Part shown: piece after piece, positions 1 through 64,000 of the stretch
Layout of the letters: every line of letters starts with the position of its first letter
Position numbering within the stretch: the stretch's first letter is position 1
Assembly (NCBI GenBank): GCA_965219165.1
Contig: CBDCMW010000002.1
Span: forward strand, 422,706 to 486,705
Direction of reading: 5' to 3'
From: Candidatus Aldehydirespirator sp.
GTDB taxonomy: Bacteria > Actinomycetota > Acidimicrobiia > Acidimicrobiales > Aldehydirespiratoraceae
DNA length: 64,000 nt
Notes under the pieces: generated by a model
What the model was told of the DNA's origin: nothing
Seen by the model: the letters and a program-made list of their open reading frames with translations, nothing else
Databases searched by the model: none
Program-made: the position numbers and the translations under genes

Positions 1-446
1 CCGATCACTACGCGCAGTTCGTGGTGGGAAGCGTGCAGTTGACCACCCGGCTGATCCCCGGTGACTTCCCGAATTACCAGGGGCTGATCCCCGAAAGCCA
101 TCCGAACTGCTTGACAGCTGATCGCGAACAACTGCTGGAGGTGGTGAGACGAGTGCGGCTGCTCGCCCAGGACTCGACGCCGGTTCGGTTGGTGATGAGC
201 GACGGGGGCCTGGAGGTCATCGCCATCACCCATGATGTGGGGAAGGCGAACGAGGCCATGGAGGTTCGCTATGCGGGCGAGGAGCTGACTGTCGCGTTCA
301 ATCCCGGTTACCTCATTGACGGCATCGAAGCGGCCACTGGGGGCGAGATCACGCTGGAAACCGCGGACGCAGTGAAGCCGGCCCTGCTTCGCTCGGTGGG
401 CGACGAGGGCTTCCTCTACTTGCTGATGCCGGTGCGGGTGAGCTGA
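1..446 (+). CDS. dnaN: DNA polymerase III beta sliding clamp, C-terminal fragment (5' end outside window)
   Basis: Frame open from window edge to the TGA at 444-446. C-terminal clamp pattern EELTVAFNPGYLIDGIEA ... FLYLLMPVRVS. Followed by recF in the canonical dnaN-recF-gyrB-gyrA order. Confidence 0.85.
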   Translation, partial: DHYAQFVVGSVQLTTRLIPGDFPNYQGLIPESHPNCLTADREQLLEVVRRVRLLAQDSTPVRLVMSDGGLEVIAITHDVGKANEAMEVRYAGEELTVAFNPGYLIDGIEAATGGEITLETADAVKPALLRSVGDEGFLYLLMPVRVS

Positions 447-480
447 CCGGGCAGGTGGCCGCGAGGCGCTGTCCACCTAC

Positions 481-1608
481 TTGCGCTCGCTCCTAGTTGA
501 GGCCACAGTGCGCGCCTGTTCATTGTCGCTTCTGGACTTCCGGTCCTATGCCCAGGCCGAGGTGGACTTCGCCTCGGGCCTGACCGCCATCGTCGGTGCC
601 AACGGCCACGGAAAGACCAACCTCCTCGAGGCTCTCGGCTTCGCGGCCGGGCTGGGTTCGTTCAGGGGTGCCGCCGACGCGGCCCTCGTACGGGACGGGG
701 CTGACTCGGCCGTGATTCGTTGCTTGGTGCGCACCGACGCCGACCGGGAGATATGGATCGAGGTGGAATTGGCCCGGGCCCGGCCCAACCGACTGCACGT
801 GAACCAGCAGGCGGTGTCGCGCCGCCGCGATCTGCTCGGCGTGCTCACAGCAACGGTCTTCTCGCCCGAGGACCTCGAGTTGGTGAAGGGCGAGCCCGCC
901 GGCCGGCGCCGCTGGATCGACGACGCGCTGGTTGCGGTCCGACCGTCTTGGGGGGCTCTGCGCAGCGAACTGGACCGGATCCTTCGCCAGCGCAACACCC
1001 TGTTGCGGCAGGCACACGGACGCGCTGTGGGCGATGTGGCCATCACCCTGGACGTATGGGACGCGAAGCTGGCTGCTGTGGGTGGCGAGCTCCGACTGCG
1101 CCGCAGTGGTCTCCTGGCCGCGATGTCCGAAGGGATCGGCGGCCACTACGGCCGGATCTCTGGAGGCCGCGGCCGGGCCAGTGCGACCTACGTGTCGTCC
1201 TGGGGGGATGCTTCATTGGCCGATGCGCTCGCCGCGGCTCGCAGCGAGGATCTGAGACGGGCGACTAGCACGGTGGGACCCCACCGTGATGATGTCCTGC
1301 TGCGCATCGGAGGACTGCCCGCCCGCAGCCACGCCTCCCAGGGCGAGCAGAGGTCTCTCGCGTTGGCTCTGCGCCTGGCGGTGGATGCGGAGGTCCGCGA
1401 CCGCCGGGGCGTTGAACCAGTGCTGTTGTTGGATGACGTGTTCTCGGAACTCGACACGGATCGCGCCGCGGCGCTGCTGGAGACGCTCCCGCGAGGTCAG
1501 CGGATCCTCACCGCCGCCGCGGGCCTGCCTCCCGGCATCCGGCCTGACCGGCTGATTCGAGTCGCGGACGGCACTGCCCGTGCAGTCGCTGGTCCCGAGG
1601 TGTGGTGA
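481..1608 (+). CDS. recF: DNA replication/repair protein RecF
   Basis: 375-aa ORF. Walker A GANGHGKTNLLEA, signature SQGEQRSLALALRLA, Walker B VLLLDDVFSELD. The true start may be a slightly downstream GTG. Confidence 0.9.
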   Translation: MRSLLVEATVRACSLSLLDFRSYAQAEVDFASGLTAIVGANGHGKTNLLEALGFAAGLGSFRGAADAALVRDGADSAVIRCLVRTDADREIWIEVELARARPNRLHVNQQAVSRRRDLLGVLTATVFSPEDLELVKGEPAGRRRWIDDALVAVRPSWGALRSELDRILRQRNTLLRQAHGRAVGDVAITLDVWDAKLAAVGGELRLRRSGLLAAMSEGIGGHYGRISGGRGRASATYVSSWGDASLADALAAARSEDLRRATSTVGPHRDDVLLRIGGLPARSHASQGEQRSLALALRLAVDAEVRDRRGVEPVLLLDDVFSELDTDRAAALLETLPRGQRILTAAAGLPPGIRPDRLIRVADGTARAVAGPEVW

Positions 1609-1922
1609 TGGCTCCGTCCGGCGACGACCCCATCGAGCTGGCCGACGCCCTCGAGCGCGTCCTGGGCTCGCTCGACGCGCCCCCGCCGGACCTGCTGTCA
1701 ACCGTGTTCGAGCGGTGGGAGGAAGTCGTCGGGATCGACGTGGCCCGCCACTGCCGACCGGCCGCGGTGGAGGGTGACCGGCTGGTGGTGCTGGCGTCTG
1801 ACTCGGTGTGGGCCAGCGAGGTGCAGTGGCTGGCGGACCGGGTGCTGGCGCGTATCAACGAGATGTCGTCGACCCAACGGCTGCAGTCGGTGACCGTACG
1901 GGTGGCGCCGGTCGCGAACTAG
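1602..1922 (+). CDS. DUF721 (DciA-like) protein conserved between recF and gyrB
   Basis: 106-aa ORF overlapping the recF stop. Position plus the pattern W..VVG...A.H..P..V....LVVLASDSVWASE fit DUF721. Assignment is from memory of the family. Confidence 0.65.
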   Translation: MVMAPSGDDPIELADALERVLGSLDAPPPDLLSTVFERWEEVVGIDVARHCRPAAVEGDRLVVLASDSVWASEVQWLADRVLARINEMSSTQRLQSVTVRVAPVAN

Positions 1923-2152
1923 AGGCCGAATGGCGCGCCGCTGGCCCATGCGCGCTTGGTAGAATCGTGGTGTGATCGGTGGCTCGATGAAGGGCTCTCG
2001 CCCGTTTCGGCGCCCCCGGCTCGCCCGGTCCTCGTCTGCTGTGGCCGGGTCGTGCCAGTGAGTGCCCTCAGCCTCCGTGTTGCTCCCCCGGCAGACCGTC
2101 GATTGAACGTTTCCCGCCCCCGACAGGGCTGCATGAGGAAGGCCGGTTTGAC

Positions 2153-4222
2153 GTGACACCCGATACGACTGCGAGCGAGGCAGCCGTCGAGACCCCTCCC
2201 AGCGACGACACCTCGTACGGGGCGCTGGAGATCACCGTCCTCGAGGGCCTCGAGGCCGTGCGCGAGCGGCCCAGCATGTACATCGGATCGACTGGTCCGA
2301 CCGGCCTTCACCACCTCGTATGGGAGGTGGTGGACAACTCGGTGGACGAGGCGATGGCCGGATACTGCACCCGGATCGATGTGACGCTGCGCGAGGACGG
2401 TTCGTGCGAAGTCGTCGACGACGGCCGCGGCATCCCCGTGGATCCCCATCCCCTCCACGACCAGATTCCCGCGGCCGAGCTGGTGATGACCCTGCTGCAC
2501 GCGGGAGGGAAATTCGGCGGCGACGGCTACAAGATTTCGGGCGGTCTCCACGGTGTGGGCGTGTCGGTGGTCAATGCCCTGTCGGAGCGAATGGAAGTCG
2601 AGATCTGCCGCTCCGGGCAGCTGCATCGCATGACCTTCGTCACCGGCGGCCAGATGGAGGAGGCCCTCGCTGTGCGGGGTCCGGCTCCCGTGCTTGACGG
2701 CGAGACGCGGACCGGCACAACGATCCGCTTCTGGCCGGATGGGACGGTCCTGGAGGATGTGTCGTTCCGGTACCAGACCGTGGCCGAGCGTCTGGAGATG
2801 ATGGCGTTCCTCAACCGGGGGCTGGAGATCCGGGTCCGCGATCTCAGGCCCGGACCGCACGAGCACGCAGAATGGACGTCGTTCCGCTACGAGGGTGGCA
2901 TCGTCGACTATGTGAGCCGCCTGAACCAGTCGAAGGTCCGCCTCTTCGACGCGGTGGGCCATCTTGGTGATGCCGAGACCATCGACGGCAATCCGCACGA
3001 GATCGAGGTGGCGTTCCAGTGGAGCACAGGCTTCAACACCGACGGCCTGCACAGCTTCGCCAACGGTATCTCCACCATCGACGGAGGCATGCACGAGCAG
3101 GGGTTCCGCGCCGCGCTGACCCGGACGGTCAATGCTTACGCCCGCGAGAAGGGCCTGCTCAAGGAGAAGGCTGAGAACCTCCACGGCGAGGACATCCGCG
3201 AGGGTCTCACTGCGATCGTCAGCGTGCGGATCGGCAAACCCCAGTTCGAGGGGCAGACGAAGGCCAAGCTCGGCAACATGTCCATGCGGTCGTTCACGGA
3301 GCGCGTCACCAACCGCCGCCTGGCGGAGTGGCTCGAGGAGCACCCGGCCGAAGCCAGGAGGGCGGTGCTGAAAGCGGTGGCGGCCTCAGCGGCCCGGGAG
3401 GCCGCGGCTCGGGTGCGGTCCGAGGTCCGCTCCAAGTCGCTCTTGGACGGGGCGGGCATGCCCGACAAGCTCAAGGACTGCACGGCGAACGACTCGGCCC
3501 GGCGAGAGTTGTTCATCGTGGAGGGGGACTCCGCGGGCGGTTCCGCGGTGCGGGCCCGCAATCCCGAGACTCAGGCCGTGCTGCCCATTCGGGGCAAGAT
3601 CCTCAACGTCGAGCGGGCCCGCATGGACCGGATGCTCAAGAACAACGAGATTCAGGCCCTCATCGCGGCCATAGGCGCTGGGATCGGCGACCCGGCCGGC
3701 TCCGACGGCGACAGCACCAACGGCAGCTCGGCGGGTGGCCGCGAGGCTGCCGAGGACGGCTGCAACATTGCCAAGGCCAGGTACCACAAGGTGATCGTGC
3801 TGGCTGACGCCGACGTGGACGGGAGCCACATCCGCACCCTGCTGCTCACGTTCTTCTACCGCCAGATGCGCCCGCTGGTCGAGGCTGGCTACGTGTATGT
3901 CGCCCAGCCGCCCCTGTACTCCACCAAGGTGTCGAACTCGAAGACGGTCTATCTGCTCGACGACGCCGCCAAGGACGCGTTCTTGGCCGACAGGCCCAAA
4001 CACACCCGCGAGTTCCAGCGACTCAAGGGGCTCGGCGAGATGGACTGGGACGAACTGCGTTCCACCACCATGGATCCACGGACGCGCAGCCTGCTGCAGG
4101 TGTCGGTGGAGGAGGCCGCCATCGCCGACCAGGTCATCTCGGTGCTCATGGGGGACGATGTGGAGCTGCGCAAGAACTTCATCGTCACGAACGCCCGCGA
4201 AGTCCGCAACCTCGACTTCTGA
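2153..4222 (+). CDS. gyrB: DNA gyrase subunit B
   Basis: 689 aa. GHKL ATPase motifs (HHLVWEVVDNSVDEAMAG, GGLHGVGVSVVNALS), Toprim (ELFIVEGDSAGGSA, LADADVDGSHI), C-terminal KGLGEM. Confidence 0.97.
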   Translation: MTPDTTASEAAVETPPSDDTSYGALEITVLEGLEAVRERPSMYIGSTGPTGLHHLVWEVVDNSVDEAMAGYCTRIDVTLREDGSCEVVDDGRGIPVDPHPLHDQIPAAELVMTLLHAGGKFGGDGYKISGGLHGVGVSVVNALSERMEVEICRSGQLHRMTFVTGGQMEEALAVRGPAPVLDGETRTGTTIRFWPDGTVLEDVSFRYQTVAERLEMMAFLNRGLEIRVRDLRPGPHEHAEWTSFRYEGGIVDYVSRLNQSKVRLFDAVGHLGDAETIDGNPHEIEVAFQWSTGFNTDGLHSFANGISTIDGGMHEQGFRAALTRTVNAYAREKGLLKEKAENLHGEDIREGLTAIVSVRIGKPQFEGQTKAKLGNMSMRSFTERVTNRRLAEWLEEHPAEARRAVLKAVAASAAREAAARVRSEVRSKSLLDGAGMPDKLKDCTANDSARRELFIVEGDSAGGSAVRARNPETQAVLPIRGKILNVERARMDRMLKNNEIQALIAAIGAGIGDPAGSDGDSTNGSSAGGREAAEDGCNIAKARYHKVIVLADADVDGSHIRTLLLTFFYRQMRPLVEAGYVYVAQPPLYSTKVSNSKTVYLLDDAAKDAFLADRPKHTREFQRLKGLGEMDWDELRSTTMDPRTRSLLQVSVEEAAIADQVISVLMGDDVELRKNFIVTNAREVRNLDF

Positions 4223-4241
4223 TCCGGACGGGAGCAGCGTC

Positions 4242-6764
4242 ATGAGCAACGTCACCGGCGAATCCAGCCCCGCGGGTCCCGCGCCCGACGACAATCCGGG
4301 AGTGACCGTCGTCGAGATCCAGGAGGAGATGGAGAGCTCCTTCCTCGACTACGCCATGTCGGTCATCATCAGCCGGGCGCTGCCCGATGCACGCGACGGT
4401 CTCAAACCGGTGCACCGGCGGATCCTGTGGTCGATGTATGACCAGGGCTTCCGGCCCGACCGGGGCCACGTCAAGTGCGCCCGGGTTGTGGGCGACGTCA
4501 TGGCCCGCTTCCACCCCCACGGCGACTCGGCCATCTACGACGCCTTGGCCCGGATGGCTCAGCCGTTCTCGCTGCAGCATCCCCTCATCGACTTCCACGG
4601 CAACTACGGCTCGCCCGAGGATCCACCCGCGGCGGCCCGCTACACCGAGTGCCGCCTCGACGCGTTGGCCATGTCGATGCTCGCTGACATCGGCGAGGAC
4701 ACCGTCGACTTCGTCGACAACTACTCCGGAGACTTCGACGAGCCGGCTGTCCTGCCGGCCCGCTTGCCGAATCTCCTGGTGAACGGCAGCCAGGGGATCG
4801 CGGTGGGCATGGCCACCAACATCCCGCCCCACAACCTCACAGAAGTGATTGGCGCGGTGACGCACCTGCTCGAGCATCCCGACGCCAGCACCGAGAACCT
4901 GATGGAGCACGTGCACGGCCCGGACTTCCCGACCGGCGGGCAGATCCTGGGCCGCAGCGGATTCGAGTCGGCCTACCGCACCGGCCGGGGCTCGGTGAAG
5001 ATGCGGGCCGACGTCACCCTCGCCGAGATCGGCGGCCGCAACGCACTCGTCGTCACCGCACTGCCTTACCAGGTGTCGGCCGGTGCCGTCGCTCGCAAGA
5101 TCGCCGACCTGGTCAATGCCAGGGAGCTGGAGGGCATCGCCGACGTCAACGACGAGTCCTCCGGGGACGAGACGCGCTTCGTGATCAAGCTCAAGCGGGA
5201 CGCCAACCCGGAGGTCGTGCTGAACAACCTCTGGAAGCACACCCCACTGCAGTCCAGCTTCGCCATGAACATGGTGGCGCTGGTGGACGGGGTGCCGCGC
5301 ACGCTCACGTTGCGCGATGCGCTTGTGGCCTACGTCGAGCACCAGGTCGAGGTGGTGACTCGACGCTCGGAGTTCCGGCTGGCCACAGCCCGGGCTCGAC
5401 TCCACATCGTGGAGGGACTGCTGCGTGCTCTGGGAGCCATCGACGAGATCATCGCAACGATCCGGGCCAGCGCCGACACCGGCGCGGCCCGAGCGGCCCT
5501 GGTGGCGGAGCCGTTCGCATTCTCCGAGGCACAGGCCAACCACATCCTTGAGATGGCGCTGTCGCGTCTGACCCGCCTGGGCCGCAGCCAGCTCGAGGCC
5601 GAGGCCGACGAGAAGCGCAGCCTGATCGCCGGCCTCGAAGCGCTGCTGGCCGACGAGCATCGGGTTCGAATGGCGATCCGCGACGAGCTGGGGGAGATCT
5701 CCAAGAAGTTCGGTATCGAGCGCAGGTCGGTGCTCGAGATCGATCCGGGCGAGCTCAACATCGAGGACCTGATCGACGACGACGACTTGGTGTTCACGAT
5801 GTCGGCCTCGGGCTACGTCAAGACGGTGCCCACCGACGAGTTCCGCCTCCAGGGCCGCGGCGGCCGGGGGGTGGCGGGAGCGAAGCTCAAGCAGGCCGAC
5901 AGCGTGATGCACCTGATCCACACCACGGCCCACTCGTACTTGCTGTTCTTCAGCAACCGGGGCCGGGTCTACCGGCTCAAGGCTCATGAGGTACCGGTGG
6001 CCTCGCGCACCGCTCGGGGGAGGTCCATCGTGAACTTGCTGTCGTTGCAGGACGGCGAGCGCATCCAGGCTGTGATCGACACGCGCGACTACGAGATGAA
6101 TCGCTACCTGCTGTTCGCCACGGCCAAGGGGCGGGTCAAGCGAACGAAGTTCACGGCCTACGACTCGTCGCGCAAGGCCGGTCTTATCGCCATCCACCTG
6201 CGCGACGGCGACGAGCTCGTGGCAGTGGTGCCGACCGACGGAGTGCACGACATCCTGCTGTCGTCGCGTCTCGGCCAGACGATCCGTTTCGCGCAGGCGC
6301 AGGTTCGGGAGATGGGCCGGACTGCCGCCGGGGTCATCGGCTTGAAGTTCAAGCATGCCGGCGACTCGGTGGTGTCGTGCGCGGTGGCCCGTCCGGGCGC
6401 GGCGCTGCTGTACGTCACCGCTCTGGGCTACGGCAAGCGAACGCCGGTGGACGCGTTCAACTGCAAGGGCCGCAGGGGTCAGGGAGTGATCGGGTCCAAG
6501 CTGGTCGAGGAGAAGGGTGAAATGGTCGGCACGCTCGTGGTGGACCCCGGCGACGAGATTCTTGCCGTCACCGCCAACGGAGTGGTGATTCGGATTCCAG
6601 TGAATGACGTCTCCGAGCAGGGTCGGGCCGCCGAGGGTGTCAAGGTGATGAATCCCGACCCCGGCGACGAGGTGGTGGCCATCGCCCTCGTTGGCGACGA
6701 CATGAACGGCAATGCCAACCGGGATCTCGATGAGCGACCGGAAGGGGAGCCAGAAGCGCAATGA
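4242..6764 (+). CDS. gyrA: DNA gyrase subunit A
   Basis: ATG at 4242, in frame inside track ORF 3897..6764 and 20 nt after the gyrB stop. DGLKPVHRRILW, HPHGDSAIYDALARMAQ, AARYTE catalytic Tyr region, repeated C-terminal beta-pinwheel blades. Confidence 0.97.
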   Translation: MSNVTGESSPAGPAPDDNPGVTVVEIQEEMESSFLDYAMSVIISRALPDARDGLKPVHRRILWSMYDQGFRPDRGHVKCARVVGDVMARFHPHGDSAIYDALARMAQPFSLQHPLIDFHGNYGSPEDPPAAARYTECRLDALAMSMLADIGEDTVDFVDNYSGDFDEPAVLPARLPNLLVNGSQGIAVGMATNIPPHNLTEVIGAVTHLLEHPDASTENLMEHVHGPDFPTGGQILGRSGFESAYRTGRGSVKMRADVTLAEIGGRNALVVTALPYQVSAGAVARKIADLVNARELEGIADVNDESSGDETRFVIKLKRDANPEVVLNNLWKHTPLQSSFAMNMVALVDGVPRTLTLRDALVAYVEHQVEVVTRRSEFRLATARARLHIVEGLLRALGAIDEIIATIRASADTGAARAALVAEPFAFSEAQANHILEMALSRLTRLGRSQLEAEADEKRSLIAGLEALLADEHRVRMAIRDELGEISKKFGIERRSVLEIDPGELNIEDLIDDDDLVFTMSASGYVKTVPTDEFRLQGRGGRGVAGAKLKQADSVMHLIHTTAHSYLLFFSNRGRVYRLKAHEVPVASRTARGRSIVNLLSLQDGERIQAVIDTRDYEMNRYLLFATAKGRVKRTKFTAYDSSRKAGLIAIHLRDGDELVAVVPTDGVHDILLSSRLGQTIRFAQAQVREMGRTAAGVIGLKFKHAGDSVVSCAVARPGAALLYVTALGYGKRTPVDAFNCKGRRGQGVIGSKLVEEKGEMVGTLVVDPGDEILAVTANGVVIRIPVNDVSEQGRAAEGVKVMNPDPGDEVVAIALVGDDMNGNANRDLDERPEGEPEAQ

Positions 6765-7150
6765 CGGCCCGGGCGAGGCTCGAGCCGCGGGATCTGGGGC
6801 AAGCTGCGCCCCTGATGATCGTGATGTTGTTCGTAGTGATGGGGGCGGTCTTGGCGATGGCCGAGATCGGGCGCCTGTTGAACGAGAGCGCCCAGGCCCG
6901 CACCGCGGCCGATGCGGCGGCCCTGGCCGGCGCGGCTTCAGGGCGCGAGGAGGCTGCGGAGCTTGCAGCAGCCAACGGCGGGGTGCTGCTCTCCTACGAG
7001 GAGGAGAAGCCGGCCGGCGACTCCGATGCGTTGCTGGTGACCGTCGACGTGCAAGTGGGCCGAGCCAGCCGAACAGCCCGCGCCGAACGGCTGGTGGAGT
7101 GGACGGCGCGAGATTCTCGTGAAACTGCGGCCTATCCGCTCGGCCTCTAG
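6761..7150 (+). CDS. TadE/Rv3654c-like small membrane-anchored protein (putative)
   Basis: 129 aa. Its ATG overlaps the gyrA stop (ATGA 6761-6764). N-terminal TM helix (APLMIVMLFVVMGAVLAMA), then AADAAALAGA...AAANGG...VTVDV, as in TadE-like pseudopilin-type proteins. The last ~14 codons lie in a dispersed repeat. Confidence 0.45.
   Translation: MTARARLEPRDLGQAAPLMIVMLFVVMGAVLAMAEIGRLLNESAQARTAADAAALAGAASGREEAAELAAANGGVLLSYEEEKPAGDSDALLVTVDVQVGRASRTARAERLVEWTARDSRETAAYPLGL
7107..7150 (-). repeat. Dispersed repeat family, partial copy (block 1 end)
   Basis: cgcgagattctcgtgaaactgcggcctatccgctcggcctctag matches 28907-28945. It also matches the reverse complement of 48239-48258 and 51525-51545. 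Confidence 0.7.
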
Positions 7151-7183
7151 ACTGCGCGCTCGTCGGAGGGGCCAGGGATAGGT

Positions 7184-7852
7184 ATGAGCGACGAGTCGAC
7201 TTCCGGCGTGGGTGATCAGCGTCCTGGTCCGCCGTCCGGGGACGCCTCGACGCCGGATCCTTCTGCGGTTCCGGTTCCAGGTGCCGAAGCGCTGCTCGGT
7301 CCGCAGCCGAGAGCGGCACCGCGCTCAGCGGTCGGGCGGGCCATGCAGGCCCGGTCCAACCGGCGCCTGCGCGCTCGCCGGGTCCGCCGACTCGTCAGGC
7401 ACGTCGAGCCCTGGTCGGTGCTGAAGGTGTCGTTGATCCTCTATTTCTGTGCTTGGGTGGTCATGCTCTTCGTGGGAGTGACGCTGTGGAACCTGGCTGT
7501 GAACTCCGGCCGCGTCGCCAGCGTCGAGGACTTCGTGGTGGAGTTGTTCGCATTGCAGTCGTTCAAGATCAACGCGGACCAGATCTTCCGGATCGCTGCG
7601 GTCGGCGGGCTGGTGCTGGTCTTGGCGGGCAGTGGGCTGACGGTGCTCGGAGCGGTGCTGTTCAACCTGATCAGCGACGTCACCGGAGGAGTGCGCTTGA
7701 CTGTGGTCGAGGAGGAGACGGCTCGCCCGCGCCCGCGCCGGGCCCGCAGGCGGGTCCTGGTGGCTGCTCCGCTCCCACCCGTCGACCCGGCCGCGGTCGA
7801 GCGGCCCGTGAGCGCAGCGAACAAGAGCGGGAAACGAGGGGGCCGCGGCTAG
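7184..7852 (+). CDS. DUF3566-type transmembrane protein (gyrA-downstream conserved actinobacterial gene)
   Basis: 222 aa. Pro/Arg-rich N-terminus, then TM segments WSVLKVSLILYFCAWVVMLFVGV and AAVGGLVLVLAGSGLTVLGAVLFNLISD and the motif GGVRLTV. Position after gyrA and before tRNA-Ile, as in mycobacteria. Confidence 0.6.
   Translation: MSDESTSGVGDQRPGPPSGDASTPDPSAVPVPGAEALLGPQPRAAPRSAVGRAMQARSNRRLRARRVRRLVRHVEPWSVLKVSLILYFCAWVVMLFVGVTLWNLAVNSGRVASVEDFVVELFALQSFKINADQIFRIAAVGGLVLVLAGSGLTVLGAVLFNLISDVTGGVRLTVVEEETARPRPRRARRRVLVAAPLPPVDPAAVERPVSAANKSGKRGGRG
7798..7832 (+). repeat. Dispersed repeat family, partial copy (block 2)
   Basis: cgagcggcccgtgagcgcagcgaacaagagcggga is near-identical to 48305-48339 and to the reverse complement of 28846-28880. 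It lies inside the 3' end of the DUF3566 ORF. Confidence 0.7.
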
Positions 7853-7866
7853 CGTGGGGCGCCGCT

Positions 7867-7940
<74 letters not shown>

Positions 7941-8128
7941 CACCCCAGCCCGTCAGCCTGAAACCGCCCGGAGGCCGTCTTGGCCGCAGGATTCATCACT
8001 CTGGTCCGCCGGACGTTCGTTGCCGTTGTCGTCGGAATGGCGGTGGCCGCGGCCATCCGGGTACGCGGCCGCGGCGGTGTGCCACCCCATACGGGCGGCT
8101 GGCGCGAGCTGCGGGACGACGAGTTGGC

Positions 8129-9193
8129 GTGACGGTTTCCGATAGCGCGGCCGGCGCGGGGGTCGTCGTGTTCGGCGCCGGCGCGACAGGTGCGCGGATC
8201 GTTCGCATGCTCAGCGCCAGCTCCCGGGTCGGCTCCGTGGAGGTGCGGGACACAGATCCGGCTCGGCTGCAGGAAGTCTCGGGCTCGCTCGGCACGACCG
8301 CGGTGATCGGCCAGGGCATGGCTGTGCCCGACGGTACGGACCTGGTGGTAGTGGCCACGACGACGGGCACCCAGGCCGCCTTGGCCCTGAGCGCGGTGAG
8401 AGCGGGTGCGGCCGTAGTCACAACCACCAACGAGATCACCGAGACCCGCGACCTGCTCGCGATCAACCAACAGGCGGAGCGGCAGGGCGTGCCGCTGGTG
8501 GTGGGCGCCGGGTACATGCCCGGCCTTACCTGCCTGCTGGCTCGCTTGGGCGCTGCAGAGTTCGACACAGTGGACGAGATCCATGTCGCCAAGGCCGGCA
8601 CGGGCGGCCCGGCTTGCGCGCGCCAGCATCACCGGGCCCTCAGCAGCCTCGCCATCGATTGGCGGGACGGTCGTTGGACGCGCCGGCCCGGCGGCTCGGG
8701 ACGGGAGCTGTGCTGGTTTCCCGATCCCGTGGCCGGGCGGGACTGCTACCGGGGCGCGCTCCCGGATGCGCTGCTCCTGGTGTCGGCGTTCCCCGGCGTC
8801 AACCGGGTGACAGCCCGGATGGCGGCCACCCGACGCGACCGGCTGACGGCGCCATTGCCGATGATGCGCCGCCCGCATCCCGAGGGTGCAGTGGGAGCGG
8901 TGCGCGTCGAGCTTCGTGGCTGGCGCAACGGGGGGCGTCACGTGGCGGTGCTCGGCGCCCAGGCGCGTCCGGCGGAGGGCTCGGCCGTGGTGGCCGCTTC
9001 GACGGCTCTGCACCTCATTGACAACGGGATCAAAGTTGAGAACGGGATCAAGATTGACAACGGGATCAAGCCCGGAGCGGCGGGGCTGGCCACCATCGCG
9101 CATCCTGGGAGCCTGTTGAGAGAGGTGACGGCCAGGGGGCTGCGCCCTTGCAGGTTCGAGGGGTTCGCACTGTCACGCGCCGCCGGTTCTTGA
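8129..9193 (+). CDS. Saccharopine dehydrogenase-like NAD(P)-binding protein (putative)
   Basis: 354 aa. N-terminal Rossmann motif VVVFGAGATGARIV, followed by VVGAGYMPGLTCLLA, typical of Sacchrp_dh-type proteins. Contains a 3 x 18-bp in-frame repeat near the C-terminus. Confidence 0.5.
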   Translation: MTVSDSAAGAGVVVFGAGATGARIVRMLSASSRVGSVEVRDTDPARLQEVSGSLGTTAVIGQGMAVPDGTDLVVVATTTGTQAALALSAVRAGAAVVTTTNEITETRDLLAINQQAERQGVPLVVGAGYMPGLTCLLARLGAAEFDTVDEIHVAKAGTGGPACARQHHRALSSLAIDWRDGRWTRRPGGSGRELCWFPDPVAGRDCYRGALPDALLLVSAFPGVNRVTARMAATRRDRLTAPLPMMRRPHPEGAVGAVRVELRGWRNGGRHVAVLGAQARPAEGSAVVAASTALHLIDNGIKVENGIKIDNGIKPGAAGLATIAHPGSLLREVTARGLRPCRFEGFALSRAAGS

Positions 9194-9202
9194 CGGTCCC
9201 CG

Positions 9203-9955
9203 CTATCTGAGGCAGTCCAGCAAGTCTTCGTGGAGGGTCCGGTTGGTGGCCACGGCTGAGCCGCTGCGCCAGTCGTCCACGCCGGTGGTGTCTGAGAACC
9301 GGCCGCCGGCCTCGGCGATGATCACAGACATTGGAGCGACGTCCCAGTCGAAGCACTCGGGGTCGACCATGGCCTCGGCCCGACCGGTGGCGACCAGGGC
9401 GTAACCGTAGGCGTCGCCCCAGGTCCGGACCCGGGCTCCGGCGGAGCGGACCCGGGCGAGGGCGCGGTCTGGCCAGTACGAGAGCCCGCTCGTGCAGACA
9501 TAGGACTCCTCGAGGCTGGCGCGGTCGCTGACTCGGCACGGTTCGCCGTCCCAGCGGGCGCCGAGGCCCCGGCCGGCCCAGACGCACTCGTCGAGAGCGG
9601 GCAGGCAGATCACGCCCACAGCCGGGCCTCGATCATCGATGAGGGCCAGCAGGGTGGCGAAGAGGGGAACCCCCTGGGCGAAGGCCTTGGTGCCGTCGAT
9701 TGGGTCGATCACCCATGTGCGACGGGTGCGACCGGTCTGGTCTCCCTCCTCTTCGCCGCGGATCGTGTCGTCGGGGTACGTCGCCGCGATCTCCGAGCGA
9801 AGGAACCGCTCAGCCGCGAGATCGGCCTCGGTGACCGGCGATCCGTCGCTCTTGGCTGTCACCGTCAGGCCTTGCGACTGGTACCACTCCAGAGTGATGC
9901 GCCCGGCCCGCCGGGCTGCGCCCACCGCGAAATCGACGAGGTCCTGTTCGATCAT
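9203..9955 (-). CDS. Inositol monophosphatase family protein (possibly histidinol-phosphatase HisN type)
   Basis: 250 aa. IMPase motifs GEEEG, WVIDPIDGTKAF and WDVAPMSVIIAEAGG. Confidence 0.85.
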   Translation of the reverse strand: MIEQDLVDFAVGAARRAGRITLEWYQSQGLTVTAKSDGSPVTEADLAAERFLRSEIAATYPDDTIRGEEEGDQTGRTRRTWVIDPIDGTKAFAQGVPLFATLLALIDDRGPAVGVICLPALDECVWAGRGLGARWDGEPCRVSDRASLEESYVCTSGLSYWPDRALARVRSAGARVRTWGDAYGYALVATGRAEAMVDPECFDWDVAPMSVIIAEAGGRFSDTTGVDDWRSGSAVATNRTLHEDLLDCLR

Positions 9956-10065
9956 GTCCTCGGAGATCCCACTGTGCCCGGGAGAGGTTGGCTCTTGTAC
10001 CTATTATTGATATATTTCATTCTATGTCAGGCAGTGCCCATCTTTTCCAGCTAGCTACACTCAAG

Positions 10066-10440
10066 ATGCTTCAGGCAGAACGATGTCGCGCGGTTGCGGA
10101 TGTGCTCGATCTCCGACGAGCCGCGTTGACCGAGCGCCACCGGCCCGCGGTAGCCCTGCACCACGTCGAGGTCTGGAGAGGCCGCGCCGCCACTGCCAGC
10201 CGCACCAGGCTTCGACATGTCATCGGTTCGGCACTGTATTCCCTCGGCCTCGACCTGGCGACAGCCAGCCGGGCTCTGCGCAGCGAGGCCTCCAGGCTTG
10301 AGCAGGAGGCGGCTGCACTTCGGCGCAGAGCACGCGCCCTAGCCGAGGCCGAGGCCCGGGCCGCGGCGAGAGCCCGGGCGGTTCCGGCGCCGACAGCGGG
10401 GTTCCTCGAGAGATCCGCCCGGGTCAAGGCTTCCTCGTAG
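10066..10440 (+). CDS. Hypothetical Ala/Arg-rich coiled-coil protein (weak call)
   Basis: In-frame ATG at 10066 within track ORF 9988..10440. No recognisable motif. Preceded by an unusually AT-rich ~80-bp stretch. Confidence 0.25.
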   Translation: MLQAERCRAVADVLDLRRAALTERHRPAVALHHVEVWRGRAATASRTRLRHVIGSALYSLGLDLATASRALRSEASRLEQEAAALRRRARALAEAEARAAARARAVPAPTAGFLERSARVKASS

Positions 10441-10505
10441 GAGCCCAAGGGAGTGGCCTTCGGGCCGCGCTGACAGCAATTGCGTGCTCGCGTATTGTTG
10501 AGCCC

Positions 10506-11729
10506 ATGATTATCGACACACTCAGGTCGGTTCTGCGGTTCCGCCGGTTCGAGTTCAATGCGACCAAGCGGCGGCTGCAGAGGGCGGCCAGCATCGAGGA
10601 CTTGCGCCGGTTAGCCCGACGCCGTCTTCCGGGCGGGGTGTTCGACTACATCGACGGTGGGGCCGAGGACGAGGTGGCCATGGACCGCAACACCCGCGCC
10701 TTCCGAGAGCTCGAGTTCGTTCCGAGGGTGCTGCGTGACATGGGCAAGGTGGACACAACCGGCACGATCCTCGGACGTGAGGTGCCCTTCCCGCTGATCC
10801 TGGCGCCGACTGGCTTCACACGCATCGCGTACCCGGCCGGCGAGCTGGCGGTGGCCCGGGCCGCGGAGCGGGCCGGACTGCCGTACTCGCTGTCGACGAT
10901 GGGGACGCGCTCGGTGGAGGAGGTGGCCGCCGTCAGCAACGGCTCGAAGTGGTTCCAGGTCTATGTCTGGCGCGACAAGGGCCTGCTCAAGGACATGATC
11001 CTCCGAGCCAGGGAGGCGGGCTTCGAGGTTCTGTGCATCACTGTGGACGCGGCCATGCTGGGCCGGCGCGAGCGTGACGTGCGTCGGGGCTTCACGCTGC
11101 CTCCCAAGATGGGCCTCGACATCCTTGTCGAGGGCGTGATCCGTCCGAGCTGGAGCCTCCGGTTCGCCTTCTCGGAGCCGATCTCGTTCGCGAACGTGGC
11201 CGGCAACACCAACATCGACGGGTCGACTGCGGTCGATCTGGCCGCGTTCATGAACGAGCAGTTCGATCCGACGTTGTCCTGGGAGGACGTGGAGTGGATG
11301 CGCTCGCTGTGGGAGGGGCCGGTGTTGGTCAAGGGCGTCCAGAGCGTGGCCGACGCCGTGATCGCCCGCGACCGGGGACTCGACGGCATCGTGCTGTCCA
11401 ACCATGGCGGCCGCCAGCTCGACTCGGCCCCGGGCATCGTCGACCTGGTCGCACCGGTAGCCGAGGCCGTTGGCGGTGACCTCGACATAGTCTGCGACGG
11501 CGGTGTCCGCCGGGGAAGCGACATCGTCAAGGCGCTGGCGCTCGGAGCGACCTCGTGCATGATCGGACGGCCGTACCTGTACGGGCTGGCTGCCGCGGGC
11601 GAGCAGGGCGTGGACTGGGTCATCGAACACTTGCACACAGGCATGAAGCGGGACATGGCCCTGTGCGGCGCGGCCAGCGTGTCGGAACTGACCCCGGACC
11701 TGATCTACCGGGTTGATGCCGGCAGGTGA
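10506..11729 (+). CDS. FMN-dependent alpha-hydroxy acid dehydrogenase/oxidase (L-lactate dehydrogenase/glycolate oxidase family)
   Basis: 407 aa. Family pattern FDYIDGGAEDE, ILAPTG, SNHGGRQLD, DGGVRRGSDIVKALALGA. Confidence 0.85.
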   Translation: MIIDTLRSVLRFRRFEFNATKRRLQRAASIEDLRRLARRRLPGGVFDYIDGGAEDEVAMDRNTRAFRELEFVPRVLRDMGKVDTTGTILGREVPFPLILAPTGFTRIAYPAGELAVARAAERAGLPYSLSTMGTRSVEEVAAVSNGSKWFQVYVWRDKGLLKDMILRAREAGFEVLCITVDAAMLGRRERDVRRGFTLPPKMGLDILVEGVIRPSWSLRFAFSEPISFANVAGNTNIDGSTAVDLAAFMNEQFDPTLSWEDVEWMRSLWEGPVLVKGVQSVADAVIARDRGLDGIVLSNHGGRQLDSAPGIVDLVAPVAEAVGGDLDIVCDGGVRRGSDIVKALALGATSCMIGRPYLYGLAAAGEQGVDWVIEHLHTGMKRDMALCGAASVSELTPDLIYRVDAGR

Positions 11730-11867
11730 GAGAGACCGGGCTTAGTTGCTCTATTCGAAACTAGAGAATCCCTCCCGATTAGATTAGACAGACTCACATA
11801 AGTGATGTAGTCTCTAAGTCAGGCGGCCGGGCGCGTTCTAGGCTTGTGCCGGTTGCGGGAGGCTCAT

Positions 11868-13241
11868 ATGTGGGGGGATGATCGGGAGGCTCGCCGACAT
11901 CTGCTGCCCCATTTCACGCGCGGCGACGCTTGGCGGGGCGACGACCTGGTCGTGATCGACCGAGGCGAAGGCTGCTACGTCTGGGATACCCGGGGCACCG
12001 AGTACCTGGACGCCCTCGCCGGGCTGTTCTGCACCAACCTCGGCCACGGTCGCAGCGACCTCACCGCGGCTGCGGCCAAGCAGATGGACAGGCTTGCCTT
12101 CTATCCGAACTGGGGATTCGCCCACCCGTCGTCCATCGAGGCCGCGTCGATGATCGCAGCCGTAGCGCCCACGGATCTCGATCGGGTGTTCTTCGTGAGC
12201 TCGGGATCGGAGGCGGTGGAGTCGGCCCTCAAGTTCGCCCGCTGCTACCACCTCGCCAACGGCGACGAGGGCCGCCACAAGGTGGTGGCTCGCCGGTGGT
12301 CCTACCACGGCACGACACTGGGCGCTCTGGCCCTGACGGGCATCCCCAACCTGCGGGACCCGTACCTGCCGATGCTTGCCGACAACGTGCTCCGTGTGCC
12401 CAACACTTTGGGATGCACGGGCGAGCCCGGCCGTGCGGCCCGGGAGCTGACCTGCGTGAGCGCGGTCGAGGAGGCGATCATCGCAGCCGGCCCGGACACC
12501 GTGGCCATGGTCATAGCCGAGCCGGTCCAGAACGGCCGGGGCGCGCTCGTGCCCCCGGACGGATACTGGCAGGAGCTGCGCCGCATCTGCGACGCCTACG
12601 GCGTGCTGCTGTGCGCCGACGAGGTCATCAACTCCTTCGGGCGGCTGGGCCATTGGTTCGGCGGCGAGCGCTTCGGCGCTGAGCCCGACATGATCGCTTT
12701 CGCCAAGGGCGTCACCAGCGCATACCAGCCTCTCGGAGGGCTGGTGGTGCGCGGACCGCTGGTGGAGCGGGTGTGGGACTCGCCCCTCGCCATGTTCGTG
12801 CACGGTTCCACGTTCGGCGGCCACCCGGTGGCCACCGCGGTGGCGGTAGCGAACATGTCCGCTATGCGCGACGAGAACATTTTCGCGGGTGTCCTGCGCC
12901 ATGAGGACCGTCTCGGCAATGGCCTGCGGGAGCTGATGGAGGCCCACGCCTGCGTGAAGGACGTGCGGGGCACCGGCTACTTCTATTCCGTTGAGTTGAT
13001 GCGCGACCGCGCCTCGGCGGTGGACTTCACCGAAGCAGAGGTGGCCGAGCTGCTCCCGGGAGGCGTGCTCGACCGGCTGGTGCGCGAGGCGCGCGTGCTG
13101 GTGCGGCCCGACGGCCGGGGCGCGGTGATGCTCTCGGTGTCGCCGCCGCTGGTGGCCGGCGCGTCCGTGATCGACGACCTGCTGGGTCGTCTCGACCAAG
13201 TGCTCGACCGCTTGAGCGGTTGGCTGAAGACCTCGAATTGA
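11868..13241 (+). CDS. Class-III (omega) aminotransferase, PLP-dependent
   Basis: ATG at 11868, preceded by GGGAGG at 11857-11862. SGSEAVESALKFAR, DEVINSFGRLG, FAKGVTSAYQPLGG (PLP Lys) motifs. Confidence 0.85.
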   Translation: MWGDDREARRHLLPHFTRGDAWRGDDLVVIDRGEGCYVWDTRGTEYLDALAGLFCTNLGHGRSDLTAAAAKQMDRLAFYPNWGFAHPSSIEAASMIAAVAPTDLDRVFFVSSGSEAVESALKFARCYHLANGDEGRHKVVARRWSYHGTTLGALALTGIPNLRDPYLPMLADNVLRVPNTLGCTGEPGRAARELTCVSAVEEAIIAAGPDTVAMVIAEPVQNGRGALVPPDGYWQELRRICDAYGVLLCADEVINSFGRLGHWFGGERFGAEPDMIAFAKGVTSAYQPLGGLVVRGPLVERVWDSPLAMFVHGSTFGGHPVATAVAVANMSAMRDENIFAGVLRHEDRLGNGLRELMEAHACVKDVRGTGYFYSVELMRDRASAVDFTEAEVAELLPGGVLDRLVREARVLVRPDGRGAVMLSVSPPLVAGASVIDDLLGRLDQVLDRLSGWLKTSN

Positions 13242-13276
13242 AGTCTCCTAGTATCCATCGGGACAAAGGGAGCGCG

Positions 13277-14455
13277 ATGGAGCGACTGCTGGCCGCACTC
13301 ATGGTGCTTGGCCTCATCGCCGCCGCCTGCAGTGGCGGCGAGCCGGCGGACGGTGGGGGCCCCAGCACGCCCGACGACGGCGCCGCTGGGGATGAGCCCG
13401 CCACCAGCACCGCCCCCGGCAACGCCGAGCCCGCGGCGGACGGTGGGGGCCCCAGCACGCCCGACGACGGCGCCGCCGGGGATGAGCCCGCCACCGCCGT
13501 AGGCGAAGGCGAGCCCGCCGAGGAGATGATGCTCGATGAGCTGAATGTGGCTTACCTCTTGGAGTGGCCGACGGCGAATCAGGCGGCCGGGCTGGAGAAG
13601 ACCTATGACGAGGCTCTGGATCTGACGGTGAACTGGATCCCGTTCGCGTCGGGCGGCGACATGGCCCAGGCGATGGAGTCCGGCGACGTCGACATCTCCT
13701 ATTCGCAGGATCTGACGTCGTTCGCGAGCTTCGTGACCGGCGGCTCCGACTTGCTGCTGGTGGGGGTGGCGGTGAGCTACGCGGATGCCCACAACTGTGT
13801 GGCCCATCCCGACTATGGCGTGAGCGCGGACAGCGCGGCGCAGTCGCTGGCCGGACAGAGCATCTACACGCCTTTGGGCAACGCGACCCACCTCAAGCTG
13901 TTGAAGATGCTCGAGCATCTGGGGGTGGACACCGCCACGGCGAGCCTGATCCGGTCCGAGGGCGGCCCGGCAGCGGTGGTCGCGCTGGACTCGGGCGAGG
14001 TGGCTTTGGCGTGCGCGTTCGGCGACGCGGTGAACCAGATGATTGCCAACGGCGGCAATCTGGTGATGACCGGCGCCGAGCAGGAGGCCATCGGCATCCG
14101 CGTCTTCGACATCATCTCCACCGCTGGAGACTTTGCTGAGGCCTACCCGGACACCGTCACCGGCTTCCTGCAGGTGACCGAGGACGCCAACCGGGCCTAC
14201 AACGACACCCGGGACCCGTTCATTGACACCATCGCCGAGGCCGCGGGCATGGACCGCGAGCCGACCATCGCGCTGCTGGACGCGTTCTCGTTCCCCGAGA
14301 AGGACGTGCAGTTGTCTGAGGCGTGGCTCGGCGGGACCGTCCAGCAGCTTATGAAGGACCAGATGGACTTCTTCGTCGCCCAGGGCGAGATCGCCTCGGC
14401 GCTGGGAAGCTACGACGGCTTCGTCGACACCAACTTCCTCGAAGCCGTCAACTGA
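13277..14455 (+). CDS. Lipoprotein, NMT1/THI5-like (taurine/sulfonate/betaine-type) ABC substrate-binding protein
   Basis: ATG at 13277. Lipobox LIAAAC. Pro/Asp/Gly linker with a duplicated 20-aa segment, then an SBP-like domain. No permease or ATPase gene adjacent. Confidence 0.7.
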   Translation: MERLLAALMVLGLIAAACSGGEPADGGGPSTPDDGAAGDEPATSTAPGNAEPAADGGGPSTPDDGAAGDEPATAVGEGEPAEEMMLDELNVAYLLEWPTANQAAGLEKTYDEALDLTVNWIPFASGGDMAQAMESGDVDISYSQDLTSFASFVTGGSDLLLVGVAVSYADAHNCVAHPDYGVSADSAAQSLAGQSIYTPLGNATHLKLLKMLEHLGVDTATASLIRSEGGPAAVVALDSGEVALACAFGDAVNQMIANGGNLVMTGAEQEAIGIRVFDIISTAGDFAEAYPDTVTGFLQVTEDANRAYNDTRDPFIDTIAEAAGMDREPTIALLDAFSFPEKDVQLSEAWLGGTVQQLMKDQMDFFVAQGEIASALGSYDGFVDTNFLEAVN

Positions 14456-14634
14456 TCCCGTAGCTTGCAGGGCGCTGGGCTTCTCTGGCGCTCACTCGCG
14501 ACTGACGGCTCATAGTCGAACGACTACGGTCGCATCGGCTTGAGAATCCGGATCAAGAGAGGGACCCGCATGGAGACGATGGATGTGGTCACGCGCATGG
14601 CCGAGAAGCGGCTCATCCCCTGGCGAGGCAAGGG

Positions 14635-15582
14635 TTGAGCCGTACGCCGCCCGCGGCGGCGGGGAACGCCACCATTGTCGACTCATGGCGGCGTCAGGCA
14701 CGCGCCTGTCGAGCACGGGTGGTGCTTGCCGACGGCAGTGACGGGCGAGCCGTGGCTGCAGCCCGGCACCTGGACGTCGAGGGCCTGGCTGAGCCGGTGC
14801 TGATGGACGACGCCGACGCCTTCCGCTCTGCTGCGGTCCGTGCGCAGGCCGAGGCCTCACCTTGGCGCGACCGCATCGATCTGGACGACCCGCTGCATGT
14901 GGCTGCCCTCATGGTGGCCGCGGGCGAGGCCGACGCTTGCGTGGCCGGGGCCTCCCGGCCCACCCCCGACGTGGTCAGGGCCGCGCTGTCCTGCATCGGG
15001 CGGGCTCCCGGGGTCGACATCGTCAGCAGCTGCTTCCTGCTGGCGCTGCCCGACGGCACGGCAGTCACCTACGCCGACTGCGGGGTCGTGCCCGAGCCCG
15101 ATGCGGACCAGCTGGCCTCCATCGCGATCTCGAGCGCGGCCACCCACGAGGCCCTGGCCGGCCGCGAGGCACGTGTGGCCATGCTGTCGTACTCCACCAA
15201 GGGCAGCGCGGAGGGTCCCCGAGTCGAGCTGGTCCGGTCGGCCACCGAGATCGTTCGGCGCCGGGCGCCGTCGCTGGCCGTGGACGGCGAGTTGCAGTTC
15301 GACGCGGCTTGGGACCGGCAGGTGGCCGAGTCGAAGGCGCCGGGGTCGCCGGTGGCGGGCCGGGCCAATGTGTTCGTGTTCCCTGACCTCTCGTCGGGCA
15401 ACATCGCCTACAAGATCACCCAGCGCCTGGCCGGTGCCCGAGCCTTCGGACCGCTCCTCCAGGGCACTGCGGGCGTGATTCACGACTTGTCGAGGGGCTG
15501 TGATGTCGACGACATCGTCAACGTGGCCGTGATCGCAGCCTGCCAGTCCGCATGGCGAGGCCGGCTTGTCAGTCGGACCTAA
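14635..15582 (+). CDS. Phosphate acetyl/butyryl-transferase family protein (short Pta-like)
   Basis: 315 aa. C-terminal pattern NVFVFPDLSSGNIAYKITQRLAGARAFGPLLQG typical of the PTA_PTB family. Start codon (TTG per track) uncertain. No ackA adjacent. Confidence 0.75.
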   Translation: MSRTPPAAAGNATIVDSWRRQARACRARVVLADGSDGRAVAAARHLDVEGLAEPVLMDDADAFRSAAVRAQAEASPWRDRIDLDDPLHVAALMVAAGEADACVAGASRPTPDVVRAALSCIGRAPGVDIVSSCFLLALPDGTAVTYADCGVVPEPDADQLASIAISSAATHEALAGREARVAMLSYSTKGSAEGPRVELVRSATEIVRRRAPSLAVDGELQFDAAWDRQVAESKAPGSPVAGRANVFVFPDLSSGNIAYKITQRLAGARAFGPLLQGTAGVIHDLSRGCDVDDIVNVAVIAACQSAWRGRLVSRT

Positions 15583-15646
15583 CGCTGCGCTATACCTGCT
15601 AACTTCCAGCGCGAGCCGGACGACTGGACGATCTGGGAGGGACCGG

Positions 15647-16267
15647 GTGACTCTTCGTGACGCTAGGTCGGGCTCGACTCGACGATCGCTGGACAGCGAG
15701 ACCGTGATCTCGGCCGCAGCGCGAATCGCCGACGAGGCGGGACTCGACAAGCTGACCCTGACCCGGGTGGCCGACGCTCTCGGCGTTCGCCAGCCTGCCC
15801 TCTACCGGCATGTGGGCGGCTACGACGACCTCATGCGCAGCTTGAGCCTCCTGGGCCGCGAGATCCTGGCCAAGAAACTCTCCGACTCGGCCGTCGGCCT
15901 AGCCGGCGACGACGCCGTGGCCGCGGTAGGCCACGCCTGGCGGGCCATGGTCCGGGACCATCCCGGCATCTACGCCGCAACTGATCGCTACCCGTGCGCG
16001 GGCGACCCCGAGCTGGAGAGCGCGGTGGAGCAGGTGCTGGCCGTGGTGGGTCAGGCTCTCAGGGCCTACGACCTCTCCGAGGAGGACCGGGTTCACGCCG
16101 CTCGCACCCTGCGCAGCGCCTTCCACGGATTCAGCCATCTGGAGTCGGGCGACGGCCATCCGCTGCCGCATGACCCCGACGACACCTTCACCCATCTCGT
16201 GGAGCTGCTGTGCGTCGGCATCGAACGGCTGGCCCGCACGTCCGGTGCTCGCGGGGCAGCTGCCTAG
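15647..16267 (+). CDS. TetR family transcriptional regulator
   Basis: GTG at 15647, preceded by GGGAGGGA. HTH region LTLTRVADALGVRQPALYRHVGGYDDL. C-terminal WHG-like region (AFHGFSHLE). Confidence 0.8.
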   Translation: MTLRDARSGSTRRSLDSETVISAAARIADEAGLDKLTLTRVADALGVRQPALYRHVGGYDDLMRSLSLLGREILAKKLSDSAVGLAGDDAVAAVGHAWRAMVRDHPGIYAATDRYPCAGDPELESAVEQVLAVVGQALRAYDLSEEDRVHAARTLRSAFHGFSHLESGDGHPLPHDPDDTFTHLVELLCVGIERLARTSGARGAAA

Positions 16268-16310
16268 TGGCTCAGAACAGGTTCCTCCTCGACCGCGGCA
16301 GGGGTGCGGG

Positions 16311-17825
16311 GTGACCCGGCTCGGGTTCCTATTGGACAGCGACAGCTGCATCGGCTGTCACGCCTGCACGGTCGCGTGCAAGAGCGAGCACGACATTCCG
16401 TTGGGCGTCAACCGCACCTGGGTGAAGTACATCGAGACCGGTACGTTCCCCAATGTCAACCGGCACTTCTCGGTGATGCGCTGCAACCACTGCGACGACG
16501 CGCCCTGCATCGCCATCTGCCCCACCAACGCGCTGTTCCGGGCAGCCAACGGCGTGGTGGACTTCGACGACAGCAACTGCATCGGCTGCAAGGGGTGCAT
16601 GAACGCCTGCCCGTACGACGCCATCTACATCAACCCCGTCACCAACACCGCCAACAAGTGCAATTTCTGCAACCACCGCATTGAGCAGGGCCTCGAGCCG
16701 AGTTGCGTGGTGGTGTGCCCCACCCACGCCATCAAGGTCGCCGATCTCGACGACCCGAACGACGAAACCACGAGGATCATCGCTCGTAGCGACACCGCGG
16801 TGCGGTCCCCGGAGCAGCAGACCCTGCCCAAGGTGCACTACCTGGGCGCCGATCAGGCCTCGCTGGACCCGCTGCGCACCGCCATCGCGGCCGACGGCAT
16901 GATCTGGGCCGACACCACGCCGCAGCATCCGACGGCCGAGCCCGACGGCCACGGCGTGGTGGCCCGCACCGCCTACACCACCGCCCATCAGATGACCTGG
17001 AAGGCCAAGGTGTCGAGCTATCTGGTCACTAAGGCGATCGCCGCCGGTGTGATGGCGGTGGCCGCTCTGTTGGCGCTGCTGGGCCACGGCGGCTCGCAGG
17101 CCGCGGTGGGTGTGATGCCGCCGGTGGTTGCGGGGTTCTTCCTCGCGGTAACGGGTGCGCTACTGGTGGGGGACCTGCGCCGCCCGGAGCGCTTCTACTA
17201 CCTGCTCACCCGGAGCAACCGCCGCTCCTGGCTGGTCAAGGGCGCATGGGTGCTCGGCGGATTCGCGGCCGTGTGCGGAGCGTGGTTCGTTGCCGGTGTT
17301 GCGGGCTCGCCGGCGGTGCTGCAGGCGCTGGCTGTGCCCGCGGCGCTGCTGGCTGCGGCCACCGCCGGCTACACGGCCTTCCTGTTCGGTCAGTGCGAGG
17401 GCCGGGACCTGTGGCAGACGCCGCTGCTGCTGCCGACGCTGCTGGCCCAGGCCGCGGTGGCCGGCGGCGCCGCCTATTCGCTGGCGGATCTTGCCATCGA
17501 GATCCCCGAGGCGGCCGCGGTGCGCTGGGTGATGCTGGGCGGAATCCTGGCCAGCGCGGTGCTCATCGCGGCCGAGGTGGCGTTGCGGGGCACCGCCCAT
17601 GTGGAGGCGGCTGTGGCGGCCATGACCCGCGGCCGCTACGCCCGTCGCTTCTGGGCCGGAGGCATGGTGTTGGGCCTGGTCCTGCCTGGAGCCGCCACCG
17701 CCGCCGCCCTCGCGGCCGGCGCCGGCGCTGCGCTGCCCGCCGCCGCGGGGCTGGCCGCGCTGGTGGGCATGTGGTTCTACGAGGACAGCTTCGTTCGGGC
17801 CGGCCAGTCCGTCCCGCTGTCGTAG
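16311..17825 (+). CDS. 4Fe-4S ferredoxin-type subunit fused to a polytopic NrfD/PsrC-like membrane domain (Mo-oxidoreductase electron-transfer/anchor subunit)
   Basis: GTG at 16311. Four Cys clusters (CIGCHACTVAC, CNHCDDAPCIAIC, CIGCKGCMNAC, CNFC...CVVVC), followed by ~300 aa with multiple hydrophobic helices. No twin-arginine signal. Confidence 0.8.
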   Translation: MTRLGFLLDSDSCIGCHACTVACKSEHDIPLGVNRTWVKYIETGTFPNVNRHFSVMRCNHCDDAPCIAICPTNALFRAANGVVDFDDSNCIGCKGCMNACPYDAIYINPVTNTANKCNFCNHRIEQGLEPSCVVVCPTHAIKVADLDDPNDETTRIIARSDTAVRSPEQQTLPKVHYLGADQASLDPLRTAIAADGMIWADTTPQHPTAEPDGHGVVARTAYTTAHQMTWKAKVSSYLVTKAIAAGVMAVAALLALLGHGGSQAAVGVMPPVVAGFFLAVTGALLVGDLRRPERFYYLLTRSNRRSWLVKGAWVLGGFAAVCGAWFVAGVAGSPAVLQALAVPAALLAAATAGYTAFLFGQCEGRDLWQTPLLLPTLLAQAAVAGGAAYSLADLAIEIPEAAAVRWVMLGGILASAVLIAAEVALRGTAHVEAAVAAMTRGRYARRFWAGGMVLGLVLPGAATAAALAAGAGAALPAAAGLAALVGMWFYEDSFVRAGQSVPLS

Positions 17826-17838
17826 GGGGAATCGCGCC

Positions 17839-20652
17839 GTGACCGAACTGCACAGCTACCCCCCGCACGAGACCTGGCACGACGCGGTGTCGCTGGACGC
17901 CAAGGCCTGGCCCCGCCGGGTGGAGCACCATCACACGCTGGTGCCCACCACCTGCTTCAACTGCGAGGCGGCCTGCGGGCTGGTGTGCCACGTCAACCAC
18001 GCCACCGGTCGCATAGACCGCGTCGAGGGCAATCCGCTGCATCCCGCCAGCCGGGGCCGCAACTGCGCCAAGGGCCCGGCCACGCTCAACCAGATCGACG
18101 ACCACGAACGCATCCTGTACCCGCTGCGCCAGACCGGCGAGCGAGGCAGCGGGCAGTGGGAGCGGGTGAGCTGGGCCGAGGCCCTCGACGACATCGGCAG
18201 CCGCATCCGGTCGGCCATCGCCGAGGGCCGCCACAACGAGGTCATGTACCACGTGGGCCGTCCCGGCGAGGACGGCTACGCCGAGCGGGTGCTGCGGTGC
18301 TGGGGGGTGGACGGCCACAACAGCCACACCAACATCTGCAGCTCCAATGCCCGCATCGGCTATCAGAGCTGGATGGGCCACGATCGCCCGTCGTCGGACT
18401 TCGCCCACGCCGAGGTGATCTTCTTGATCTCGTCGCACCTGGAGGCGGGCCACTACTTCAACCCCCACGCCCAGCGCATCATCGAGGCCCAGGGCCACGG
18501 CGCGACGGTGATCTGCGTCGACCCGCGGCTGTCCAACACCGGCGCCAAGGCCGACTTCTGGCTGCCGGCGTGGCCCGGCACCGAGCCGTTCCTGCTACTG
18601 GCCATCGCCCGCCTGCTGCTGGCTGACGGCACCTGGGAGCGAGACTTCGTGCGGCGCTGGACCAACTGGGAGGTCTACCTGCGCGAGCGCCACCCGCACC
18701 GGCCGGCGGACTTCGCTTCGGTGGGTCCGGCCCTGCTGGAGGACTACGCGGCGTACACGCCCGAGGAGGCCGAGCGGATCTGCGGCGTGCCCGCGTCGCA
18801 GATCACCGAGGTCGCCCGGATAATCGGCGCCCATCCAACGAAGTTCGCGTCTCACAACTGGCGGGCCGCGGCCGCGGGCAACCTGGGCGGCTGGCAGACG
18901 GCCCGGTGCCTGTTCTTCCTCAATGTGCTGACCGGATCGGTGGGCACGGTGGGCGGCACCACCGGCAACGGCTGGAACAAGTACAAGGCGCCCCATCCGC
19001 CGGGCCCGGGGCCGGTGCAGCACTGGAACGAGCTCAACTGGCCCCGCGAGTACCCGCTGGCCCACCACGAGATGTCGGTCCTGCTGCCGCACTTCCTGCA
19101 CGAGGGCCGGGGCCGTCTCGACGTGTACTTCAGCCGGGTGTACAACCCGGTGTGGACCAACCCGGACGGGTTCAGCTGGCTGGAGGCCCTCAAGGACCCG
19201 GACAAGGTGGGGTGCCATGTGGCGCTCACGCCCACCTGGTCGGAGACGTCGGTGTTCGCCGACTACGTGCTGCCCATGGGGGTGGGCGCCGAACGCCACG
19301 ACGTGGCCAGCTTCGAGACCCACGCCGGCCGCTGGATCGGCTTCCGCCAGCCGGTGCTGCGCCGCTACGCCGAGATCCGCGGCGACGCCGTCACCCACGA
19401 GTCGCGCACCCATGAGTTCAACCCGGGCGAGGTGTGGGAGGAGAACGAGTTCTGGATCGAGCTGTCGTGGCGTATCGATCCCGACGGCTCGATGGGCATC
19501 CGTCGCTGGTTCGAGAGTTCTACCCATCCCGGCACGCCCATGTCGGTGGACGAGTACTACTCCACCATGTTCGAGGGCGTTCCCGGCCTGGCCGCCGACG
19601 CGGCCGCGGCGGGCCAGACCCCGCTGGAGTTCATGCGCGACCGGGGCGCCTACGCCTTGCCGGGAGACATGTACCTCCCATACGAGCGGGAGGTGGACCC
19701 GGCCTCGCTCCAGGACTGCGAGATCGACGATTCGGGCGTGTTCCGCCGCCCCGGCACGCCGGGCACGTGGTCGGGCACCCTCGAGGAGCTGGCTGGCTTG
19801 AAGGTTGCGGGCCTGGGTGACGGATCGCCCGCGGTGGTGGTGGACGGCACGCCCCGCGAGGGGTTCCCGACGCCGTCGCGCAAGCTTGAGCTGTACTCGC
19901 AGACCCTGGCCGACTGGGGCTGGTCCGAGTACGCCACCCCCGCATGGATCCCGTCGCATGTGCACTGGGAGGACCTCGACCTCGAAGGCGACGAACGGAT
20001 CCTGCTGCCCACGTTCCGCATCCCGACGCTGGTCCACACCCGCTCGGGCAACAGCAAGTGGCTGTCGGAGCTGAGCCACCGCCATCCGCTGTGGATCCAC
20101 CCTGAAGACGCCGAGGCTCTCGGCATCGCCCTCAACGGCCTGGTGCGGATCACCACCCGCATCGGCCACTTCGTGATCGGCGCCTGGCGCACCGAGGGGA
20201 TCCGCCCCGGCGTGGTGGCCGCGTCGCACCACATGGGCCGCTGGCGCCTAGACGCCGCCAGCGGCGGCTCATGGGCCGGCGGCGACGCCGATATAACCAA
20301 CGACGGAACGGTGTGGCGCCTGCGCCGCCGGGGCCGACCCGAACGCCATGCCAGCGACGATCCCGACACCGAGCGCATCTGGTGGAGCGACACCGGCGTG
20401 CACCAGAACCTCACGTTCTGCGTGCAGCCCGACCCGGTCTCGGGCATGCAGTGCTGGCACCAGCGGGTGCGGGTGGGTCCCGCTGAGCCCGGCGACGCCT
20501 ACGGCGACGTGGTGGTCGACACCGCCGAGGCCCGAAAGGCATACCGCGAATGGCTGGCCATGACCCGCCCCGCCCCCGGCCCCGGCGGCCTGCGCCGCCC
20601 CCTCTGGTACTCCCGCCCCCTCAAGCCCATCCCCGCCGCCTACGCCTTGTAG
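17839..20652 (+). CDS. Molybdopterin (bis-PGD) oxidoreductase catalytic subunit, DMSO-reductase superfamily
   Basis: 937 aa. N-terminal FS0 cluster motif CFNCEAACGLVC...C(AKG). Size and internal motifs typical of Psr/Phs/Ttr/Fdh-like enzymes. N-terminus lacks an RRxFLK Tat motif. Confidence 0.85.
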   Translation: MTELHSYPPHETWHDAVSLDAKAWPRRVEHHHTLVPTTCFNCEAACGLVCHVNHATGRIDRVEGNPLHPASRGRNCAKGPATLNQIDDHERILYPLRQTGERGSGQWERVSWAEALDDIGSRIRSAIAEGRHNEVMYHVGRPGEDGYAERVLRCWGVDGHNSHTNICSSNARIGYQSWMGHDRPSSDFAHAEVIFLISSHLEAGHYFNPHAQRIIEAQGHGATVICVDPRLSNTGAKADFWLPAWPGTEPFLLLAIARLLLADGTWERDFVRRWTNWEVYLRERHPHRPADFASVGPALLEDYAAYTPEEAERICGVPASQITEVARIIGAHPTKFASHNWRAAAAGNLGGWQTARCLFFLNVLTGSVGTVGGTTGNGWNKYKAPHPPGPGPVQHWNELNWPREYPLAHHEMSVLLPHFLHEGRGRLDVYFSRVYNPVWTNPDGFSWLEALKDPDKVGCHVALTPTWSETSVFADYVLPMGVGAERHDVASFETHAGRWIGFRQPVLRRYAEIRGDAVTHESRTHEFNPGEVWEENEFWIELSWRIDPDGSMGIRRWFESSTHPGTPMSVDEYYSTMFEGVPGLAADAAAAGQTPLEFMRDRGAYALPGDMYLPYEREVDPASLQDCEIDDSGVFRRPGTPGTWSGTLEELAGLKVAGLGDGSPAVVVDGTPREGFPTPSRKLELYSQTLADWGWSEYATPAWIPSHVHWEDLDLEGDERILLPTFRIPTLVHTRSGNSKWLSELSHRHPLWIHPEDAEALGIALNGLVRITTRIGHFVIGAWRTEGIRPGVVAASHHMGRWRLDAASGGSWAGGDADITNDGTVWRLRRRGRPERHASDDPDTERIWWSDTGVHQNLTFCVQPDPVSGMQCWHQRVRVGPAEPGDAYGDVVVDTAEARKAYREWLAMTRPAPGPGGLRRPLWYSRPLKPIPAAYAL

Positions 20653-20760
20653 GCCTGTTGCCGCCGGGCCGGCGTGCCGGGTCTGCTTGCTGCACCTTGC
20701 AAGCCGGTTGGCGCTGGTCGATAAGGTGGCTGCGCAACGGAGCGGCGAGCATGTACGGAG

Positions 20761-22062
20761 GTGCTGCTGATGAGCTTCGCCAACCCTACCGAGGGGGTCG
20801 ACACCTCGAACGTCCCCTACGTGGTCGTGTCGAGCGACACGCATGCGGGGCTGCAGTGCGAGGAGTACCGCCCGTACCTCGACTCTGCGCTGCACGACGA
20901 GTTCGACGTCTATGTGGCGGAGCGCCACGAGCACCGGCGGGTGCAGGAGGAGGTCAACGCCGAGTTCCTGGCCGAGTGGGAGGGCGAGAACGCCGAGGGG
21001 CTGCGGGGCGCCTACGACCCTGAGGTGCGCGACAAGGAGCTCGACGCCGACGGCATCGCCGGTGAGGTCATCTTCGCCGACGGCGACGCGGTGACCGGCC
21101 AGGAGTCGCCCCCGTTCGGCGCCGGTCTGTCCGCGGGCCAGATCACCGACGCCCGCCAGGCCTTCGGAGGGGCCCGGGCCCACAACCGCTGGCTGGTGGA
21201 CTTCTGCGCCACCAACCCGCCCCGCCGGGCCGGGGTGGGCCTCGTGCCCATAACTCACGACGTGGCAGAGTCCGTGGCCGAGATCGAGTGGCTGGCCGGC
21301 AAGCCGGGCATCAAGGGGATCATGATCCCCACCATGTGGCACGGATTCCCGGCCTACGGGTCCGACCACTACGACCGGGTGTGGGCCGCCTGCGCCGAGA
21401 CCGGCCTGGTGGTGCACACCCACTCCGGCGAGGCCGATTTCGAGTCCTACGGCGACAACGTGGCCATGTACGTGTCGGAGGTGCCGTTCTGGACCCACCG
21501 GGCGCTGTGGCAGCTGCTGTTCTCGGGCAAGTTCGACCGGTTCGGTGGTTTGCGCTACTCGGTCGTGGAGTGCGGCTCGTTCTGGATCGGCGACATCCTG
21601 TGGAAGGCCGACGTGAACTTCGGGGCCAGCAACAAGGTCAAGAAGCTGGGCTCGCGCATGAAGGGCCTGATCTCGCGGCTGCCGTCGGAGTACTTCGGCA
21701 CCAATGTGTTCATCGGCGCCTCCACGATGAGCAAGGAGGAGATCCGCCGCCGCCACGTCAACGGCATCGACGCGCTGATGTGGGGCACCGACTACCCCCA
21801 CCCCGAAGGCTCGTGGCCCCACACCGCCAAGCGGCTCCAGAGCGACTTCCGCGACGTGTCGATCGAGGACGCCCGCCGCCTGCTCGGATTGAACGCGGTG
21901 GACTGCTACAACCTCGACCTCGACTCCCTCACCGAGATTGCCGACCGCATCGGCCCCACCCCCGAGCAGTTCCACCAGGATCCCGGTCTGCGCACCCCGG
22001 CGGACGCCAAGCGCACCGCCCGCTGGTGGATAGACGAGTACGGCTGCGAGCTCCAGTACTGA
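20761..22062 (+). CDS. Amidohydrolase-2 (ACMSD/decarboxylase-hydratase type) family metal-dependent hydrolase
   Basis: 433 aa. VVSSDTHAG near the N-terminus and WGTDYPHPEGSW near the C-terminus are metal-ligand regions typical of Amidohydro_2. Confidence 0.75.
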   Translation: MLLMSFANPTEGVDTSNVPYVVVSSDTHAGLQCEEYRPYLDSALHDEFDVYVAERHEHRRVQEEVNAEFLAEWEGENAEGLRGAYDPEVRDKELDADGIAGEVIFADGDAVTGQESPPFGAGLSAGQITDARQAFGGARAHNRWLVDFCATNPPRRAGVGLVPITHDVAESVAEIEWLAGKPGIKGIMIPTMWHGFPAYGSDHYDRVWAACAETGLVVHTHSGEADFESYGDNVAMYVSEVPFWTHRALWQLLFSGKFDRFGGLRYSVVECGSFWIGDILWKADVNFGASNKVKKLGSRMKGLISRLPSEYFGTNVFIGASTMSKEEIRRRHVNGIDALMWGTDYPHPEGSWPHTAKRLQSDFRDVSIEDARRLLGLNAVDCYNLDLDSLTEIADRIGPTPEQFHQDPGLRTPADAKRTARWWIDEYGCELQY

Positions 22063-22076
22063 GTCCGGATTTGGTT

Positions 22077-22502
22077 GTGAGCGCTGGGGGCTATGAGCCG
22101 AGCCCGTGGAAGCCGATAGCCGACCACGTCGATCGCTATCTGGCCACCGATGGCGCCGACGGCTTCGAGTGGGAGGGGGCCCAGTGCGTGATCCTCACCT
22201 CCGTCGGGCGGAAGACGGGCAGCCTGCGCCGCACGCCGCTCATCCGCATCCGTGACGGCGAGCGCTATCTGCTGGTGGCGTCGATGGGTGGTGCGCCCCG
22301 CCATCCGAACTGGTACCTGAACCTGGTCGTCAACGCCGAGGTGACCATCCAGGATCGGGGCGAGCAGCACCGGCTGCGGGCCCGCACGGCCACACCGGAG
22401 GAGAAGGCCGAACTCTGGCCCCTCGCGGTGAGCCACTGGCCCGACTACGAGGACTACCAGGCCCGCACCGACCGCGACCTTCCCCTCGTCATCTGCGAAT
22501 AG
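22077..22502 (+). CDS. Deazaflavin(F420)-dependent nitroreductase family protein (DUF385)
   Basis: GTG 22077 (or TTG 22071) within track ORF 21288..22502. Pattern LTSVGRKTGSLRRTPL...LLVASMGGAPRHPNWYLNL...V.IQ typical of DUF385/Ddn-like proteins. Confidence 0.75.
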   Translation: MSAGGYEPSPWKPIADHVDRYLATDGADGFEWEGAQCVILTSVGRKTGSLRRTPLIRIRDGERYLLVASMGGAPRHPNWYLNLVVNAEVTIQDRGEQHRLRARTATPEEKAELWPLAVSHWPDYEDYQARTDRDLPLVICE

Positions 22503-22505
22503 CGG

Positions 22506-23402
22506 TCAGCCGGAGGCGGCTGCGGCGTAGAGTTCGGCCACCACTTCCAGGGCTTGGGCCACCAGCGGCAGGGGTTCCCCGGTCCGGGTGAGCAGCAGCA
22601 GCGGCACCGAGGCGGAGCGATCACCGATGTCCGCGTAGTGCAACTCGGGCGGCCGGAAGGTCTGCACGCTGGCCGGCACGATGGCGATCCCCTCGCCTGC
22701 GGCCACGAACCCGAGGATCGTCGTGTACTCGGTGGCTTCGATGACCGGGTCGTAGGGCACGCCCTCGGCGCCGAGCATTCCCGCGAGCACGGCGTGCAGG
22801 CTGGGTGACACTCTCCGGTCGAATCCGATCATCGTCTCGCCGGAGAGGTCGCGCAGGCTCGTTGTCGATGCCGCCGCCAACCGGTGGGACGCGCCCGCGG
22901 CCACCAGCAGACGCTCATGGGTCACCAGAGTCGCCTCCACGTGCTGCGGGTCGGCCGCGGCCCGGCCGATGCCCAGGTCGATCCGGCCCTCCCGCAGGGC
23001 CCGCACCTGCTCGTCGGAACTCATCGTGTGCAGCTCGTAGTCCACCCGGGGCCAGCGCCGCCGGTACTCGCTGAGCGCCCGGGGCATCACCTCGTAGGCG
23101 GCCGAGTCCACGAACCCCACCCGGAGCGTGCCTGCATGGCCGTGGTGGTGCTGGTCCATGAGCCGGTCGACTCCGTCGGCCGAGGCCAGCAGGCGCACCG
23201 CCTCGGGGTATAGGAACGCGCCTGCGTCGGTGAGGCTCACTCGTCGGGTGCTGCGGTCGAACAGGGCCGTGTCGAGCTCGCGCTCCAGCAGCCGGATCTG
23301 CTGGCTCAGCGGTGGCTGGGACATATGGAGCCGCTGGGCGGCACGACCGAAGTGCAGCTCCTCGGCCACGGCCACGAAGTAGCGCAAGCGCTGCAGGTTC
23401 AC
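22506..23402 (-). CDS. LysR family transcriptional regulator, divergent from soxB
   Basis: 298 aa. N-terminal HTH MNLQRLRYFVAVAEELHFGRAAQRLHMSQPPLSQQIRLLE plus a LysR substrate-binding domain. Confidence 0.9.
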   Translation of the reverse strand: MNLQRLRYFVAVAEELHFGRAAQRLHMSQPPLSQQIRLLERELDTALFDRSTRRVSLTDAGAFLYPEAVRLLASADGVDRLMDQHHHGHAGTLRVGFVDSAAYEVMPRALSEYRRRWPRVDYELHTMSSDEQVRALREGRIDLGIGRAAADPQHVEATLVTHERLLVAAGASHRLAAASTTSLRDLSGETMIGFDRRVSPSLHAVLAGMLGAEGVPYDPVIEATEYTTILGFVAAGEGIAIVPASVQTFRPPELHYADIGDRSASVPLLLLTRTGEPLPLVAQALEVVAELYAAAASG

Positions 23403-23485
23403 CCCACAATCATATGCATCAACTCTGAATCAATCGCATATTGATACTTCACTTCACCGATAGGGATGCCTACCCTGTCACGGCG
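23403..23485. promoter_or_regulatory. Divergent LysR/soxB control region (AT-rich)
   Basis: The only AT-rich stretch locally (caatcatatgcatcaactctgaatcaatcgcatattgatacttcac), lying between divergent genes. Contains CATCAA...TTGATA half-sites. No promoter elements verified. Confidence 0.35.
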
Positions 23486-24793
23486 ATGACAGGACTCGCC
23501 CGAATCCGGCGCCGCCCGCCCAAGTATTCTGCGGCAGCATTGGCCTGGAAGGGCCTGCGAGGCGGCAGTTGGCCCCGGGTCTGGCGCGAGCCCGAGTTGA
23601 AGCGCTCCTATGACGCTGTGGTGGTCGGCGGGGGCGTGCACGGCCTGGCCACCGCCTACTATCTCGCCCGCAACCACGGCATCACCAACGTGGCCGTGCT
23701 GGACAAGGCCTATCTGGGCAGCGGCGCCTCGGGCCGCAACACCGCCATCGTGCGGTCCAACTACCTCACTCCCGCCGGCGTGGCCTTCTATGACCGGTCG
23801 CTGCAGCTCTACAACTCCATGGCGCTGGACCTGAACATCAATGTGATGTTCAGCGAGCGCGGCCACCTGACCCTGGCCCACACCGACGGCGCTCTGCGCA
23901 CCATGAACTGGCGGGCCGAGGTCAACAAGCTCCAGGGCGTCGACTCCAGCGTGATCGGCCCCGACGAGATCAAGAAGATCGCTCCCAGCCTCGACACCTC
24001 CGACCATCCCCGTTACCCGATCCTGGGCGCGCTCCACCACCCGCCCGGCGGGGTCGTCCGCCACGACGCGGTGGTGTGGGGATATGCCCGGGCCGCCGAC
24101 TGCATGGGCGTCGAGATGCACCAGAAGACCGAGGTCCTCGACATCCTCTGCGAGGGCGGCGAGGGCCCCGACGGCAAGGGACCTGGGGGCAAGGTCACCG
24201 GAGTGCGCACAAACCGGGGCGACATCTCCACTCCGGTCGTGGTGAACTGCACAGCCGGCTGGGCCTGTCTCATCTCGGCCATGGCCGGCGTGCGACTGCC
24301 CATCACGACCCATCCCTTGCAGGCCGCGGTCACCGAGCCGGTCAAAGTGTTCCTGCCCACGGTGGTGGTGTCGGGCTCCTTGCACGTCTACATCAGCCAG
24401 ACCGACAGGGGAGAGCTCGTCTTCGGCGCCGCCGTCGATCCGGTGGCCACCTACTCGATCCGGGGCTCGCTGGAGTTCACTGAGGAGTTGGCCGGCCATG
24501 TGCTCGAGCTCATGCCGGGCATCTCCCGGATGAGGCTGCTGCGCCAGTGGTCCGGCCTGTGCGACATGACCCCCGACTACTCGCCGGTGATGGGATTCAC
24601 CCCGGTGGACGGCTTCCTGGTGGACGTGGGCTGGGGCACCTACGGGTTCAAGGCCGCCCCGGTCTCCGGCGAGCAGATGGCCGAGGCGGTCGCCACCGGC
24701 CGGACCCCCGAACTGATCGAGCCCTTCGCTCTCAGCCGCTTCGACACGGGCGAGCTGGTGGGTGAGAAGGGCGCCGCGGCGGTGGGGCACTGA
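23486..24793 (+). CDS. soxB: Heterotetrameric sarcosine oxidase beta subunit (or N-methylglutamate dehydrogenase homologue)
   Basis: ATG 23486. FAD fold YDAVVVGGGVHGLATAYYLA, GSGASGRNTAIVRSNY (covalent-FMN His region). ~435 aa, followed by delta, alpha and gamma genes. Confidence 0.88.
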   Translation: MTGLARIRRRPPKYSAAALAWKGLRGGSWPRVWREPELKRSYDAVVVGGGVHGLATAYYLARNHGITNVAVLDKAYLGSGASGRNTAIVRSNYLTPAGVAFYDRSLQLYNSMALDLNINVMFSERGHLTLAHTDGALRTMNWRAEVNKLQGVDSSVIGPDEIKKIAPSLDTSDHPRYPILGALHHPPGGVVRHDAVVWGYARAADCMGVEMHQKTEVLDILCEGGEGPDGKGPGGKVTGVRTNRGDISTPVVVNCTAGWACLISAMAGVRLPITTHPLQAAVTEPVKVFLPTVVVSGSLHVYISQTDRGELVFGAAVDPVATYSIRGSLEFTEELAGHVLELMPGISRMRLLRQWSGLCDMTPDYSPVMGFTPVDGFLVDVGWGTYGFKAAPVSGEQMAEAVATGRTPELIEPFALSRFDTGELVGEKGAAAVGH

Positions 24794-24867
24794 TGCTGCC
24801 TCTCACTGCTCGCGGCACCGCTCGCCGGCAGCGGCTCGCGGCGCGCCCACACGGAGTCGACGGCTGA
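24793..24867 (+). other. 74-bp junction unit with 24-codon relay mini-ORF between soxB and soxD
   Basis: ATG 24793-24795 shares a base with the soxB TGA (24791-24793). Its own TGA (24865-24867) shares a base with the soxD ATG (24867-24869). Both junctions read CTGATGCTGC. Confidence 0.6.
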
Positions 24868-25139
24868 TGCTGCTGGTTCCCTGTCCCAACTGCGGGCCGC
24901 GCAACTCTGCCGACCTGCGGTACGGCGGCGAGTCTCATGCTCGCCCCGACCCCGCCACTGCTTCCCCCCTGCAGTGGCGGGGCTATCTCTACCTGCGCGA
25001 CAACCCGGCCGGATGGCTGCGGGAGACCTGGTACTGCCGGTCGGGCTGCCGCCGCTGGTTCACCCTCGAGCGCAACACGGCCACCAACGAGTTCCGACAC
25101 CCGCCGGCGCCCGGCGACAAGCGAGGCGGCAAGGCATGA
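24867..25139 (+). CDS. soxD: Sarcosine oxidase delta subunit
   Basis: ATG 24867. 90 aa. Zn-type Cys pattern CPNCG...C..GC and WRGYLYLRDNPAG typical of SoxD. Confidence 0.85.
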   Translation: MLLVPCPNCGPRNSADLRYGGESHARPDPATASPLQWRGYLYLRDNPAGWLRETWYCRSGCRRWFTLERNTATNEFRHPPAPGDKRGGKA

Positions 25140-25351
25140 CCGGCCTGTCCCTTCCACCGGAGGCGTCGGCATGACCGGCCCGTCCCTTCCACCGGAGGCG
25201 TCGGCATGACCGGCCCGTCCCTTCCACCGGAGGCGTCGGCATGACCGGCCCGTCCCTTCCACCGGAGGCGTCGGCATGACCGGCCCGTCCCTTCCACCGG
25301 AGGCGTCGGCATGACCGGCCCGTCCCTTCCACCGGAGGCGTCGGCATGACC
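25136..25351 (+). repeat. Tandem array, 6 x 35 bp (atgaccggcccgtcccttccaccggaggcgtcggc) plus partial 7th unit = soxA start
   Basis: ATGs at 25136, 25171, 25206, 25241, 25276 and 25311, then the soxA ATG at 25346. Units 2-6 are identical; unit 1 has one C->T change. Each unit carries GGAGG 7 nt before the next ATG. Confidence 0.97.
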
Positions 25352-28195
25352 ATGAGCCGCCTGGGCGCGCGGCCCACCGAGGTGATCGACCGGTCCGCCA
25401 AGCTGCGGTTCCGCTGGAACGGCAAGCGCTTCAGTGGCTTCGAGGGCGACACCATCGCCTCGGCGCTGGCCGCCGCCGGGGAGCACGTGTTCTCGCGCTC
25501 CATGAAGTACCACCGGCCCCGCGGCATCCTCACCGCCGACTACTGGGATCCCAACCTGCTAGTGCAGGTGGGCGACGATCCCAACGTGCGGGCCGGGCAC
25601 CGCCTGCTGGAGTCGGGCATGGACGTGCGGGCCCAGAACGTGTGGCCGTCGCTGCGCCACGACATCAAGGCGGCCAACGGCCTGGTCGGGCGTTTCCTGA
25701 CGGCCGGCTTCTACTACAAGACGTTCATGCGCCCGCAGCGGCTGTGGCCCGCCTACGAGCGGGTGCTGGCCACGTTCGCGCCGGGCGGCAAGATCGACCT
25801 GGACACGCCCCACCGCTATCACGACAAGCGCTACACCCATCCCGACGTCGTGGTGGCCGGCGCCGGGCCGGCCGGGATCGAGGCGGCTCTGGCCGCGGCC
25901 TCCGCCGGTGCCCGGGTGATGCTGGTGGAGCACCAGCACGCAGTGGGCGGCCATCTGCGCTACTGCAGCAGCGAATCGGCCCGCGCCGCGCTGGCCGAGC
26001 TGCGAGCCGCACTCGACGCCTCCGACGTGGAGGTTCTCACCGACTCAACCGTCACGGGCCGGTACGAGGACAACTGGCTCGGGATCGTGCAGCGCAACCA
26101 CCCCGTAGCGGTAGAGCGCCTCATCAAGGCTCGGGCCAAGGTGCTGGTGGCTGCGCCGGGCCTGATCGAGAGACCCTACGTGTTCTCGGGCAACGACCGG
26201 CCCGGAGTGATCACCTCGGGCGCGGCCCGTCGCTTGATCAACCTGTGGGGGGTCAAGCCGGGCGAGCGGGCGGTGGTGTTCACGGCCAACTCCGAGGGCG
26301 ACGCCGCCGCCGCCGACCTCGACCGGGTCGGGGTGGAGATCGCCGCGGTGATCGACGGCCGCGAGGGCCGGCGCATCAGCGCGGCCCAGGGCGCGTCGAG
26401 GGCGGTGGAGGCCGTGGTCGCGGGCGAGACCCGCATCGAGGCCGACCTGCTCGTCGTGGCCGCCGGCTGGACCGCTCCCACCTCGCTGCTCAACATGGCC
26501 GGTGACCGGCCCGTCTACGACGCCGAGGTTGCCCGGTTCTTCCCGTCGGATCCACCCGGCAACGTGCTGCCCACCGGCGGGCTGGCCGGGGACGGCAAGC
26601 TCGACGACCTGCGGGCCCACGGCGCCGCCACCGGACTCCTGGCCGCGCGGCGGGCCGCGGCGGTGGCCCACCGACTCCAGGCCCGCACCGCTCGGGCCCT
26701 CCCAGTCGACGGTGACGAGCCGGCCTGGGCGCCCGATGAGCGGACTTCGCTGGACCGCGACGCCCATCCCGAGCTCTACCGCTCGGACACGCACGGCATG
26801 GTCGACTTCTCCGAGGACGTCGGCTCCAAGGATCTGGTCGCCGCGGCCCGGGAGGGCTACGACTCGGTGGAGCTGGCCAAGCGCTACACCACCGCCACCA
26901 TGGGACCCTCGCAGGGCAAGCTCGAGACGGTCAACACCGTTGCCGCCATCGCCGAGGCCCGGGGCGAGACCATCGCCCAGGTGGGCACAACGGTGTGGCG
27001 GCCCCCGTACGCGCCGCTCACGCTGGGCGCGCTGGCCGGGCGGGTGTTCGAGCCGGTGCGGGTGTCGTCGATCCATCCTTGGCACGAGGCCAACGGCGTT
27101 CGCACCATCCTCGCCGGCCAGTGGATCCGCCCCGACCACTACGGCGACCCCGCCGCGGAGGTGCGCAACGTGCGCACCAACGTCGGCCTGATCGACGTCA
27201 CGCCGCTGGGCAAGCTGGACTTGCGCGGCCCCGACATCCCGAAGCTGCTCAACCTGCTCTACACCAACAAGTGGTCGAAGCTGCCGGTGGGCAAGGTGCG
27301 CTACGGGATGATGTGCGCCGAGGACGGCGTGGTGTTCGACGACGGCGTGACCGGCCGCCTCGACACCGACCACTACCTGATGACCACGACCAGTTCGGGC
27401 GCGGGCGGCGTGTGGGAGTGGATCGAGAACTGGCTGCAGACCGAGCGCCCCGACTGGAGGGTGCACGTCACCCCGGTCACCACCGCCTATGCCAGCATCA
27501 ACGTGGCCGGACCCAAGTCCCGGGAGCTGGTGAGCAGGGTGACCGAGGGTGTGGACCTGTCGCCGGAGGCCTTCGCCTACATGGAGGTCCGCACGGCGAC
27601 GGTGGCTGGCGTGCCGGACTGCTTCATGTGGCGAATCGGCTTCACCGGCGAGCTGTCCTTCGAGCTGCACGTCCCCGCGGGCCACGGCCTGCATGTGTGG
27701 GAGGCGCTCATGGACGCGGGCGCCGATCTCGGTGCCGGTCCGTTCGGTCTGGAGGGCCAGCGCATCATGCGCCTCGAGAAGGGCCATTTCATCGTGGGTC
27801 AGGACACCGACGGCCTCACCCTGGCTCCGAGCACGGGCTTGGGCCCGCTGATCAAGCTCGACAAGGACGACTTCGCGGGCATGCCCGAGCTGGCCTGGGC
27901 CATCGACCGCCAACTGCCCATGATCGTGGCCATCCAGCCCGACGATCCCAACGTGGTCCCCGACGAGGCCGCCCAGATCGTGCGGGGCGACACCAACGAG
28001 ATACTGGGCCGGATCACCTCGGCCCGCATGTCTCCCACGCTGGGACGGTCGATCTGTCTGGGCCAGGTGGAGCCCGACCTGGCTGGGGGCGGCACCAAGC
28101 TGACGGTGCTGTTGACCTCCGGTGAGCGCATCAGCGCCACCGTGATGGACCACCACGCCCATTTCGATCCCGAGGGGGAGCGTCTCCGTGGCTGA
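25346..28195 (+). CDS. soxA: Sarcosine oxidase alpha subunit (FAD/NAD-binding plus GcvT-like folate domain)
   Basis: 949 aa. DVVVAGAGPAGIEAALAAA dinucleotide fold. C-terminal aminomethyltransferase-like domain (GKLDLRGPD..., ELSFELHVPA). Confidence 0.9.
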   Translation: MTMSRLGARPTEVIDRSAKLRFRWNGKRFSGFEGDTIASALAAAGEHVFSRSMKYHRPRGILTADYWDPNLLVQVGDDPNVRAGHRLLESGMDVRAQNVWPSLRHDIKAANGLVGRFLTAGFYYKTFMRPQRLWPAYERVLATFAPGGKIDLDTPHRYHDKRYTHPDVVVAGAGPAGIEAALAAASAGARVMLVEHQHAVGGHLRYCSSESARAALAELRAALDASDVEVLTDSTVTGRYEDNWLGIVQRNHPVAVERLIKARAKVLVAAPGLIERPYVFSGNDRPGVITSGAARRLINLWGVKPGERAVVFTANSEGDAAAADLDRVGVEIAAVIDGREGRRISAAQGASRAVEAVVAGETRIEADLLVVAAGWTAPTSLLNMAGDRPVYDAEVARFFPSDPPGNVLPTGGLAGDGKLDDLRAHGAATGLLAARRAAAVAHRLQARTARALPVDGDEPAWAPDERTSLDRDAHPELYRSDTHGMVDFSEDVGSKDLVAAAREGYDSVELAKRYTTATMGPSQGKLETVNTVAAIAEARGETIAQVGTTVWRPPYAPLTLGALAGRVFEPVRVSSIHPWHEANGVRTILAGQWIRPDHYGDPAAEVRNVRTNVGLIDVTPLGKLDLRGPDIPKLLNLLYTNKWSKLPVGKVRYGMMCAEDGVVFDDGVTGRLDTDHYLMTTTSSGAGGVWEWIENWLQTERPDWRVHVTPVTTAYASINVAGPKSRELVSRVTEGVDLSPEAFAYMEVRTATVAGVPDCFMWRIGFTGELSFELHVPAGHGLHVWEALMDAGADLGAGPFGLEGQRIMRLEKGHFIVGQDTDGLTLAPSTGLGPLIKLDKDDFAGMPELAWAIDRQLPMIVAIQPDDPNVVPDEAAQIVRGDTNEILGRITSARMSPTLGRSICLGQVEPDLAGGGTKLTVLLTSGERISATVMDHHAHFDPEGERLRG

Positions 28196-28769
28196 TCAGC
28201 TCGCCTTCGAGAGTCCGGTGGTGAGCCGTTACTCGACGGCCTCCTCCGGTCATCTGATGCTGGTCGACTCCAGCGCCACAGTGAAGTGGCTGGTGCGGGC
28301 CGCGGCCGGCGGCGCCGCGTCTGAGCGGCTCGATGCGCCGTTCGGCTCGTCGCGGGTCACCCCGGACGGGGCGATGGTGCTGGGCTCCAGGCCCGGGGAG
28401 TGGATCGTTGCCGGCGCCGCGGGCGCGGTGGCCGAGGTTGTGGCGAGCCTTGACGGACTGGATTCCTCGGACTTCGTGACTGCTCTCGACTGGACCCATG
28501 GCCGGGCCCTGTTCCGGATCACCGGCCAGGATGCGCCCCGGATGCTGGAGAAGGTGTGCAGCCTCGACTGGATCGATCCGATGACGCCAGACGGCGCGGT
28601 CGCCTCCGCGTCGGTGGCCAAGGTCACTTGCGACATCTCTCGCAACGATGTCGACGGCACGCCGTCCTACTTGATCTTCTGCGACCGCTCCTTCGGCCAG
28701 TACCTCTTCGATGCCCTCATCGACGCCGGCGACGAGTTCGGCCTGTCCGTCGGCCCGGCCAGCGCGTAG
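28188..28769 (+). CDS. soxG: Sarcosine oxidase gamma subunit
   Basis: 193 aa. GTG 28188 overlaps the soxA end by 8 nt. Size and position fit SoxG. Sequence-level recognition is weaker than for the other subunits. Confidence 0.75.
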   Translation: MADQLAFESPVVSRYSTASSGHLMLVDSSATVKWLVRAAAGGAASERLDAPFGSSRVTPDGAMVLGSRPGEWIVAGAAGAVAEVVASLDGLDSSDFVTALDWTHGRALFRITGQDAPRMLEKVCSLDWIDPMTPDGAVASASVAKVTCDISRNDVDGTPSYLIFCDRSFGQYLFDALIDAGDEFGLSVGPASA

Positions 28770-28812
28770 TCGGCCCGGCGCAGGAAAGTCGCGGCAGCCG
28801 GCCCGGCCGGCC

Positions 28813-28947
28813 CGTAGCTTGCCGCCTATCCGCTCGGCCTCTAGTCTCCCGCTCTTGTTCGCTGCGCTCACGGGCCGCTCGGGCCACGGCCTCGCTCTGC
28901 GCCTCACGAGATTCTCGTAGCTTGCCGCCTATCCGCTCGGCCTCCAG
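28813..28947 (-). repeat. Dispersed repeat family, most complete copy (block1-block2-block1)
   Basis: cgtagcttgccgcctatccgctcggcctc occurs twice (28813-28841, 28916-28944), flanking a 71-bp core. The core's reverse complement matches 48259-48339. Intergenic after soxG. Confidence 0.85.
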
Positions 28948-29041
28948 GGACGCCAAGCGCGGCCCGACCGCCTATCCTCTTGTCGCCGGGGTTCGACGCT
29001 CCGGCGTCCGGTCCGCCCCCAACCGCCGCTGGAGACGCTAA

Positions 29042-29866
29042 GTGGTCGAGGTTCCCGACTATCTGCTCGAACGCTCGCGTCAGCGCCGGACCGAGCTGAC
29101 CGGTGCACCTCCAGATGGCGGCGACGCGACGCCCGGCGCCGAGGCCTCGCCTGCGGCTCCTGCGGTGGTCGCGGCGGCCGCGCCCGCACCTGCCGCTCCT
29201 GCCCCTATCCCGGAGGCTCTCCCGCCGCCTCCCCCCGAACCGGATCCGCCCTACGTCGAGGCGGCTCACCAGCGCAAGCGGATGCCGTACTGGGCCGCGT
29301 CGGTGATGGTGTTCCTGCCTATCTGGGCCATCTTCTATGTGGGCATGCTGGAGCCTCCTGACTCCGATGAGCTGGTGCTGGTTGACAACGGCGCCGCCGT
29401 GTACAGCACTTGCGCTTCGTGCCATGGCGCGGACGGCTCCGGCTCCGCCACTGGCCGCCAGCTCAGCGACGGGGAGCTGCTCCTGACGTTCGGACCTGCC
29501 CCTGGCTTCGACGGCTTGGCCCATCACCTGTCCTGGGTGTACCTGGGCACTGCCGGCACCAAGCGCCTGGGACTCGACAACTACGGCAACCCGGCCCGTC
29601 CCGGCGGCCAGCGCGAGGTCGACAGCTTCGCCAGCGGCATGAGCGGCTTCTCCAACCTGAGCTTCGAGGACCTGGTGTCGGTGGTGTACTACGAGCGGGT
29701 CATCCACGGCGGCCTCGATGCCGAGAAGGCTGCACACGAAGAGGAGATGCTGCTCGCTCTGGTGGCCGACGGCCCAACCTTCGAGACCGGCTCGCCCGAC
29801 GAGATCAGCGCCTTGCTAACCGAGGCCGCCGAGGGCCACGGCATAGATCTCGCCGTCGGCGAGTAG
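29042..29866 (+). CDS. Membrane-anchored mono-haem c-type cytochrome
   Basis: 274 aa. Pro/Ala-rich N-terminus, TM helix WAASVMVFLPIWAIFYVGML, haem motif CASCHG. Confidence 0.7.
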   Translation: MVEVPDYLLERSRQRRTELTGAPPDGGDATPGAEASPAAPAVVAAAAPAPAAPAPIPEALPPPPPEPDPPYVEAAHQRKRMPYWAASVMVFLPIWAIFYVGMLEPPDSDELVLVDNGAAVYSTCASCHGADGSGSATGRQLSDGELLLTFGPAPGFDGLAHHLSWVYLGTAGTKRLGLDNYGNPARPGGQREVDSFASGMSGFSNLSFEDLVSVVYYERVIHGGLDAEKAAHEEEMLLALVADGPTFETGSPDEISALLTEAAEGHGIDLAVGE

Positions 29867-29899
29867 CCGGTCGGGCCGGTCGGGCCAGGCCCGAGGCCA

Positions 29900-31531
29900 G
29901 TGACTAGGACCGACATGACCGCCACCGAGGAGTGGTCCGCGCTGGTCCGCCACGCCCGTGAGCTGCAAGCAGGCGGCGTGCATCTGGCAGGGCTGTTCGA
30001 GGCCGACCCGGGCCGGGCCGGGCGCTGTGTTTCGATGGCGGGCGATCTGGTGATCGACTGGTCCCGGCATCTGGTCACCGGCACCACCGTTGAGTTGCTG
30101 CTGGCCCTTGCGGCCCGGGCCGGGGTGAGCGAGCGGATCGCGGCGATGCTGGCGGGCGAGCCTGTAAACACCACTGAGGGCCGCGCTGTGTTGCACACCG
30201 CTCTGCGGGCCCGGACCGGCGACGCCGTTGTGGCGGGCGGGACCGACCTGGGGCCTGCTGTTGCCGCCGAACGCGACCGGATGGGGGCCTTCGCTCGGGC
30301 TCTGGGTTCGGGGGAGAGGCGGGGGGCCACGGGCCGGTCGATCCGCACGGTGGTGAGCCTCGGGATCGGCGGCTCGCACCTGGGCCCGGCCATGGCCTAC
30401 GAGGCGCTGGCCGCGTTCCGCCGTCCCGGTGTCGAGTGCCGGTTCGTGTCCAACATCGACCCGGCCGCGCTGGCGTCAAGCCTGGACGGCCTCGATTCGG
30501 CTGAGACGCTGTTCGTGGTGGTGTCGAAGAGCTTCGGTACCGCCGAGACGCTGGCCAATGCCCGCGCCGCTCGGGCTTGGGCGGCGTCGGCACTCGGTTC
30601 TGACGCCGCGGATCGCCATTTCGTGGCGGTGACCGCGGACGCTGACGCGGCGGTGCGATTCGGTATCGCCCCCGACGACGTCTTCATGATGTGGGACTGG
30701 GTCGGGGGACGCTTCTCGCTGGGATCCTCGGCTGCGCTGGCGCTGGTGGTGGCCATCGGCGACGACAACTTCGCAGAGATGCTGGCCGGGATGCGAGCTG
30801 TCGACGAGCATGTCGCCGCGGTGGCGCCGCCGGCCTGCGCTCCGATGCTGCTGGGCCTGCTGGCGGTGTGGTACCGGAACTTCTGGGGTCTGCAGTCACG
30901 GGCGGTGGTGCCGTACTCGCAGAGGCTGCGCCTGTTTCCTGCCTGGTTGCAGCAGGTCGTCATGGAGTCCAACGGCAAGCGGGTCCGCCTCGACGGCAGT
31001 CCGGTGGGCTGCGAGACCGCCGAGGTGGTGTGGGGCGGCATGGGCACCGACAGCCAGCACTCCTTCCATCAGTTCCTGCACCAGGGCACGACCGTTGTTC
31101 CCGCCGACTTCATCGTCTTCGCCCGTCCGGATGCCGACACGGCTGGCGTTGCCGATGCCGGAGCGCGCCATGGGGTCCTGGTGGCCAACTGCTTCGCCCA
31201 GGCCGCTGCGCTGGCCTTCGGCGCTGCGTCCGCGGCGGGGGAGGATCCCCATCGTGAGCTGCCCGGGAACCGCCCGTCCACGGTCATCATGGCCCCTGCG
31301 TTGACCCCGTCTGTGCTGGGCCAGCTAGTAGCGCTCTACGAGCACCAGACGGTGGTGCAGGGAGCCGTCTGGGGCATCAACAGCTTCGACCAGTTCGGCG
31401 TCGAGCGCGGCAAGCAACTCGCGGACGCCATAGTCGATGACCTTGCAGGCGATCCCAGCGGGCCTGAGGGGTCCCACGACCCGTCCACAGCGTCACTGAT
31501 CGCCCACTACCGCCGCTTGCGTGAGTCCTAG
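29900..31531 (+). CDS. pgi: Glucose-6-phosphate isomerase
   Basis: 543 aa. GIGGSHLGP, VVSKSFGTAETL, GGRFSLGSSA and QHSFHQFLHQG motifs of PGI. Confidence 0.92.
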   Translation: MTRTDMTATEEWSALVRHARELQAGGVHLAGLFEADPGRAGRCVSMAGDLVIDWSRHLVTGTTVELLLALAARAGVSERIAAMLAGEPVNTTEGRAVLHTALRARTGDAVVAGGTDLGPAVAAERDRMGAFARALGSGERRGATGRSIRTVVSLGIGGSHLGPAMAYEALAAFRRPGVECRFVSNIDPAALASSLDGLDSAETLFVVVSKSFGTAETLANARAARAWAASALGSDAADRHFVAVTADADAAVRFGIAPDDVFMMWDWVGGRFSLGSSAALALVVAIGDDNFAEMLAGMRAVDEHVAAVAPPACAPMLLGLLAVWYRNFWGLQSRAVVPYSQRLRLFPAWLQQVVMESNGKRVRLDGSPVGCETAEVVWGGMGTDSQHSFHQFLHQGTTVVPADFIVFARPDADTAGVADAGARHGVLVANCFAQAAALAFGAASAAGEDPHRELPGNRPSTVIMAPALTPSVLGQLVALYEHQTVVQGAVWGINSFDQFGVERGKQLADAIVDDLAGDPSGPEGSHDPSTASLIAHYRRLRES

Positions 31532-31550
31532 CTGCCGATCGACCCCGTCT

Positions 31551-31571
31551 CGCCGAACCTCCGGCGGTTTT
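31551..31571 (+). terminator. Weak hairpin + T-run after pgi
   Basis: cgccg-aacctc-cggcg followed by gtttt. Short stem, so low confidence. Confidence 0.3.
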
Positions 31572-31644
31572 GGGTCATATGCGACGACAACTCCCGGAAG
31601 TTCGGAACCGACACACCCCTTGCGTCGCCATGACGGTCCAGCGT

Positions 31645-32793
31645 CTAGGGCCAGAGCCGGTCGGCTTGGAGGGCTTGGTGCAGGTTGTCGAGGGGCCAGA
31701 TGTCGATGCCGTCCTCGGTCCTGAAGGCCCGCCCGCCGCGGTAGGCGAGGATGCGGCGGGCCAGTCCCGGGAGCTCGGCCACGGCTCGCAGCCCTCTGAG
31801 CATGGTGGTGTTGTACCGCTCAGATGCCTTGACCTCTATGGCGAGGTGCTGGCGGTCGCGGGTGAGGACGAAGTCGACCTCGGCGGCGGACTCGGCGGCG
31901 GCCCAGTAGCCGATGTCGTCGTAGACGCGCTGATATTCGTTGTGGGCTTGCAGCAGGGCCAGTACCCAGCCCTCGAGTAGGGCGCCGCGCTCCTCGGCCG
32001 CCACCGGGCCAAGCTGGCGTTTGACAGCTCGCACTAGGCCCGGGTCGGCCCAGTACAACTTGGGGCGACGTCTCTCCCGCACCCGAAGCCTCGCCTCGAA
32101 CGCAGGCAGTTGCACGGCCAGCAGAGTGTCGTCGAGGATCTCGAGGTAGCCGTTGACGGTGGTGCGGGCGATGCCGGCATCGCGGGCAATGGAGGCGGCG
32201 TTGACGGTCTGGGCGTGCATCACCGCGGCCACCGGCAGGAAGCGCACGAAGCCCGACAGGTTGCGCACCGCGGCCTCGGCCCGGATCTCCTCGCGCAGGT
32301 ACAGCTGCGTGTAGCTCTGGAGGGCCTCGCGCCGGTCCGGTGCGGTCGATACCAGCGGGATGGTGCCATAGCGGAGCGCGTCGTCGAGGTTGAAGTCGTC
32401 GCTGAGCTCGGCCGGGGTCAGCGGGTGCATGGCCTTGCGCAGCGCCCGGCCGGCCAGCAGGTTGGTCCCTGTCGTCTTGAGCTTGCGGGCGCTGGATCCC
32501 AGCAGGGCGAAGCGCACGCCTCGCTCCTCGATCATCCGGTGCACTTCGTTGAGCAGGCTGGGGATGCGCTGAACCTCGTCGACTACCACCCAGTCGCCCG
32601 GGCCCACCCCCGACAGCAGTTGTCGGAACAGCGACGGATCGGCGAGCAGGTCGGTGAAGAGGGTTTCGTCGAGCAGGTCAAGGCGCAGGGCGTCGGGAAG
32701 GGCCTGCCGGGCCCATGTGCTCTTGCCGACGCCTCGCATGCCCAGCAGAAAGAAGCTCTGCTCCGGCATCCGGGCCAGCCGTCTGTATAGCAT
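31645..32793 (-). CDS. AAA+ ATPase with DUF4143-type C-terminal domain
   Basis: 382 aa. Walker A GMRGVGKST, Walker B WVVVDEVQ. C-terminal EVDFVL...IEVK restriction-fold-like segment typical of the AAA_14/DUF4143 family. Confidence 0.8.
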   Translation of the reverse strand: MLYRRLARMPEQSFFLLGMRGVGKSTWARQALPDALRLDLLDETLFTDLLADPSLFRQLLSGVGPGDWVVVDEVQRIPSLLNEVHRMIEERGVRFALLGSSARKLKTTGTNLLAGRALRKAMHPLTPAELSDDFNLDDALRYGTIPLVSTAPDRREALQSYTQLYLREEIRAEAAVRNLSGFVRFLPVAAVMHAQTVNAASIARDAGIARTTVNGYLEILDDTLLAVQLPAFEARLRVRERRRPKLYWADPGLVRAVKRQLGPVAAEERGALLEGWVLALLQAHNEYQRVYDDIGYWAAAESAAEVDFVLTRDRQHLAIEVKASERYNTTMLRGLRAVAELPGLARRILAYRGGRAFRTEDGIDIWPLDNLHQALQADRLWP

Positions 32794-32849
32794 ATAGTCA
32801 AGAATAGCCGAAAAATGACGGCTATAGATTCATAAATGTGCCATTTGGG

Positions 32850-35800
32850 CTATTCAGGCGGCGATAAGTTGATTCGGAGCCGTGAGGCCAACTCCAGCAA
32901 GTCCTCGTCGGAGCGGTCGGCTCCGAGGAACTCGACCAGTTCCTCCTGGCGTGGCTGGCCGAACGCGAGGCGATATGCGGCGAGCGTCTTGCGCAACTGG
33001 GGCAGGACCGCCTCATCTCGGCTGAACGGCATGACCGGCACATGCCGTTCGATCCTGGCCGGTCCCTCGTGGAACACCCAGTAAGGCACCATTTCCCCGT
33101 CATCCGTCGGCGTGTCGGTGGCGGCCATGGCGAAGAGCTCGTTCCAGGGATCGACACCGGGGGCCATTCCCTTCGCGAGCAGGTCCGGGCCAAGGGTCGC
33201 GGCGATGTTCCGTCGGACGGCGTGACCCTTGTAGCGGTGAACGCGCCCCTCGCGCTGCTCCAAGTCGACCGGGTTGGAAGGTAGGTTCCAATGGACGACG
33301 GCGTGGCACCAGAGATGGAAGTCCAGCCCCTCCTGGCCGATGGAAGTGGAGGTAAGGACGAAGGGCCAGAACGGGGAGTTGAATGCCCTGGAGACGGATT
33401 CGATCCGAACCTCGCCGCCCTCGTCGAGGGTCTGATGGCCGAAGGCGACCGCGAAGCGAGTGCGCATCCGGTAGCGGTGGAACTCGATGTCGTGGCCATT
33501 GCGCTGCCGGCTGGGAATGTCCACCCGAAACGAGGATGTGCGCAGTTCCAGGGCCTCCGCGACTGTGTAGCCGATGTCGTCGGCTGCTTCCAGGCGCCGG
33601 TCGTCGTCGACCAAGCTCAGATAGCCGAGCCAGTCACGAAGCACATGAGCATGCTCGTCGAGAACGGCTTGGAGGTTGCCGTCGATCGAGTGTCGTAGGA
33701 CATCACGCCAGTAGAGGCCTCCGCCCTCGTCGGTGTCTGGTTCCTCCGAACCCCCACCGACGACGACGGCCGTTACCTCTGGGGCGTTGAAGAAGCTCCT
33801 GAACGCGGCGCCCACCCATGCGGCGTTCACCACCACGAAGTCGTCGGAGATCGGGAGCCCGGTGACCGAACTGATCATCCGCAGCGCGCATTGCGCTGGG
33901 CCGCCGACTGCGAGTTCGGCGAGCACCTCAACGAGGTCGTCGGGACAACGGCCGAGAGCCTCCGGGCCGTACTCGACCATGGCCCTGGCCTCAGCAAGGT
34001 GGGCGCGGAGCCCGCTTCCGGCTCGTTCGCCTTCCCAGCGCTCGGCGCTGCCCGGCGCGAGCAGGAGATCGGTTGCCGACTGATGGAGTCGCTGGTCGAG
34101 GAACAGGGGCGCGGCCCAGTACCACCTTTGGTCGACGGCTCCTGCTGCGGGCGCGGCGCCAACCAACGGTTCGACGGCCTTTGCCACCTCCGCGGCCACA
34201 TCGGCCAGCACCTCAGACACCCGACGGCGGCCGTCCAGCGCTCGCGGCCGGGGATCTCCGAGTTCTGCGAGGCTGAGGCTCGGCCAAGTGAGCAGGAAAG
34301 CGGTCATCGCCGCGGCTCGACGCCCGGCCACCGCCTCTCCCGGCCGGGGTCCGCCCGATGAGCGCTCGGTGGTTCGGAAGGCGAGACGCTGGCCTCCGCG
34401 CCGTCCGTAGTCGGCCGTGTAGTTGTGGCTGCGCGCCGCAAAGGCGCGCCGCTCAGCCTCGAAGCTCACCATCGAGGAGACCACTTTCGGGACGACTGCC
34501 CATCCTGAGAAGATCAGGCGCTTCGTGAGGCTGGCAGCCTCCCGCGACTCGTAGACCGATCCGGTGTCGTAGTACCGCATCGACGGAGGTATCCACAGCA
34601 ACTCGAAGGCACGACGTTGGTCGAGATCGTGGAGCAGCCAGCGAAGCCGCCCGTTCTGGGGGTCGATGCGCTGATACGCCTCGATGTCGTCCCAGTTCAG
34701 CAGGCCGGGGCCAGGATCGAGCCCGACGTCGTCGGCGAACCGGCCGTCTGCCGCGGCTTGAACGATTCCCTCCTTCAGCTTGTACCTCTCCATGAAGTTG
34801 ACGAGGTACGGCCCGGACTTCCAGTACTCCGTTGGCTCGTGGTGCTTCACGGTCTCGGCGAGGCTGCCGAAGCGCAGGTAGGCGCGAAGATCGTCGGGTT
34901 TCACCGGCGCTTCGGTGTCCAACTCGCGGAGCATTCCGTCGCGGTCCGGCGTGGCTGCCAACCGCTCTGTTCGTGCCATCACGCCCCGCAACTCGGCCCC
35001 GATGCTGCCGCAGATCGCCTCGGCACTGCTGAGCGACTCGGCGGATGTGAGCGCCGAACGGAGGGCGCTGAAGAGGTGCTGCAGCCGGTCGACTCGCGCC
35101 GAGTCCTGAAACAGGAACGAACAGGTGGCGAGGAAGTCCTCGTAGTGGTTGACGTCGATCTCATCGGCCGTCGTGTACATGCGGTACGGGGTTGCCGACA
35201 GCAGCAGCGTCCGGGTGGCGCGACCCGTCTCGGGATCCCGGTAGTCGAACAGACGGTGGGCCAACTTGGCCGCAAAATTGTCGGGCTCCGGCTGCAGCAA
35301 GTCTTTGAACCGCTGGAACTCGTCCAGCACCACGAGATCCGGTTGGAGCGCGGCAATGCCGACCCTCGCCATGATGGAGCGGACCTCGCCGATCAGCTCC
35401 TTGCGCCGCGGCTGCAACTCGTGCGGGAACTTGCGCTTCCACGCCAGCTTGCCGGCAAGATTCTCGAACAATTCGCGAACGGTCGGCTTGCCGCGGGCCG
35501 TCCGGGACTCGTCGAGCTCTGCGAGCAGTTCCGCGAACTCGTCGAGCGAACCCGTGATCCGAGGCCGGTACTGTCGCTCCACCCACCGCAGCCGCCCGTC
35601 GGGGTCGCCGGCTCTGATGCCGTGCCAGAAGATGCGCCGCGCCGGTGCGTTCATGACACTCGCCCCCCAATGGGCGCGCAGGAACGTGTACGCCAGGCAG
35701 CGCTCGCCGAACCTGCCCGTCTGATGGCCGAACTTCAGGGACGTTCCGGGTGTGATCGCCAGCAGGTTGACACCCGTCTGTCCGTCGTCACCGTCGTCCA

Positions 35801-36140
35801 GCTCGGCGAGAGGCAGCATCGTCAGCCGCCCGACGTCCTCGAGGGGCTCTATGCCCTCGGGAGTCAACTTGCGAACGTTCTGGCGGGCGATCGCCGCGTT
35901 GGAGCAGACGTAGATGATGTCGTGCCGCGCGTCTCCCGTGCGTCGGAGGTGGTCGATGACTTGGGCGATCACGCCCTTGGCGACGTGGGTCTTGCCGAGG
36001 CCGACCTCGTCGGCAACCAGGAACCGGATGGCGGGATCCTCATCGGCGAACATCCGCTGAAAGGCCCAGCGGGCGGTCCGCCGCTGGAAGTCCTTCAGGT
36101 CGGCCAGAACCGCATTCACATCGATGTGTTGTGCAGTCAT
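32850..36140 (-). CDS. Large SF2 (SNF2/RapA-like) helicase-related protein
   Basis: 1096 aa. Motif I ADEVGLGKT, motif II VVLDEFQRF, motif III LLLSATPY, C-lobe SIGQEGLDFH and QREGRVHRYKG. ATG overlaps the upstream PLD stop (ATGA 36140-36137). Confidence 0.85.
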   Translation of the reverse strand: MTAQHIDVNAVLADLKDFQRRTARWAFQRMFADEDPAIRFLVADEVGLGKTHVAKGVIAQVIDHLRRTGDARHDIIYVCSNAAIARQNVRKLTPEGIEPLEDVGRLTMLPLAELDDGDDGQTGVNLLAITPGTSLKFGHQTGRFGERCLAYTFLRAHWGASVMNAPARRIFWHGIRAGDPDGRLRWVERQYRPRITGSLDEFAELLAELDESRTARGKPTVRELFENLAGKLAWKRKFPHELQPRRKELIGEVRSIMARVGIAALQPDLVVLDEFQRFKDLLQPEPDNFAAKLAHRLFDYRDPETGRATRTLLLSATPYRMYTTADEIDVNHYEDFLATCSFLFQDSARVDRLQHLFSALRSALTSAESLSSAEAICGSIGAELRGVMARTERLAATPDRDGMLRELDTEAPVKPDDLRAYLRFGSLAETVKHHEPTEYWKSGPYLVNFMERYKLKEGIVQAAADGRFADDVGLDPGPGLLNWDDIEAYQRIDPQNGRLRWLLHDLDQRRAFELLWIPPSMRYYDTGSVYESREAASLTKRLIFSGWAVVPKVVSSMVSFEAERRAFAARSHNYTADYGRRGGQRLAFRTTERSSGGPRPGEAVAGRRAAAMTAFLLTWPSLSLAELGDPRPRALDGRRRVSEVLADVAAEVAKAVEPLVGAAPAAGAVDQRWYWAAPLFLDQRLHQSATDLLLAPGSAERWEGERAGSGLRAHLAEARAMVEYGPEALGRCPDDLVEVLAELAVGGPAQCALRMISSVTGLPISDDFVVVNAAWVGAAFRSFFNAPEVTAVVVGGGSEEPDTDEGGGLYWRDVLRHSIDGNLQAVLDEHAHVLRDWLGYLSLVDDDRRLEAADDIGYTVAEALELRTSSFRVDIPSRQRNGHDIEFHRYRMRTRFAVAFGHQTLDEGGEVRIESVSRAFNSPFWPFVLTSTSIGQEGLDFHLWCHAVVHWNLPSNPVDLEQREGRVHRYKGHAVRRNIAATLGPDLLAKGMAPGVDPWNELFAMAATDTPTDDGEMVPYWVFHEGPARIERHVPVMPFSRDEAVLPQLRKTLAAYRLAFGQPRQEELVEFLGADRSDEDLLELASRLRINLSPPE

Positions 36141-37945
36141 TGAGCTTCGGCTCCGGTCTCGGCCACCTGAAGGATCATCGTCCAGAGTTCGGCGAATCCT
36201 TCAGGCAGTGCATCGTCGGCGGCCAGGTCCGAGACGAGGGGATGGAGTCCGACGAGCTTCGCAGGGTCCCGTCGCATCGTCCTCAGCAGCTTCTCCAGCA
36301 CTGGGAGGCTCAGCGGGTTGGGTCCCCCTTCAGGAGTCTCGTTGCCGAGGCGGTCGACCGCGGTCATCAGGCTGATCTCGCCTGTGTCCTCGTCAAGCAG
36401 AGCCATGAGGTAGCGGAAGAATCGCTCGGCGTTCCCGATGAGCATTCGCAGCAGCAGTCGGTCACGCTGCTCGGGCACGCCGATCAGCGGGACAGGGACG
36501 ACGAAGCTGCTCAACGCACCATCCTCGGCCGCCAGCTCGAAGGCGAGGAAGCCGCTGAGGTTCTCGAGACTGGTCTCGAAGCGCTCCCCGAGGGGCTTGC
36601 CCTTGGCAACTTGGTGCCGATTCCCGGCCGATGTGAGCGGCCAGCAACAGATCTCCACGTGACTGGGTGCGGGAATCGGTTCGGTCGTCCGGTAGGTGAC
36701 GGACCATCCGGCACCGCTCTCCTCGACGCGCCCGTCGATCCGAAGTCGAGCGATGGCCTGGCGCCAGCGATCGAGCGACGAATCCCCGTTCGGCCCGTTG
36801 TCCGTGGACCGGCGGTAGTCGTAGTAGAGGTCGCGCAGACCCGGCTCATCATCGGTGCCGTCGCAGAGCCGGTCGATGCCCAGTGCGGCGGTGGATCCGA
36901 CCAGTTCCACCAGGATCTCGACGTTGTTGGCGAACGCAGGGCCGGTCGCGTTGGCGGACCCGAGGAACAGCCTCGCTCGGCCGCTCACCTCGAAGGCGAA
37001 GATCTTGGCGTGCAACCCGACAAGGGGTCGACCCGGATCGAAGGGTGACCGACGCTCGTCTTCAACGTCGAGGTCCGGAGCGCTCCCGTCGTCGAAGGCA
37101 TGCACCTTGGCCACCTCGGACAACGACTCCGCTTCGAGGCGATCAAGCTGTTCCGGTCGGCTGACCAACTCGTCGATCTGGGTCGGGTGCACCCTTGTGA
37201 AGAAGTCGTTGCTCACGAACGGCGAAATGATCAACGATCGCTCGGCGTCGGACGGCAGTGGCGAAGGCGTGCCGGTCAGGCCCAGAACATGAACCCGCAG
37301 ATCGTCGGCACCCGGCGGCAGAGCGAACCTGGCTCCTTGCAGTGCTGCCGACAGCGAGCGTACGCGTTCTTGATGGTCGGTCGAGACACGACCTTCCGAG
37401 CTTTGGAGCAGACCGTCGAATAGTGCGCCCACAGGTGCCAATAGCACCCCGGACGAACCTGCTGTTTCATCGAGGCGGACCATGGTGTCCCAGCTCTCAT
37501 CGAAGGTGAGGTTGCGGCTGGAGACAAGCACCCGGAGGCGCCTCTCGCGTGGGTGGTCGTCTGGCGGATCGCCCCCCGCCTCGTACCGGAGGACCCACAC
37601 CTTGGGATGGACGATTCCACCGCGCCGGGCTGCAACAGGGACAATTGTCCGCTCGAGAAAAGCGAACACCCGGCGCGACGATGGCAGGGCGATCTCGCCG
37701 ACCTGGCTGAACACGGTCAGCTTGCCGGCATGGGACCGCAGCGCATGGATCAGCTCGATGGGCTCGAGGGCGCCGCCGTCAGTACCATCGGCGTTACCGT
37801 GCCCTGCGAAGGCCAGAGCCGCAGGCGCAGCCAGGAGCGCCCGAAGGTCGAGGGTGTAGGTCACCGCCATGGCCGATTCGAGGCTGAAGCCGGCCGGTGG
37901 CCGCATCGCATCGATGAGAGTGGATCGGTTCGCAGGTTGCAGCAT
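36137..37945 (-). CDS. Phospholipase D-family (two HKD motifs) nuclease-like protein with uncharacterised C-terminal half
   Basis: ATG at 37945-37943, the in-frame Met20 of track ORF 36137..38002. HKD-like motifs HPKVWVL...VSSRNLT and HAKIFAFE...GSANATGPAF. Its start shares one base with the stop of the upstream ORF. Confidence 0.8.
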   Translation of the reverse strand: MLQPANRSTLIDAMRPPAGFSLESAMAVTYTLDLRALLAAPAALAFAGHGNADGTDGGALEPIELIHALRSHAGKLTVFSQVGEIALPSSRRVFAFLERTIVPVAARRGGIVHPKVWVLRYEAGGDPPDDHPRERRLRVLVSSRNLTFDESWDTMVRLDETAGSSGVLLAPVGALFDGLLQSSEGRVSTDHQERVRSLSAALQGARFALPPGADDLRVHVLGLTGTPSPLPSDAERSLIISPFVSNDFFTRVHPTQIDELVSRPEQLDRLEAESLSEVAKVHAFDDGSAPDLDVEDERRSPFDPGRPLVGLHAKIFAFEVSGRARLFLGSANATGPAFANNVEILVELVGSTAALGIDRLCDGTDDEPGLRDLYYDYRRSTDNGPNGDSSLDRWRQAIARLRIDGRVEESGAGWSVTYRTTEPIPAPSHVEICCWPLTSAGNRHQVAKGKPLGERFETSLENLSGFLAFELAAEDGALSSFVVPVPLIGVPEQRDRLLLRMLIGNAERFFRYLMALLDEDTGEISLMTAVDRLGNETPEGGPNPLSLPVLEKLLRTMRRDPAKLVGLHPLVSDLAADDALPEGFAELWTMILQVAETGAEAQ

Positions 37946-39207
37946 CAGGTTCCGGCCTCCGCCATTGCAAGATCTTGGAGGTAGGTCTTGGTGATGGACC
38001 ACCGGTAGTCGAGTTGGCCGCCGATGGGCGCCTGGGTCCAGTCCTCCAGGGCGGCTCGGTGGGACAGCCGGGCCCGCTTCGACTTGAGTCGCCGCTCCCG
38101 CTCGCGGATGAGCCGGTGGACGTCTTTGTTCTCGGCGAACCCGGTTGGGTCGTTGACGGCGCGTCGGGCCATCTGATCCCAGAAGTGCAGGGTGCTGCGG
38201 GCGATGCGGTGGTCGGCCAGGAGTTGCCAGAACTCCGGAGCGTTGCTCACCCAGGAGAGCAACTTGTCATTGCGGTTGTCGACCAACTGACTCCAGTCCT
38301 TGAGTTGGCGTAGCTGGTCCTCTTCAAGATTCTCCGTGTCCCAGCCGAGTTCGTTGCTCGCTGCCCGGGCTGCCAGCACGTTGTAGACGAGCCGTGGTCC
38401 GAGGGTCAGTTCCGAGAAGCAGCGGGCATGGTGCAGAACCTCGACGAGACGGGCGCGGAATTCGTGTACGTCCACAAGCCACGGGTAGTCGACGTCGAAC
38501 ATCACGCCGGGCTTTGCCGACAGGACGGCTATCAACGTGTCCGGATGCCGCCGCCGGATGCCGTCTGCCAAGATCTGTGCCTCGTCGGGCTGGAGCCGGA
38601 AGTCGATCTCGTCGCTCGGGTCGATCTTGCCGCTCGGGTCGATCTTGCCGCTAGGGAAGTCTTTCGGAGCTGGCGGGAGATTTGCCCACATCGACACCCC
38701 TGCCTTCGTGGCGTTGCCGTCGTCGTCGCGTTCGGGCCGGAGCCGCCCGTTGGTGGCTGCCCGCTGCGCGTACTCAGCGAGGCTGAGGTTGAGGCGCCTG
38801 ATGCCCCAAGCCTCCATGCTTCCCCAGTAGATGTCGCTCGGCATTCGCCTCAGGCTTCGGTGGGCGACGCGGCCGATCACCCCTTGGCCCGGCCCGAGGG
38901 GTGATAGACGATCGATTAGCTTCGCCTCAGCGTCACGAAGCCTGCGGGCGAAATCGGCCGCAGAGAGATGCTGATCTTCGAGACTCTTGAAGATCCAGGG
39001 CAGGAAGATGAAGTAGCGCAACCTCGTCTGGACGGTCGAGGTGCCTGGGCTGAGCATGTCTGAGAAGGCGTCCCGTATTGAGCCCAGACCGAGCACGTCG
39101 AGGGTGCTGGGCTCATCGAGCGAGCGCAGGAGGGTGCTCACGCGCTCACTTGCGGCTGCATCGAAGTCAAGCCAGCCCGCTGACGAAGCTGGCGCGTAAG
39201 TGTTCAT
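37945..39207 (-). CDS. Uncharacterised 420-aa protein, first gene of the PLD-helicase operon
   Basis: Long ORF with coding-like GC3. No motif I can assign. Contains a 3 x 18-bp in-frame repeat (PSGKIDPSGKIDPSDEID). Confidence 0.6.
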   Translation of the reverse strand: MNTYAPASSAGWLDFDAAASERVSTLLRSLDEPSTLDVLGLGSIRDAFSDMLSPGTSTVQTRLRYFIFLPWIFKSLEDQHLSAADFARRLRDAEAKLIDRLSPLGPGQGVIGRVAHRSLRRMPSDIYWGSMEAWGIRRLNLSLAEYAQRAATNGRLRPERDDDGNATKAGVSMWANLPPAPKDFPSGKIDPSGKIDPSDEIDFRLQPDEAQILADGIRRRHPDTLIAVLSAKPGVMFDVDYPWLVDVHEFRARLVEVLHHARCFSELTLGPRLVYNVLAARAASNELGWDTENLEEDQLRQLKDWSQLVDNRNDKLLSWVSNAPEFWQLLADHRIARSTLHFWDQMARRAVNDPTGFAENKDVHRLIRERERRLKSKRARLSHRAALEDWTQAPIGGQLDYRWSITKTYLQDLAMAEAGT

Positions 39208-39398
39208 CAGTTCCAGTCAAGCACCGATGTACGACAGGCGACCGCCATGCGGCACGTTGAACGTCTTGACGGAGGGACTGAGGGGAAGAGGTTGAGCAGA
39301 GATGAACCCGGCCTATGGCGATCAGGCGACCTTGAGAGCGCTCGCTTGCCCACACCGGCACCAGGAGACAGTGATATTTAGATATTATTCAGCCCTAT

Positions 39399-40622
39399 TT
39401 GTCATACCCCCTGCATATGGTTGCCGGCATGGAATTGATAGTCGATTCGGGTCGGGTGACGTGCGCTCGGGGCGGGGCTTGCGTCGGGGATGCCGCGCTG
39501 GGCTCGTTGAGCGACGCGGAGCTCACCGAGCGGCTGGTGCAGCTGGGTCGGCAGCGGTCCCGGACCGACGCCATGCTGGCTGAGACCGCCGCGGAGATGC
39601 ACCGGCGTGTGGGCGGGCGGGGGGCGGCGGCGATGATGCGCGAAGGGCTGCATGTCTCGGCGCGCCAGGCCACCGCCGATGTGGAGCTGGCCGCGTCGCT
39701 GGATGAGTTCCCCGCGACGCTGGATGCTTTGCGTGCCGGGGAGATCACTGTGGGCCATGCCCGGGTGATCGCCAGGGTGGGCGCCGACCCCGAACACGCC
39801 GACGAGCCCGCCTTGTTGGAGATGGCCCGGGGCTATCCGGTGGACATGTTCGCCCGTATGACCCGCCAGTACATGAGCACCCAGGACTCCAGCGCCGAGC
39901 ACAGCCGCCAGCGCCAGAACCGGTGGGCGTCGCTGGTGCAGGATCCCGACGGGTCATGGCGGCTGTCGGCGTACTACGACCACTGCACAGGCAAGCGCAT
40001 CAGCATGGCATTCGAGCAGATGGTGCGCACCTACCGCGACGGCGAGGGCCCCCACGAGCGGGTGACCTACCAGCAGCGCCGCGCCGACGCTTTGGCCAAC
40101 TTGATCACCGGCGAGGGAGCTTTCGGTCGCCCCAAGACAACGATGTTGGTGATTGCCGACTACGACGCCGCCTCACGCGAGCTGCGTGACCTGCGCTATG
40201 ACGACGGCCTGCCGGTGCCCGCCGATCAGATCGCCCGCATCGCCGCAGAGGCGAAGATCCTGCCCGCTGTGTTCAGCGCCGAGGGCGACCCGCTGTGGCT
40301 GGGAAGAACCCAACGCGACGCCAGCGCTGGCCAGCGCATGGTGCTGGCGGCCCGTGACGGCGGCTGCGTCAACTGCGGCTCCCCAGTCGAAGGAACCGAA
40401 CCCCACCACATCGAATGGTTCTCCCGCGGCGGCCCCACCGACATTGACAACCTCGCCCTGCTGTGTGAACGCTGCCACCACCTGATTCACGACGACAACT
40501 GGCAACTCCACCGCAACAACGGCCGACACAGACTCCAACCACCGGCACATCCCCGGCCCCAGCCCGGACCCGCTCCCGGCCCGGCTGCCCGTGCAGAGCA
40601 GAACCTCGTCCTGCGAAACTGA
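39399..40622 (+). CDS. DUF222/HNH endonuclease-domain protein (actinobacterial 13E12-type family)
   Basis: 407 aa. N-terminal DUF222-like region (LSDAELTERLVQLGR..., GEITVGHARVIA). C-terminal HNH: CVNCGSP...HHIEWFSRGGPTDIDNLALLCERCHHLIH. Confidence 0.85.
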   Translation: MSYPLHMVAGMELIVDSGRVTCARGGACVGDAALGSLSDAELTERLVQLGRQRSRTDAMLAETAAEMHRRVGGRGAAAMMREGLHVSARQATADVELAASLDEFPATLDALRAGEITVGHARVIARVGADPEHADEPALLEMARGYPVDMFARMTRQYMSTQDSSAEHSRQRQNRWASLVQDPDGSWRLSAYYDHCTGKRISMAFEQMVRTYRDGEGPHERVTYQQRRADALANLITGEGAFGRPKTTMLVIADYDAASRELRDLRYDDGLPVPADQIARIAAEAKILPAVFSAEGDPLWLGRTQRDASAGQRMVLAARDGGCVNCGSPVEGTEPHHIEWFSRGGPTDIDNLALLCERCHHLIHDDNWQLHRNNGRHRLQPPAHPRPQPGPAPGPAARAEQNLVLRN

Positions 40623-40728
40623 CGGTGACCTTGCGCGCTCTGGGAGTGGTCCGACGGGTTCCACGCTCTGCCGCCTTGGCCGCGCCAGCCCTGACAGCGA
40701 CGGCGATGGACCCTATGATGCCGGTGCA

Positions 40729-43083
40729 GTGTCAACCTTCGGGACCGTGGCGACTGGCCCTCGAACCCAGGCGCAGCGGTCGAGGCGCCGCGGTCGGGAG
40801 TTGCGTCGCCCCGTGATCGCCCTGATGGCGACGGCGCTGCTGGTGGCCGCTTGCTCGAGCGAATCGGGCCCCGGGGCCGTTGAAGATCAGGCCGACGCGA
40901 ATGGGGGCGAGCACGAGGAGGCTCCGATCACCGTGGCGCCCGACCGCGAGGCTGAAGGCGAAGCGACCACGGGGGCGACCCTCGACGATTCCAAGGTCGA
41001 GGCTCCGAGCGCTGCTGAGGAGGTGGGGGATCCTGGCGGCGCGGAAGCGCCCACCTCCACCATCGACGTACTGGACGACGCGGGACGCGCTGAAGAGCCG
41101 CCCACCTCCACGACCTCCCCGGCGGAGCAACCCGAGGTGGACGAGGACCAGCCGATCCCGGCTGCGGAACAACCCGAACAGCCGGTCGAGCCCGAACAGC
41201 CGGACCAGTCTGGAGAAGTAGTAGAGCCCCAAGAGCCGAGCGAGTCAGAAGAGCCCGAGCAGATCGAGGGGCCCGAGCAGATCGAGGGGCCCGAGCAGCC
41301 CGAGCCGGAGCCTGTCGAGCCGACCCCGATAGCCGAGGTCATCGTCTCGGGCTCGCCCGCGCCCGAATGGCCGTTCCGCGGGCTAGTGGAGACTGACTTC
41401 ATTTGGGACTCCGACGTCTACGTCATTCGATACCTCAGTTCCAGGGATCGGACCATCACCGAGACCACGGTTACAGGATTGATCCATAACGGCTATTGGT
41501 ATGGTCAGATAGGCAGCGTGAGCGAGGCGGGCGTCACCGTCTCAGCGACACGCGGCTCCGAACGTGTTCAAATCGTGTTGCCCTGGGGTGAGACCGCCAC
41601 GGTTGTGCCGCGAGGTCAGTACCCCGACGGGGATGCCTCATGGCAGGACATCCGGCTGTCCGTCACGAGCTTGACGCACGGATACGTCATTGGCGGCACG
41701 CCGTTCGACGTCAGTGTTCACGGCAACGGCGTGCGTGTTCAAGCTGGCGAAGCAGCCGCCAATTACGAGTACTACTCCGGTGATGGCGACCCACCGGAGA
41801 ACCCCGAGCTGTACGGCGGCGCCCTTGACTCCTGGACCGACGTGTACTTCATGGGCACTGACGGCGAGTTTGTGGCATTCGCGACCAAGCCCTACGAGCC
41901 GGCCGGTGCTCTGCCGACCGCGTACCTGCTGTCGATGCGCACCGGTGAGGTGTTGGCGTGCGGACTCTCGGGCTATGACCTCGTTCTGGTTCAGCCGCCG
42001 CACGAGGGACTCCTAGTGGAGCAAATCACACTGCCGAACAACCGCCAGCTTCACTCTGATGAGCAGTGCGGTGAGCGGTCGGCGAGCCTGGCCGAGCTCT
42101 GGGGGTCGCTGCCGCCGTCAGGGGCGCCATACCCCCCGAGACAGCCGGGACCCGAGCCGGCGCCCCTGCCGCTCGCGACCGCGCCACCGTGGCCGTTCCG
42201 GGGTGCCGTGCTGGCGTTGCAGCGATACGCCCCGACCAGCTTCAGTTACGAGACGGTGCTGCAGTACTATTCCTCCGAGGACGGCTCGGTCACCGAGCTC
42301 GTGTTCGGACCGATGCGCACCCTCAGCAGGGACCTTGCCATCGACGCCAACGAGCACGCGGTGGAAGTGTCACGGTACGGCTGGGCGGTCAGGGTCCCCT
42401 GGGGTGAGGTGGCCCAACTCTTGGAGGTGGATCTCAACCGACCCAGAACCGCCCGCGCCACTGCCTTCCCGACGCTCCTACAGTTCGGCCCGAGCCACGC
42501 CGAACTTGAGATCGAATCGGTCTATGCCCACGCGCTAGTCACCCGGTTCTCGGCGCCAAGGGAGCAGTCCTGGTACGTCTGGTCTGCGCCCGATGAGAGC
42601 CGGATCGACACAGAGCTGGAGATCAGCAGCAGACCGCCTGTCTTCCCGTTCTGGCTGCGTGGGACCGACGGGCGTATCGCGGCGATCAGCCAGCGAGGTT
42701 CCGGCGAGGACTGCGCATACATGTGCAGTCCAGTGCTCACGGTGCTGATCTCGCTCGAGACGGGGCAGGTGCTGAGCTGCGGCTGGGAGTCCGACGGCGT
42801 CCATGCGCTGGTCTTCGTAGCGCCGACCGGTTCGAACATGACAAGCAATTTGACCCTTCCGCCGTCCGGTTGGCTCGACCCTAGCCAGTGCTACACCCAT
42901 AGGACTGACGCATTCGGTAACTGCTCGTGGTTGGCTTACAGCAAGGACGAGCCGAGATGCAGCCGTCACTTCGAGTTGGCCCCGCTGTCCGACGGCATCG
43001 CCGAGGTGTCGTTGGTTCCGGCCCGCATACAGGTTGACCTGGACCGGCGGAGGCTGCTGATCCAGCCCGCGCTCAGCGGGTGA
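40729..43083 (+). CDS. Large secreted lipoprotein with acidic Glu/Pro-rich linker and two homologous ~250-aa modules (unknown function)
   Basis: Candidate GTG at 40729. Basic n-region RSRRRGRELRRP plus VIALMATALLVAAC lipobox. Modules begin APEWPFRG / APPWPFRG and contain TGEVLACG / TGQVLSCG. Confidence 0.6.
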   Translation: MSTFGTVATGPRTQAQRSRRRGRELRRPVIALMATALLVAACSSESGPGAVEDQADANGGEHEEAPITVAPDREAEGEATTGATLDDSKVEAPSAAEEVGDPGGAEAPTSTIDVLDDAGRAEEPPTSTTSPAEQPEVDEDQPIPAAEQPEQPVEPEQPDQSGEVVEPQEPSESEEPEQIEGPEQIEGPEQPEPEPVEPTPIAEVIVSGSPAPEWPFRGLVETDFIWDSDVYVIRYLSSRDRTITETTVTGLIHNGYWYGQIGSVSEAGVTVSATRGSERVQIVLPWGETATVVPRGQYPDGDASWQDIRLSVTSLTHGYVIGGTPFDVSVHGNGVRVQAGEAAANYEYYSGDGDPPENPELYGGALDSWTDVYFMGTDGEFVAFATKPYEPAGALPTAYLLSMRTGEVLACGLSGYDLVLVQPPHEGLLVEQITLPNNRQLHSDEQCGERSASLAELWGSLPPSGAPYPPRQPGPEPAPLPLATAPPWPFRGAVLALQRYAPTSFSYETVLQYYSSEDGSVTELVFGPMRTLSRDLAIDANEHAVEVSRYGWAVRVPWGEVAQLLEVDLNRPRTARATAFPTLLQFGPSHAELEIESVYAHALVTRFSAPREQSWYVWSAPDESRIDTELEISSRPPVFPFWLRGTDGRIAAISQRGSGEDCAYMCSPVLTVLISLETGQVLSCGWESDGVHALVFVAPTGSNMTSNLTLPPSGWLDPSQCYTHRTDAFGNCSWLAYSKDEPRCSRHFELAPLSDGIAEVSLVPARIQVDLDRRRLLIQPALSG

Positions 43084-43984
43084 AGATGAGTTGGAACTCC
43101 ATGATGCCGTTGTCCTCGACCGAGACGACTATGGGCGCGGTGGGAGCACGGACGCCGTAGTCGCTGAAGACCACATGGCTGGATCCGACAGCCACGATGG
43201 TGTCACCCACGAGCTGGGCTTGCAGGTCGAACACGGCGGTGTTGGTGACTCCCTTGATGGTGAGTTCGCCGTGGACCGAGCCCGAGAAGGCCTCTCCTTC
43301 GGCCATCCCGGCGGGCAGCTCGACCGGCGCGGTGAGCGTGAACGTGGCCAGCGGAAACTCGTTGGTGTTGAGAGCCCGGCGGACTTGGCCGTCGCGGCTG
43401 CCGTTGTCGGTCTTCAGTGTGGACATGGTCACCTCGACCGTGGCCGCCACCAGCGCGGTGCCGGTCAGCTCCATCGATCCGGACACGTCCGCGGTTCGTC
43501 CAACTGCGGTGAAGTCGCCGATCCCGCCGGCCAGCACCTCGTTCACCCGGAACCCGGCGAAGCTAACCACAGGCTCGCCCTGCAGGTCGACAGTGCCCTC
43601 GGCCACCTGCGCGGCCCATACCCCGGCCAGGCCGCCCACCGAGTCGGTCGTCTGGTCGACCGATGCCGTCTCGGCGCCGGTGTCTTCGGTGTCTGTCGCG
43701 GTCTCGATGCCGGTGGCCGGAGTGTCGTCGTCGGTGGTGTTCGATGTCGTGCCGACGTCTTCGCTGTCGTCGGGGGCTGGGCTGTCGTCAACGGATGTTC
43801 TGGCGGACGGCGTGTCGGTGCTGTCGCTGCTGGCCTCGGCCGCTTCGATCTGGGCCACGGTCGTTCCCAGATCGACGGCTTCGGGAGCCTCGTCCCGCTG
43901 GAACCACCACAGCAGCCCGGCCACCACAGCCAGCACGACCACCGCAGCGACGGTTACGACGATGCTCCTCAAGCGCCTGGTCAT
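43073..43984 (-). CDS. YceI-like domain protein with N-terminal membrane anchor
   Basis: 303 aa. TM IVVTVAAVVVLAVVAGLLWWF, acidic linker, then YceI pattern (VSFAGFRV..., STLKTDNGSRDGQV, GELTIKGVT). Confidence 0.8.
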   Translation of the reverse strand: MTRRLRSIVVTVAAVVVLAVVAGLLWWFQRDEAPEAVDLGTTVAQIEAAEASSDSTDTPSARTSVDDSPAPDDSEDVGTTSNTTDDDTPATGIETATDTEDTGAETASVDQTTDSVGGLAGVWAAQVAEGTVDLQGEPVVSFAGFRVNEVLAGGIGDFTAVGRTADVSGSMELTGTALVAATVEVTMSTLKTDNGSRDGQVRRALNTNEFPLATFTLTAPVELPAGMAEGEAFSGSVHGELTIKGVTNTAVFDLQAQLVGDTIVAVGSSHVVFSDYGVRAPTAPIVVSVEDNGIMEFQLIFTR

Positions 43985-44017
43985 GTGGGGCTCTCCTTGC
44001 TGTCCTGCCGGTTCGTT

Positions 44018-45301
44018 CTAGCCGGCCGCGGCCATCTCGCGGGCGACCTCGGTTGCGGCGGCCACGGTGGCATCGATCTCTGCTTCGCCGTGGGCCAGTG
44101 AGGGGAAGATGGCCTCGTAGGCACCCGGCGCGAAGGCCACGCCGCGCCGCAGCATCCCGTGGAAAAAGGGGGGATAACGACCGTTATCGGCGGCCTTGCG
44201 GGCTTTGTCGAAGTCGGTTGGCGGGTCCTCCGCGAAGAACAGGCCCAGCAGCGGGCCCACGCGCGGCAGCACCGCGGCCACCCCGGCCGCGGCGAAGGCT
44301 CCGGCCATCCCCTCCTGCAGCGCCCTTGCCCGGGCCTCCAAGTCCCGATGGGCGTCGTCGTCGAGCAAGCCCAGCACCGCCAGTCCGGCCGCGGTGGCCA
44401 GCGGGTTCCCCGACAGGGTGCCGGCCTGGTACACGCCGCCCAGGGGCGCGAGCCCAGACATGATCTCGGTCGATGCGCCGAAGGCGCCCACCGGCAGCCC
44501 GCCCCCGATGACCTTGCCGAAGCACCAGATGTCGGGCTGCACTCCGTACCACTGGGCGGCCCCGCCCCGGCACAGCCGGAATCCGGTGATCACCTCGTCG
44601 AACAGCAGCAGGGCGTCGACCTCGTCGCAGGCGTGGCGCAGGCCCTGCAGGAAGCCGGGCTGCGGCGCCACCAGGCCCATGTTGGCCGCCACCGGCTCCA
44701 CGCACACCACCGCTACCGTCTCGTCGAGCTCGGGGACCACGTTGTAGGGGGCGACGATGGTGTCGGCCACCGCCCCCGCGGTCACGCCCTCGGATCCGGC
44801 CAGGCCCTGCTGGGCCACACCTGAGCCTCCCGCCACCAGCAGGGAGTCGCTGTGGCCGTGGTAGCAGCCCGCGAACTTCACCACCGTCGGGCGCCCGGTC
44901 ACGCCCCGGGCCAGCCGCACTGCCGACATCACCGCCTCGGTGCCGCTGTTGGTGAGCCTCACCATCTCCAAGCCCTCCACCCGGGCGCACATCTCCTCGG
45001 CCATCAGCACCTCGTCGCGTGTGGGTGCCCCGTAGCTGGTGCCTCGCCCCGCCGCCTGCCGCACGGCCTCGACCACTACAGGGTGGGCGTGGCCGCAGAT
45101 GCCCGGGCCGTAACTCTGCACGTAGTCGATGTAGCGACGACCTTCCACGTCGTACACGAACGGGCCGGAAGCCTCGGCCACGAAGTAGGGAGTGCCCCCC
45201 ACCGACCCGAAGGCCCGCACCGGCGAGTTGACCCCGCCGGGAATCACCCGCTGGGCCCGCTCGAACAGCGCCTCGTTGGTGTCGGCCCCGCTCGCGGTCA
45301 T
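44018..45301 (-). CDS. hemL: Glutamate-1-semialdehyde 2,1-aminomutase
   Basis: 427 aa. GGVNSPVRAF, NSGTEAVMSAVRLARG, FDEVITGFR, FGKVIGGGLPVGAFG (PLP Lys). Confidence 0.93.
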   Translation of the reverse strand: MTASGADTNEALFERAQRVIPGGVNSPVRAFGSVGGTPYFVAEASGPFVYDVEGRRYIDYVQSYGPGICGHAHPVVVEAVRQAAGRGTSYGAPTRDEVLMAEEMCARVEGLEMVRLTNSGTEAVMSAVRLARGVTGRPTVVKFAGCYHGHSDSLLVAGGSGVAQQGLAGSEGVTAGAVADTIVAPYNVVPELDETVAVVCVEPVAANMGLVAPQPGFLQGLRHACDEVDALLLFDEVITGFRLCRGGAAQWYGVQPDIWCFGKVIGGGLPVGAFGASTEIMSGLAPLGGVYQAGTLSGNPLATAAGLAVLGLLDDDAHRDLEARARALQEGMAGAFAAAGVAAVLPRVGPLLGLFFAEDPPTDFDKARKAADNGRYPPFFHGMLRRGVAFAPGAYEAIFPSLAHGEAEIDATVAAATEVAREMAAAG

Positions 45302-45455
45302 CGCACCGCCTCACCAGAACTCGGTCGAGAAATGCGCCCTATAGGCACAAAATCAGCACCGAGATTCTGTGGAGGGTCGCTGCGGCGGCCGCCCGGCTGC
45401 GGGCTGCTCGCCCCGCTAGCGGTGTCAGTCTCGACGGTGCTGTCCCCGCCGGCGC

Positions 45456-46436
45456 TCATTGCATGGCCTGGGCCAGGCGGCGGGCGAAGTAGGTGAGCAC
45501 CACGTCGGCGCCGGCCCGCCGGATGGCGAGCACGTGCTCGTGCGCCACCGCGTCGAGGTCGAGCCAGCCCCGCTCGGCCGCGGCGCACACCATGGTGTAC
45601 TCGCCCGATACGTGGTAGGCGGCCAGCGGCACGTCGAAGGTGCGCCGGACCGCCGAGATCACATCGAGAAAGGCCAGCGCGGGCTTCACCATCACCATGT
45701 CGGCGCCCTCGGCCACATCCAGGCGGATCTCCTCGATGGCCTCCCGGGCACCGGCCACGTCCTGCTGGTAGGTCCGGCGGTCGCCCCCGCCCGCGATGGT
45801 CACGCCCACCGCGTCGCGGAACGGCCCGTACAGCGCGGTGGCGTACTTGGCCGAGTAGGCGAGGATGGCGGTCTGCTCGAAGCCCGCGCCGTCGAGGGCA
45901 CCCCGGATGGTGCCGACCTGGCCGTCCATCATCCCCGACGGGGCCACGATGTCAGCCCCGGCGACAGCCTGGGCCAAAGCGATGCGGGCGTAGACCTCGA
46001 GGGTGGCGTCGTTGTCCACGCCGCCGCGGCCGTCGAGCACGCCGCAGTGGCCGTGGTCGGTGTACTCGTCCATGCACAGATCCGCGATCAGCACCATGTC
46101 GTCGCCGAAGTCCGAGCGCAGGTCGGCCAGCGCCACCTGCACGATCCCGTCGGGATTCCAGGCCTCCGAGCCGATGTGGTCCTTGCGCTCCGGCACGCCG
46201 AACAGCACCACCGCCCCGATCCCGAGGGCGTGCAGCTCGGCTACCTCGGCCCGCAGCGACTGGCGGGTGTGCTGGAACTGCCCCGGCATCGACACGATGG
46301 GCTGCAGTTCGTCGATGCCCTCGCGCACGAACAGCGGCGCGATGAAGTCCGCGGGGTTGAGCCGGTGCTCGGCCACGAGCCGCCGCAGGGCCGGAGTCCG
46401 GCGCAGCCGACGCATGCGCCGCTGCGGGAAGTTCAC
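45456..46436 (-). CDS. hemB: Porphobilinogen synthase (delta-aminolevulinate dehydratase)
   Basis: 326 aa. RRLRRTPALRRLV, DIVAPSGMMDG, VMVKPALAFLD (Schiff-base Lys) and AYHVSGEY motifs. Confidence 0.93.
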   Translation of the reverse strand: MNFPQRRMRRLRRTPALRRLVAEHRLNPADFIAPLFVREGIDELQPIVSMPGQFQHTRQSLRAEVAELHALGIGAVVLFGVPERKDHIGSEAWNPDGIVQVALADLRSDFGDDMVLIADLCMDEYTDHGHCGVLDGRGGVDNDATLEVYARIALAQAVAGADIVAPSGMMDGQVGTIRGALDGAGFEQTAILAYSAKYATALYGPFRDAVGVTIAGGGDRRTYQQDVAGAREAIEEIRLDVAEGADMVMVKPALAFLDVISAVRRTFDVPLAAYHVSGEYTMVCAAAERGWLDLDAVAHEHVLAIRRAGADVVLTYFARRLAQAMQ

Positions 46437-46445
46437 CCCGCGAGA

Positions 46446-47237
46446 CTACCCAGCGCCGTCGGGCGCCAGCCACGACCGGGCGTGGCGGACCAGTGCGGCG
46501 ACGACTCCGTCGATGGTGTGCTCGGCGGCCTCCACCGTGACTTCCAGGCCGTGCTCGGCCGCGGTGGCCGACGTGGCCGGGCCGATGGACGCCACCAGGG
46601 GCGGGACCGCTTCGGCGCCGAGTTCGGCCACCAGGCGCTTGACCGTCGACGACGACGTGAACACCACACCGTCGGAGGCGGCCGCCGCCCGGCGCTGGTC
46701 GTCGCTGAGCCGGGCGGCCACGTTGCGGTAGGCGGCCACGTCCAACACCTCCCATCCCGCGGCCCGCAGGCTGTCGGGGAGCACGGGGCGGGCCACCGCG
46801 GCCCGGGCCAGCACCACGAGGCTGCCGCGTTGCGGATCGGGGGACGGGAACGCCTGCACCAGGCCCTCGGCAATCGACCGGTCGGGCATCAGGCGCACGG
46901 TCAGTCCCACTCCCGCGGCCCGGTCCGCGGTCCCCGGTCCGATGGCGGCCACGTTCACTCCGTCGGGCAGCGGTCCGACGGCCGCGGCCCGCTCCGCGCC
47001 GTTGGGGCTGGTGACCACTAGCCAGTCTCCCCGGCTGAGCCGGGCCAGCGCGGCCCGCAGCGCGGCACCGCCGTCCGCGGGGTCCGTGATGGCGATCACC
47101 GGGGCGCTGACCACCTCGGCGCCGACCGCGGCCAGACCGTCGGCCAACGTCTGAGCCTGCTCGCGGGGCCGGCACACCACGATCCTGAGCCCGGCCAGCG
47201 GCTTGGGCGCATGGGGCCGGGGCCGCCGCGGGCTCAT
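46446..47237 (-). CDS. hemD: Uroporphyrinogen-III synthase
   Basis: 263 aa. HEM4-like two-lobe pattern (LAGLRIVVCRP..., WLVVTSPNGA, VVFTSSSTV). Sits between hemC and hemB. Confidence 0.8.
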   Translation of the reverse strand: MSPRRPRPHAPKPLAGLRIVVCRPREQAQTLADGLAAVGAEVVSAPVIAITDPADGGAALRAALARLSRGDWLVVTSPNGAERAAAVGPLPDGVNVAAIGPGTADRAAGVGLTVRLMPDRSIAEGLVQAFPSPDPQRGSLVVLARAAVARPVLPDSLRAAGWEVLDVAAYRNVAARLSDDQRRAAAASDGVVFTSSSTVKRLVAELGAEAVPPLVASIGPATSATAAEHGLEVTVEAAEHTIDGVVAALVRHARSWLAPDGAG

Positions 47238-47330
47238 CGGGCGGTCCCCAGTCGTCGCGGGCTCATCGGGCGGTCCCCAGTCGTCGCGGGCTCATCGGGC
47301 GGATCCCAGTCGTCGCTGGTTCATCGGGCG
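47229..47330 (-). repeat. Tandem array, 3 x 29 bp, between the hemC stop and the hemD start
   Basis: Minus-strand ATGA at 47324, 47295 and 47266, then at 47237 (hemD ATG), with exact 29-bp spacing. Units encode MNQRRLGSAR / MSPRRLGTAR x2. Confidence 0.95.
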
Positions 47331-48226
47331 GATCCCAGCAGCGCCCGGCCGCCGCAGTCGTCCAGCAGGTGCCGGGCCACGGCGCGGCCCAGGGTCTCGG
47401 GGTCGCGGCCGCGGCGGGTGTCACGGATCAGCACCCCGCCATCGAGCGACGCCAGCAGGCCCGTCAGCTCCAGGGCGTCGCCGGAGCCGGTGGTGGCGTG
47501 AGCGCCCGCGGGCAGGCTGCAATCGCCGCCCAGCTCGGCCAGGAAGGCCCTCTCCGCGTCGACGGCCCGCCGGCTCGGCTGATGCTCTATGGCGATCAGC
47601 GTCTCGAGCACTGCCCGATTGTCGGCTCGGCATTCCAGCGCGATGGCTCCTTGCCCGACCTGGGGCACGAAGACGTCCGGCTCGAGTACGTCGAGCACCT
47701 CCGGCGCGAGTCCCAACCGGTGCAGAGCCACCGCGGCCATGACGATGGCGTCGAAGGCGGCTGCCCGCTCCAGCCGGGTGGCGATGTTGCCCCGCAACTC
47801 CGCGAAGGCCAGGTCAGGCCGCAGCCAGGCGAGCTGGGCCTTGCGTCTCGCCGAGCCGGTGGCCACCGTCGCGCCGGGCGGCAGCTCGTCGAGCGCTGCG
47901 CCCACCAGCGCGTCTCGGGGATCGCCGCGCCTCGGCACTGCCGCCAGCACCAGGCCCTCGGGCGTCGACGACGGCAGGTCCTTGGCCGAGTGCACCGCGA
48001 TGTCGGCCCGGCCGTCGAGCACCGCGGCCTGCACCTCCTTCACGAACACGCCCTTGCCGCCCATCTCCGCGATGGGCGTGTCGGCTCGGCGGTCCCCCGC
48101 GGTGGACACCACGACCGGCTCCGTCGCAACCCCGCAAGCCTCGGCCAACAGCCCGGCCACGATGCCGGTCTGACAGCGGGCCAGAGCACTGCCCCGGGTC
48201 GCGGCCCGCAGCACCACAGCGGTCAC
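47321..48226 (-). CDS. hemC: Hydroxymethylbilane synthase (porphobilinogen deaminase)
   Basis: 301 aa. ATRGSALARCQT, DIAVHSAKDLP, LRGNIATRL and the cofactor Cys region GGDCSLPAGA. Confidence 0.92.
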   Translation of the reverse strand: MTAVVLRAATRGSALARCQTGIVAGLLAEACGVATEPVVVSTAGDRRADTPIAEMGGKGVFVKEVQAAVLDGRADIAVHSAKDLPSSTPEGLVLAAVPRRGDPRDALVGAALDELPPGATVATGSARRKAQLAWLRPDLAFAELRGNIATRLERAAAFDAIVMAAVALHRLGLAPEVLDVLEPDVFVPQVGQGAIALECRADNRAVLETLIAIEHQPSRRAVDAERAFLAELGGDCSLPAGAHATTGSGDALELTGLLASLDGGVLIRDTRRGRDPETLGRAVARHLLDDCGGRALLGSAR

Positions 48227-48238
48227 GGTTCCGGCGTT

Positions 48239-48339
48239 AAGAGGCCGAGCGGACAGGCCGGAGTTTCACGAGCATTTCGCGAGGCGCTGAGCGAGGCCGT
48301 GGCCCGAGCGGCCCGTGAGCGCAGCGAACAAGAGCGGGA
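48239..48339 (+). repeat. Dispersed repeat family copy (block1 + block2) in the hemA-hemC intergenic region
   Basis: aagaggccgagcggacaggcc...gagcggcccgtgagcgcagcgaacaagagcggga. Its reverse complement aligns over ~100 nt with 28845-28945. Confidence 0.85.
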
Positions 48340-48384
48340 AGCAGTAATGCTGCACCATAAGGGGGTGACCCATCCGCGCGGCCC

Positions 48385-49644
48385 CTACAGGTCGAACAGG
48401 TCGCGCAGCGCCTCGGCCAGGCGGTCGCCCCGGGCGTGGCCGGCCGCGTCCTTGAGCCTCACCGTCGGCTCGTGGAGCAGCTTGTTCACGACGCCGTGCA
48501 GCAGAGACTCCACCGCGGCGCGCTGAGCGGGCGAGAGATCAGCGAGGCGGGCCGCATGGCGGTCCAGCTCGCCCGCGCTGAGCCGGTCGGCGCGGCCCCG
48601 CAGGGCCGCGATGAGCGGTGCGACCTCCCGGGCCGACGCTTCGGCCAGGTAGAGCTCCACCTCGTCATCGACGATGACTCGCACCGAGTCGGTCTCCTGG
48701 TGGCGGCCTGCCCGTTCCTGCTCCACGAATGCGCCCAGGTCGTCCATGTCGAGCAGGGTCACGCCGGGCAGTCCCCGAGCGTCGGGGTCGACGTCGCGGG
48801 GCACGGCCACGTCGACGATCAACAGCTCTGCACCGTTGCGCCGGGTCATGACGTCGTCGATGTCGCTGTGCTCGAGGACTATGTCGGTGGCCCCGGTGGT
48901 GGTGATGGCCACGTCGGCGCCCACGAGAGCGGAGTCGAGGTCGGCCAGGGCCACGGCCCGCCCGCCGCACAGCCGCGCCGCGGCCACGGCCCGCTCCGGT
49001 GTGCGGCTGGCCACCGCTATGTCGCGGGGGTCGGCGTCGGCCAGGGACTTGAGGGTGCCGGCAGCCACGTCGCCCGCGCCCAGCACGAGCACCCGCCGGC
49101 CGGCAAGGCCTCCGAGCCGCTCGGCGGCCAGGGCCACCGCGGCATGCGACAGCGAGGCGATGCCCCGGGCGATGCCGGTTTCGGAACGGGCCCGCTTGCC
49201 GGTCTCCACCGCCCGGCGGAACAGGGGCTCGAGCACCGCGCCGACGGTGCCCTCGGTTCGGGCGGCCTGCCATGCGTCGCGTACCTGGCCCAGCACCTCG
49301 TGCTCGCCCACCACTACGGAGTCGAGCCCGGCGGCCACGCTGAACAGGTGCCGCACCGCGTCGGCGTCGTGATGGGAGTAGAGCTCGTCGCCGACGGTCT
49401 CGGGGGGCAACCCCGAATGGCGGGCCAGCAACTCCCGGATGTCCGCGTAGCCGCCGTGGAAACGCTCGGCGTAGGCGTAGACCTCGATGCGGTTGCAGGT
49501 GGACAGCAGCACCGACTCGCTGAGATGCTCGGCCGTGGCGAGGTCGTGGAGGGCCTTGGGGAGGTCATCGGGCGCGACCGTCATCCGCTCGAGCAGGCCG
49601 AGCGGCGTGGAACGGTGATTGCATCCCACGACTACGAGCGACAC
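48385..49644 (-). CDS. hemA: Glutamyl-tRNA reductase
   Basis: 419 aa. SLVVVGCNHRS, LSTCNRIEVY (catalytic Cys), NADPH fold VLVLGAGDVA. Confidence 0.92.
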   Translation of the reverse strand: MSLVVVGCNHRSTPLGLLERMTVAPDDLPKALHDLATAEHLSESVLLSTCNRIEVYAYAERFHGGYADIRELLARHSGLPPETVGDELYSHHDADAVRHLFSVAAGLDSVVVGEHEVLGQVRDAWQAARTEGTVGAVLEPLFRRAVETGKRARSETGIARGIASLSHAAVALAAERLGGLAGRRVLVLGAGDVAAGTLKSLADADPRDIAVASRTPERAVAAARLCGGRAVALADLDSALVGADVAITTTGATDIVLEHSDIDDVMTRRNGAELLIVDVAVPRDVDPDARGLPGVTLLDMDDLGAFVEQERAGRHQETDSVRVIVDDEVELYLAEASAREVAPLIAALRGRADRLSAGELDRHAARLADLSPAQRAAVESLLHGVVNKLLHEPTVRLKDAAGHARGDRLAEALRDLFDL

Positions 49645-49684
49645 TGGATCGGATGCTATCGCCGCCAGGCGGGCGGCGGTCGGG

Positions 49685-49774
49685 TCAGCGGGCCAGGAAG
49701 AAGAGCTGCAGTACCCCGGCCACGACGATCACGGCGAGCAGCGCCACGATGACGATGGTGGTTCCCGGTCTCAT
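49685..49774 (-). CDS. 29-aa hydrophobic peptide (putative)
   Basis: MRPGTTIVIVALLAVIVVAGVLQLFFLAR. Its ATG overlaps the stop of the upstream SAM-hydrolase gene (ATGA at 49774-49771). Too short to validate. Confidence 0.3.
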   Translation of the reverse strand: MRPGTTIVIVALLAVIVVAGVLQLFFLAR

Positions 49775-50727
49775 TGCTGGCCCCCCTGATCGTGCCGACC
49801 GGTGGACGCTCCGGTCCGGCGGCTCAGCCCCACCGGTGTGGTCACGACCGGCGGGCTGCCAGTCTGGCGCTCTGTGGCCGACACCGTGGTGAGGCGCACC
49901 TCGGCTCCCTCGTGAAGCCCGAGCTCGTCGGCTGCGGATCGTCTCGGCAGGGCCAGCGACACCAGCCCGCTCGAATCGGTGATCAGGCCGACGCGGCCCG
50001 GTTGCACGTCGGCGTAGGCGCGGGCCCGTTCGGCCGTCCGCAGATCGTCGCCGGCCGCTACTTGCAGCGGCGCCCCGGCCGCGGCCATCTCGTCCACTTC
50101 GGCGGGTTCGACGTTGAGTTGGCAGTTGCCGAAGCGGTCCACCCACAGCACTTCGGCCACCAGGTCGTCGCCGTCGCGGTGGCTGACCGGCAGCATGCCG
50201 GGCGTCAGCGTGGCCGGGTCGATGGCCGGCCCCAGGGTGCCGAGGGGCACCCCGCAGCAGAGATGGGCGGCTGCGGGGGCGAACACGTCACGGCCGTCGA
50301 ACGTCGGTCCCAGCTCAGGTTGGGTGTCGAGCCGGAGGTCGGGGTTGGCTATCTCCACGGCTCGGCTGGCGCCGCCGACGAGGGCGACCGCGGGGGCCAG
50401 CAGCCCGTTGTCCGGTCCGACCAGCACCGAGGCGCCGTCCCCCACCTCCACCGCCACCGGGCGGCGGTCGGTGCCCACACCGGGATCAACCACTGCCAGG
50501 ACCACGCCGGGCATGAGATACTGCGCGGCCCGGGCCAGCGCCAGCCCACCGGCCCGCACGTTGAAGGGCGCGATGCCGTGGGTCACGTCCACCACCCGCA
50601 CATGGGGCGCTATGGACGCGACAACCGAGTGCACCACCCCGACGAACTCGTCGTCGTGGCCGTAGTCCGACAGGAACGAGACCGTGTCGTAGTCGTGGCC
50701 GGAGCCGGCCGATGCCGATGGGGTCAC
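49771..50727 (-). CDS. SAM hydrolase / SAM-dependent halogenase family protein (DUF62)
   Basis: GTG 50727 overlaps the proC stop (GTGA). Pattern VSFLSDYGHDDEFVGVVHSV...VDVTH...AVVDPGVGT...VGPDNGLL typical of the family. Confidence 0.8.
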   Translation of the reverse strand: MTPSASAGSGHDYDTVSFLSDYGHDDEFVGVVHSVVASIAPHVRVVDVTHGIAPFNVRAGGLALARAAQYLMPGVVLAVVDPGVGTDRRPVAVEVGDGASVLVGPDNGLLAPAVALVGGASRAVEIANPDLRLDTQPELGPTFDGRDVFAPAAAHLCCGVPLGTLGPAIDPATLTPGMLPVSHRDGDDLVAEVLWVDRFGNCQLNVEPAEVDEMAAAGAPLQVAAGDDLRTAERARAYADVQPGRVGLITDSSGLVSLALPRRSAADELGLHEGAEVRLTTVSATERQTGSPPVVTTPVGLSRRTGASTGRHDQGGQQ

Positions 50728-51521
50728 TGGCCCAGCTCGCGGGAGCGCCGTGTGGCTGCGTCCACCACCCGGTCGATCAGGCCCATGAAGTCGGCGTCGT
50801 CGAGCACGGCCAGGCCTGCGGCGGTGGTGCCGCCTGGGGAGGTGACGTTCTCGCGTAGGCGCCCAGGGGCCTCCCTGGACTCGGTCAGCAGGGTCGAGGC
50901 CCCCAGCAGCGTCTGGCGGACCAGGGCGTCGGCTACCGCCGGGTCGAGGCCCTGTGCGATGCCGGCGGCCCGCAGCGCCTCGGCCAGCCGGAACAGGTAG
51001 GCGGGTCCGCTGCCCGACAGGCCGGTCACTGCGTCGAGGTCGGCCTCGTCGACCACAACCACTGTGCCCACCGCCTCGAGGATCCGGCGGGCCCACTCCA
51101 GGTCTTCCGACGACGCCGCTGATCCGGGCGCGATGGCGGCTGCACCCTGGCCGACCAGAGCCGGTGTGTTGGGCATGGCCCGCACCACCGGAGTTCCCGC
51201 CGGCAGGCCGGCCTCGATGGCGTCGGTGCGCACCCCGGCCGCGATGCACAGCACCCGTCCGGTGCCGGCCGCGGCCAGCGCAGGCAGCACCGCGGCCACC
51301 ACGTCGGGCTTCACCGCGATCACCGAGTCCGTCCCCGGGACCGGCTCGCTCGACACCGACACCCCCGGCACCGCGGCCAAGACCGCGTCCTGGCGTGAGG
51401 GGTCGGGCTCGACCACGTGGAGCTCGTCGGCGGAGGCCCAGCCGCTGGCCGTCAGGCCCACCAGCAGGGCCTCGCCCATCTTGCCGCCACCGATCACCTG
51501 CACCCGGACCATGGCGATCAT
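50724..51521 (-). CDS. proC: Pyrroline-5-carboxylate reductase
   Basis: Start at Met 51521 or 51512; track ORF extends to 51635 through a repeat. VQVIGGGKMGEAL, RAMPNTPALVGQGA and VTSPGGTTAAGL motifs. Confidence 0.88.
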   Translation of the reverse strand: MIAMVRVQVIGGGKMGEALLVGLTASGWASADELHVVEPDPSRQDAVLAAVPGVSVSSEPVPGTDSVIAVKPDVVAAVLPALAAAGTGRVLCIAAGVRTDAIEAGLPAGTPVVRAMPNTPALVGQGAAAIAPGSAASSEDLEWARRILEAVGTVVVVDEADLDAVTGLSGSGPAYLFRLAEALRAAGIAQGLDPAVADALVRQTLLGASTLLTESREAPGRLRENVTSPGGTTAAGLAVLDDADFMGLIDRVVDAATRRSRELGQ

Positions 51522-51524
51522 GCT

Positions 51525-51578
51525 AAGAGGCCGAGCGGATAGGCCGCGGCTCGCGAACGAATCCGCGGGCTGTGAGCG
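51525..51578 (+). repeat. Dispersed repeat family, partial copy upstream of proC
   Basis: aagaggccgagcggataggccgcggctcgcgaacgaatccgcgggctgtgagcg. Block 1 is identical in 17/18 nt to 48239-48256. Confidence 0.75.
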
Positions 51579-51707
51579 GCGTGCTGTCTTTGGTGTCCCG
51601 AAATCTGTAGAGAAACGCGTCGTATGCGAGCACAATCCGTGCAGATTTGGTGAGAGACCACAGACCCATCGGTGGATTCAGGCTAAGGGGCCGACACCGG
51701 GGGGCGA

Positions 51708-52190
51708 TCAGGCTCTGACGCCTCGTATGGCGCGGCCGGTGGTGCCCGCGGGCAGCAGGCCCGCATGGGCGTCGGCGTCGGCTCGCAGCACGGCGTAGAG
51801 ATTGTCGGCCATGGGCATCACTCGGTCGATGTTGGTGTCGACGTGCAGCATCATCGACTCCTGTGTCGCCGCGAGCGCTTCGTCGGTGCTGAGTCGCAGC
51901 TCGTGGAAGAGGTGGACCCGTTTGGGGTCGGCTCCGGCGACCGTGGTGTCCACCGCCAGCGGAGTTTCCGGGGCCAGCTCGTCGAGGAAGGTGATGTGGG
52001 TCTCCACCGTGTAGAACGAGCCGCCGGTCGCGGTTCGGTAGTGCTCGTCGAAGCCCATGCGGATCAGGTACTCGTCGCTGGCCATGCCGAACACGACGCC
52101 GTAGAAGCCCTCGCTCATGTGGCCGTTGTAGTCGATCCACTCGTCGAGAACGGTGCCCGACCAGATGCGCAGCGCGGCACGCTCAGTCAT
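51708..52190 (-). CDS. Hotdog-fold acyl-CoA thioesterase (4HBT/YbgC-like)
   Basis: 160 aa. Pattern DYNGHMSEGFY...TVETHITFLDE typical of 4HBT-type thioesterases. Confidence 0.7.
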   Translation of the reverse strand: MTERAALRIWSGTVLDEWIDYNGHMSEGFYGVVFGMASDEYLIRMGFDEHYRTATGGSFYTVETHITFLDELAPETPLAVDTTVAGADPKRVHLFHELRLSTDEALAATQESMMLHVDTNIDRVMPMADNLYAVLRADADAHAGLLPAGTTGRAIRGVRA

Positions 52191-52292
52191 GGCCGCGAGT
52201 CTAGAGAGCCCGGCTCTTGCACGATTCGTCAGTAGTGATGCTCGATATTGGAGTGCAACTACTGAAAGATCCGGAAATATCCAGCGGAGGGG

Positions 52293-53660
52293 TCAGAACA
52301 GCGTCAAGTACTGGTTGACCTCGGAGGGGGTGACCTCATGGTGGTGGGCCAGGAACTCGTCGCGCTTCACCTTCACGAAGTAGTCGCGGTAGGGGCCCTC
52401 GGCCGTGTCGCCCAGGCCCCGGGCGATCACGTCGCACGAGGCGAGCCGGTCGGCGGCGTGCAACAGCGTCGGCGGCAGTGCCTTGATGCCCTTGGCCGCC
52501 ACCTGCTCGGCTGACAGCGTGAACAGGTTGTCCATGTTGGGCTCGCCCGGGTCGACGTCGTTGTCGATGCCGTCGAGGCCGCAGGCCAGCGTGGCCGCGA
52601 ACATCAGGTACGGGTTGGCGGCGCCGTCGCCCAGTCGGATCTCGATGCGGTCCGGCTCGGGCACGCGGATCATCTGGGTGCGGTTGTTGCCGCCGTAGAC
52701 CGCGTAGGCCGGCGCCCAGGTGGCCCCCGAGGTGGGTGCGCCCACCCCCATGCGCTTGTAGGAGTTCACGATCGGGCACAGCACCGCCACGAGTGCCGAG
52801 GCGTGCTCGATGATGCCTCCCGTGAACTTGTAGGCCGTGTCGCTCAGGCCCAGGCCCTTGGTGTCGGGGCCACCGGGTCCGCCCCCGATGAACAGCGGCT
52901 CGTCGGCGTCGCTGGACCACAGGCTCAGGTGGATGTGCAGGCCGTTGCCGGTCTTGTCGGCGAACGGTTTGGGCATGAACGTGGCGTAGCGGCCGTCGCG
53001 CTGGGCCAGGGTGTGCACCATCAGCCGGAACAGGATGAGCCGGTCGGCGGTGGTCAGCGCGTCGGCGTACTGCCAGTTCTGCTCGTACTGGCCGTTGGCG
53101 TCCTCGTGGTCGTTGGCGTAGTTGCCCCATCCCATGGCGTCGAGGTTCTTGGACACCGCGGTGAGATGCGGCAGCATCCGGGTGAGGCCCTTGGCGTCGT
53201 AGCAGGGCAGCGGCATGTTGTCGCGGTCGTCGGCCACGGCGATCGAGCCGTCGTCTCGGCGCACCACCAGCGAGTACTCGGCCTCCACGCCGCACTTGAG
53301 CACGAGGTTGCGCTCGGCGGCGGCCGCGAGGGCCCGGCGCAGGATCACCCGGGGGGCGTACGGCCACAGCTCGCCCTCCACGGTGGGGTCGCACTGCATG
53401 GCGGCCACGTTGGGCTGCCAGGGCAGCTGCGTGTACGAGGCCGGGTCGGGCAGGGCCAGGATGTCGGGGCTGGAGGGGTCCTGGCCCATGGGGCCGGCCG
53501 CGAAGCCCGCGAACCCGGCTCCGTCGCTCATCAACCCCTCAAGGGCGCCGACGGGCACGAGTTTGGCGCACGGCTTGCCGTGCATCTCCACGAACATGGC
53601 GTAGATGAACTCCACGCCGTCGGCCTCCACCCGGCTGCGGATCTCGGCGAGTGCGTCCAT
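52293..53660 (-). CDS. Glutamine synthetase family protein (GS-I-like; candidate gamma-glutamylmethylamide synthetase)
   Basis: ATG 53660, Met22 of the track ORF. GS beta-grasp and catalytic domains (EAEYSLV, GNGLHIHLSLW, NSYKRM, MIRVP). Divergent from a glutamate-synthase-like trio. Confidence 0.85.
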   Translation of the reverse strand: MDALAEIRSRVEADGVEFIYAMFVEMHGKPCAKLVPVGALEGLMSDGAGFAGFAAGPMGQDPSSPDILALPDPASYTQLPWQPNVAAMQCDPTVEGELWPYAPRVILRRALAAAAERNLVLKCGVEAEYSLVVRRDDGSIAVADDRDNMPLPCYDAKGLTRMLPHLTAVSKNLDAMGWGNYANDHEDANGQYEQNWQYADALTTADRLILFRLMVHTLAQRDGRYATFMPKPFADKTGNGLHIHLSLWSSDADEPLFIGGGPGGPDTKGLGLSDTAYKFTGGIIEHASALVAVLCPIVNSYKRMGVGAPTSGATWAPAYAVYGGNNRTQMIRVPEPDRIEIRLGDGAANPYLMFAATLACGLDGIDNDVDPGEPNMDNLFTLSAEQVAAKGIKALPPTLLHAADRLASCDVIARGLGDTAEGPYRDYFVKVKRDEFLAHHHEVTPSEVNQYLTLF

Positions 53661-53786
53661 GTGATTCCCCCTGTGGTCGTGCCGTGGTCGGCTGGGTCGC
53701 GGCAGCCGAGAGTAGTCAATCATCCACGGCCCGGGGAATCGGGCTCCTTCCGGCCGGCCGAAAATGTGCTGTTATGATGTAGCACC

Positions 53787-54035
53787 ATGCGTACACAGAT
53801 CGCTCTCGAGCCCGAACAGCACGCCATGGTCAAGCGCAAGGCCGCCGACTTGGGGATCAGCATGGCCGAGTACATACGTCGTCTCGTCGAACGCGACCTC
53901 GAGCGTGCCGAGACCCGTGCCGACATCTCTGCCATCTTCGGTATAGGCAACTCCGGTGGCAGCGACATCGCCGCCGAGGGCAAGCGTGCGATCGGGGAGG
54001 CGATCGAGGCGCACTGGAGAGAACGGACGACGTGA
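53787..54035 (+). CDS. vapB: Ribbon-helix-helix (CopG/VapB-type) antitoxin
   Basis: 82 aa. MRTQIALEPEQHAMVKRKAADLGISMAEYIRRLV RHH pattern. Its stop overlaps the PIN gene start (GTGA 54032-54035). Confidence 0.75.
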   Translation: MRTQIALEPEQHAMVKRKAADLGISMAEYIRRLVERDLERAETRADISAIFGIGNSGGSDIAAEGKRAIGEAIEAHWRERTT

Positions 54036-54448
54036 CGGTCTTCGTCGACACCTCCGCGTGGTACGCCGCAGCGGACGCGGATGACGCGAGCCACGTTCGG
54101 GCTAGGGATCTCCTCGAGAGATTCGCTGGGAACCTGCTTACGAGCGATCACATCCTCGTTGAGACTTGGGCCCTGACCGCGACGCGACTCGGATCAGGAG
54201 TTGCCGAGATGCTGGTCAACGCGATTCGGCACGGCAGGGCACGCGTGGAACTGGTCACACTCGCCGATCTTGAGGTAGCGGCACAGATCTACGAGGCGTT
54301 CGAGGATCAGGGATTCTCACTGGCCGACCGGACGAGCTGGTCGATGATGCAGCGCCTGGGAGTGCACGACGCCATCGCCTTCGACCGGGGCTACTGGATT
54401 TTCCGGTTCGGTCGCGACAAACGGCGGGCCTTCACCATCCACACGTAG
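54032..54448 (+). CDS. vapC: PIN-domain ribonuclease toxin
   Basis: 138 aa. VFVDTSAWYA (first acidic residue), later D/E residues spaced as in the PIN fold. Confidence 0.85.
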   Translation: MTVFVDTSAWYAAADADDASHVRARDLLERFAGNLLTSDHILVETWALTATRLGSGVAEMLVNAIRHGRARVELVTLADLEVAAQIYEAFEDQGFSLADRTSWSMMQRLGVHDAIAFDRGYWIFRFGRDKRRAFTIHT

Positions 54449-54580
54449 CGGGTCGTCGCAGTGCACAGCAGCGCGCCGCGGCGAAGACTTGACATGCCGG
54501 GCTCGGGCGGGAGTCGGGCGGCGCACTAGCGTGCGCGACTGGACTTCGAAGGGTTGTGGCCATCCGGGTGGAGGAGCGCT

Positions 54581-55480
54581 ATGTGCGGGATCGTGGGCCT
54601 GTTCTGCAAGACCGAGACCCATAGGCACGAGTTGGGCCGGCTCACCGCGGTGATGCTGCGGGAGATGCGCGATCGGGGGCCCGACAGCGCCGGGTTCGCG
54701 TCCTACGACCCGGGAGTCCCCGGCCGCACCCGCATAACCGTGCTGGCCGAGGGGATCGAGGTGGACTGGGCACCGGTGGCCGCCGCGCTGGAGAGCGTCC
54801 TGGGCGCCGAGGTGACCGTTGCCGTGGTGCACGATCACGCCGTGTTCTCCACCGACGGCGACGGCCGGGCTGCCCGCCAGTGGATCATCGACAACGTGTA
54901 CGGCGCCTCGGTGCTGAGCTACGGCACCCAGATCGAGCTGTACAAGGCGGTGGGCGACCCCGACCTGGTGGCTGAGCGCTACGACCTGGCCTCCCGCACC
55001 GGCACCCACGCGCTGGCCCACACCCGCATGGCCACCGAGTCGGCCGTCACCACCAACGGGTCGCATCCCTTCGCCACCGGGGCCGACACCTGCCTGGTCC
55101 ACAACGGGTCGCTGTCGAACCACAACCGGCTGCGGCGCTTCCTCCAGTCTCGGGGCGAGTCGTTCCAGACCGAGAACGACTCCGAGGTGGCCGCCGGCTA
55201 CCTGTCGTGGCGGCTGCGCTCGGGCGACACGATCTCGCAGGCGCTCGAGGCGGCTCTGGGCGACCTCGACGGCTTCTATACCTTCGCCATCGGCGTGGCC
55301 GACGGGTTCGCCATCCTGCGCGACCCCATCGCCTGCAAGCCCGCGGTGGTGGCCGAGACCGACGACTGGGTCGCCATGTCGTCGGAGTACCGGGCCATCG
55401 CCCGCCTGCCCGGCGCGGTCGACGCCGAGGTGTGGGAGCCCGAGCCCGGCCGCGTCTACACCTGGAGCCTGGCCGCGTGA
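54581..55480 (+). CDS. Class-II glutamine amidotransferase (GltB N-domain-like; MgsA-type)
   Basis: ATG 54581 after GGAGGAG. Protein starts MCGIVG (catalytic Cys2). Ntn-amidotransferase pattern HTRMATES, HNGSLSNH. Confidence 0.85.
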   Translation: MCGIVGLFCKTETHRHELGRLTAVMLREMRDRGPDSAGFASYDPGVPGRTRITVLAEGIEVDWAPVAAALESVLGAEVTVAVVHDHAVFSTDGDGRAARQWIIDNVYGASVLSYGTQIELYKAVGDPDLVAERYDLASRTGTHALAHTRMATESAVTTNGSHPFATGADTCLVHNGSLSNHNRLRRFLQSRGESFQTENDSEVAAGYLSWRLRSGDTISQALEAALGDLDGFYTFAIGVADGFAILRDPIACKPAVVAETDDWVAMSSEYRAIARLPGAVDAEVWEPEPGRVYTWSLAA

Positions 55481-56199
55481 ACATGGCCGGTCACAGCTTC
55501 GACCTCGCGGCGGTGACGCGGCGCGAGCTGAACCGGGCCCTGCACGCCGCCGAGGACGGGGACTCCTTCGAGGTGGTCAACCCGCGGGGCGCCCACGCCG
55601 TGGCCTGCGGCATCACCGCGGACATCAATGTGGTGGTGCGCGGCTCGGTGGGCTACTACTGCGCCGGGATGCACCAGCGGGGCCGCGTGCTGGTGGAGGG
55701 CAACGCCAGCACCGGGCTGGCCGAGAACATCATGTCGGGGGTGGTGCGCATCGTCGGCAACGCCACGATGTCAGCGGGGGCCACCGGCTGCGGCGGGCTA
55801 GTGGTGGTGGGCGGCAACGCCGGCGCGCGCTGCGGGATCTCGATGAAGGGCGTCGACATCGTGGTCGGCGGCAACGTGGGCCACATGAGCGCCTTCATGG
55901 CCCAGGAGGGGAACCTCGTGGTTTGCGGGAGCGCGGCCGCCGATCTGGGCGACTCGATCTACGAGGCTCAGATATTCGTGCGAGGCGACGTGGATTCGTT
56001 GGGCGCCGACTGCGTCGAGAAGGAGATGAGGCCCGAGCATCTCGACACGCTGGCCGGGCTGCTGGCCGCGGCCGGCCCGACCGTGGACGGGGCGGACCCG
56101 TCGAACTTCCGCCGCTACGGATCGGCCCGTCGCCTCTACAACTTCACCATCGACGACGTGGACGCCTTGGAAGCCGCGAAGGAGGCCGCAAGCCGATGA
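55477..56199 (+). CDS. GXGXG-motif protein (GltB C-terminal-domain-like; MgsB-type)
   Basis: GTG 55477 overlaps the upstream stop (GTGA); an alternative ATG lies at 55483. Repeated beta-helix pattern GSVGYYCAG...VEGNAS...IVGNAT...VVGGNAG...VVGGNVG. Confidence 0.85.
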   Translation: MNMAGHSFDLAAVTRRELNRALHAAEDGDSFEVVNPRGAHAVACGITADINVVVRGSVGYYCAGMHQRGRVLVEGNASTGLAENIMSGVVRIVGNATMSAGATGCGGLVVVGGNAGARCGISMKGVDIVVGGNVGHMSAFMAQEGNLVVCGSAAADLGDSIYEAQIFVRGDVDSLGADCVEKEMRPEHLDTLAGLLAAAGPTVDGADPSNFRRYGSARRLYNFTIDDVDALEAAKEAASR

Positions 56200-57617
56200 C
56201 TGCGACACCGCCGCACGACGGCCCCGGGTCGGCCGACGCCGCCGCCGCCCCGCCGTCTGGCCTCACAGCGCCCAATGGGGCCGAGCCGATCCTGGCGTCG
56301 GACCCCGGCTACTGGCATCTGCGGGAGTCGTACACGTTCGACCGCAGCGTCATCGCCGAGATCCGCCGGGCGGCCAACACCGGCATCTACCGGATCCGGG
56401 GCTGGGGGGCCAAGCGCCGCCTGCCCACCCTCGACGACCTGGTGTTCCTCGGTGCGTCGATGTCGCGCTACCCGCTGGAGGGCTACCGCGAGGCGTGCGG
56501 CACCGACGTGGTGATCGGCGAGGCCCGGGCCGAGCGGCCGGTGCGCCTCAAGATCCCGGTCACCATCGCGGGCATGAGCTTCGGCTCGTTGTCCGCTCAG
56601 GCCAAGGAGGCCCTGGGCCGGGGTGCCTCGGCCGCGGGCACGTCCACCACCACGGGCGACGGGGGCATGACCGAGGAGGAGCGCCAGCACTCCACGACGC
56701 TCGTGTACCAGTACCTGCCGTCTCGCTACGGCATGAACCCCGACCATCTGCGGGCCGCGGACGCCATAGAGGTGGTGGTCGGTCAGGGGGCCAAACCCGG
56801 TGGCGGCGGGATGCTTCTCGGCCAGAAGATCACGGCCCGGGTGGCAGAGATGCGCACCTTGCCCGAGGGCATCGACCAGCGCTCCGCCTGCCGCCACCCC
56901 GACTGGACCGGCCCCGACGACCTGGAGATCAAGATCGGCGAACTGCGCGAGATCGTCGACTGGCAGGTGCCGGTGTACGTGAAGGTGGGAGCGGCCCGCC
57001 CCTACTACGACACCGCGCTGGCGGTGAAGGCCGGCGCCGACGCCGTGGTCGTTGACGGCATGCAGGGCGGAACGGCCGCCACCCAGGACGTGTTCATCGA
57101 GCATGTGGGGATCCCCACTCTCGCAGCCATCGGCGAGGCGGTGAGGGCCCTGCGCGAGCTCGGCGTTCACCGGGCCGAGGTGAAGCTCATCGTCGCGGGC
57201 GGCATCCGCTCGGGTGCCGACGTGGCCAAGGCTCTGGCCCTCGGGGCTGACGCCTGCTCGATCGGCACGGCCGCCCTGATCGCCATCGGCGACAACGATC
57301 CGGAGTACGAGGCCGAGTATCGGGCCCTCGGCACTTCCGCAGGCTTCTGGGAGGATTTCCAGGCCGGCACCGACCCCGCCGGGATCACCACCCAGGACCC
57401 CGAGTTGTCGGCCCGCTTGGATCCGGTGCTGGCCGGACGGCGCCTGGCCAACTACCTGCAGGTGCTCACGATCGAGACCCAGATACTGGCTCGGGCCAAC
57501 GGCAAGTCGCATGTGTTGAACCTCGAGCCCGAGGACCTGGCCGCGCTGACCGTGGAGGCCGCGGCTATGGCCAAGGTCCCCCTGGCCGGCACCGACTGGA
57601 TCCCCGGCACCGCCTGA
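56196..57617 (+). CDS. FMN-binding glutamate synthase family protein (GltB central-domain-like; MgsC-type)
   Basis: ATG 56196 overlaps the upstream stop (ATGA). QGAKPGGGGML, VVVDGMQGGTAA and GGIRSGADVAKALALGAD motifs of the Glu_synthase domain. Confidence 0.85.
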   Translation: MTATPPHDGPGSADAAAAPPSGLTAPNGAEPILASDPGYWHLRESYTFDRSVIAEIRRAANTGIYRIRGWGAKRRLPTLDDLVFLGASMSRYPLEGYREACGTDVVIGEARAERPVRLKIPVTIAGMSFGSLSAQAKEALGRGASAAGTSTTTGDGGMTEEERQHSTTLVYQYLPSRYGMNPDHLRAADAIEVVVGQGAKPGGGGMLLGQKITARVAEMRTLPEGIDQRSACRHPDWTGPDDLEIKIGELREIVDWQVPVYVKVGAARPYYDTALAVKAGADAVVVDGMQGGTAATQDVFIEHVGIPTLAAIGEAVRALRELGVHRAEVKLIVAGGIRSGADVAKALALGADACSIGTAALIAIGDNDPEYEAEYRALGTSAGFWEDFQAGTDPAGITTQDPELSARLDPVLAGRRLANYLQVLTIETQILARANGKSHVLNLEPEDLAALTVEAAAMAKVPLAGTDWIPGTA

Positions 57618-57630
57618 CCGCCCGGCAGGG

Positions 57631-57768
57631 TCAGGCCTGCGCTAGCGCCCCGACGGGCACCAGCACAACGAGCCGATCGCGCGCTGCGTCGCTCAGCGTC
57701 GCCCAGACGGCGCGGTTGCCGCGGTCGAGCGCAATCAACGCTCCCGTGTCCAGCACCAGGGTGAGCAT
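57631..57768 (-). pseudogene. Truncated PIN-domain toxin remnant (45 codons)
   Basis: Hand translation MLTLVLDTGALIALDRGNRAVWATLSDAARDRLVVLVPVGALAQA*. This is only the N-terminal third of a PIN fold. Its ATG shares a base with the stop of the upstream ORF (TGATG). Confidence 0.5.
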
Positions 57769-58076
57769 CAGTCAAGCGGAGTGAGAGCGGCTCGCGCCCA
57801 TGCGAGTTCCTCTTCGGTGAAGGGGCCGTGCTCGGCCTCGAACTCGGCCACGGTCTCGAGCAGGCCGCGGCTCATCCGTTCGCGCTCTTCGTCGGTGATC
57901 GGCGGCATGGGGTCGGGGCCGAGGATGCCGGCGCCGATCTCGCCGGTTGGCTGGGCCTCACCCGGCGGCTGGGCGTCGCTCGGTGGCGGGGTGGTGCCCG
58001 CCGCTGGTTGTGGAGTCTCGGGTGGCGCGGGCCTGGTGGTGGTGGCGAGGTCTTCGGGAGCGGGGGGCTGGTTCAT
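57768..58076 (-). CDS. Hypothetical Pro-rich protein, possible antitoxin partner of the PIN remnant
   Basis: ATG 58076, preceded by GGAG. C-terminal helical segment ITDEERERMSRGLLETVAEFEAEHGPFTEEELAWARAAL. No family recognised. Confidence 0.4.
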   Translation of the reverse strand: MNQPPAPEDLATTTRPAPPETPQPAAGTTPPPSDAQPPGEAQPTGEIGAGILGPDPMPPITDEERERMSRGLLETVAEFEAEHGPFTEEELAWARAALTPLD

Positions 58077-58410
58077 GGGGTTGCTCCTGGGTTGCGACCG
58101 CGGGCGGGGATGGTGAGGCCTCCTGGCCGTCGGGCTCGGCATTGAGTTGTGATAACATGATTATACATAGACATATCTGATGTTCACAACACGGTAGCAG
58201 GAATTGTGATCCGGTTCCTACGCCGTCAGTGCCATGCGGATCGAGAAGGGCTACCACGGCTGGCAGTTCGAGTCTGGTGTGGAGTACACGGGTGTTGAGG
58301 CCGCGGCGATGGCTAGAGTCCCGCTGGCCGGCACCGGCTGGGTGCCAGGCATAGGCTGATCCGACTGGGGCCGGGCGAGCCGGGCCGATCAATCGACGGA
58401 GGGGAGTTCG

Positions 58411-60870
58411 ATGGCCGGAGGGCTGCCCGATCGGGCCCAGGTCGTGGTAGTGGGCGGCGGCATCGTCGGGTGCAGCGTGGCCTACCACCTGGCCCGCCGC
58501 GGCATCACCGACGTGGTCGTTCTCGAGCAGAACAAGCTCACCGGCGGCACCACCTGGCACGCCGCCGGCCTGGTGTCGCAGCTCAAGTCCACCCACAGCC
58601 TCACCAAGCTCGCCACCTACTCGGCCCGGCTCTACGAGGCCCTCGAGGACGAGACCGGCCAGGCCACCGGATGCCGCACACCCGGGTCGATCTCGGTGGC
58701 CGCCGACGCCGAGCGCTGGGAGGAGATCAGGCGGGGCGCGGCCATGGCCGTCTCGGTGGGCGTCGAGACACGCGAGATCGACATCGACGAGCTGCGCGAG
58801 CGCTGGCCGCTGATCCGCACCGACGACATCGTCGGCGCGCTGTACATCCCCCGCGACGGCCACACCTCCCCGGTGGACACAACCATGGCGCTGGCCAAGG
58901 GGGCCCGCAGCCGCGGGGCGCGCATCGTCGAGGACGTAGCGGTCACCGGACTGCGCACCGAGGCCGGTGCCATCTGCGGCGTCGACACCGAGCAGGGCAG
59001 CATCGAGACCCAGACCGTCGTGCTGGCCACCGGCATCTGGACCCGCCAGCTCGCCGCCCAGATCGGTGTGAACGTGCCGCTGCAGGCCTGCGAGCACTTC
59101 TACGTCGTCAGCGAGCCCCTCGGCCTGGACGCCGACACGCCGGTACTGCGCGACCCCGGCAACTACACGTACTTCAAGGAGGAGACCGGCAAGATCATGG
59201 CCGGCTTCTTCGAGCCCCGGGGCAAGGTGTGGAACCTCGACGGCGTCCCCCGGGACTTCTCGTTCGGCACGCTGGGCGAGGACTGGGACCACATCGGGCC
59301 GGTCTTCGAGCGGTCCATCCACCGGGTGCCGGCGCTGGGCGAATGCGGCATCCAGCTGTTCCTCAACGGCCCCGAGGCCTTCACCCCCGACGGGGTGTAC
59401 TACCTGGGCGAGGCGCCCGAGGTCGACGGCTGCTTCGTGGCCGCCGGCTTCAACTCGGTGGGCATCCAGTCCGCGGGCGGGGTCGGCTGGGCTCTGGCCG
59501 ACTGGATCGCGGACCGCCACCCGCCCATGGACCTGTCGTCGGTGGACATCCGCCGGGCCTTCGAATTCCAGGCCGACCCCGCCTACCTGGCTGAGCGCAT
59601 CCCCGAGAGCCTGGGGCTGCTGTACGCCATGCACTGGCCCTTCTACCAGTACGAGAGCGCCCGGGGCCGGCGGATGTCGCCGCTGCACGACCGCCTGGAC
59701 GCGGCGGGCGCGGTGTTCGGAGAGACCGCGGGCTGGGAGCGGCCCAACTGGTACGCCTTCGACGGCCAGGCCCGCACCTACGTCTACAGCTACGGCAAGC
59801 AGAACTGGTGGGCCAACGCGGGTGAGGAGTGCCGGGCGGTGCGGGAGCGGGTGGCGCTGTTCGACCAGACCTCGTTCGCCAAGTTCACCGTGGACGGACC
59901 CGACTCGCTCGCGGTGCTCGACGAGTTGAGCACAGCCCGCATCGACGTGCCCGTGGGCCGGGCGGTGTACACGCAGTGGTGCAACCGCGGGGGCGGCATC
60001 GAGGCCGACCTGACCGTGACCCGCATGGGACTGGACCGCTTCCTGGTGGTGACCGCAGCCGCGGCCCAGACCCGGGACTGGGCCCGCCTGCGCCGGGCGT
60101 GCCGTTGCCGAGCCGTGGAGATCGCCGACATCACCGAGCACTGGGCCATGGTCGGGCTGATGGGCCCGAAGTCCCGTTTCGTGCTCGCCCCGCTCACCGG
60201 CGCGTCGCTGACCAACACCGACTTCCCGTTCGGTGTATCGCAGCGCATCAATGTGGCCGGCATCGACGTGCTGGCGTTGCGCATGAGCTACGTGGGCGAG
60301 CTGGGCTGGGAGCTCTACCTGCCCAACGCGCATGCGGTGGACCTGTACGACGCGCTGATGGACGCGGGTGAGCCCCACGGTCTGGCCCTGGCCGGCTACC
60401 ACGCCATGAACACGCTCCGGCTGGAGTCGGGCTACCGCCACTGGGGCCACGACATCACCGACGAGGACACCCCGATCGAGGCCGGACTGGGCTTCACGAT
60501 CGGCTGGGACAAGCCGAACCCCTGGAACGGCCGGACCGCCCTGGAGGCCCAGCGCGACCGTCCCCGCAACAAGCGCCTGATCCAGTTCCGCCTGGAGCAT
60601 CCCGAGCTGCTGTGCTATCACGACGACCCCATCCTGCGGAACGGTGAGCCCGTGGGCAGCACCACGTCGTCGATGTGGAGCTATGTCGAGGACCGCTGCC
60701 TGGCCATGGGCTACTTGCACCGCTCCGGCCGCGAGGGCGTGGTCCAGGACTGGCTCGACTCCGGCACCTTCGAGATCAGCGTGGGCGGCGAGCTGGTGGC
60801 GGCCACCCCGTCGATCCGCAGCTTCTACGATCCCCGCAACCAGAGAGTACGCCTGGAGGACGGCCCATAA
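58411..60870 (+). CDS. Dimethylglycine oxidase-type FAD oxidoreductase fused to aminomethyltransferase (GcvT) folate domain
   Basis: 819 aa. VVVVGGGIVGCSVAYHLA DAO fold, GGTTWHAAGLV. C-terminal GcvT-like domain (FAKFTVDGPD, YVGELGWELYLP). Confidence 0.88.
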   Translation: MAGGLPDRAQVVVVGGGIVGCSVAYHLARRGITDVVVLEQNKLTGGTTWHAAGLVSQLKSTHSLTKLATYSARLYEALEDETGQATGCRTPGSISVAADAERWEEIRRGAAMAVSVGVETREIDIDELRERWPLIRTDDIVGALYIPRDGHTSPVDTTMALAKGARSRGARIVEDVAVTGLRTEAGAICGVDTEQGSIETQTVVLATGIWTRQLAAQIGVNVPLQACEHFYVVSEPLGLDADTPVLRDPGNYTYFKEETGKIMAGFFEPRGKVWNLDGVPRDFSFGTLGEDWDHIGPVFERSIHRVPALGECGIQLFLNGPEAFTPDGVYYLGEAPEVDGCFVAAGFNSVGIQSAGGVGWALADWIADRHPPMDLSSVDIRRAFEFQADPAYLAERIPESLGLLYAMHWPFYQYESARGRRMSPLHDRLDAAGAVFGETAGWERPNWYAFDGQARTYVYSYGKQNWWANAGEECRAVRERVALFDQTSFAKFTVDGPDSLAVLDELSTARIDVPVGRAVYTQWCNRGGGIEADLTVTRMGLDRFLVVTAAAAQTRDWARLRRACRCRAVEIADITEHWAMVGLMGPKSRFVLAPLTGASLTNTDFPFGVSQRINVAGIDVLALRMSYVGELGWELYLPNAHAVDLYDALMDAGEPHGLALAGYHAMNTLRLESGYRHWGHDITDEDTPIEAGLGFTIGWDKPNPWNGRTALEAQRDRPRNKRLIQFRLEHPELLCYHDDPILRNGEPVGSTTSSMWSYVEDRCLAMGYLHRSGREGVVQDWLDSGTFEISVGGELVAATPSIRSFYDPRNQRVRLEDGP

Positions 60871-60907
60871 CGCACGAGGCCTCGTCGATCCCGGTTACGG
60901 CTGTCGG

Positions 60908-61891
60908 TCATGCGGTTGCGGCCGGGGGCAGTCTGGACCGGTAGATGTCCATGAGGCGGGGGAACCATCGACCCCAGAACGAGGTCGACGTCTCGTCGAG
61001 GGAGCGGTCGATCTCGGCTGTGAAGGACTGCATCAGTTGGGAATTGCTGAACAGCTCGCTGTGAGCGCTCACCGCTGAGTGGGCGGCCATGAAGGCTCGT
61101 CGGGCCCGCTTGCCGGCCCAGTCGGCGGAGAGGAACTCGGCTGGCAGCAGCGGATCGTCGCGAAGCACCCCTTCGGTGTCGACTATGGCAGCGAACATCA
61201 AGGCCGCGAGCCGGTCGCCGTCCGTGGCCGGGGCCTGCGCCGCGATGGACGTCAGTCGGTGCTCGATGGACGTGTAGCGATCGGCGAGCGCATCGAGCGA
61301 CCAGAGCCGGTTCACGATGTCCGCGCGTCGCGAGTCGGTCCCAATCCGGATCGTTGGGGTGACGAGGCTGGTCACGGTCTCGGCCACGCCAAGGTGGAAG
61401 GCAAGTTGGCGCACGAAGGCCGAGAGGTCGTAGGCGTGTACGTAAAGGCCTGACTGCGCGGGCGCGGCGCCCAACTCGACGAGAAGGTTTCGGAGCGCGT
61501 CGCGCGCCCCCCGACGCCTCTCGGGGATCTCGAAGCTGGTGAGGTGCCAGCAGCCATCCCAGGGTTCGAGGTTCGCGTCGACTCGGTGCGCGAACGCTGT
61601 CCACGCGAGGTCGGCGTCGAGCGCGGCCCGCCCCGAGTCGGTCACGACGTAGTGCGCTGAACGCCCACGCCCGTCAACGCGGACCAGCAGTCCGTCTCGT
61701 ACGACCCGGGCCAGGCGGTCCCTCATGGCCTTGTCGCTGTGTCCCGCGGCCGCGGCAACCGCGAAGAGCGGCGCGGCATCGAGCTTGCCGTCCGTGCTGA
61801 TTGCCGACAACACGAGCGCGCGGGTGGGCAGGGTACCGCCCGGGACCGTGCTGGCGCCGGTCAGGGTGCCTCGCTTCTCATGATGGCGCAC
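60908..61891 (-). CDS. PaaX-like transcriptional regulator
   Basis: 327 aa. wHTH region plus PaaX hallmark WDGCWHLTSFEIPERRRGARDALRNLLVELGAAPAQSGLYV. Confidence 0.65.
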   Translation of the reverse strand: MRHHEKRGTLTGASTVPGGTLPTRALVLSAISTDGKLDAAPLFAVAAAAGHSDKAMRDRLARVVRDGLLVRVDGRGRSAHYVVTDSGRAALDADLAWTAFAHRVDANLEPWDGCWHLTSFEIPERRRGARDALRNLLVELGAAPAQSGLYVHAYDLSAFVRQLAFHLGVAETVTSLVTPTIRIGTDSRRADIVNRLWSLDALADRYTSIEHRLTSIAAQAPATDGDRLAALMFAAIVDTEGVLRDDPLLPAEFLSADWAGKRARRAFMAAHSAVSAHSELFSNSQLMQSFTAEIDRSLDETSTSFWGRWFPRLMDIYRSRLPPAATA

Positions 61892-61941
61892 TATATCAAC
61901 GGCCGTGGGTAAGTTGCGCCATTCACGCTAGGCTGGTGGGC

Positions 61942-63036
61942 GTGAACAGTCCCAGCCTGGCCTTCGACCCGGAGTGCGCGCTGCCCAACACTGCCTATCG
62001 GGATCAGGCGTTCCTCGCGGCCGAGATGGCCGGCATCTGGCGCGGCGACTGGGTATTCGTCACCACCGAGGACGCCGTCGCCGCGCCCGGCGACCAGCTT
62101 CCGGTCGTCATCGGCGACCAGCCGGTTCTGCTGCTGCGCAGCCAGGAGGGCGAACTGGTCGCCCTGTCGAACCTCTGCGCCCACCGGGGCACCCTGCTCG
62201 TCGAGCGACCGGCCAACGCCAAGCGCATCCAGTGTCCGTACCATGCCTGGACCTACAGAGACGACGGGCGGCTGGTCGCTGTGCCGTTCGCACCCAAGGA
62301 CGCCATTGACAAGGCCGCGCATTGCCTGCCTGTGTATCGGGTGGAGTCATGGCACGGCTTGATCTTCGTGAGCCTCGACTCCGATGTCGAGCCGCTCACA
62401 GAGCGCTTCGCGGCCGTCGAGCCCCATGTGGCCGCACGAGGGATCGACGAGATGCATCACCGGTCGGACCACCAGGAGGCGCATGTGTGGGACTGCAACT
62501 GGAAGCTCGCCATCTTGAACGCGATGGAGAGCTACCACCTGTTCCAGGTCCACCCCAGGACGCTCGAGCCGTACACGCCCACCAAGGACGCCTACTACAT
62601 CACGGGCTCGGCCCGGGCCACGGCCACAGGCGGCCGGAGCAAGGGCCAGGACGACTACCTGCTCGTCAGCCTGCCCCCCGGGTTCGTCGGCGTGTTCAGC
62701 GCGGGCAGCTTCGTCTGGCAGTCCGTGCACCCGATCGATGCCCACCGCTGCGCCGTGCGTACCGGCGGCGCCTTCGCCTCGCCTTCGCGCCGCCGCTCCG
62801 GCACCGGGTTCGTCGAGCGGATCACCCGGTCCGTCAGCGCGGCTGCGTACTCGCTGCTGGACTTCCTGCCAGAAGACAAGGCCATCTGCGAGCGGGGCCA
62901 GCGCGGTGCCATCGGCGATTTCGTGCCCGGCCGGCTTGTTCCCATGGAACGGGTCGTCGCCGACTTCGGCCACTACCTCAACTGGCGACTCAACAACGTC
63001 GAGCCGCCCGACGTCCACACGGAGATGAACCCATGA
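61942..63036 (+). CDS. Rieske [2Fe-2S] non-haem iron oxygenase alpha subunit (GbcA/CntA/stachydrine-demethylase-like)
   Basis: GTG 61942. Rieske motif CAHRG...CPYHAW. Catalytic-domain His pattern (NAMESYHLFQVH). Confidence 0.85.
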   Translation: MNSPSLAFDPECALPNTAYRDQAFLAAEMAGIWRGDWVFVTTEDAVAAPGDQLPVVIGDQPVLLLRSQEGELVALSNLCAHRGTLLVERPANAKRIQCPYHAWTYRDDGRLVAVPFAPKDAIDKAAHCLPVYRVESWHGLIFVSLDSDVEPLTERFAAVEPHVAARGIDEMHHRSDHQEAHVWDCNWKLAILNAMESYHLFQVHPRTLEPYTPTKDAYYITGSARATATGGRSKGQDDYLLVSLPPGFVGVFSAGSFVWQSVHPIDAHRCAVRTGGAFASPSRRRSGTGFVERITRSVSAAAYSLLDFLPEDKAICERGQRGAIGDFVPGRLVPMERVVADFGHYLNWRLNNVEPPDVHTEMNP

Positions 63037-63302
63037 TCCCCACCCGGAACGACTCGCGGCGGGCCGGTGCCGTCAGACTGTGGCCCACCTGGGTCGCTGT
63101 GACGGCGCTCTGGTCCTTGACCTTGACCAACCAGACCTGGGTCTACGCCCTGTTGTTCCTCGCATGGGGCGTCTACGACCTCGCCACCGGCGAGAGCAGC
63201 TTCATCCAGAGCGTCACCCGCCGCCAGCACCCGGTCACCTACTGGCTCGTCGTGTCGACCTGGATCGTGCTCGCCGCCCTGTGGATCGCCTACCCCGAAT
63301 AG
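63033..63302 (+). CDS. Small membrane protein (3 predicted TM), coupled to the Rieske oxygenase gene
   Basis: ATG 63033 overlaps the oxygenase stop (ATGA). 89 aa with hydrophobic helices. No family recognised. Confidence 0.45.
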   Translation: MIPTRNDSRRAGAVRLWPTWVAVTALWSLTLTNQTWVYALLFLAWGVYDLATGESSFIQSVTRRQHPVTYWLVVSTWIVLAALWIAYPE

Positions 63303-63460
63303 ATGCCAGCCAATAGCGGCCGGTGGGGTTGCATCGACCGGGCAGGGCAGGATCCTGGCTGTCGGCCATCCCGGCGCCCATAGGGGCAGCGCCGCAACTA
63401 TGCTTCCGGCTCGCCGCGGCCTGCCGACGCGGCGGGGTGCGGCGACATTCAGGAGGGGCC

Positions 63461-64000
63461 GTGACGCAAGAGGCGCGGTGCGTGATCATCGGCGGCGGGG
63501 CCATGGGCGTGGGCCTGCTGTACTACCTGGCCCATGAGGGCTGGACCGACACCATCCTGCTGGAGAAGGGCGAGCTGACCTCCGGGTCCACCTGGCACGC
63601 GGCCGGGCTGATCCCCAACTTCATCGGCGACCTGAACATGGCCAAGGTCCACGAGGAGGCGGTGGCCCTGTACCCCCGCCTGGAGGCCGAGACCGGGTTG
63701 TCGGCCGGCTGGCACGGCTGCGGCGCCATCCGGCTGGCCCGCACCGACGACGAGGTGGACTGGCACCGCTACGTGCACGCCATGCTCACCCAGGTCGGCA
63801 TCGAGTCGGATCTCATCGGCCTGTCCGAGATCCGCGAGCGCCATCCGCTGCTCGAGGACCTCAGCGACGTGAAGCTCGGGTTCTACACCCCCAACGACGG
63901 CTGGACCGACCCTTCGGGCTGCACCAACGCCATGGCCCGGGGCGCCCGCAACCAGGGCTGCGAGATCCGGCGCCACACAATGGTCACCGACATGAACCAG
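63461..64000 (+). CDS. FAD-dependent oxidoreductase, N-terminal part (dimethylglycine/sarcosine dehydrogenase-like; continues beyond window)
   Basis: GTG 63461 after AGGAGGGG. Hand translation VTQEARCVIIGGGAMGVGLLYYLAHEGW...GSTWHAAGL parallels the N-terminus of the 58411 gene. Open to the window end. Confidence 0.8.
   Translation, partial: MTQEARCVIIGGGAMGVGLLYYLAHEGWTDTILLEKGELTSGSTWHAAGLIPNFIGDLNMAKVHEEAVALYPRLEAETGLSAGWHGCGAIRLARTDDEVDWHRYVHAMLTQVGIESDLIGLSEIRERHPLLEDLSDVKLGFYTPNDGWTDPSGCTNAMARGARNQGCEIRRHTMVTDMNQ

What the first reader, a model, noticed from the sequence alone, without database searches (positions are those of the whole stretch)
25136..25351. Six-unit 35-bp tandem array between soxD and soxA forming a chain of overlapping relay mini-ORFs
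The unit atgaccggcccgtcccttccaccggaggcgtcggc repeats six times. Five copies are identical; unit 1 has one C->T change. The length, 35 bp, is not a multiple of 3.

Each unit starts with ATGA. Its ATG opens a 12-codon ORF (MTGPSLPPEASA) whose TGA lies inside the ATGA of the next unit. Each unit also carries GGAGG 7 nt upstream of the next ATG. The soxD TGA (25137-25139) overlaps the first ATG, and the last mini-ORF's TGA (25347-25349) overlaps the soxA ATG (25346).

The native ATGA coupling junction has thus been expanded into a termination-reinitiation relay that stays intact at any copy number. This is the architecture described for mycobacterial MIRUs (for example in the senX3-regX3 spacer), but with a much shorter unit. 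Near-perfect identity implies recent expansion, so it is a likely VNTR. Copy number might tune the soxD:soxA translation ratio.
Basis: partly seen in the sequence, partly recalled or inferred. Interest (0 to 1): 0.75.

Follow-up and report, generated by a model that had tools for sequence, protein, structure and literature searches.

The report
Variable repeat bridging two coupled genes
A 35-base unit is repeated six times between two sarcosine-oxidase subunit genes of an uncultured soil-type actinobacterium, its copy number differs between natural strains (0, 1, 2, 3 or 6), and every copy rebuilds the stop/start overlap that normally links the two genes, much like the MIRU repeats of mycobacteria but made locally.

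Summary
Six 35-bp units lie at 25136-25345 between soxD and soxA. Each carries ATGA, a 12-codon ORF ending in the next ATGA, and GGAGG 7 nt before the next ATG.

It is a true VNTR. Ten long-read metagenome contigs with an identical SoxD carry 1, 2, 3 or 6 units, and a 97%-identical relative carries none. In 69 of 78 more distant relatives soxD and soxA overlap directly, so the array is an expansion of an ancestral ATGA junction.

The unit occurs at one locus only in the 4.57-Mb Candidatus Aldehydirespirator genome. It is therefore not a dispersed MIRU-type element.

The same architecture recurs independently:
- other spacers at this junction in relatives (35, 59, 65, 68 nt, all 2 mod 3);
- a 74-nt bridging ORF at soxB-soxD in this window;
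- a second VNTR of 29-nt units between hemC and hemD (47238-47324, minus strand).

A control shows that in-phase microhomology in this codon-biased genome alone favours unit lengths of 2 mod 3. Compensating indels in the 35-nt spacers hint at selection on top of that.

Translation of the relay, and any tuning role, remain inferred. Verdict: new variant of a known kind.

The parts
23486..24793 (+). soxB-like gene (beta subunit, FAD oxidase)
   Evidence: TIGR01373 E 2.4e-145, Pfam DAO. The gene call of 435 aa on the source contig maps to these coordinates.
24793..24867 (+). 74-nt insert at the soxB-soxD junction. It holds one 24-codon bridging ORF (MLPLTARGTARRQRLAARPHGVDG). Its ATG shares one base with the soxB TGA, and its TGA shares one base with the soxD ATG.
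   Evidence: Absent in L008, L014, L016 and L018, where the junction is TGATG. Chain traced. 74 = 2 mod 3.
24790..24799 (+). Direct repeat CTGATGCTGC, left copy, flanking the 74-nt insert
   Evidence: the repeat finder family D7, 100% identical, spacing 74
24864..24873 (+). Direct repeat CTGATGCTGC, right copy (soxD start)
24867..25139 (+). soxD-like gene (delta subunit, 90 aa)
   Evidence: TIGR01374 and PF04267. The 90-aa product is on record on 20 contigs.
25136..25345 (+). Six tandem 35-bp units. Each is ATGA + 12-codon ORF + GGAGG 7 nt before the next ATG.
25133..25141 (+). Left copy of the 9-nt junction repeat GGCATGACC (soxD end / first ATGA)
   Evidence: Sequence. TRF array limits 25133-25351.
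25343..25351 (+). Right copy of GGCATGACC (partial 7th unit, which is the soxA start ATGACC)
25334..25338 (+). Last GGAGG, 7 nt before the soxA ATG. This is soxA's own Shine-Dalgarno context, and it is the same at every copy number.
   Evidence: All alleles keep it.
25346..28195 (+). soxA-like gene (alpha subunit, 949 aa). A second in-frame ATG at 25352 corresponds to the MSRL start of distant relatives.
   Evidence: TIGR01372 E 3.3e-255. Exact product on record. Relatives.
28188..28769 (+). soxG-like gene (gamma subunit). Its GTG overlaps the soxA stop by 8 nt (GTGGCTGA).
47238..47324 (-). Second array of the same kind: three 29-nt units between hemC and hemD. Each has ATGA and a 10-codon ORF (MNQRRLGSAR, MSPRRLGTAR x2). 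Each unit is the first 14 nt of hemD plus the last 15 nt of hemC.
   Evidence: TRF 47227-47336, period 29, 3.8 copies. Chain traced. Sequence. Related strains carry 1 or 2 units.
47321..48226 (-). hemC (hydroxymethylbilane synthase)
   Evidence: TIGR00212 E 3.2e-86, above the cut-off
46446..47237 (-). hemD (uroporphyrinogen-III synthase)
   Evidence: NF004587 E 2.7e-29

Best explanation
The array is a locus-specific minisatellite (VNTR). It arose by duplication of the soxD/soxA stop-start overlap and expands and contracts by slippage or unequal recombination between its units.

Each 35-nt unit carries three things:
- the upstream stop and downstream start fused as ATGA;
- a stop-free stretch;
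- soxA's ribosome-binding context (GGAGG, 7 nt, ATG).

Because 35 = 2 mod 3, every ATG opens a 12-codon ORF that ends exactly in the next ATGA. Any copy number therefore gives an unbroken chain of -4 overlaps from soxD to soxA. The last unit always presents soxA with the same Shine-Dalgarno/ATG context.

Inferred consequence:
- Ribosomes can either be handed from ORF to ORF (termination-reinitiation) or load at any unit.
- The region stays translated and soxA expression is little disturbed.
- That tolerance is why copy-number alleles from 0 to 6 coexist as near-neutral polymorphism.
- The peptides themselves have no function.

Shown here: the repeat, its polymorphism, its ancestral state, its confinement to one locus, and the recurrence of the architecture.
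Inferred only: translation of the mini-ORFs and near-neutrality.
For: Anatomy.

Polymorphism:
- Ten contigs with identical SoxD, from four long-read-style assemblies, carry different copy numbers: 1 unit (L008), 2 units (L002, L003, L004, L006, L009, L010, L011), 3 units (L007) and 6 units (L005, which is the window).
- Each allele sits on its own SNP background. soxA DNA is 98.4-99.4% identical to the window.

Ancestral state:
- L016 and L022 carry zero units.
- 69 of 78 more distant loci have a direct overlap.

Local, not dispersed:
- The unit core occurs at one locus only among 185,579 species genomes. That locus is the sox locus of OZ244832.1, Candidatus Aldehydirespirator sp., 4.57 Mb.
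- No further copy exists in the window.

Junction-duplication origin is explicit in sister cases:
- The hemC-hemD unit is hemD's 5' 14 nt plus hemC's 3' 15 nt.
- The 65-nt soxD-soxA unit of L021/L014 ends in a copy of the soxD 3' end.
- The L017 soxB-soxD insert begins like soxD (MLVSVHPVCGRR against MLLVPCPNCGPR).

Architecture is kept everywhere:
- All soxD-soxA spacers are 35, 59, 59, 65 or 68 nt (2 mod 3) with an intact bridging ORF, or 45 nt in frame.
- The 35-nt spacers of the window, L015 and L017 are homologous but differ by compensating indels that restore 35 nt (p 0.0025 and 0.03).

Peptide not conserved: MTGPSLPPEASA, MTAPAASTGGRA, MSRTQASRERPP and MSRAQTARERSL.

Other elements excluded:
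- No terminator or promoter in the array.
- No excess RNA structure, z 0.03.
- No Rfam family.
- No Pfam domain in the antisense ORFs.

Background: NTGA overlaps are the commonest coupling architecture, and MIRU ORFs are thought to exploit it (PMC12548453).
Against: - There are no expression data of any kind. Ribosome hand-over along six ORFs is inferred from sequence.
- The 26-nt interior of the 35-nt unit shows no significant similarity to the soxD 3' end or the soxA 5' end (p 0.4-0.7). A duplication origin for this particular unit therefore rests on analogy and on the shared 9-nt junction repeat.
- The 2-mod-3 rule need not reflect selection. In this genome, 5-9-mers match 2.9-7.2 times more often between positions in the same codon phase. 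Across an ATGA or TGATG junction, the same phase means a distance of 2 mod 3.
- The 6-copy allele is seen on a single contig of 8x coverage.
- If reinitiation efficiency per step is well below 1, six steps would not be neutral.
Confidence: 0.7

Rival explanations
1. Adaptive rheostat. Copy number is a heritable, reversible knob (a contingency locus) that sets the SoxA:SoxD ratio or overall operon output. Each relay step either loses ribosomes, or each extra GGAGG-ATG loads more of them.
For: - Copy number mutates much faster than point substitutions within one population.
- Each unit carries a near-ideal Shine-Dalgarno motif and spacing.
- Two operons for multi-subunit or pathway enzymes in one 64-kb window carry such arrays.
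Against: - A 1:1:1:1 heterotetramer gives no obvious benefit to a variable ratio (established knowledge of heterotetrameric sarcosine oxidase).
- The 2-copy allele dominates, in 7 of 10 contigs. Alleles of 2 and 6 copies coexist in one sample, and so do alleles of 1 and 2 and of 2 and 3, as expected for drift.
- The hem units lack a good Shine-Dalgarno motif.
- There are no expression data.
Confidence: 0.15
2. Untranslated passenger repeat. The mini-ORFs are not used. soxA is initiated de novo at the last GGAGG-ATG, and the array is simply a tolerated spacer whose ORF-like look is a by-product of duplicating an ATGA junction.
For: - The last unit always recreates the same Shine-Dalgarno/ATG context.
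- Mutational bias alone predicts 2-mod-3 unit lengths.
- The peptide sequence is unconstrained.
- GC3 of the mini-ORF is 75%, counted from the unit sequence, against about 90% in the sox genes.
Against: - Identical GGAGG-7 nt-ATG sites cannot easily be ignored by ribosomes at units 1-6 and used only at the seventh.
- Homologous 35-nt spacers keep their length through compensating indels.
- The bridging frame stays open in all diverged versions.
Confidence: 0.2
3. Mobile MIRU-like element. A dispersed short element inserted at the soxA start codon and then amplified.
For: - The architecture is the same as MIRUs: ORFs overlapping the flanking stop and start, tandem copies, and VNTR behaviour (PMC3184786, PMC12548453).
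- The interior of the unit cannot be traced to the flanks.
Against: - The unit core is found at a single locus in the 4.57-Mb genome and in no other of 185,579 species genomes.
- No other copy exists in 64 kb.
- The three junction inserts of the window share no sequence.
- Sister units are plainly chimeras of their own flanks.
Confidence: 0.03
4. Assembly artefact. The six copies are a mis-assembly or a polishing error.
For: The six-copy allele is seen on only one contig, at 8x coverage.
Against: - The 210-bp array is far shorter than long reads. The contig names look like metaMDBG output, which is my own knowledge and was not verified.
- Alleles of 1, 2 and 3 units occur on other contigs at 9-49x, each with its own flanking SNPs.
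- A public chromosome record, OZ244832.1, carries 2 units.
- The analogous hem array also varies, with 1, 2 or 3 units.
Confidence: 0.02

Closest known systems
MIRU-VNTR loci of the Mycobacterium tuberculosis complex (Supply et al. 1997, as summarised in PMC3184786 and PMC12548453; senX3-regX3 spacer, PMC4213456)
   Same: - Tandem units lie between co-transcribed genes.
- Each unit holds a short ORF whose ends overlap the stop of the upstream ORF and the start of the next at -4 spacing.
- Copy number varies between strains.
- The presumed effect is that insertion leaves downstream translation intact.
   Different: - MIRUs are 40-100 bp and belong to one sequence family dispersed at about 40-50 loci. 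They are thought to be mobile, with tetranucleotide target repeats.
- Here the unit is 35 bp (29 bp at the hem locus) and each locus has its own unrelated unit.
- The sox unit occurs once in the genome.
- Sister units are chimeras of the flanking gene ends, which indicates in-situ duplication.
- The host is an acidimicrobial lineage, not Mycobacterium.
Ordinary bacterial minisatellites / VNTRs generated by slipped-strand mispairing or unequal recombination
   Same: - Head-to-tail near-identical units.
- Rapid gain and loss of copies within a species.
- Homogenised unit variants within an array (L003 and L004 carry the same two substitutions in both units).
   Different: Most described VNTRs are either in-frame coding repeats or lie in promoters and untranslated spacers. 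This one sits exactly on a stop-start overlap and recreates it in each unit.
Translational coupling through NTGA (-4) overlaps, and synthetic 'bicistronic design' leader ORFs (PMC12548453)
   Same: A short ORF that ends in the start codon of the gene of interest can deliver ribosomes to that start or keep it unfolded. soxB/D/A/G are ancestrally linked by -1, -4 and -8 overlaps.
   Different: Here up to six such ORFs are chained in series, and the number is polymorphic. Function is inferred, not measured.
Phase-variable contingency loci (simple-sequence repeats that switch genes on and off)
   Same: Hypermutable repeat number at a site that matters for expression.
   Different: Contingency repeats act by shifting frame or promoter spacing, so alleles differ qualitatively. 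Here every allele keeps the same reading-frame logic, so at most a graded effect is expected.

Membership tests
MIRU (mycobacterial interspersed repetitive units) | Unit length about 40-100 bp | tested here: not met
   The unit is 35 bp and the hem unit is 29 bp. The range is taken from PMC3184786.
MIRU (mycobacterial interspersed repetitive units) | One sequence family dispersed at tens of loci in the genome | tested here: not met
   The core pattern is found at one locus only in the 4.57-Mb genome OZ244832.1. No other copy exists in the window. The search needed an exact 21-base core, so copies more than about 10% diverged would be missed.
MIRU (mycobacterial interspersed repetitive units) | Intergenic position inside operons, with unit ORFs overlapping the flanking stop and start codons | tested here: met
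MIRU (mycobacterial interspersed repetitive units) | Sequence similarity to the MIRU consensus; occurrence in Mycobacterium | not tested
The host is Candidatus Aldehydirespirator, class Acidimicrobiia.
VNTR / minisatellite | Head-to-tail tandem units of 10-100 bp | tested here: met
   TRF period 35, 6.3 copies, 99% matches
VNTR / minisatellite | Copy number differs between closely related genomes | tested here: met
   0, 1, 2, 3 and 6 copies
Translationally coupled gene pair (termination-reinitiation at NTGA) | Stop of the upstream ORF overlaps the start of the downstream ORF (-4 or -1) | tested here: met
   All seven junctions of the chain are ATGA. The ancestral junction is ATGA in 64 and -1 in 5 of 78 loci.
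Translationally coupled gene pair (termination-reinitiation at NTGA) | Downstream translation depends on translation of the upstream ORF | not testable with these tools
   Needs reporters or ribosome profiling.
Heterotetrameric sarcosine oxidase operon (soxBDAG) | Four genes in the order beta, delta, alpha, gamma with the family domains | tested here: met
   TIGR01373/4/2/5 and Pfam hits in that order. All scores are below NCBIfam's curated cut-offs, so the assignment is to family. The substrate was not established.

The most novel reading that the evidence does not exclude
In this acidimicrobial lineage, and perhaps in high-GC bacteria generally, stop-start overlaps may be hotspots for a distinct class of locus-specific 'junction minisatellites'.
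- Units would be born by in-phase microhomology across the overlap.
- They would be kept at 2 mod 3 by selection for ribosome hand-over.
- Copy number would act as a reversible rheostat of subunit or pathway stoichiometry.
- MIRUs would then be a special, mobilised offshoot of the same process.
Probability: 0.12. Interest if true: 0.75.

Novelty: new variant of a known kind. Interest (0 to 1): 0.55.

Why it matters
How translational coupling works is still unsettled: reinitiation by the same ribosome, or unfolding of the downstream start (PMC12548453).

A natural allelic series with 0, 1, 2, 3 and 6 identical -4 hand-over steps between the same two genes is a ready-made test set. Output as a function of step number gives the per-step efficiency directly.

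The comparison across relatives also shows how gene junctions evolve:
- Overlaps are repeatedly duplicated.
- The products that persist keep the reading-frame logic.
- A simple mutational cause, codon-phased microhomology, explains much of that bias.

This offers a local-origin route to MIRU-like architecture outside mycobacteria. For genome annotation, such arrays explain odd long 'intergenic' gaps inside tight operons. They also explain spurious N-terminal extensions, such as the 117-aa SoxD call P0005.

Tried and rejected
- Exact-product look-ups for the window's HemC (with GTG read as V and as M), HemD and HemB found nothing. The hem comparison had to go through 90-93% identical HemD relatives.
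- One translation was made in the wrong frame and discarded.
- Unit interior against flanks: there is no significant similarity for the 26-nt core of the 35-nt unit or for the 64-nt core of the 74-nt insert. A duplication origin for these two is therefore not demonstrated.
- RNA structure of the array is no more stable than shuffles (z 0.03). The idea of a structured element or attenuator was dropped.
- No terminator-like or promoter-like site lies in or next to the array.
- Rfam gave one sub-threshold chance hit inside soxD.
- The antisense ORFs and the overlapping plus-strand ORF across the array have no Pfam match.
- Broad literature searches for a general 'junction duplication' phenomenon found nothing relevant.
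- My first crude gene finder missed soxD because of its borderline GC3-GC2 contrast.
- The phase statistic was considered as proof of selection: 5 of 6 soxD-soxA spacer lengths are 2 mod 3, which gives p about 0.02 under equal phases. It was rejected because the microhomology control gives an expected 0.6-0.78 for that phase.

Full report
**1. The observation**

The region 25133-25351 is the strongest tandem repeat in the window: period 35, 6.3 copies, 99% matches, score 431. The 35-mer occurs six times with at most one mismatch and nowhere else in 64 kb. Shuffled sequence gives none. A short-word BLAST finds only chance matches of 13 nt or less elsewhere.

- Units start at 25136, 25171, 25206, 25241, 25276 and 25311. 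Units 2-6 are identical. Unit 1 has T for C at its 11th base.
- Each ATG opens a 12-codon ORF that stops at the TGA inside the next ATGA.
- GGAGG lies 7 nt before each following ATG, including the soxA ATG at 25346.
- The soxD TGA (25137-25139) overlaps the first ATG.
- The flanking genes are a soxB-soxD-soxA-soxG cluster by NCBIfam and Pfam. All scores fall below NCBIfam's curated cut-offs, so the assignment is to family only.

The one detail missed is that the unit-1 peptide has Leu for Pro.

**2. It is a real, polymorphic locus**

The window comes from an ENA metagenome assembly (ERZ25067264, contig ctg830574_8x_l). Locus L005 is identical to window 21867-28139.

Looking up the exact 90-aa SoxD returned ten contigs from four assemblies, with coverages of 2x to 49x. 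Their soxA DNA is 98.4-99.4% identical to the window. They carry these copy numbers:

| Units | Contigs |
|---|---|
| 1 | L008 |
| 2 | L002, L003, L004, L006, L009, L010, L011 |
| 3 | L007 |
| 6 | L005 (the window) |

- Alleles sit on different SNP backgrounds.
- Unit variants are homogenised within arrays. L003, L004, L009 and L011 carry the same two substitutions in both units.
- A 2-unit allele is present in a public chromosome record.
- The array is 210 bp, well inside a long read. The contig names look like metaMDBG output, but that is my own knowledge and was not verified.

An assembly artefact is therefore very unlikely. The 6-copy allele itself does rest on one 8x contig.

**3. The organism, and whether the unit is dispersed**

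A scan of one genome from each of 185,579 species used the conserved core of the unit (21 specified bases, allowing the variants seen). It hit a single stretch: the sox locus of OZ244832.1, a 4.57-Mb chromosome of Candidatus Aldehydirespirator sp. (Acidimicrobiia), with two units.

The unit is therefore not a dispersed family at this level of similarity. This is the main difference from MIRUs.

**4. The ancestral state**

- A relative with 97% identical SoxD (L016) has no unit. Its soxD TGA overlaps the soxA ATG directly (GGCAAGGCATGACCATGAGC). The same holds for L022 in a sister lineage.
- Among 78 further metagenome loci with both genes, 69 have a direct overlap (64 at -4, 5 at -1). Seven have a chain of one bridging ORF. 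One has an in-frame extension. One has no start at the stop.
- soxB-soxD is ancestrally TGATG, and soxA-soxG overlaps by 8 nt.

**5. The architecture recurs independently**

At soxD-soxA, other lineages carry spacers of different sequence. All open at the ATG that overlaps the soxD stop, and all close in the ATGA or GTGA of soxA:

| Spacer | Loci | Bridging ORF |
|---|---|---|
| 35 nt | L015, L017, L018 | MTAPAASTGGRA, MSRTQASRERPP, MSRAQTARERSL |
| 65 nt | L022 (0 copies), L021 (1), L014 (2 identical) | 22 codons per unit |
| 68 nt | L019/L020 | 25 codons |
| 59 nt | L029, L052 | 20 codons |

The 65-nt series is a second VNTR.

At soxB-soxD:
- The window itself has a 74-nt insert flanked by a perfect 10-nt direct repeat. 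It forms one 24-codon bridging ORF (24793-24867) and is absent in L008, L014, L016 and L018.
- Relatives have 68-, 71- and 14-nt versions.

Elsewhere in the window, a second array lies between hemC and hemD on the minus strand:
- It has three 29-nt units (47238-47324), each with ATGA and a 10-codon ORF.
- Related strains have one unit (L097-L100) or two (L101). In L101 a 30-nt first unit merges two ORFs into one that still ends in the hemD ATGA.

**6. Origin**

- The hem unit is plainly the first 14 nt of hemD joined to the last 15 nt of hemC. In each strain it tracks that strain's own hemC end.
- The 65-nt sox unit ends in a copy of the soxD 3' end.
- The L017 soxB-soxD insert begins like soxD.

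These are duplications spanning the junction.

For the window's 35-nt unit only the 9-nt junction repeat GGCATGACC is shared with the flanks. Its 26-nt core has no significant similarity to them. It is, however, homologous to the L015 spacer (p 0.0025), which is in turn homologous to the L017 spacer (p 0.03). The spacer is therefore old and fast-evolving:
- Spacer identity between the window and L017 is 0.42, against 0.73-0.80 at third codon positions.
- Between L017 and L018 the figures are 0.77 against 0.89.

The recent event is the expansion from one to several copies.

**7. Why unit lengths are 2 mod 3**

A bridging ORF from one ATGA (or TGATG) to the next needs a unit length of 2 mod 3. 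The lengths seen are:
- 35, 59, 59, 65 and 68 at soxD-soxA;
- 74, 68, 71 and 14 at soxB-soxD;
- 29 at hemC-hemD.

The only other class is in-frame: 45 nt in L053, and 2 x 39 nt in L015, which gives an N-terminally extended SoxD (P0005).

Under equal phases this would be significant. A control changes the reading. In the coding DNA of this window, 5- to 9-mers match 2.9 to 7.2 times more often between positions of the same codon phase. Across an ATGA or TGATG junction the same phase means a distance of 2 mod 3. Microhomology-mediated duplication across the junction is therefore expected to give relay-phase units 60-78% of the time without any selection.

The evidence for selection is the compensating indels. 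These keep homologous spacers at exactly 35 nt despite near-saturated substitution. The bridging frame is also open in every diverged version, but stop codons are rare in DNA this G+C-rich, so that adds little. This evidence is suggestive, not conclusive.

**8. What it is not**

- There is no terminator-like or promoter-like site in or beside the array.
- The RNA is no more structured than shuffles.
- No Rfam family matches.
- The ORFs on the other strand or in other frames have no Pfam match.
- The mini-ORF peptides are not conserved between lineages, so a functional peptide is unlikely.

**9. Mechanism, with shown and inferred steps**

Shown:
- a locus-specific VNTR on an ancestral stop-start overlap;
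- every allele keeps an unbroken series of -4 overlaps;
- every allele keeps the same GGAGG-7 nt-ATG context for soxA.

Inferred from established knowledge of NTGA coupling (PMC12548453):
- Ribosomes finishing soxD can reinitiate on the first mini-ORF and be passed on.
- Each unit can also recruit ribosomes through its own Shine-Dalgarno motif.
- The spacer thus stays translated and soxA is served at any copy number.
- That tolerance is why the polymorphism persists.

Whether output changes with copy number is open. I give the adaptive-rheostat reading about 0.15.

**10. Comparison with known systems**

The closest known system is the MIRU-VNTR loci of mycobacteria. They share the position inside operons, the unit ORFs overlapping flanking stop and start, and the copy-number variation (PMC3184786, PMC12548453, PMC4213456).

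Two defining features fail here: dispersal as one family and unit size. The host is unrelated. It works like a MIRU array but is not a member of that family.

It meets both defining features of a VNTR. I file it as a new variant of a known kind. Its interest lies in three things: the natural 0-6 allelic series, the recurrence at three junctions in one window, and the codon-phase explanation for the architecture.

Noticed in passing
window 47238-47324 (minus strand), between hemC 47321-48226 and hemD 46446-47237: A second tandem array of the same architecture. It has three 29-nt units, each with ATGA and a 10-codon ORF, and each is a chimera of the hemD start and the hemC end. Related strains carry 1 or 2 units.
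   Followed up: yes
window 24793-24867: A 74-nt insert at the soxB-soxD junction, flanked by a perfect 10-nt direct repeat (CTGATGCTGC). It forms a single 24-codon ORF that bridges the soxB stop and the soxD start. It is absent in some strains with identical SoxD (L008).
   Followed up: yes
window 16265-16313: A possible further single bridging ORF. The TAG of an upstream ORF overlaps a GTG (TAGTG). Fifteen codons follow (VAQNRFLLDRGRGAG), then a TGA overlapping the GTG of a 504-aa ORF. The spacer is 44 nt (2 mod 3). The flanking genes were not identified, and this may be chance.
   Followed up: no
L031 1390-1460 (marine metagenome relative): Two identical 32-nt units (TGACATGCAAACGCCTTCGGCGATTGCACTC) lie directly after the soxB stop. 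Each holds a 9-codon ORF (MQTPSAIAL) ending at the next unit's TGA. An ordinary spacer follows before soxD.
   Followed up: partly
L015 3001-3080: Two 39-nt units at the soxB-soxD junction lie in frame with soxD, so the gene caller reports a 117-aa SoxD with a repeated N-terminal extension (P0005). The contig also shows likely frameshift errors in soxD and soxA.
   Followed up: partly
L014 1770-1899; L021; L022: A sister lineage, including a TARA sample, has its own soxD-soxA VNTR. The unit is 65 nt and the copy numbers are 0, 1 and 2. The 3' third of the unit is a diverged copy of the soxD 3' end.
   Followed up: yes
window 25346-25357 and relatives: soxA begins ATGACCATGAGC. Distant relatives start at the equivalent of the second ATG (MSRL...). 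The first six bases look like an older in-frame 6-nt duplication of the junction, shared by the lineages of L016 and L022.
   Followed up: partly
window 46446-47237 compared with 24867-25139: The exact SoxD sequence is on record on 20 contigs. The best database match to the window's HemD is only 93% identical, and exact HemB, HemC and HemD products are not on record. Strain divergence therefore seems uneven along the contig, or gene starts are called differently.
   Followed up: no
window 9017-9070, 38602-38656, 41253-41298, 43903-43948: Short arrays of period 18 (2.6-3.1 copies). They are probably in-frame hexapeptide-type coding repeats and were not examined.
   Followed up: no
window 13334-13495: A degenerate 42-bp repeat (about 3 copies, 61-64% matches, with indels). 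Not examined.
   Followed up: no

What the first reader, a model, noticed from the sequence alone, without database searches (positions are those of the whole stretch)
32850..39207. Start/stop-overlapped three-gene operon: unknown 420-aa protein + two-HKD PLD nuclease + 1096-aa SF2 helicase (candidate defence system)
Three long minus-strand ORFs are chained by overlaps I read directly. The ORF1 stop and the PLD ATG share one base (TGATG, 37947-37943). The PLD stop overlaps the helicase ATG (ATGA, 36140-36137).

The PLD protein has two HKD-type motifs (HPKVWVL..SSRNLT and HAKIFAFE..GSANAT) plus a ~250-aa C-terminal half I cannot assign. The helicase has GLGKT, DEFQ, SAT and QREGRVHRYKG motifs, with a long insertion between the two RecA lobes. 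ORF1 has no motif I recognise.

There is no methyltransferase, specificity subunit or DUF1998 partner, so it is not a classical R-M or complete DISARM locus. Nuclease + helicase + unknown partner, in an accessory patch between housekeeping genes, is the typical signature of an anti-phage or anti-plasmid system. From memory, the domain content resembles what has been reported for Azaca (ZacABC) and the DrmC/DrmD modules of DISARM. I cannot verify homology here. If it matches neither, it is an undescribed family.
Basis: partly seen in the sequence, partly recalled or inferred. Interest (0 to 1): 0.85.

Follow-up and report, generated by a model that had tools for sequence, protein, structure and literature searches.

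The report
Azaca (ZacABC) anti-phage defence operon
The three overlapping genes are an intact copy of Azaca, an already named bacterial anti-phage system (unknown-function protein ZacA, DNA-cutting ZacB, motor protein ZacC), so the find is real but ordinary; the only mildly new point is that close relatives swap the ZacA+ZacB pair and ZacC independently at the same chromosomal site.

Summary

The interpretation "candidate defence system, possibly Azaca" is also correct. All three proteins match the PADLOC Azaca models end to end: ZacA 1.6e-102, ZacB 6e-141, ZacC E=0. ORF1 is Pfam DUF6361, the signature ZacA domain. DISARM and Dpd models match only a short helicase or PLD motif, far below their cut-offs.

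The gene order ZacA-ZacB-ZacC holds wherever the contig allows in 79 fetched genome loci from at least six phyla, and on plasmids. Catalytic residues are invariant across the family, and dN/dS is 0.2-0.4.

A 2025 preprint shows that Bacillus Azaca is a ZacABC complex. It cleaves phage T4 DNA and needs all three proteins, the PLD site and the ZacC Walker A motif.

So this is a routine instance of a known system in an Acidimicrobiia genome, in a low-GC patch between pgi and hemL. Extras:
- zacAB and zacC alleles reassort among near-conspecific genomes, with a breakpoint at the zacB/zacC junction.
- The ZacA model has no PDB neighbour.
- A PDC-S01-like ATPase lies directly downstream of zacC.

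Novelty and interest are low.

The parts
37945..39207 (-). zacA: 420-aa DUF6361 protein, first gene of the operon. It has a mostly helical fold with no PDB neighbour. The N-terminal ~36 residues are conserved but modelled with low confidence.
   Evidence: PADLOC ZacA 1.6e-102, covering 8-416 of 420. Pfam PF19888 1.3e-46. 575 homologues. AF2 model pLDDT 79.7, pTM 0.79. Foldseek against the PDB: best E=1.1. No PDB match by sequence.
38602..38656 (-). 18-bp x3.1 in-frame tandem repeat inside zacA, encoding PSGKID-PSGKID-PSDEID (aa 185-202). It adds 12 residues relative to the usual ~408-aa homologues and lies in a low-confidence loop.
   Evidence: TRF score 89; coordinates; homologue lengths; pLDDT 55-64 in this stretch.
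36137..37945 (-). zacB: 602-aa phospholipase-D-family nuclease. The two HxK motifs lie in one chain (H113/K115 and H312/K314, plus GSANAT). The C-terminal ~220 aa remain unassigned. Its start shares one base with the zacA stop.
   Evidence: PADLOC ZacB 6e-141, 1-596 against 1-582 of 586. Residues invariant across 78 sequences. AF2 model matches PLD, Tdp1, PLD3, PPK1 and R.NgoAVII folds at E 1e-7 to 1e-4. P0121 is a 100% identical 602-aa protein.
32850..36140 (-). zacC: 1096-aa SF2 helicase/translocase. Motifs: Walker A GLGKT 47-51, DEFQ 273-276, SAT 315-317, motif VI QREGR 962-966, with about 600 aa inserted between the two RecA lobes. Its ATG overlaps the zacB stop (ATGA).
   Evidence: PADLOC ZacC E=0, 1018.7 bits, 6-1094 against 4-1016 of 1019. 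Pfam Helicase_C 918-970. 205 positions at least 97% conserved in 71 sequences.
39208..39398 (.). Divergent intergenic region between zacA and the DUF222-HNH gene. It presumably holds the operon promoter (inferred). It lies inside the recombined zacAB tract.
   Evidence: Gene positions. There is no nucleotide similarity to L007 here. The sigma-70 consensus scan found nothing, which is uninformative for this high-GC genome.
31645..32793 (-). Neighbour, not core Azaca: a 382-aa AAA_14 + DUF4143 ATPase, a PADLOC candidate single-gene system (PDC-S01). It is on the same strand, 56 bp downstream of zacC. It fills a variable slot and is present in only some syntenic genomes.
   Evidence: Pfam. PADLOC PDC-S01 6.5e-53. 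Full-length in 8 of the syntenic loci, a fragment in L007, replaced by a NYN gene in L081, and absent in L080.
39399..40622 (+). Neighbour: a DUF222 + HNH endonuclease gene, divergent from zacA. It is conserved next to Azaca only in the syntenic Acidimicrobiales loci. Its first ~250 nt lie inside the exchanged tract.
   Evidence: Pfam; tblastn; identity profile.

Best explanation
This is an intact chromosomal copy of the known Azaca anti-phage system, the translationally coupled operon zacA-zacB-zacC.

By homology with the biochemically studied Bacillus massilioanorexius system, the three proteins most likely assemble into one ZacABC complex:
- ZacC, an SF2 ATPase/translocase, uses ATP to engage or track along invading DNA and licenses the nuclease.
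- ZacB, a single-chain two-HxK phospholipase-D-type nuclease, cuts the DNA through a covalent phospho-histidine intermediate.
- ZacA (DUF6361) is an obligatory non-catalytic subunit. It probably acts as a scaffold or regulator, docking through its conserved but intrinsically unstructured N-terminus.

No methyltransferase is present. Self-DNA must therefore be spared by a property of the target, for example hypermodified bases as in T4, or another feature of incoming DNA, rather than by host methylation.

What is shown here: identity of the three genes, operon structure, conservation of catalytic residues, synteny, purifying selection, and horizontal mobility.

What is taken from the literature: complex formation, the requirement for all three proteins, for the PLD site and for the Walker A motif, and the preference for T4 DNA.

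What is inferred: the division of labour above, and that the zacAB pair is the module that diversifies, because it recombines as a unit separately from zacC.
For: Family assignment:
- Full-length PADLOC matches: ZacA 1.6e-102, ZacB 6e-141, ZacC E=0.
- ORF1 is Pfam DUF6361.

Operon structure and synteny:
- 1-base and 4-base start/stop overlaps.
- ZacA-ZacB adjacent, co-oriented and in order in 79/79 loci, followed by ZacC in 77. ZacC is missing only at contig ends (L056, L061). A few loci (L003, L008, L028, L030, L055, L071) show partial or disrupted zacB or zacC.
- The loci span Actinomycetota, Chloroflexota, Acidobacteriota, Pseudomonadota, Bacillota and Desulfobacterota.
- The same trio sits on plasmid pESA3, annotated DUF6361 / phospholipase D family / helicase-related, again with overlapping junctions.

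Functional integrity:
- Catalytic residues are at least 97% conserved across near (53-95%) and distant (29-45%) relatives: ZacB H113, K115, H312, K314, G329, S330, N332; ZacC GLGKT, DEFQ, SAT, QREGR.
- The ZacB model has a PLD/Tdp1/PLD3/NgoAVII-like two-lobe fold.
- dN/dS is 0.2-0.4.

Accessory nature:
- Low-GC patch between pgi and hemL.
- Plasmid-borne relatives, 20 of 52 on conjugative plasmids.
- Cross-phylum similarity: ZacC is 78-81% identical to copies in Gammaproteobacteria and Bryobacterales, higher than to many syntenic Acidimicrobiales.

Literature:
- bioRxiv 10.1101/2025.07.10.664194: Azaca gives >1e6-fold protection against T4. Only the full BmZacABC cleaves T4 DNA. Mutating the nuclease site or the ZacC Walker A abolishes cleavage. 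ZacA is required as a protein, but mutating its conserved residues has no effect.
- PMC10482375: Azaca is among the systems enriched in Actinobacteria.
Against: - Nothing here tests function in this organism.
- The characterised Bacillus system was not compared directly. It is assumed, not shown, to lie in the distant clade (ZacA 33-37%, ZacB 29-34%, ZacC 35-45% identity to the window). Target preference for glucosyl-hmC DNA may therefore not transfer.
- The roles assigned to ZacA and to the ZacB C-terminal ~220 aa are inference. The ZacA fold has no structural neighbour, and the ZacB C-terminus is modelled poorly.
- The preprint could not determine stoichiometry for Azaca.
- The locus occupies the same chromosomal site in at least 22 related genomes. 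That is also what a lineage-specific housekeeping function would look like. Because loci were fetched by the presence of ZacA, I cannot say how often the site is empty.
Confidence: 0.92

Rival explanations
1. It is an Azaca homologue, but this Acidimicrobiia clade has a different target or trigger from the Bacillus system. It might restrict unmodified or differently modified phage DNA, or plasmids, rather than glucosyl-hmC DNA.
For: The clades are divergent: 29-45% identity to the distant clade. The zacAB alleles are strongly diversified and reassort among near-conspecific genomes, which suggests specificity is not fixed. T-even-like hypermodified phages are not known for these hosts (own knowledge).
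Against: All catalytic and most structural positions are conserved across clades. No extra domain distinguishes the clade: the PADLOC models are covered end to end.
Confidence: 0.3
2. It is a lineage-specific housekeeping DNA repair or recombination module, not a defence system.
For: It occupies the same chromosomal site (pgi ... hemL) in at least 22 related genomes. It is under purifying selection. It lies in a core region about 30 kb from gyrBA.
Against: GC is lower than the flanks. Divergent alleles are exchanged between near-conspecific genomes: dS is 0.74-0.83 inside the tract against 0.03-0.15 in the flanks. Closely related copies occur in other phyla and on plasmids next to an integrase. 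The family has an experimentally shown anti-phage phenotype. A candidate defence gene (PDC-S01) sits next door.
Confidence: 0.04
3. It is a remnant or partial DISARM (DrmC + DrmD) or Dpd (DpdE-type) restriction module that has lost its partners.
For: The PLD + SNF2-like helicase pairing resembles these modules. There are weak motif-level hits to DrmC, DrmD and DpdE.
Against: The hits cover only ~45-70 residues and lie far below curated cut-offs: DrmC 17.6 against 133, DrmD 49.6 against 610, DpdE 54.4 against 500. The ZacB and ZacC models match end to end. No DrmA, DrmB, methyltransferase or dpd gene lies in the annotated flanks. The trio is a self-contained unit in 79 loci.
Confidence: 0.02
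4. It is an undescribed defence family.
For: Pfam and NCBIfam alone give almost nothing for ZacB and ZacC. No solved structure exists for any subunit.
Against: The PADLOC Azaca models match all three proteins with E-values from 1e-102 to 0. DUF6361 is the ZacA domain according to the preprint.
Confidence: 0.01

Closest known systems
Azaca (ZacA/ZacB/ZacC). From my own knowledge it was first described by Millman et al. 2022; PMC10952713 cites that paper for Azaca's PLD-like domain. Biochemistry is in bioRxiv 10.1101/2025.07.10.664194.
   Same: Same three proteins in the same order, with overlapping junctions: a DUF6361 protein, a two-HxK PLD nuclease and a ~1000-1100-aa SF2 helicase. The PADLOC models match end to end. 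The catalytic residues needed in BmAzaca (PLD site, ZacC Walker A) are present.
   Different: It comes from a different clade, Acidimicrobiia, with only 29-45% identity to the distant clade of Bacillota and Proteobacteria. ZacC is about 77 aa longer than the PADLOC model, and ZacA carries a 12-aa tandem-repeat insertion. Host and phages are unknown. No functional data exist for this clade.
DISARM DrmC (PLD) and DrmD (SNF2 helicase)
   Same: A PLD-family nuclease is paired with a large SF2/SNF2-like helicase in a defence context.
   Different: Similarity is confined to the HKD motif and helicase motifs V-VI. There is no DrmA, DrmB (DUF1998) or methyltransferase. ZacA has no DISARM counterpart.
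ATP-dependent PLD-type restriction enzymes such as NgoAVII (R protein with a PLD domain plus an N ATPase protein)
   Same: A PLD-fold nuclease whose DNA cleavage depends on a partner NTPase. The ZacB model matches R.NgoAVII (4rct, E 1.8e-4).
   Different: ZacB carries both HxK lobes in one chain, like Tdp1 and PLD3, rather than forming a homodimer. There is no cognate methyltransferase. It needs a third subunit, ZacA. There is no B3-like DNA-binding domain.
Hachiman (HamAB) and other nuclease-NTPase defence complexes
   Same: A nuclease effector held in a complex with an SF2 helicase, with cleavage requiring the complex.
   Different: The nuclease fold differs (PLD against Cap4/DUF1837). Azaca cleavage needs the helicase Walker A motif whereas Hachiman cleavage in the same assays did not. 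Azaca has three subunits, not two.

Membership tests
Azaca | ZacA: DUF6361 protein (Pfam PF19888; PADLOC PDLC03828) | tested here: met
   PF19888 1.3e-46, 159.8 bits against a cut-off of 25. PADLOC ZacA 1.6e-102, 8-416 against 3-393 of 396.
Azaca | ZacB: PLD-family nuclease with HxK active-site motifs (PADLOC PDLC03829) | tested here: met
   PADLOC ZacB 6e-141, full length. H113/K115 and H312/K314 are invariant in 78 sequences. PLD fold by Foldseek. The Pfam PLDc_2 match alone is below its cut-off (17.9 against 27).
Azaca | ZacC: large SF2 helicase with Walker A and B motifs (PADLOC PDLC03830) | tested here: met
   PADLOC ZacC E=0, 1018.7 bits, 6-1094 against 4-1016 of 1019. GLGKT, DEFQ, SAT and QREGR are conserved.
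Azaca | All three genes contiguous, co-oriented, in the order A-B-C | tested here: met
   Window. ZacA-ZacB in 79/79 related loci, with ZacC following in 77; the two exceptions are contig ends, and a few loci have partial or disrupted zacB or zacC. pESA3.
Azaca | Direct sequence relationship to the experimentally validated Bacillus massilioanorexius ZacABC | not tested
The relationship rests on the PADLOC models built for the family.
Azaca | Anti-phage phenotype; ZacABC-dependent DNA cleavage | not testable with these tools
   Known only for BmAzaca.
DISARM | DrmA + DrmB (DUF1998) + methyltransferase in the locus | tested here: not met
   The flanking genes are sox, cytochrome c, pgi, AAA_14-DUF4143, DUF222-HNH, a lipoprotein-like ORF, yceI, hemL and hemB.
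DISARM | Full-length match to the DrmC and DrmD equivalog models | tested here: not met
   NCBIfam DrmC 17.6 bits (cut-off 133). DrmD 49.6 and 30.6 bits (cut-offs 610 and 950). Only ~45-60 residues are matched.
Dpd (7-deazaguanine DNA modification/restriction) | DpdE equivalog match | tested here: not met
   NF041062 54.4 bits against a cut-off of 500, C-terminal motif only. No dpd-like genes lie in the flanks.
Classical type I/III restriction-modification | Cognate methyltransferase (and specificity subunit) | tested here: not met
   None in the annotated flanks, 25.3-46.4 kb.

The most novel reading that the evidence does not exclude
In this sponge- and marine-associated Acidimicrobiales lineage, Azaca is a long-resident locus at a fixed site (pgi ... 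hemL). Its two halves behave as exchangeable cassettes: zacA+zacB always travel together, while zacC is swapped independently, with a sharp breakpoint at the 4-base zacB/zacC overlap. If this reflects selection, it would mark ZacAB as the specificity or anti-defence-evasion module and ZacC as a generic motor, comparable to hsdS shuffling in type I R-M. It would also make ZacA, an orphan fold that is required although its conserved residues are dispensable, the likely sensor. That would provide a testable handle on how Azaca tells self from non-self.
Probability: 0.3. Interest if true: 0.45.

Novelty: already known. Interest (0 to 1): 0.15.

Why it matters
As a discovery it matters little. Standard defence finders (PADLOC, and presumably DefenseFinder) would label this locus Azaca automatically, and Azaca is already reported as enriched in Actinobacteria.

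Its residual value is as comparative material for a system whose mechanism is only partly known:
- Natural zacAB/zacC chimeras among near-identical genomes suggest which subunits co-evolve. They offer ready-made allele swaps for testing specificity.
- The list of family-wide invariant residues and the orphan ZacA fold could guide mutagenesis and structure work.

Tried and rejected
- Pfam and NCBIfam alone were nearly blind to ZacB and ZacC, giving only sub-threshold PLDc_2, Helicase_C and DrmC/DrmD/DpdE motif hits. These were rejected as family assignments because coverage was 45-70 residues and scores lay far below the cut-offs.
- Sequence search of the PDB found nothing for any subunit.
- Foldseek of the ZacA model against the PDB gave only noise: best E=1.1, TM below 0.2. 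No fold assignment was made.
- The ZacB C-terminal ~220 aa were modelled with low confidence and could not be assigned.
- The sigma-70 promoter and intrinsic terminator scan gave no more than shuffled expectation, which is uninformative for a high-GC actinobacterium.
- The idea that the downstream AAA_14-DUF4143 gene is a fourth Azaca gene was rejected. It is full-length in only 8 of the syntenic loci and in none of the non-syntenic loci.
- The idea that the 830-aa ORF is a defence gene found no support: there is no Pfam, PADLOC or NCBIfam hit, and it has a lipoprotein-like signal. No mobile-element ends were found around it.
- The phage collection gave only one weak ZacA-like hit.
- I ran no further search on retrieving the Bacillus massilioanorexius proteins, because the PADLOC models already settle membership.
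- I did not run the representative-library search or the metagenome scan.
Full report
OBSERVATION. The window carries three long minus-strand ORFs at 37945-39207 (420 aa), 36137-37945 (602 aa from the ATG; the longest ORF runs from a GTG at 38002) and 32850-36140 (1096 aa). The junctions are as described. The ORF1 TGA and the ORF2 ATG share one base ('cctgatgctg'), and the ORF2 TGA overlaps the ORF3 ATG as ATGA ('caatgact').

The ATG start of ORF2 is confirmed in three ways: the ZacB model aligns from residue 1, tblastn to homologues starts at q1, and public assemblies call an identical 602-aa protein (P0121).

All quoted motifs exist:
- ZacB: HPKVWVL 113-119, SSRNLT 142-147, HAKIFAFE 312-319, GSANAT 329-334.
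- ZacC: GLGKT 47-51, DEFQ 273-276, SAT 315-317, QREGRVHRYKG 962-972, with about 600 residues between motif III and the Helicase_C match at 918-970.

WHAT IT IS. Against PADLOC-DB the three proteins match the Azaca models end to end:
- ZacA: 1.6e-102, residues 8-416 against model positions 3-393 of 396.
- ZacB: 6e-141, 1-596 against 1-582 of 586.
- ZacC: E=0, 1018.7 bits, 6-1094 against 4-1016 of 1019.

ORF1 is Pfam DUF6361 (1.3e-46), which the literature names as the ZacA domain. The next-best PADLOC and NCBIfam hits (DrmC, DrmD, DpdE, BrxH, RapA) cover only the HKD motif or helicase motifs V-VI. They lie far below curated cut-offs: DrmC 17.6 against 133 bits, DrmD 49.6 against 610, DpdE 54.4 against 500. 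The locus is therefore an Azaca system.

CONTEXT. The rest of the window is housekeeping: gyrB and gyrA at 2-7 kb, then metabolic genes. The operon lies in a patch of about 11.5 kb with lower GC, 0.645-0.66 against 0.69-0.75. The patch sits between sarcosine oxidase / cytochrome c / pgi on one side and yceI / hemL / hemB on the other. It also holds:
- An AAA_14-DUF4143 ATPase, 56 bp downstream of zacC on the same strand (PADLOC candidate PDC-S01, 6.5e-53).
- A divergent DUF222-HNH endonuclease gene.
- An 830-aa ORF with no family match.

No methyltransferase, specificity subunit or DUF1998 gene is present.

The window's own locus is in a public metagenome assembly (L082, ENA ERZ25067264), with the same gene calls. 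The closest genomes are MAGs named Candidatus Aldehydirespirator and other Acidimicrobiales, many from sponge-derived bins.

CONSERVATION AND SYNTENY. A scan of one genome per GTDB species found 261 stretches encoding ZacA relatives, and 79 loci were kept. tblastn of the window's proteins shows ZacB directly downstream of ZacA, in the same order and on the same strand, in 79 of 79. ZacC follows in 77 of them. The two loci without ZacC (L056, L061) end at a contig edge, and a few others (L003, L008, L028, L030, L055, L071) show partial or disrupted zacB or zacC.

Hosts include Acidimicrobiia, Dehalococcoidia, Bryobacterales, Gammaproteobacteria, Bacillota, Geobacter, Desulfobacterales, Anaerolineae and Myxococcaceae. 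ZacC relatives also sit on 52 plasmids, 20 of them conjugative, including a haloarchaeal plasmid. On Cronobacter pESA3 the trio is annotated 'DUF6361 family protein / phospholipase D family protein / helicase-related protein', again with overlapping junctions, next to an integrase.

Residues conserved in at least 97% of sequences, across both the near clade (53-95% identity) and the distant clade (29-45%), include:
- ZacB: H113, K115, R144, N145, D149, H312, K314, G329, S330, N332, E343.
- ZacC: G47-T51, D273-Q276, S315-T317, Q962-R966.

Pairwise dN/dS is 0.2-0.4 for all three genes; the one exception is zacA against L081 (0.94), at very low divergence (dS 0.06). The genes are intact and under purifying selection.

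STRUCTURE.
- No subunit has a sequence-detectable solved structure.
- An AF2 model of ZacA (pLDDT 79.7, pTM 0.79) is almost entirely helical. Its N-terminal 36 residues are low-confidence yet contain family-invariant residues (S8, W12, D14). Foldseek against the PDB finds nothing (best E=1.1).
- The ZacB model is moderate (pLDDT 65.5). Its first ~380 residues match two-lobe PLD-superfamily enzymes: a bacterial PLD (7e0m, 1.7e-7), the PPK1 C-terminal domains, Tdp1, PLD3 and the PLD-type restriction enzyme R.NgoAVII.
- ZacB therefore carries a complete pseudo-dimeric PLD active site in one chain. Its C-terminal ~220 residues, a beta-rich part followed by helices, stay unassigned.

HOW IT MOST LIKELY WORKS. 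The only mechanistic data are for Bacillus massilioanorexius Azaca (bioRxiv 10.1101/2025.07.10.664194):
- More than 10^6-fold protection against T4.
- A preference for T4 (glucosyl-hmC) dsDNA in vitro.
- Cleavage only when ZacA, ZacB and ZacC are all present.
- Loss of cleavage on mutation of the nuclease site or the ZacC Walker A motif.
- No effect of mutating conserved ZacA residues.

Transferring this by homology, I propose a ZacABC complex. ATP-driven ZacC engages foreign DNA and licenses ZacB, which cuts through a phospho-histidine intermediate (established PLD chemistry). ZacA is an obligatory scaffold or regulatory subunit.

There is no methyltransferase, so discrimination must rest on a property of the invader's DNA. 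Whether that property is base hypermodification in this clade is unknown. These steps are inferred, not shown here.

A MODESTLY NEW POINT. At least 22 related Acidimicrobiales genomes carry Azaca at the same site, with pgi on one side and DUF222-HNH, yceI and hemL on the other. Yet the Zac proteins are much more diverged (ZacA 57-74%, ZacB 63-73%) than HemL (82-94%).

Three near-conspecific genomes, whose housekeeping flanks (sox/pgi, hemL/hemB) are mostly 94-99% identical at nucleotide level, make the pattern clear:
- L080 shares all three alleles (94/90/95% aa).
- L081 shares zacAB (86/89%) but has a different zacC (73%).
- L007 shares zacC (96%) but has different zacAB (62/68%).

Against L007, identity drops from 93-99% to 63-81% exactly at the zacB/zacC ATGA junction (~36.1 kb). 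It recovers at ~39.65 kb, inside the 5' end of the HNH gene. Synonymous divergence inside the tract (dS 0.74-0.83) is 5-15 times that of the flanks (0.03-0.15). These are imported old alleles, not local fast evolution.

Across 54 near-clade loci, ZacA and ZacB identities are never discordant, while ZacC is discordant with ZacAB in six pairs. This suggests, but does not prove, that ZacAB is a co-adapted and diversifying unit and ZacC a more interchangeable motor. The sample is small, and loci were selected by the presence of ZacA.

COMPARISON AND NOVELTY. Every testable defining feature of Azaca is met. Those of DISARM, Dpd and classical R-M are not (see the membership table). Azaca has already been reported as enriched in Actinobacteria (PMC10482375). 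The finding is therefore a routine instance of a known system, and its interest is low. The allele-reassortment pattern and the orphan ZacA fold are the only points a specialist might want to follow up.

VERDICT.
- Observation: confirmed.
- Interpretation (defence system, Azaca): supported.
- Novelty: already known.
- Interest: 0.15.

Noticed in passing
window 36100-39650; loci L007, L080, L081: zacAB and zacC alleles reassort among near-conspecific genomes. L007 has the same zacC (96% aa) but different zacAB (62/68%). L081 has the same zacAB (86/89%) but a different zacC (73%). One breakpoint lies exactly at the ATGA zacB/zacC overlap, the other inside the 5' end of the DUF222-HNH gene. dS inside the tract is 5-15 times that of the flanks.
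   Followed up: yes
window 31645-32793 (-): A 382-aa AAA_14 + DUF4143 ATPase matches the PADLOC candidate single-gene system PDC-S01 (6.5e-53). It lies 56 bp downstream of zacC on the same strand. The slot between zacC and pgi is variable: this gene in some genomes, a NYN-domain gene in L081, a 3' fragment in L007, nothing in L080.
   Followed up: partly
window 40591-43083 (+): An 830-aa ORF (called as 752 aa in L082) is absent from all 79 genome loci and from L080 and L081. It is present only in L082, the window's own locus, inserted between the HNH gene and yceI. It has no Pfam, PADLOC or NCBIfam hit. It shows a lipoprotein-like signal (…LLVAAC…), a long acidic and Pro-rich linker with 18-bp repeats (41253-41298), and two copies of a ~274-aa domain. 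No mobile-element ends were found.
   Followed up: partly
window 39399-40622 (+): A DUF222 + HNH endonuclease gene, of the type I recall as the actinobacterial REP13E12 family (own knowledge), lies divergent from zacA. It is conserved beside Azaca only in the syntenic Acidimicrobiales loci. It might mark or promote the recombination hotspot.
   Followed up: partly
window 38602-38656 (-), inside zacA: An in-frame 18-bp x3.1 tandem repeat (PSGKID units) makes this ZacA 420 aa instead of the usual ~408. It lies in a low-confidence surface loop.
   Followed up: yes
loci L013, L014, L019, L023, L025, L027: Azaca copies 55-62% (ZacA) and 73-78% (ZacC) identical to the window occur in Dehalococcoidia, Bryobacterales, Pseudomonadales and Gammaproteobacteria MAGs whose isolate and accession names look like the same sequencing project as the Acidimicrobiia MAGs. 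Window ZacC is closer to some of these than to many syntenic Acidimicrobiales. This points to cross-phylum transfer, possibly within a shared habitat (the shared-habitat part is inferred from the record names, not checked).
   Followed up: partly
phage record MT835621.1, 13078-13950 (hit H16): An unannotated 'Bacteriophage sp.' contig from human faeces encodes a weak ZacA-like stretch: 25.6% identity over 66% of ZacA, E 6e-18.
   Followed up: no
window 2153-6764 (+): gyrB and gyrA lie about 30 kb from the Azaca locus. The island therefore sits in a core chromosomal region; if gyrBA is origin-proximal, as it often is (own knowledge), so is the island.
   Followed up: no

What the first reader, a model, noticed from the sequence alone, without database searches (positions are those of the whole stretch)
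47229..47330. Second relay array: 3 x 29-bp units between hemC stop and hemD start, each a hemD-5'/hemC-3' chimera
On the minus strand ATGA recurs at exactly 29-bp spacing: 47324, 47295, 47266, then 47237 (the hemD start). The hemC stop TGA (47323-47321) overlaps the first ATG. Each 10-codon mini-ORF ends in the ATGA of the next unit, and the last one ends in the hemD ATG.

The mini-ORFs read MNQRRLGSAR, MSPRRLGTAR and MSPRRLGTAR. They start like HemD (MSPRR...) and end like HemC (...LGSAR). The units are therefore duplications of the original overlapping hemC/hemD junction.

This has the same logic as the sox array but an unrelated sequence and unit length. That argues for a general mechanism or selection preserving ATGA coupling, rather than a single mobile element.
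Basis: seen in the sequence. Interest (0 to 1): 0.7.

Follow-up and report, generated by a model that had tools for sequence, protein, structure and literature searches.

The report
Duplicated stop-start junction relay array
The four-letter overlap (ATGA) that joins the stop of one haem-synthesis gene to the start of the next has been copied three times in tandem, making a chain of tiny 10-codon reading frames that can pass ribosomes from gene to gene; relatives show this arising repeatedly, as a home-made counterpart of the MIRU repeats of mycobacteria.

Summary
On the minus strand ATGA recurs at 47324, 47295, 47266 and 47237. Three 29-bp units lie between the hemC stop and the hemD start, and each encodes a 10-codon ORF whose stop overlaps the next ATG. 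Each unit is a hemD-5'/hemC-3' chimera.

Most related Acidimicrobiales genomes have a plain ATGA overlap at this junction, so that is the ancestral state. The 29-bp unit is a variable-number family with 1, 1, 2, 2, 3 and 4 copies in six genomes. Other relatives carry unrelated inserts of 59, 62, 71 and 2x43 bp that also keep an unbroken chain of overlaps. soxD/soxA and hemB/hemL behave alike. Junctions with ordinary spacers never do.

The best explanation is a tandem duplication of a translationally coupled junction that survives because unit length is 2 mod 3, so termination-reinitiation still reaches hemD. Selection is indicated (P about 0.001 against a 1/3 null). A codon-phase bias in microhomology raises the null to about 0.45-0.5 (P about 0.01-0.03).

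The logic matches mycobacterial MIRUs, but these units are locus-derived and not dispersed, and the lineage is different. This is a new variant of a known kind. Translation of the mini-ORFs is inferred, not shown.

The parts
47321..48226 (-). hemC (porphobilinogen deaminase), 301 aa. The stop TGA at 47323-47321 overlaps the ATG of mini-ORF 1.
   Evidence: ORF list. Pfam PF01379 at 1.9e-68 and PF03900.
47325..47338 (-). Partial 'unit 0': the last 14 nt of hemC before ATGA (CTGGGATCCGCCCG). This is the template of the 3' half of every unit and contains the SD-like GGGA.
   Evidence: Unit table. TRF extends the array to 47336.
47296..47324 (-). Unit 1 (ATGAACCAGCGACGACTGGGATCCGCCCG). Mini-ORF 1, MNQRRLGSAR, spans 47324..47292 including its stop.
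47267..47295 (-). Unit 2 (ATGAGCCCGCGACGACTGGGGACCGCCCG). Mini-ORF 2, MSPRRLGTAR, spans 47295..47263 including its stop.
47238..47266 (-). Unit 3, identical to unit 2. Mini-ORF 3, MSPRRLGTAR, has its stop TGA at 47236-47234, overlapping the hemD ATG.
46446..47237 (-). hemD (uroporphyrinogen-III synthase), 263 aa, with its start ATG at 47237-47235 inside the last ATGA.
   Evidence: Pfam PF02602 at 2.6e-44. The N-terminus MSPRRPRPHAPKPLAGLRIVV aligns with relatives.
25136..25345 (+). Sister array with the same logic: 6 x 35-bp units (ATGACCGGCCCGTCCCTTCCACCGGAGGCGTCGGC). Each is a 12-codon ORF (MTGPSLPPEASA) with a canonical GGAGG 7 nt before the next ATG. It lies between the soxD stop (25137-25139) and the soxA start (25346).
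45298..45459 (-). A single 53-codon ORF that bridges the 154-nt hemB-hemL spacer, with -4 overlaps at both ends (ATGA at the hemB stop and ATGA at the hemL start). It is a non-repetitive relay, and whether it is functional is uncertain.

Best explanation
This is a junction-derived minisatellite (VNTR) inside the hem operon.

The ancestral hemC/hemD junction was a 4-nt ATGA stop/start overlap, the classic arrangement for translational coupling by termination-reinitiation. A 29-bp segment spanning that overlap was duplicated in tandem. The segment comprises the last 14 nt of hemC, including a GGG(A/G) Shine-Dalgarno-like motif, plus ATGA and the first 11 nt of hemD. It has since expanded and contracted by slippage or unequal exchange.

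Because 29 = 2 mod 3, each copy forms a self-contained module: a weak SD, an ATG, 10 codons, and a TGA that overlaps the next ATG. A ribosome that terminates hemC can reinitiate on mini-ORF 1, terminate, reinitiate on mini-ORF 2, and so on until it starts hemD. Coupling is thus relayed across an 87-nt insert instead of being broken.

The array persists because this geometry makes it nearly harmless. Duplications that break the chain are removed. The peptides themselves have no function.

Shown: the anatomy, the ancestral state, copy-number variation, recurrence at three junctions, and the frame rule. Inferred: that the mini-ORFs are translated, that reinitiation is what carries ribosomes along, and that selection (together with a codon-phase bias in how duplications arise) maintains the frame rule.
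For: Anatomy.

Ancestral state: about 17 relatives have a bare ATGA or GTGA overlap.

VNTR behaviour: the same 29-bp family has 1 copy (L167-L170, L021), 2 (L172, L171), 3 (window) and 4 (L028). Different unit variants are amplified in the window and in its 97% relative L028.

Frame and ATGA are conserved while sequence drifts. Eight distinct units share only 14 of 29 invariant columns: ATGA, a GGG 9-11 nt upstream of the next ATG, and CCG. The peptides differ (MSPRRLGTAR, MTSPRPGSDR, MSQLRPGNPR, MSPPPLGTPR).

Compensation cases: L171 has a 30-nt unit, but 30+29 = 59 still closes the relay. L022 has a 43-bp unit (1 mod 3) present as two extra copies, giving 86 nt (2 mod 3) and one 29-codon ORF that closes the relay.

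Independent unrelated inserts of 59, 62 and 71 nt at the same junction are all relays, in lineages with insert-free sisters.

The same behaviour occurs at soxD/soxA (35x6, 35, 65x2, 68 bp) and at hemB/hemL (38, 44 and 23 bp and others).

Internal control: junctions with ordinary spacers never form relays (hemA>hemC 0/31, hemD>hemB 0/25).

Statistics: 8 of 9 conservative events (P = 1e-3) or 11 of 14 (P = 7e-4) against a 1/3 null.

A plausible founding mechanism is visible at hemB/hemL in L020. A 10-nt direct repeat CGAGGCCCTG, 38 bp apart, flanks the junction, and a 38-bp chimeric duplication is present.

GGGA and GGGAG are enriched 3-6-fold upstream of starts in this genome.

Published support: -4 NTGA is the commonest coupling motif, and short ORFs can 'deliver' ribosomes to a coupled downstream gene (PMC12548453).
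Against: No expression data exist. Translation of the mini-ORFs and dependence of hemD on hemC translation are inferred.

The SD-like motif in the hem units is weak (GGGAUC or GGGGAC).

A mutational bias could supply part of the frame rule. In this GC3-rich genome, in-phase microhomologies make up 0.44-0.48 of matches, which predicts about 45-50% relay-compatible duplications. Under that null, P rises to about 0.01-0.03.

No microhomology survives at 29-bp spacing at hemC/hemD itself, so the founding event cannot be reconstructed.

Counts of independent events rest on a two-protein NJ tree.

Two hemB/hemL spacers (L005, L081) are genuinely not relays.
Confidence: 0.7

Rival explanations
1. Adaptive rheostat or contingency locus. 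Copy number is selected to tune the HemC:HemD translation ratio, because each reinitiation step passes on only a fraction of ribosomes. The array is then a regulatory device rather than a tolerated by-product.
For: Copy number differs between close relatives (1-4 units). The window's sox array reaches 6 nearly identical units, which implies recent expansion. In M. tuberculosis, the length of a tandem-repeat region upstream of fpg1 correlates with expression (PMC2734929). 'Differential translation within a polycistronic operon' was proposed for MIRUs (PMC2734929, citing Supply 1997). L022's 43-bp unit would toggle the relay on and off as copy number changes.
Against: Most clade members work with a bare ATGA overlap. 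There is no correlation with anything measurable here. Inserts of quite different length and sequence occupy the same site, which looks like tolerance rather than tuning. No expression data exist.
Confidence: 0.15
2. Coincidental frame. The mini-ORFs are not translated, and hemD is initiated independently from the SD-like motif of the last unit. The '2 mod 3' pattern would then come from mutational bias (in-phase microhomology) plus chance.
For: In-phase microhomology share is 0.44-0.48. Each unit carries its own SD-like motif, canonical GGAGG in the sox units and GGG(A/G) in the hem units, so de novo initiation at the last unit is possible. Mini-ORF codon usage is atypical, with 3 CGA among 10 codons against 8% genomic usage of CGA for Arg.
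Against: Even under p = 0.45-0.5 the excess of relays remains (P about 0.01-0.03). The bias cannot explain inserts unrelated to their flanks (59, 62, 68, 71 nt). It also cannot explain conservation of the 29-nt length and of ATGA across diverged units, the compensated cases L171 and L022, or the complete absence of relays at non-overlap junctions.
Confidence: 0.08
3. MIRU-like mobile element. The inserts are copies of small non-autonomous elements that target NTGA start/stop overlaps, duplicate the tetranucleotide, and then amplify in tandem.
For: MIRUs are described in exactly this way, with insertion at start codons, an ORF coupled at -4 nt, and tetranucleotide direct repeats at filled sites (PMC12548453; PMC3184786). 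The 59-, 62-, 68- and 71-nt inserts are flanked by ATGA on both sides and show no significant similarity to their own flanks.
Against: The 29-bp unit is demonstrably made of its own flanks, as are the L020 and L003 38-bp units, the L022 5' half and the L023 20-bp unit. No unit or insert recurs anywhere else in the 64-kb window or in 0.95 Mb of held DNA, and none resembles another. There are no inverted repeats and no stable fold.
Confidence: 0.05
4. Functional or regulatory leader peptides. On this reading the Arg-rich decapeptides, with their rare CGA codons, would sense Arg-tRNA or act as small proteins.
For: Three of ten codons are the rare CGA.
Against: Peptide sequence is not conserved between lineages. 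One CGA is forced by the NNA-TGA overlap geometry. Unrelated inserts at the same site encode unrelated peptides. No attenuator-like RNA structure is present (z = +1.16), no terminator is found, and there is no Rfam match.
Confidence: 0.02

Closest known systems
Mycobacterial interspersed repetitive units (MIRU / MIRU-VNTR; Supply et al. 1997, as described in PMC12548453, PMC3184786, PMC2734929, PMC4213456)
   Same: Both are tandem repeats in intercistronic positions of operons in a high-GC actinobacterial phylum. Each unit carries a small ORF oriented like the flanking genes, and its start and stop overlap those of its neighbours at -4 nt. Copy number varies between strains. MIRU unit lengths at senX3-regX3 (77 and 53 bp) are 2 mod 3, like 29 and 35 bp here. 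The proposed consequence is minimal disturbance of, or modulation of, translation of the downstream cistron.
   Different: MIRUs are 40-100 bp, belong to a dispersed family (about 41 loci per genome) and are interpreted as mobile. They are reported to have imperfect terminal and internal inverted repeats. The units here are 29 or 35 bp and are built from the flanks of their own junction. They are unique to that locus, are unrelated between loci, have no inverted repeats or stable fold, and occur in uncultured Acidimicrobiales. No sequence comparison with MIRU consensus sequences was possible here.
Translational coupling at NTGA (-4) overlaps by termination-reinitiation (Huber et al. 2019/2023; review PMC12548453)
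   Same: Every step of the array uses the canonical -4 ATGA overlap. The ancestral hemC/hemD, soxD/soxA and hemB/hemL junctions are plain NTGA overlaps. L023 and L024 use the -8 motif, which is also listed as enriched.
   Different: The known cases couple two real genes. Here three to six non-functional mini-cistrons are interposed, so coupling would have to be processive through a chain.
Short 'ribosome-delivery' ORFs coupled to a downstream gene (mycobacterial small ORFs, Shell et al. 2015 as cited in PMC12548453; synthetic bicistronic designs)
   Same: A short ORF with no protein function overlaps the main gene's start with its stop and serves only to bring ribosomes to it.
   Different: Those are single leader ORFs at 5' ends. 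Here they are tandemly repeated and sit between two cistrons. The L023 20-bp array at the hemC 5' end is the closest analogue.
Bacterial VNTR/minisatellites generated by slipped-strand mispairing
   Same: Head-to-tail units, copy-number differences between close relatives, and homogenisation within arrays.
   Different: Ordinary intergenic VNTRs have no reading-frame constraint, and in-gene VNTRs have periods divisible by 3. These arrays have periods of 2 mod 3 because they straddle a -4 overlap.

Membership tests
MIRU (mycobacterial interspersed repetitive units) | Intercistronic position within an operon, in the same orientation as the flanking genes | tested here: met
   The array lies between hemC and hemD in the order hemA-hemC-hemD-hemB-hemL, all on the minus strand.
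MIRU (mycobacterial interspersed repetitive units) | Each unit contains an ORF whose start and stop codons overlap those of adjacent ORFs or genes (-4 nt) | tested here: met
   ATGA lies at every unit boundary, giving an unbroken chain from the hemC stop to the hemD start.
MIRU (mycobacterial interspersed repetitive units) | Variable copy number between strains or relatives | tested here: met
   There are 1, 1, 2, 2, 3 and 4 copies in L167, L021, L172, L171, the window and L028.
MIRU (mycobacterial interspersed repetitive units) | Dispersed family: related units at many loci of the same genome (about 41 in M. tuberculosis) | tested here: not met
   Neither the 29-bp nor the 35-bp unit occurs elsewhere in the 64-kb window at up to 3 mismatches. 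No insert matches another insert or any other site in 0.95 Mb. Caveat: only 64 kb of this genome was available.
MIRU (mycobacterial interspersed repetitive units) | Unit size of 40-100 bp | tested here: not met
   Units here are 29 bp and 35 bp. Some relatives have 43- and 65-bp units.
MIRU (mycobacterial interspersed repetitive units) | Sequence similarity to the MIRU consensus, and imperfect terminal or internal inverted repeats | tested here: inconclusive
   No MIRU sequence was available for comparison. The array RNA folds no better than shuffles (z = +1.16), which argues against GC-rich internal inverted repeats.
Translationally coupled gene pair (termination-reinitiation) | Co-directional ORFs with an NTGA (-4), -1 or -8 stop/start overlap | tested here: met
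   There are four consecutive ATGA overlaps, and the ancestral junction in relatives is ATGA or GTGA.
Translationally coupled gene pair (termination-reinitiation) | Translation of the downstream ORF depends on translation of the upstream ORF | not testable with these tools
   This needs reporter fusions or ribosome profiling. Only indirect evolutionary evidence is available, namely preservation of the frame rule.
VNTR / minisatellite | Head-to-tail tandem units of at least 10 bp, with copy-number polymorphism and within-array homogenisation | tested here: met
   TRF reports period 29 x 3.8. Different unit variants are amplified in the window and in L028. Copy number ranges from 1 to 4.

The most novel reading that the evidence does not exclude
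In this Acidimicrobiales lineage, -4 stop/start overlaps are recurrent birthplaces of MIRU-like relay arrays made from the junction itself. Ribosomes really do reinitiate processively through chains of three to six mini-cistrons, so copy number acts as a heritable, reversible dial on the stoichiometry of adjacent enzymes (HemC:HemD and SoxD:SoxA). If that is right, it gives a de novo origin model for MIRUs: junction duplicates that later became dispersed. It also provides a natural allelic series for measuring reinitiation efficiency per step.
Probability: 0.2. Interest if true: 0.75.

Novelty: new variant of a known kind. Interest (0 to 1): 0.55.

Why it matters
Translational coupling at NTGA overlaps is ubiquitous, but its mechanism (70S scanning versus other models) and the strength of selection on it are still debated (PMC12548453).

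These arrays are natural experiments. The same junction appears with 0, 1, 2, 3 or 4 interposed mini-cistrons. It also appears with unrelated inserts, a compensated +1 indel and a '1 mod 3' unit that occurs only in a relay-restoring copy number. Together these show that what is conserved is the chain of overlaps, not the sequence. That is evolutionary evidence that coupling matters for hemC/hemD, whose product would otherwise cyclise spontaneously to the wrong isomer, and for subunits of heterotetrameric sarcosine oxidase.

They also show that MIRU-like architecture can arise locally by junction duplication, outside mycobacteria and without a mobile element. That bears on the unresolved origin of MIRUs.

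There are two practical consequences. Gene callers will leave these regions as unexplained 'intergenic' gaps, and short-read assemblies may break there. L160 ends just past its insert.

Tried and rejected
- **Structured RNA or riboswitch in the array:** rejected. The fold is no better than shuffles (z = +1.16), and Rfam returns only a chance miRNA hit.
- **Internal promoter or terminator in the array:** none found by the consensus scan. That scan covers only sigma-70-type sites.
- **Dispersed repeat family:** rejected. No other copies exist in the window or in 0.95 Mb.
- **Derivation of the 59-, 62- and 71-nt inserts from their own flanks:** local alignment scores no better than shuffles, so their origin stays unknown.
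- **Microhomology at 29-bp spacing at the collapsed hemC/hemD junction or in insert-free relatives:** none of 4 nt or more. A 9-nt repeat GCGGCGGCC exists at 39-nt spacing but does not explain a 29-bp unit.
- **Exact-protein look-ups of the window's HemC and HemD:** not on record.
- **Metagenome scan:** added only two clade members (L080, L081).
- **L173 (apparent hemC-hemD fusion):** dismissed as a 2x-coverage contig with frameshifts.
- **Assembly artefact as an explanation for the array:** rejected, because the same family with different copy numbers and variants occurs in independent assemblies, including several on long contigs or complete chromosomes.
- **Literature searches for locally derived junction repeats outside mycobacteria:** found nothing specific. 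The library is open-access only, so this is weak evidence of absence.
Full report
**1. The observation**

Reading the minus strand of 47100-47460 and scripting the frames confirms the finding to the base. ATGA occurs at 47324, 47295, 47266 and 47237. The three intervening 29-nt units read ATGAACCAGCGACGACTGGGATCCGCCCG, then ATGAGCCCGCGACGACTGGGGACCGCCCG twice. They translate as MNQRRLGSAR*, MSPRRLGTAR* and MSPRRLGTAR*, and each TGA is the last three letters of the next ATGA.

Tandem Repeats Finder independently reports 47227-47336, period 29, 3.8 copies, score 183. The unit is expected zero times in shuffles.

Pfam identifies the flanking ORFs as hemC (47321-48226) and hemD (46446-47237). They sit within hemA-hemC-hemD-hemB-hemL, all on the minus strand.

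The 5' 15 nt of each unit match the hemD 5' end (13/15). The 3' 14 nt match the hemC 3' end (12-14/14). The chimera description is correct.

Each unit is a 12-codon ORF ending in the next ATGA, with a canonical GGAGG 7 nt upstream of each ATG.

**2. Ancestral state and relatives**

A scan of one genome per species recovered 79 hemC loci. The window belongs to an Acidimicrobiales clade labelled 'Candidatus Aldehydirespirator' and relatives. L028 (OZ244832.1) is 97% identical in HemC.

In about 17 genomes at 80-87% identity the hemC stop and hemD start form a bare ATGA or GTGA overlap.

The 29-bp unit is a family with variable copy number:

| Locus | Units |
|---|---|
| L167-L170 | 1 |
| L021 | 1 |
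| L172 | 2 |
| L171 | 2 |
| Window | 3 |
| L028 | 4 |

. The window and L028 have amplified different unit variants, which is typical minisatellite behaviour.

Across eight distinct units only 14 of 29 columns are invariant. These are ATGA, a GGG 9-11 nt before the next ATG, and the CCG preceding ATGA. The encoded peptides drift freely. What is conserved is length, the start/stop overlap and an SD-like motif, not a peptide.

**3. Recurrence with unrelated sequences**

Other relatives carry quite different inserts at the same junction:
- L016 and L081: 62 nt
- L019: 71 nt
- L018: 59 nt, followed by an in-frame HemD extension
- L022: 2 x 43 nt

In every case an unbroken chain of -4 overlaps runs from the hemC stop to the hemD start.

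L022 is instructive. Its unit is 43 bp (1 mod 3), so a single extra copy would break the chain. It is present as two extra copies, and 86 nt (2 mod 3) gives one 29-codon ORF that closes on the hemD ATGA.

L171 has a 1-nt insertion in one unit, making it 30 nt. The two mini-ORFs then fuse in frame, and 59 nt still closes the relay.

L023 and L024 (70-73% identity) use an ATGACTGA (-8) overlap into hemD. The coupling review lists that motif as enriched too.

On a HemC+HemD neighbour-joining tree, the insert-bearing genomes are interleaved with insert-free sisters. That implies at least five independent events at this one junction.

**4. Generality and an internal control**

A survey of all four hem-operon junctions across the clade gives the following.

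| Junction | Ancestral type | Result |
|---|---|---|
| hemA>hemC | Ordinary spacer, 5-351 nt | 0 of 31 relays |
| hemD>hemB | Ordinary spacer, mostly 9 nt | 0 of 25 relays |
| hemC>hemD | NTGA overlap | Relay or in-frame state in nearly all insert-bearing cases |
| hemB>hemL | NTGA overlap | Relay or in-frame state in nearly all insert-bearing cases |

At hemB>hemL, L020 and L003 have 38-bp duplications. L006, L008-L011, L013, L017 and L025 have a 44-nt unit, and L012 a 23-nt unit. All are 2 mod 3 and all are hemL-5'/hemB-3' chimeras. The window itself bridges a 154-nt hemB-hemL spacer with one 53-codon ORF overlapping at both ends.

At soxD>soxA, relatives have either a bare NTGA overlap (L162, L163, L164, L166) or inserts of 35, 2 x 65 and 68 bp. 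All of those inserts are relays.

L023 has a 20-bp x 3 duplication of the hemC 5' end that forms an ATGA relay into hemC.

TRF over all 0.9 Mb held listed 28 arrays with periods of 10 bp or more that are not multiples of 3. Those that carry one NTGA per unit at a coding junction (the 35-, 29-, 38-, 20- and 43-bp arrays) are all relays. The rest lie in ordinary spacers or are weak two-copy matches.

Genuine exceptions exist. The hemB-hemL spacers of L005 and L081 are interrupted by a conserved AT-richer element and are not relays.

**5. Mechanism of origin**

In L020 the hemB 3' end (GCCGAGGCCCTGCA-ATGA) and hemL codons 9-12 (AACGAGGCCCTGTT) share the 10-nt direct repeat CGAGGCCCTG, 38 bp apart. 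Slippage or unequal exchange between these copies produces exactly the observed 38-bp chimeric unit.

At hemC/hemD no such microhomology survives.

The 59-, 62- and 71-nt inserts are not recognisably derived from their flanks, and no insert resembles any other or occurs elsewhere in the held DNA. Their origin is open.

**6. Selection or mutational bias?**

Any insertion that keeps both ATGA copies has a one-in-three chance of the right frame. Counting conservatively, 8 of 9 events at hemC/hemD plus soxD/soxA are strict -4 relays (P = 1e-3), as are 11 of 14 events over three junctions (P = 7e-4).

There is, however, a mutational reason to expect an excess. With GC3 near 0.9, short identities between two coding regions are commoner when both are in the same codon phase. 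Because the downstream frame is offset by the -4 overlap, in-phase repeats lie 2 mod 3 apart.

Measured on the window's genes, the in-phase share of 4-8-mer matches is 0.44-0.48. Under that null the P values become about 0.01-0.03.

The bias cannot explain several observations:
- the inserts unrelated to their flanks;
- the conserved 29-nt length across diverged units;
- the compensated L171 and L022 cases;
- the total absence of relays at non-overlap junctions.

I conclude that both a phase-biased duplication process and purifying selection on the chain of overlaps operate. Selection is indicated but not overwhelming on present numbers.

**7. How it most likely works**

Established knowledge holds that NTGA (-4) is the commonest coupling geometry. 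Coupling falls off with distance, at least in Firmicutes and chloroplasts. A short ORF can 'deliver' a ribosome to a coupled gene (PMC12548453).

An 87-nt untranslated gap would probably weaken hemC-to-hemD coupling. A chain of mini-cistrons, each with a weak SD-like motif and a -4 overlap, keeps every termination event adjacent to a start codon. GGGA and GGGAG are enriched 3-6-fold upstream of starts here.

HemD must act on the unstable HemC product. SoxD and SoxA are subunits of one enzyme. Coupled expression is therefore physiologically sensible (textbook biochemistry, inference).

The array RNA is not unusually structured (z = +1.16). It has no promoter-like or terminator-like site and no Rfam match. 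Mini-ORF codon usage is atypical, with 3 CGA codons out of 10 against 8% genomic usage of CGA for Arg. That is consistent with non-functional peptides.

None of the translational steps has been observed. They are inferred.

**8. Comparison with what is known**

The closest precedent is the mycobacterial MIRU. MIRUs are 40-100-bp units, tandemly repeated in intercistronic regions, with ORFs whose ends overlap the adjacent genes at -4 nt. They are polymorphic in copy number and dispersed at about 41 loci, and they are interpreted as mobile (PMC12548453, PMC3184786, PMC2734929, PMC4213456). The 77- and 53-bp senX3-regX3 units are 2 mod 3, like the units here.

This array shares the architecture, the operon context and the VNTR behaviour. 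It fails the criteria of dispersal and unit size. It is visibly built from its own flanks, and it occurs in a different class of Actinomycetota.

It works like a MIRU but is not a member of that family. I file it as a new variant of a known kind: a locally generated, junction-derived relay minisatellite.

**9. Verdict**

Interest is moderate (0.55). The individual array is explained by known principles and has a published analogue. What is new is the recurrent, multi-junction, multi-lineage pattern with its frame rule, its compensated exceptions and its internal negative controls. That is a clean and apparently undescribed natural demonstration that stop/start overlap chains are maintained. 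It also suggests a de novo origin route for MIRU-like repeats.

Noticed in passing
window 25136-25345 (+): The sox array: 6 x 35-bp units at 99% identity between the soxD stop and the soxA start. Each unit is a 12-codon ORF (MTGPSLPPEASA) with a canonical GGAGG SD and an ATGA overlap. Relatives have a bare NTGA overlap or 35-, 2x65- and 68-bp relay inserts.
   Followed up: yes
window 45298-45459 (-), and L005 from 5749, L081 from 5228: The 154-nt hemB-hemL spacer is bridged by one 53-codon ORF with -4 overlaps at both ends. It contains an AT-richer element (about CAGAATCTCGGTGCTGATTTTGTGCCTATAGGG...GACCGAGTTCTGG) that is conserved in L005 and L081, where it breaks the relay. It could be an internal promoter, a regulatory element or a small insertion. 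There is no Rfam match.
   Followed up: partly
L028 about 5797-5920: In the 97%-identical relative, hemL carries an in-frame N-terminal extension made of tandem repeats (TSGPDT/GGPDT...) instead of the window's 53-codon ORF. The period is a multiple of 3, so the direct ATGA coupling to hemB is kept.
   Followed up: partly
L023 2956-3020: A 20-bp x 3.2 tandem duplication of the hemC 5' end forms a chain of 7-codon ORFs (MTLAVLQ*, MTLAVLR*) with ATGA overlaps leading into hemC. This is a relay at a gene start that is not coupled to the upstream gene.
   Followed up: partly
L022 3903-3988: This 43-bp unit (1 mod 3) is present as two extra copies, giving 86 nt and a single 29-codon ORF that closes on the hemD ATGA. 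One or three extra copies would break the relay or fuse the frame, so it is a potential on/off (phase-variable) configuration.
   Followed up: partly
L171 1442-1500, compared with L172 1443-1500 (same sample, ERZ25067264): Two co-occurring strains differ by a 1-nt insertion in the first 29-bp unit. The 30+29-nt version fuses the two mini-ORFs into one 20-codon ORF and still terminates on the hemD ATGA.
   Followed up: yes
window 49685-49774 (-): A conserved 29-aa hydrophobic small ORF (MRPGTTIVIVALLAVIVVAGVLQLFFLAR) lies about 40 nt upstream of hemA. Its ATG overlaps the stop of the upstream 318-aa gene (ATGA). Nearly the same peptide is present in L002. It is likely a real small membrane protein.
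   Followed up: no
L080 765-928: An 80-bp x 2 duplication (98% identical) includes the hemA 3' end and its TAG stop, within a hemA-hemC spacer. It is a junction duplication at a non-overlap junction and forms no relay.
   Followed up: partly
window 47238-47324 (-): Three of the ten codons in the commonest window unit (units 2 and 3) are CGA, which is only 8% of Arg codons in the window's genes. One of them is forced by the NNA-TGA overlap geometry, and the other two are not.
   Followed up: partly
L160 (whole locus, 1846 nt): This short-read contig carrying the closest soxD relative (91%) ends 73 nt past soxD, immediately after a 68-nt relay insert and the soxA ATG. Assemblies may tend to break at such junction repeats.
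   Followed up: no
L173 402-1598: This is an apparent HemC-C-terminus/unit/HemD fusion protein (P0196, 398 aa) on a 2x-coverage long-read contig. The 3' part of HemD is frameshifted too, so it is most likely sequencing error rather than a real fusion.
   Followed up: partly
window 13334-13495; 9017-9070; 38602-38656; 41253-41298: These are other tandem repeats with periods divisible by 3 (42 bp x 3, and 18 bp x 2.6-3.1). They are presumably in-frame coding repeats and were not examined.
   Followed up: no
window 16223-16312 (+): The relay scan flagged a 15-codon GTG mini-ORF after the stop at 16267 that leads into a 504-aa ORF. It is more likely a start-codon ambiguity of the downstream gene (alternative start at 16245, giving 526 aa) than a relay.
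   Followed up: no
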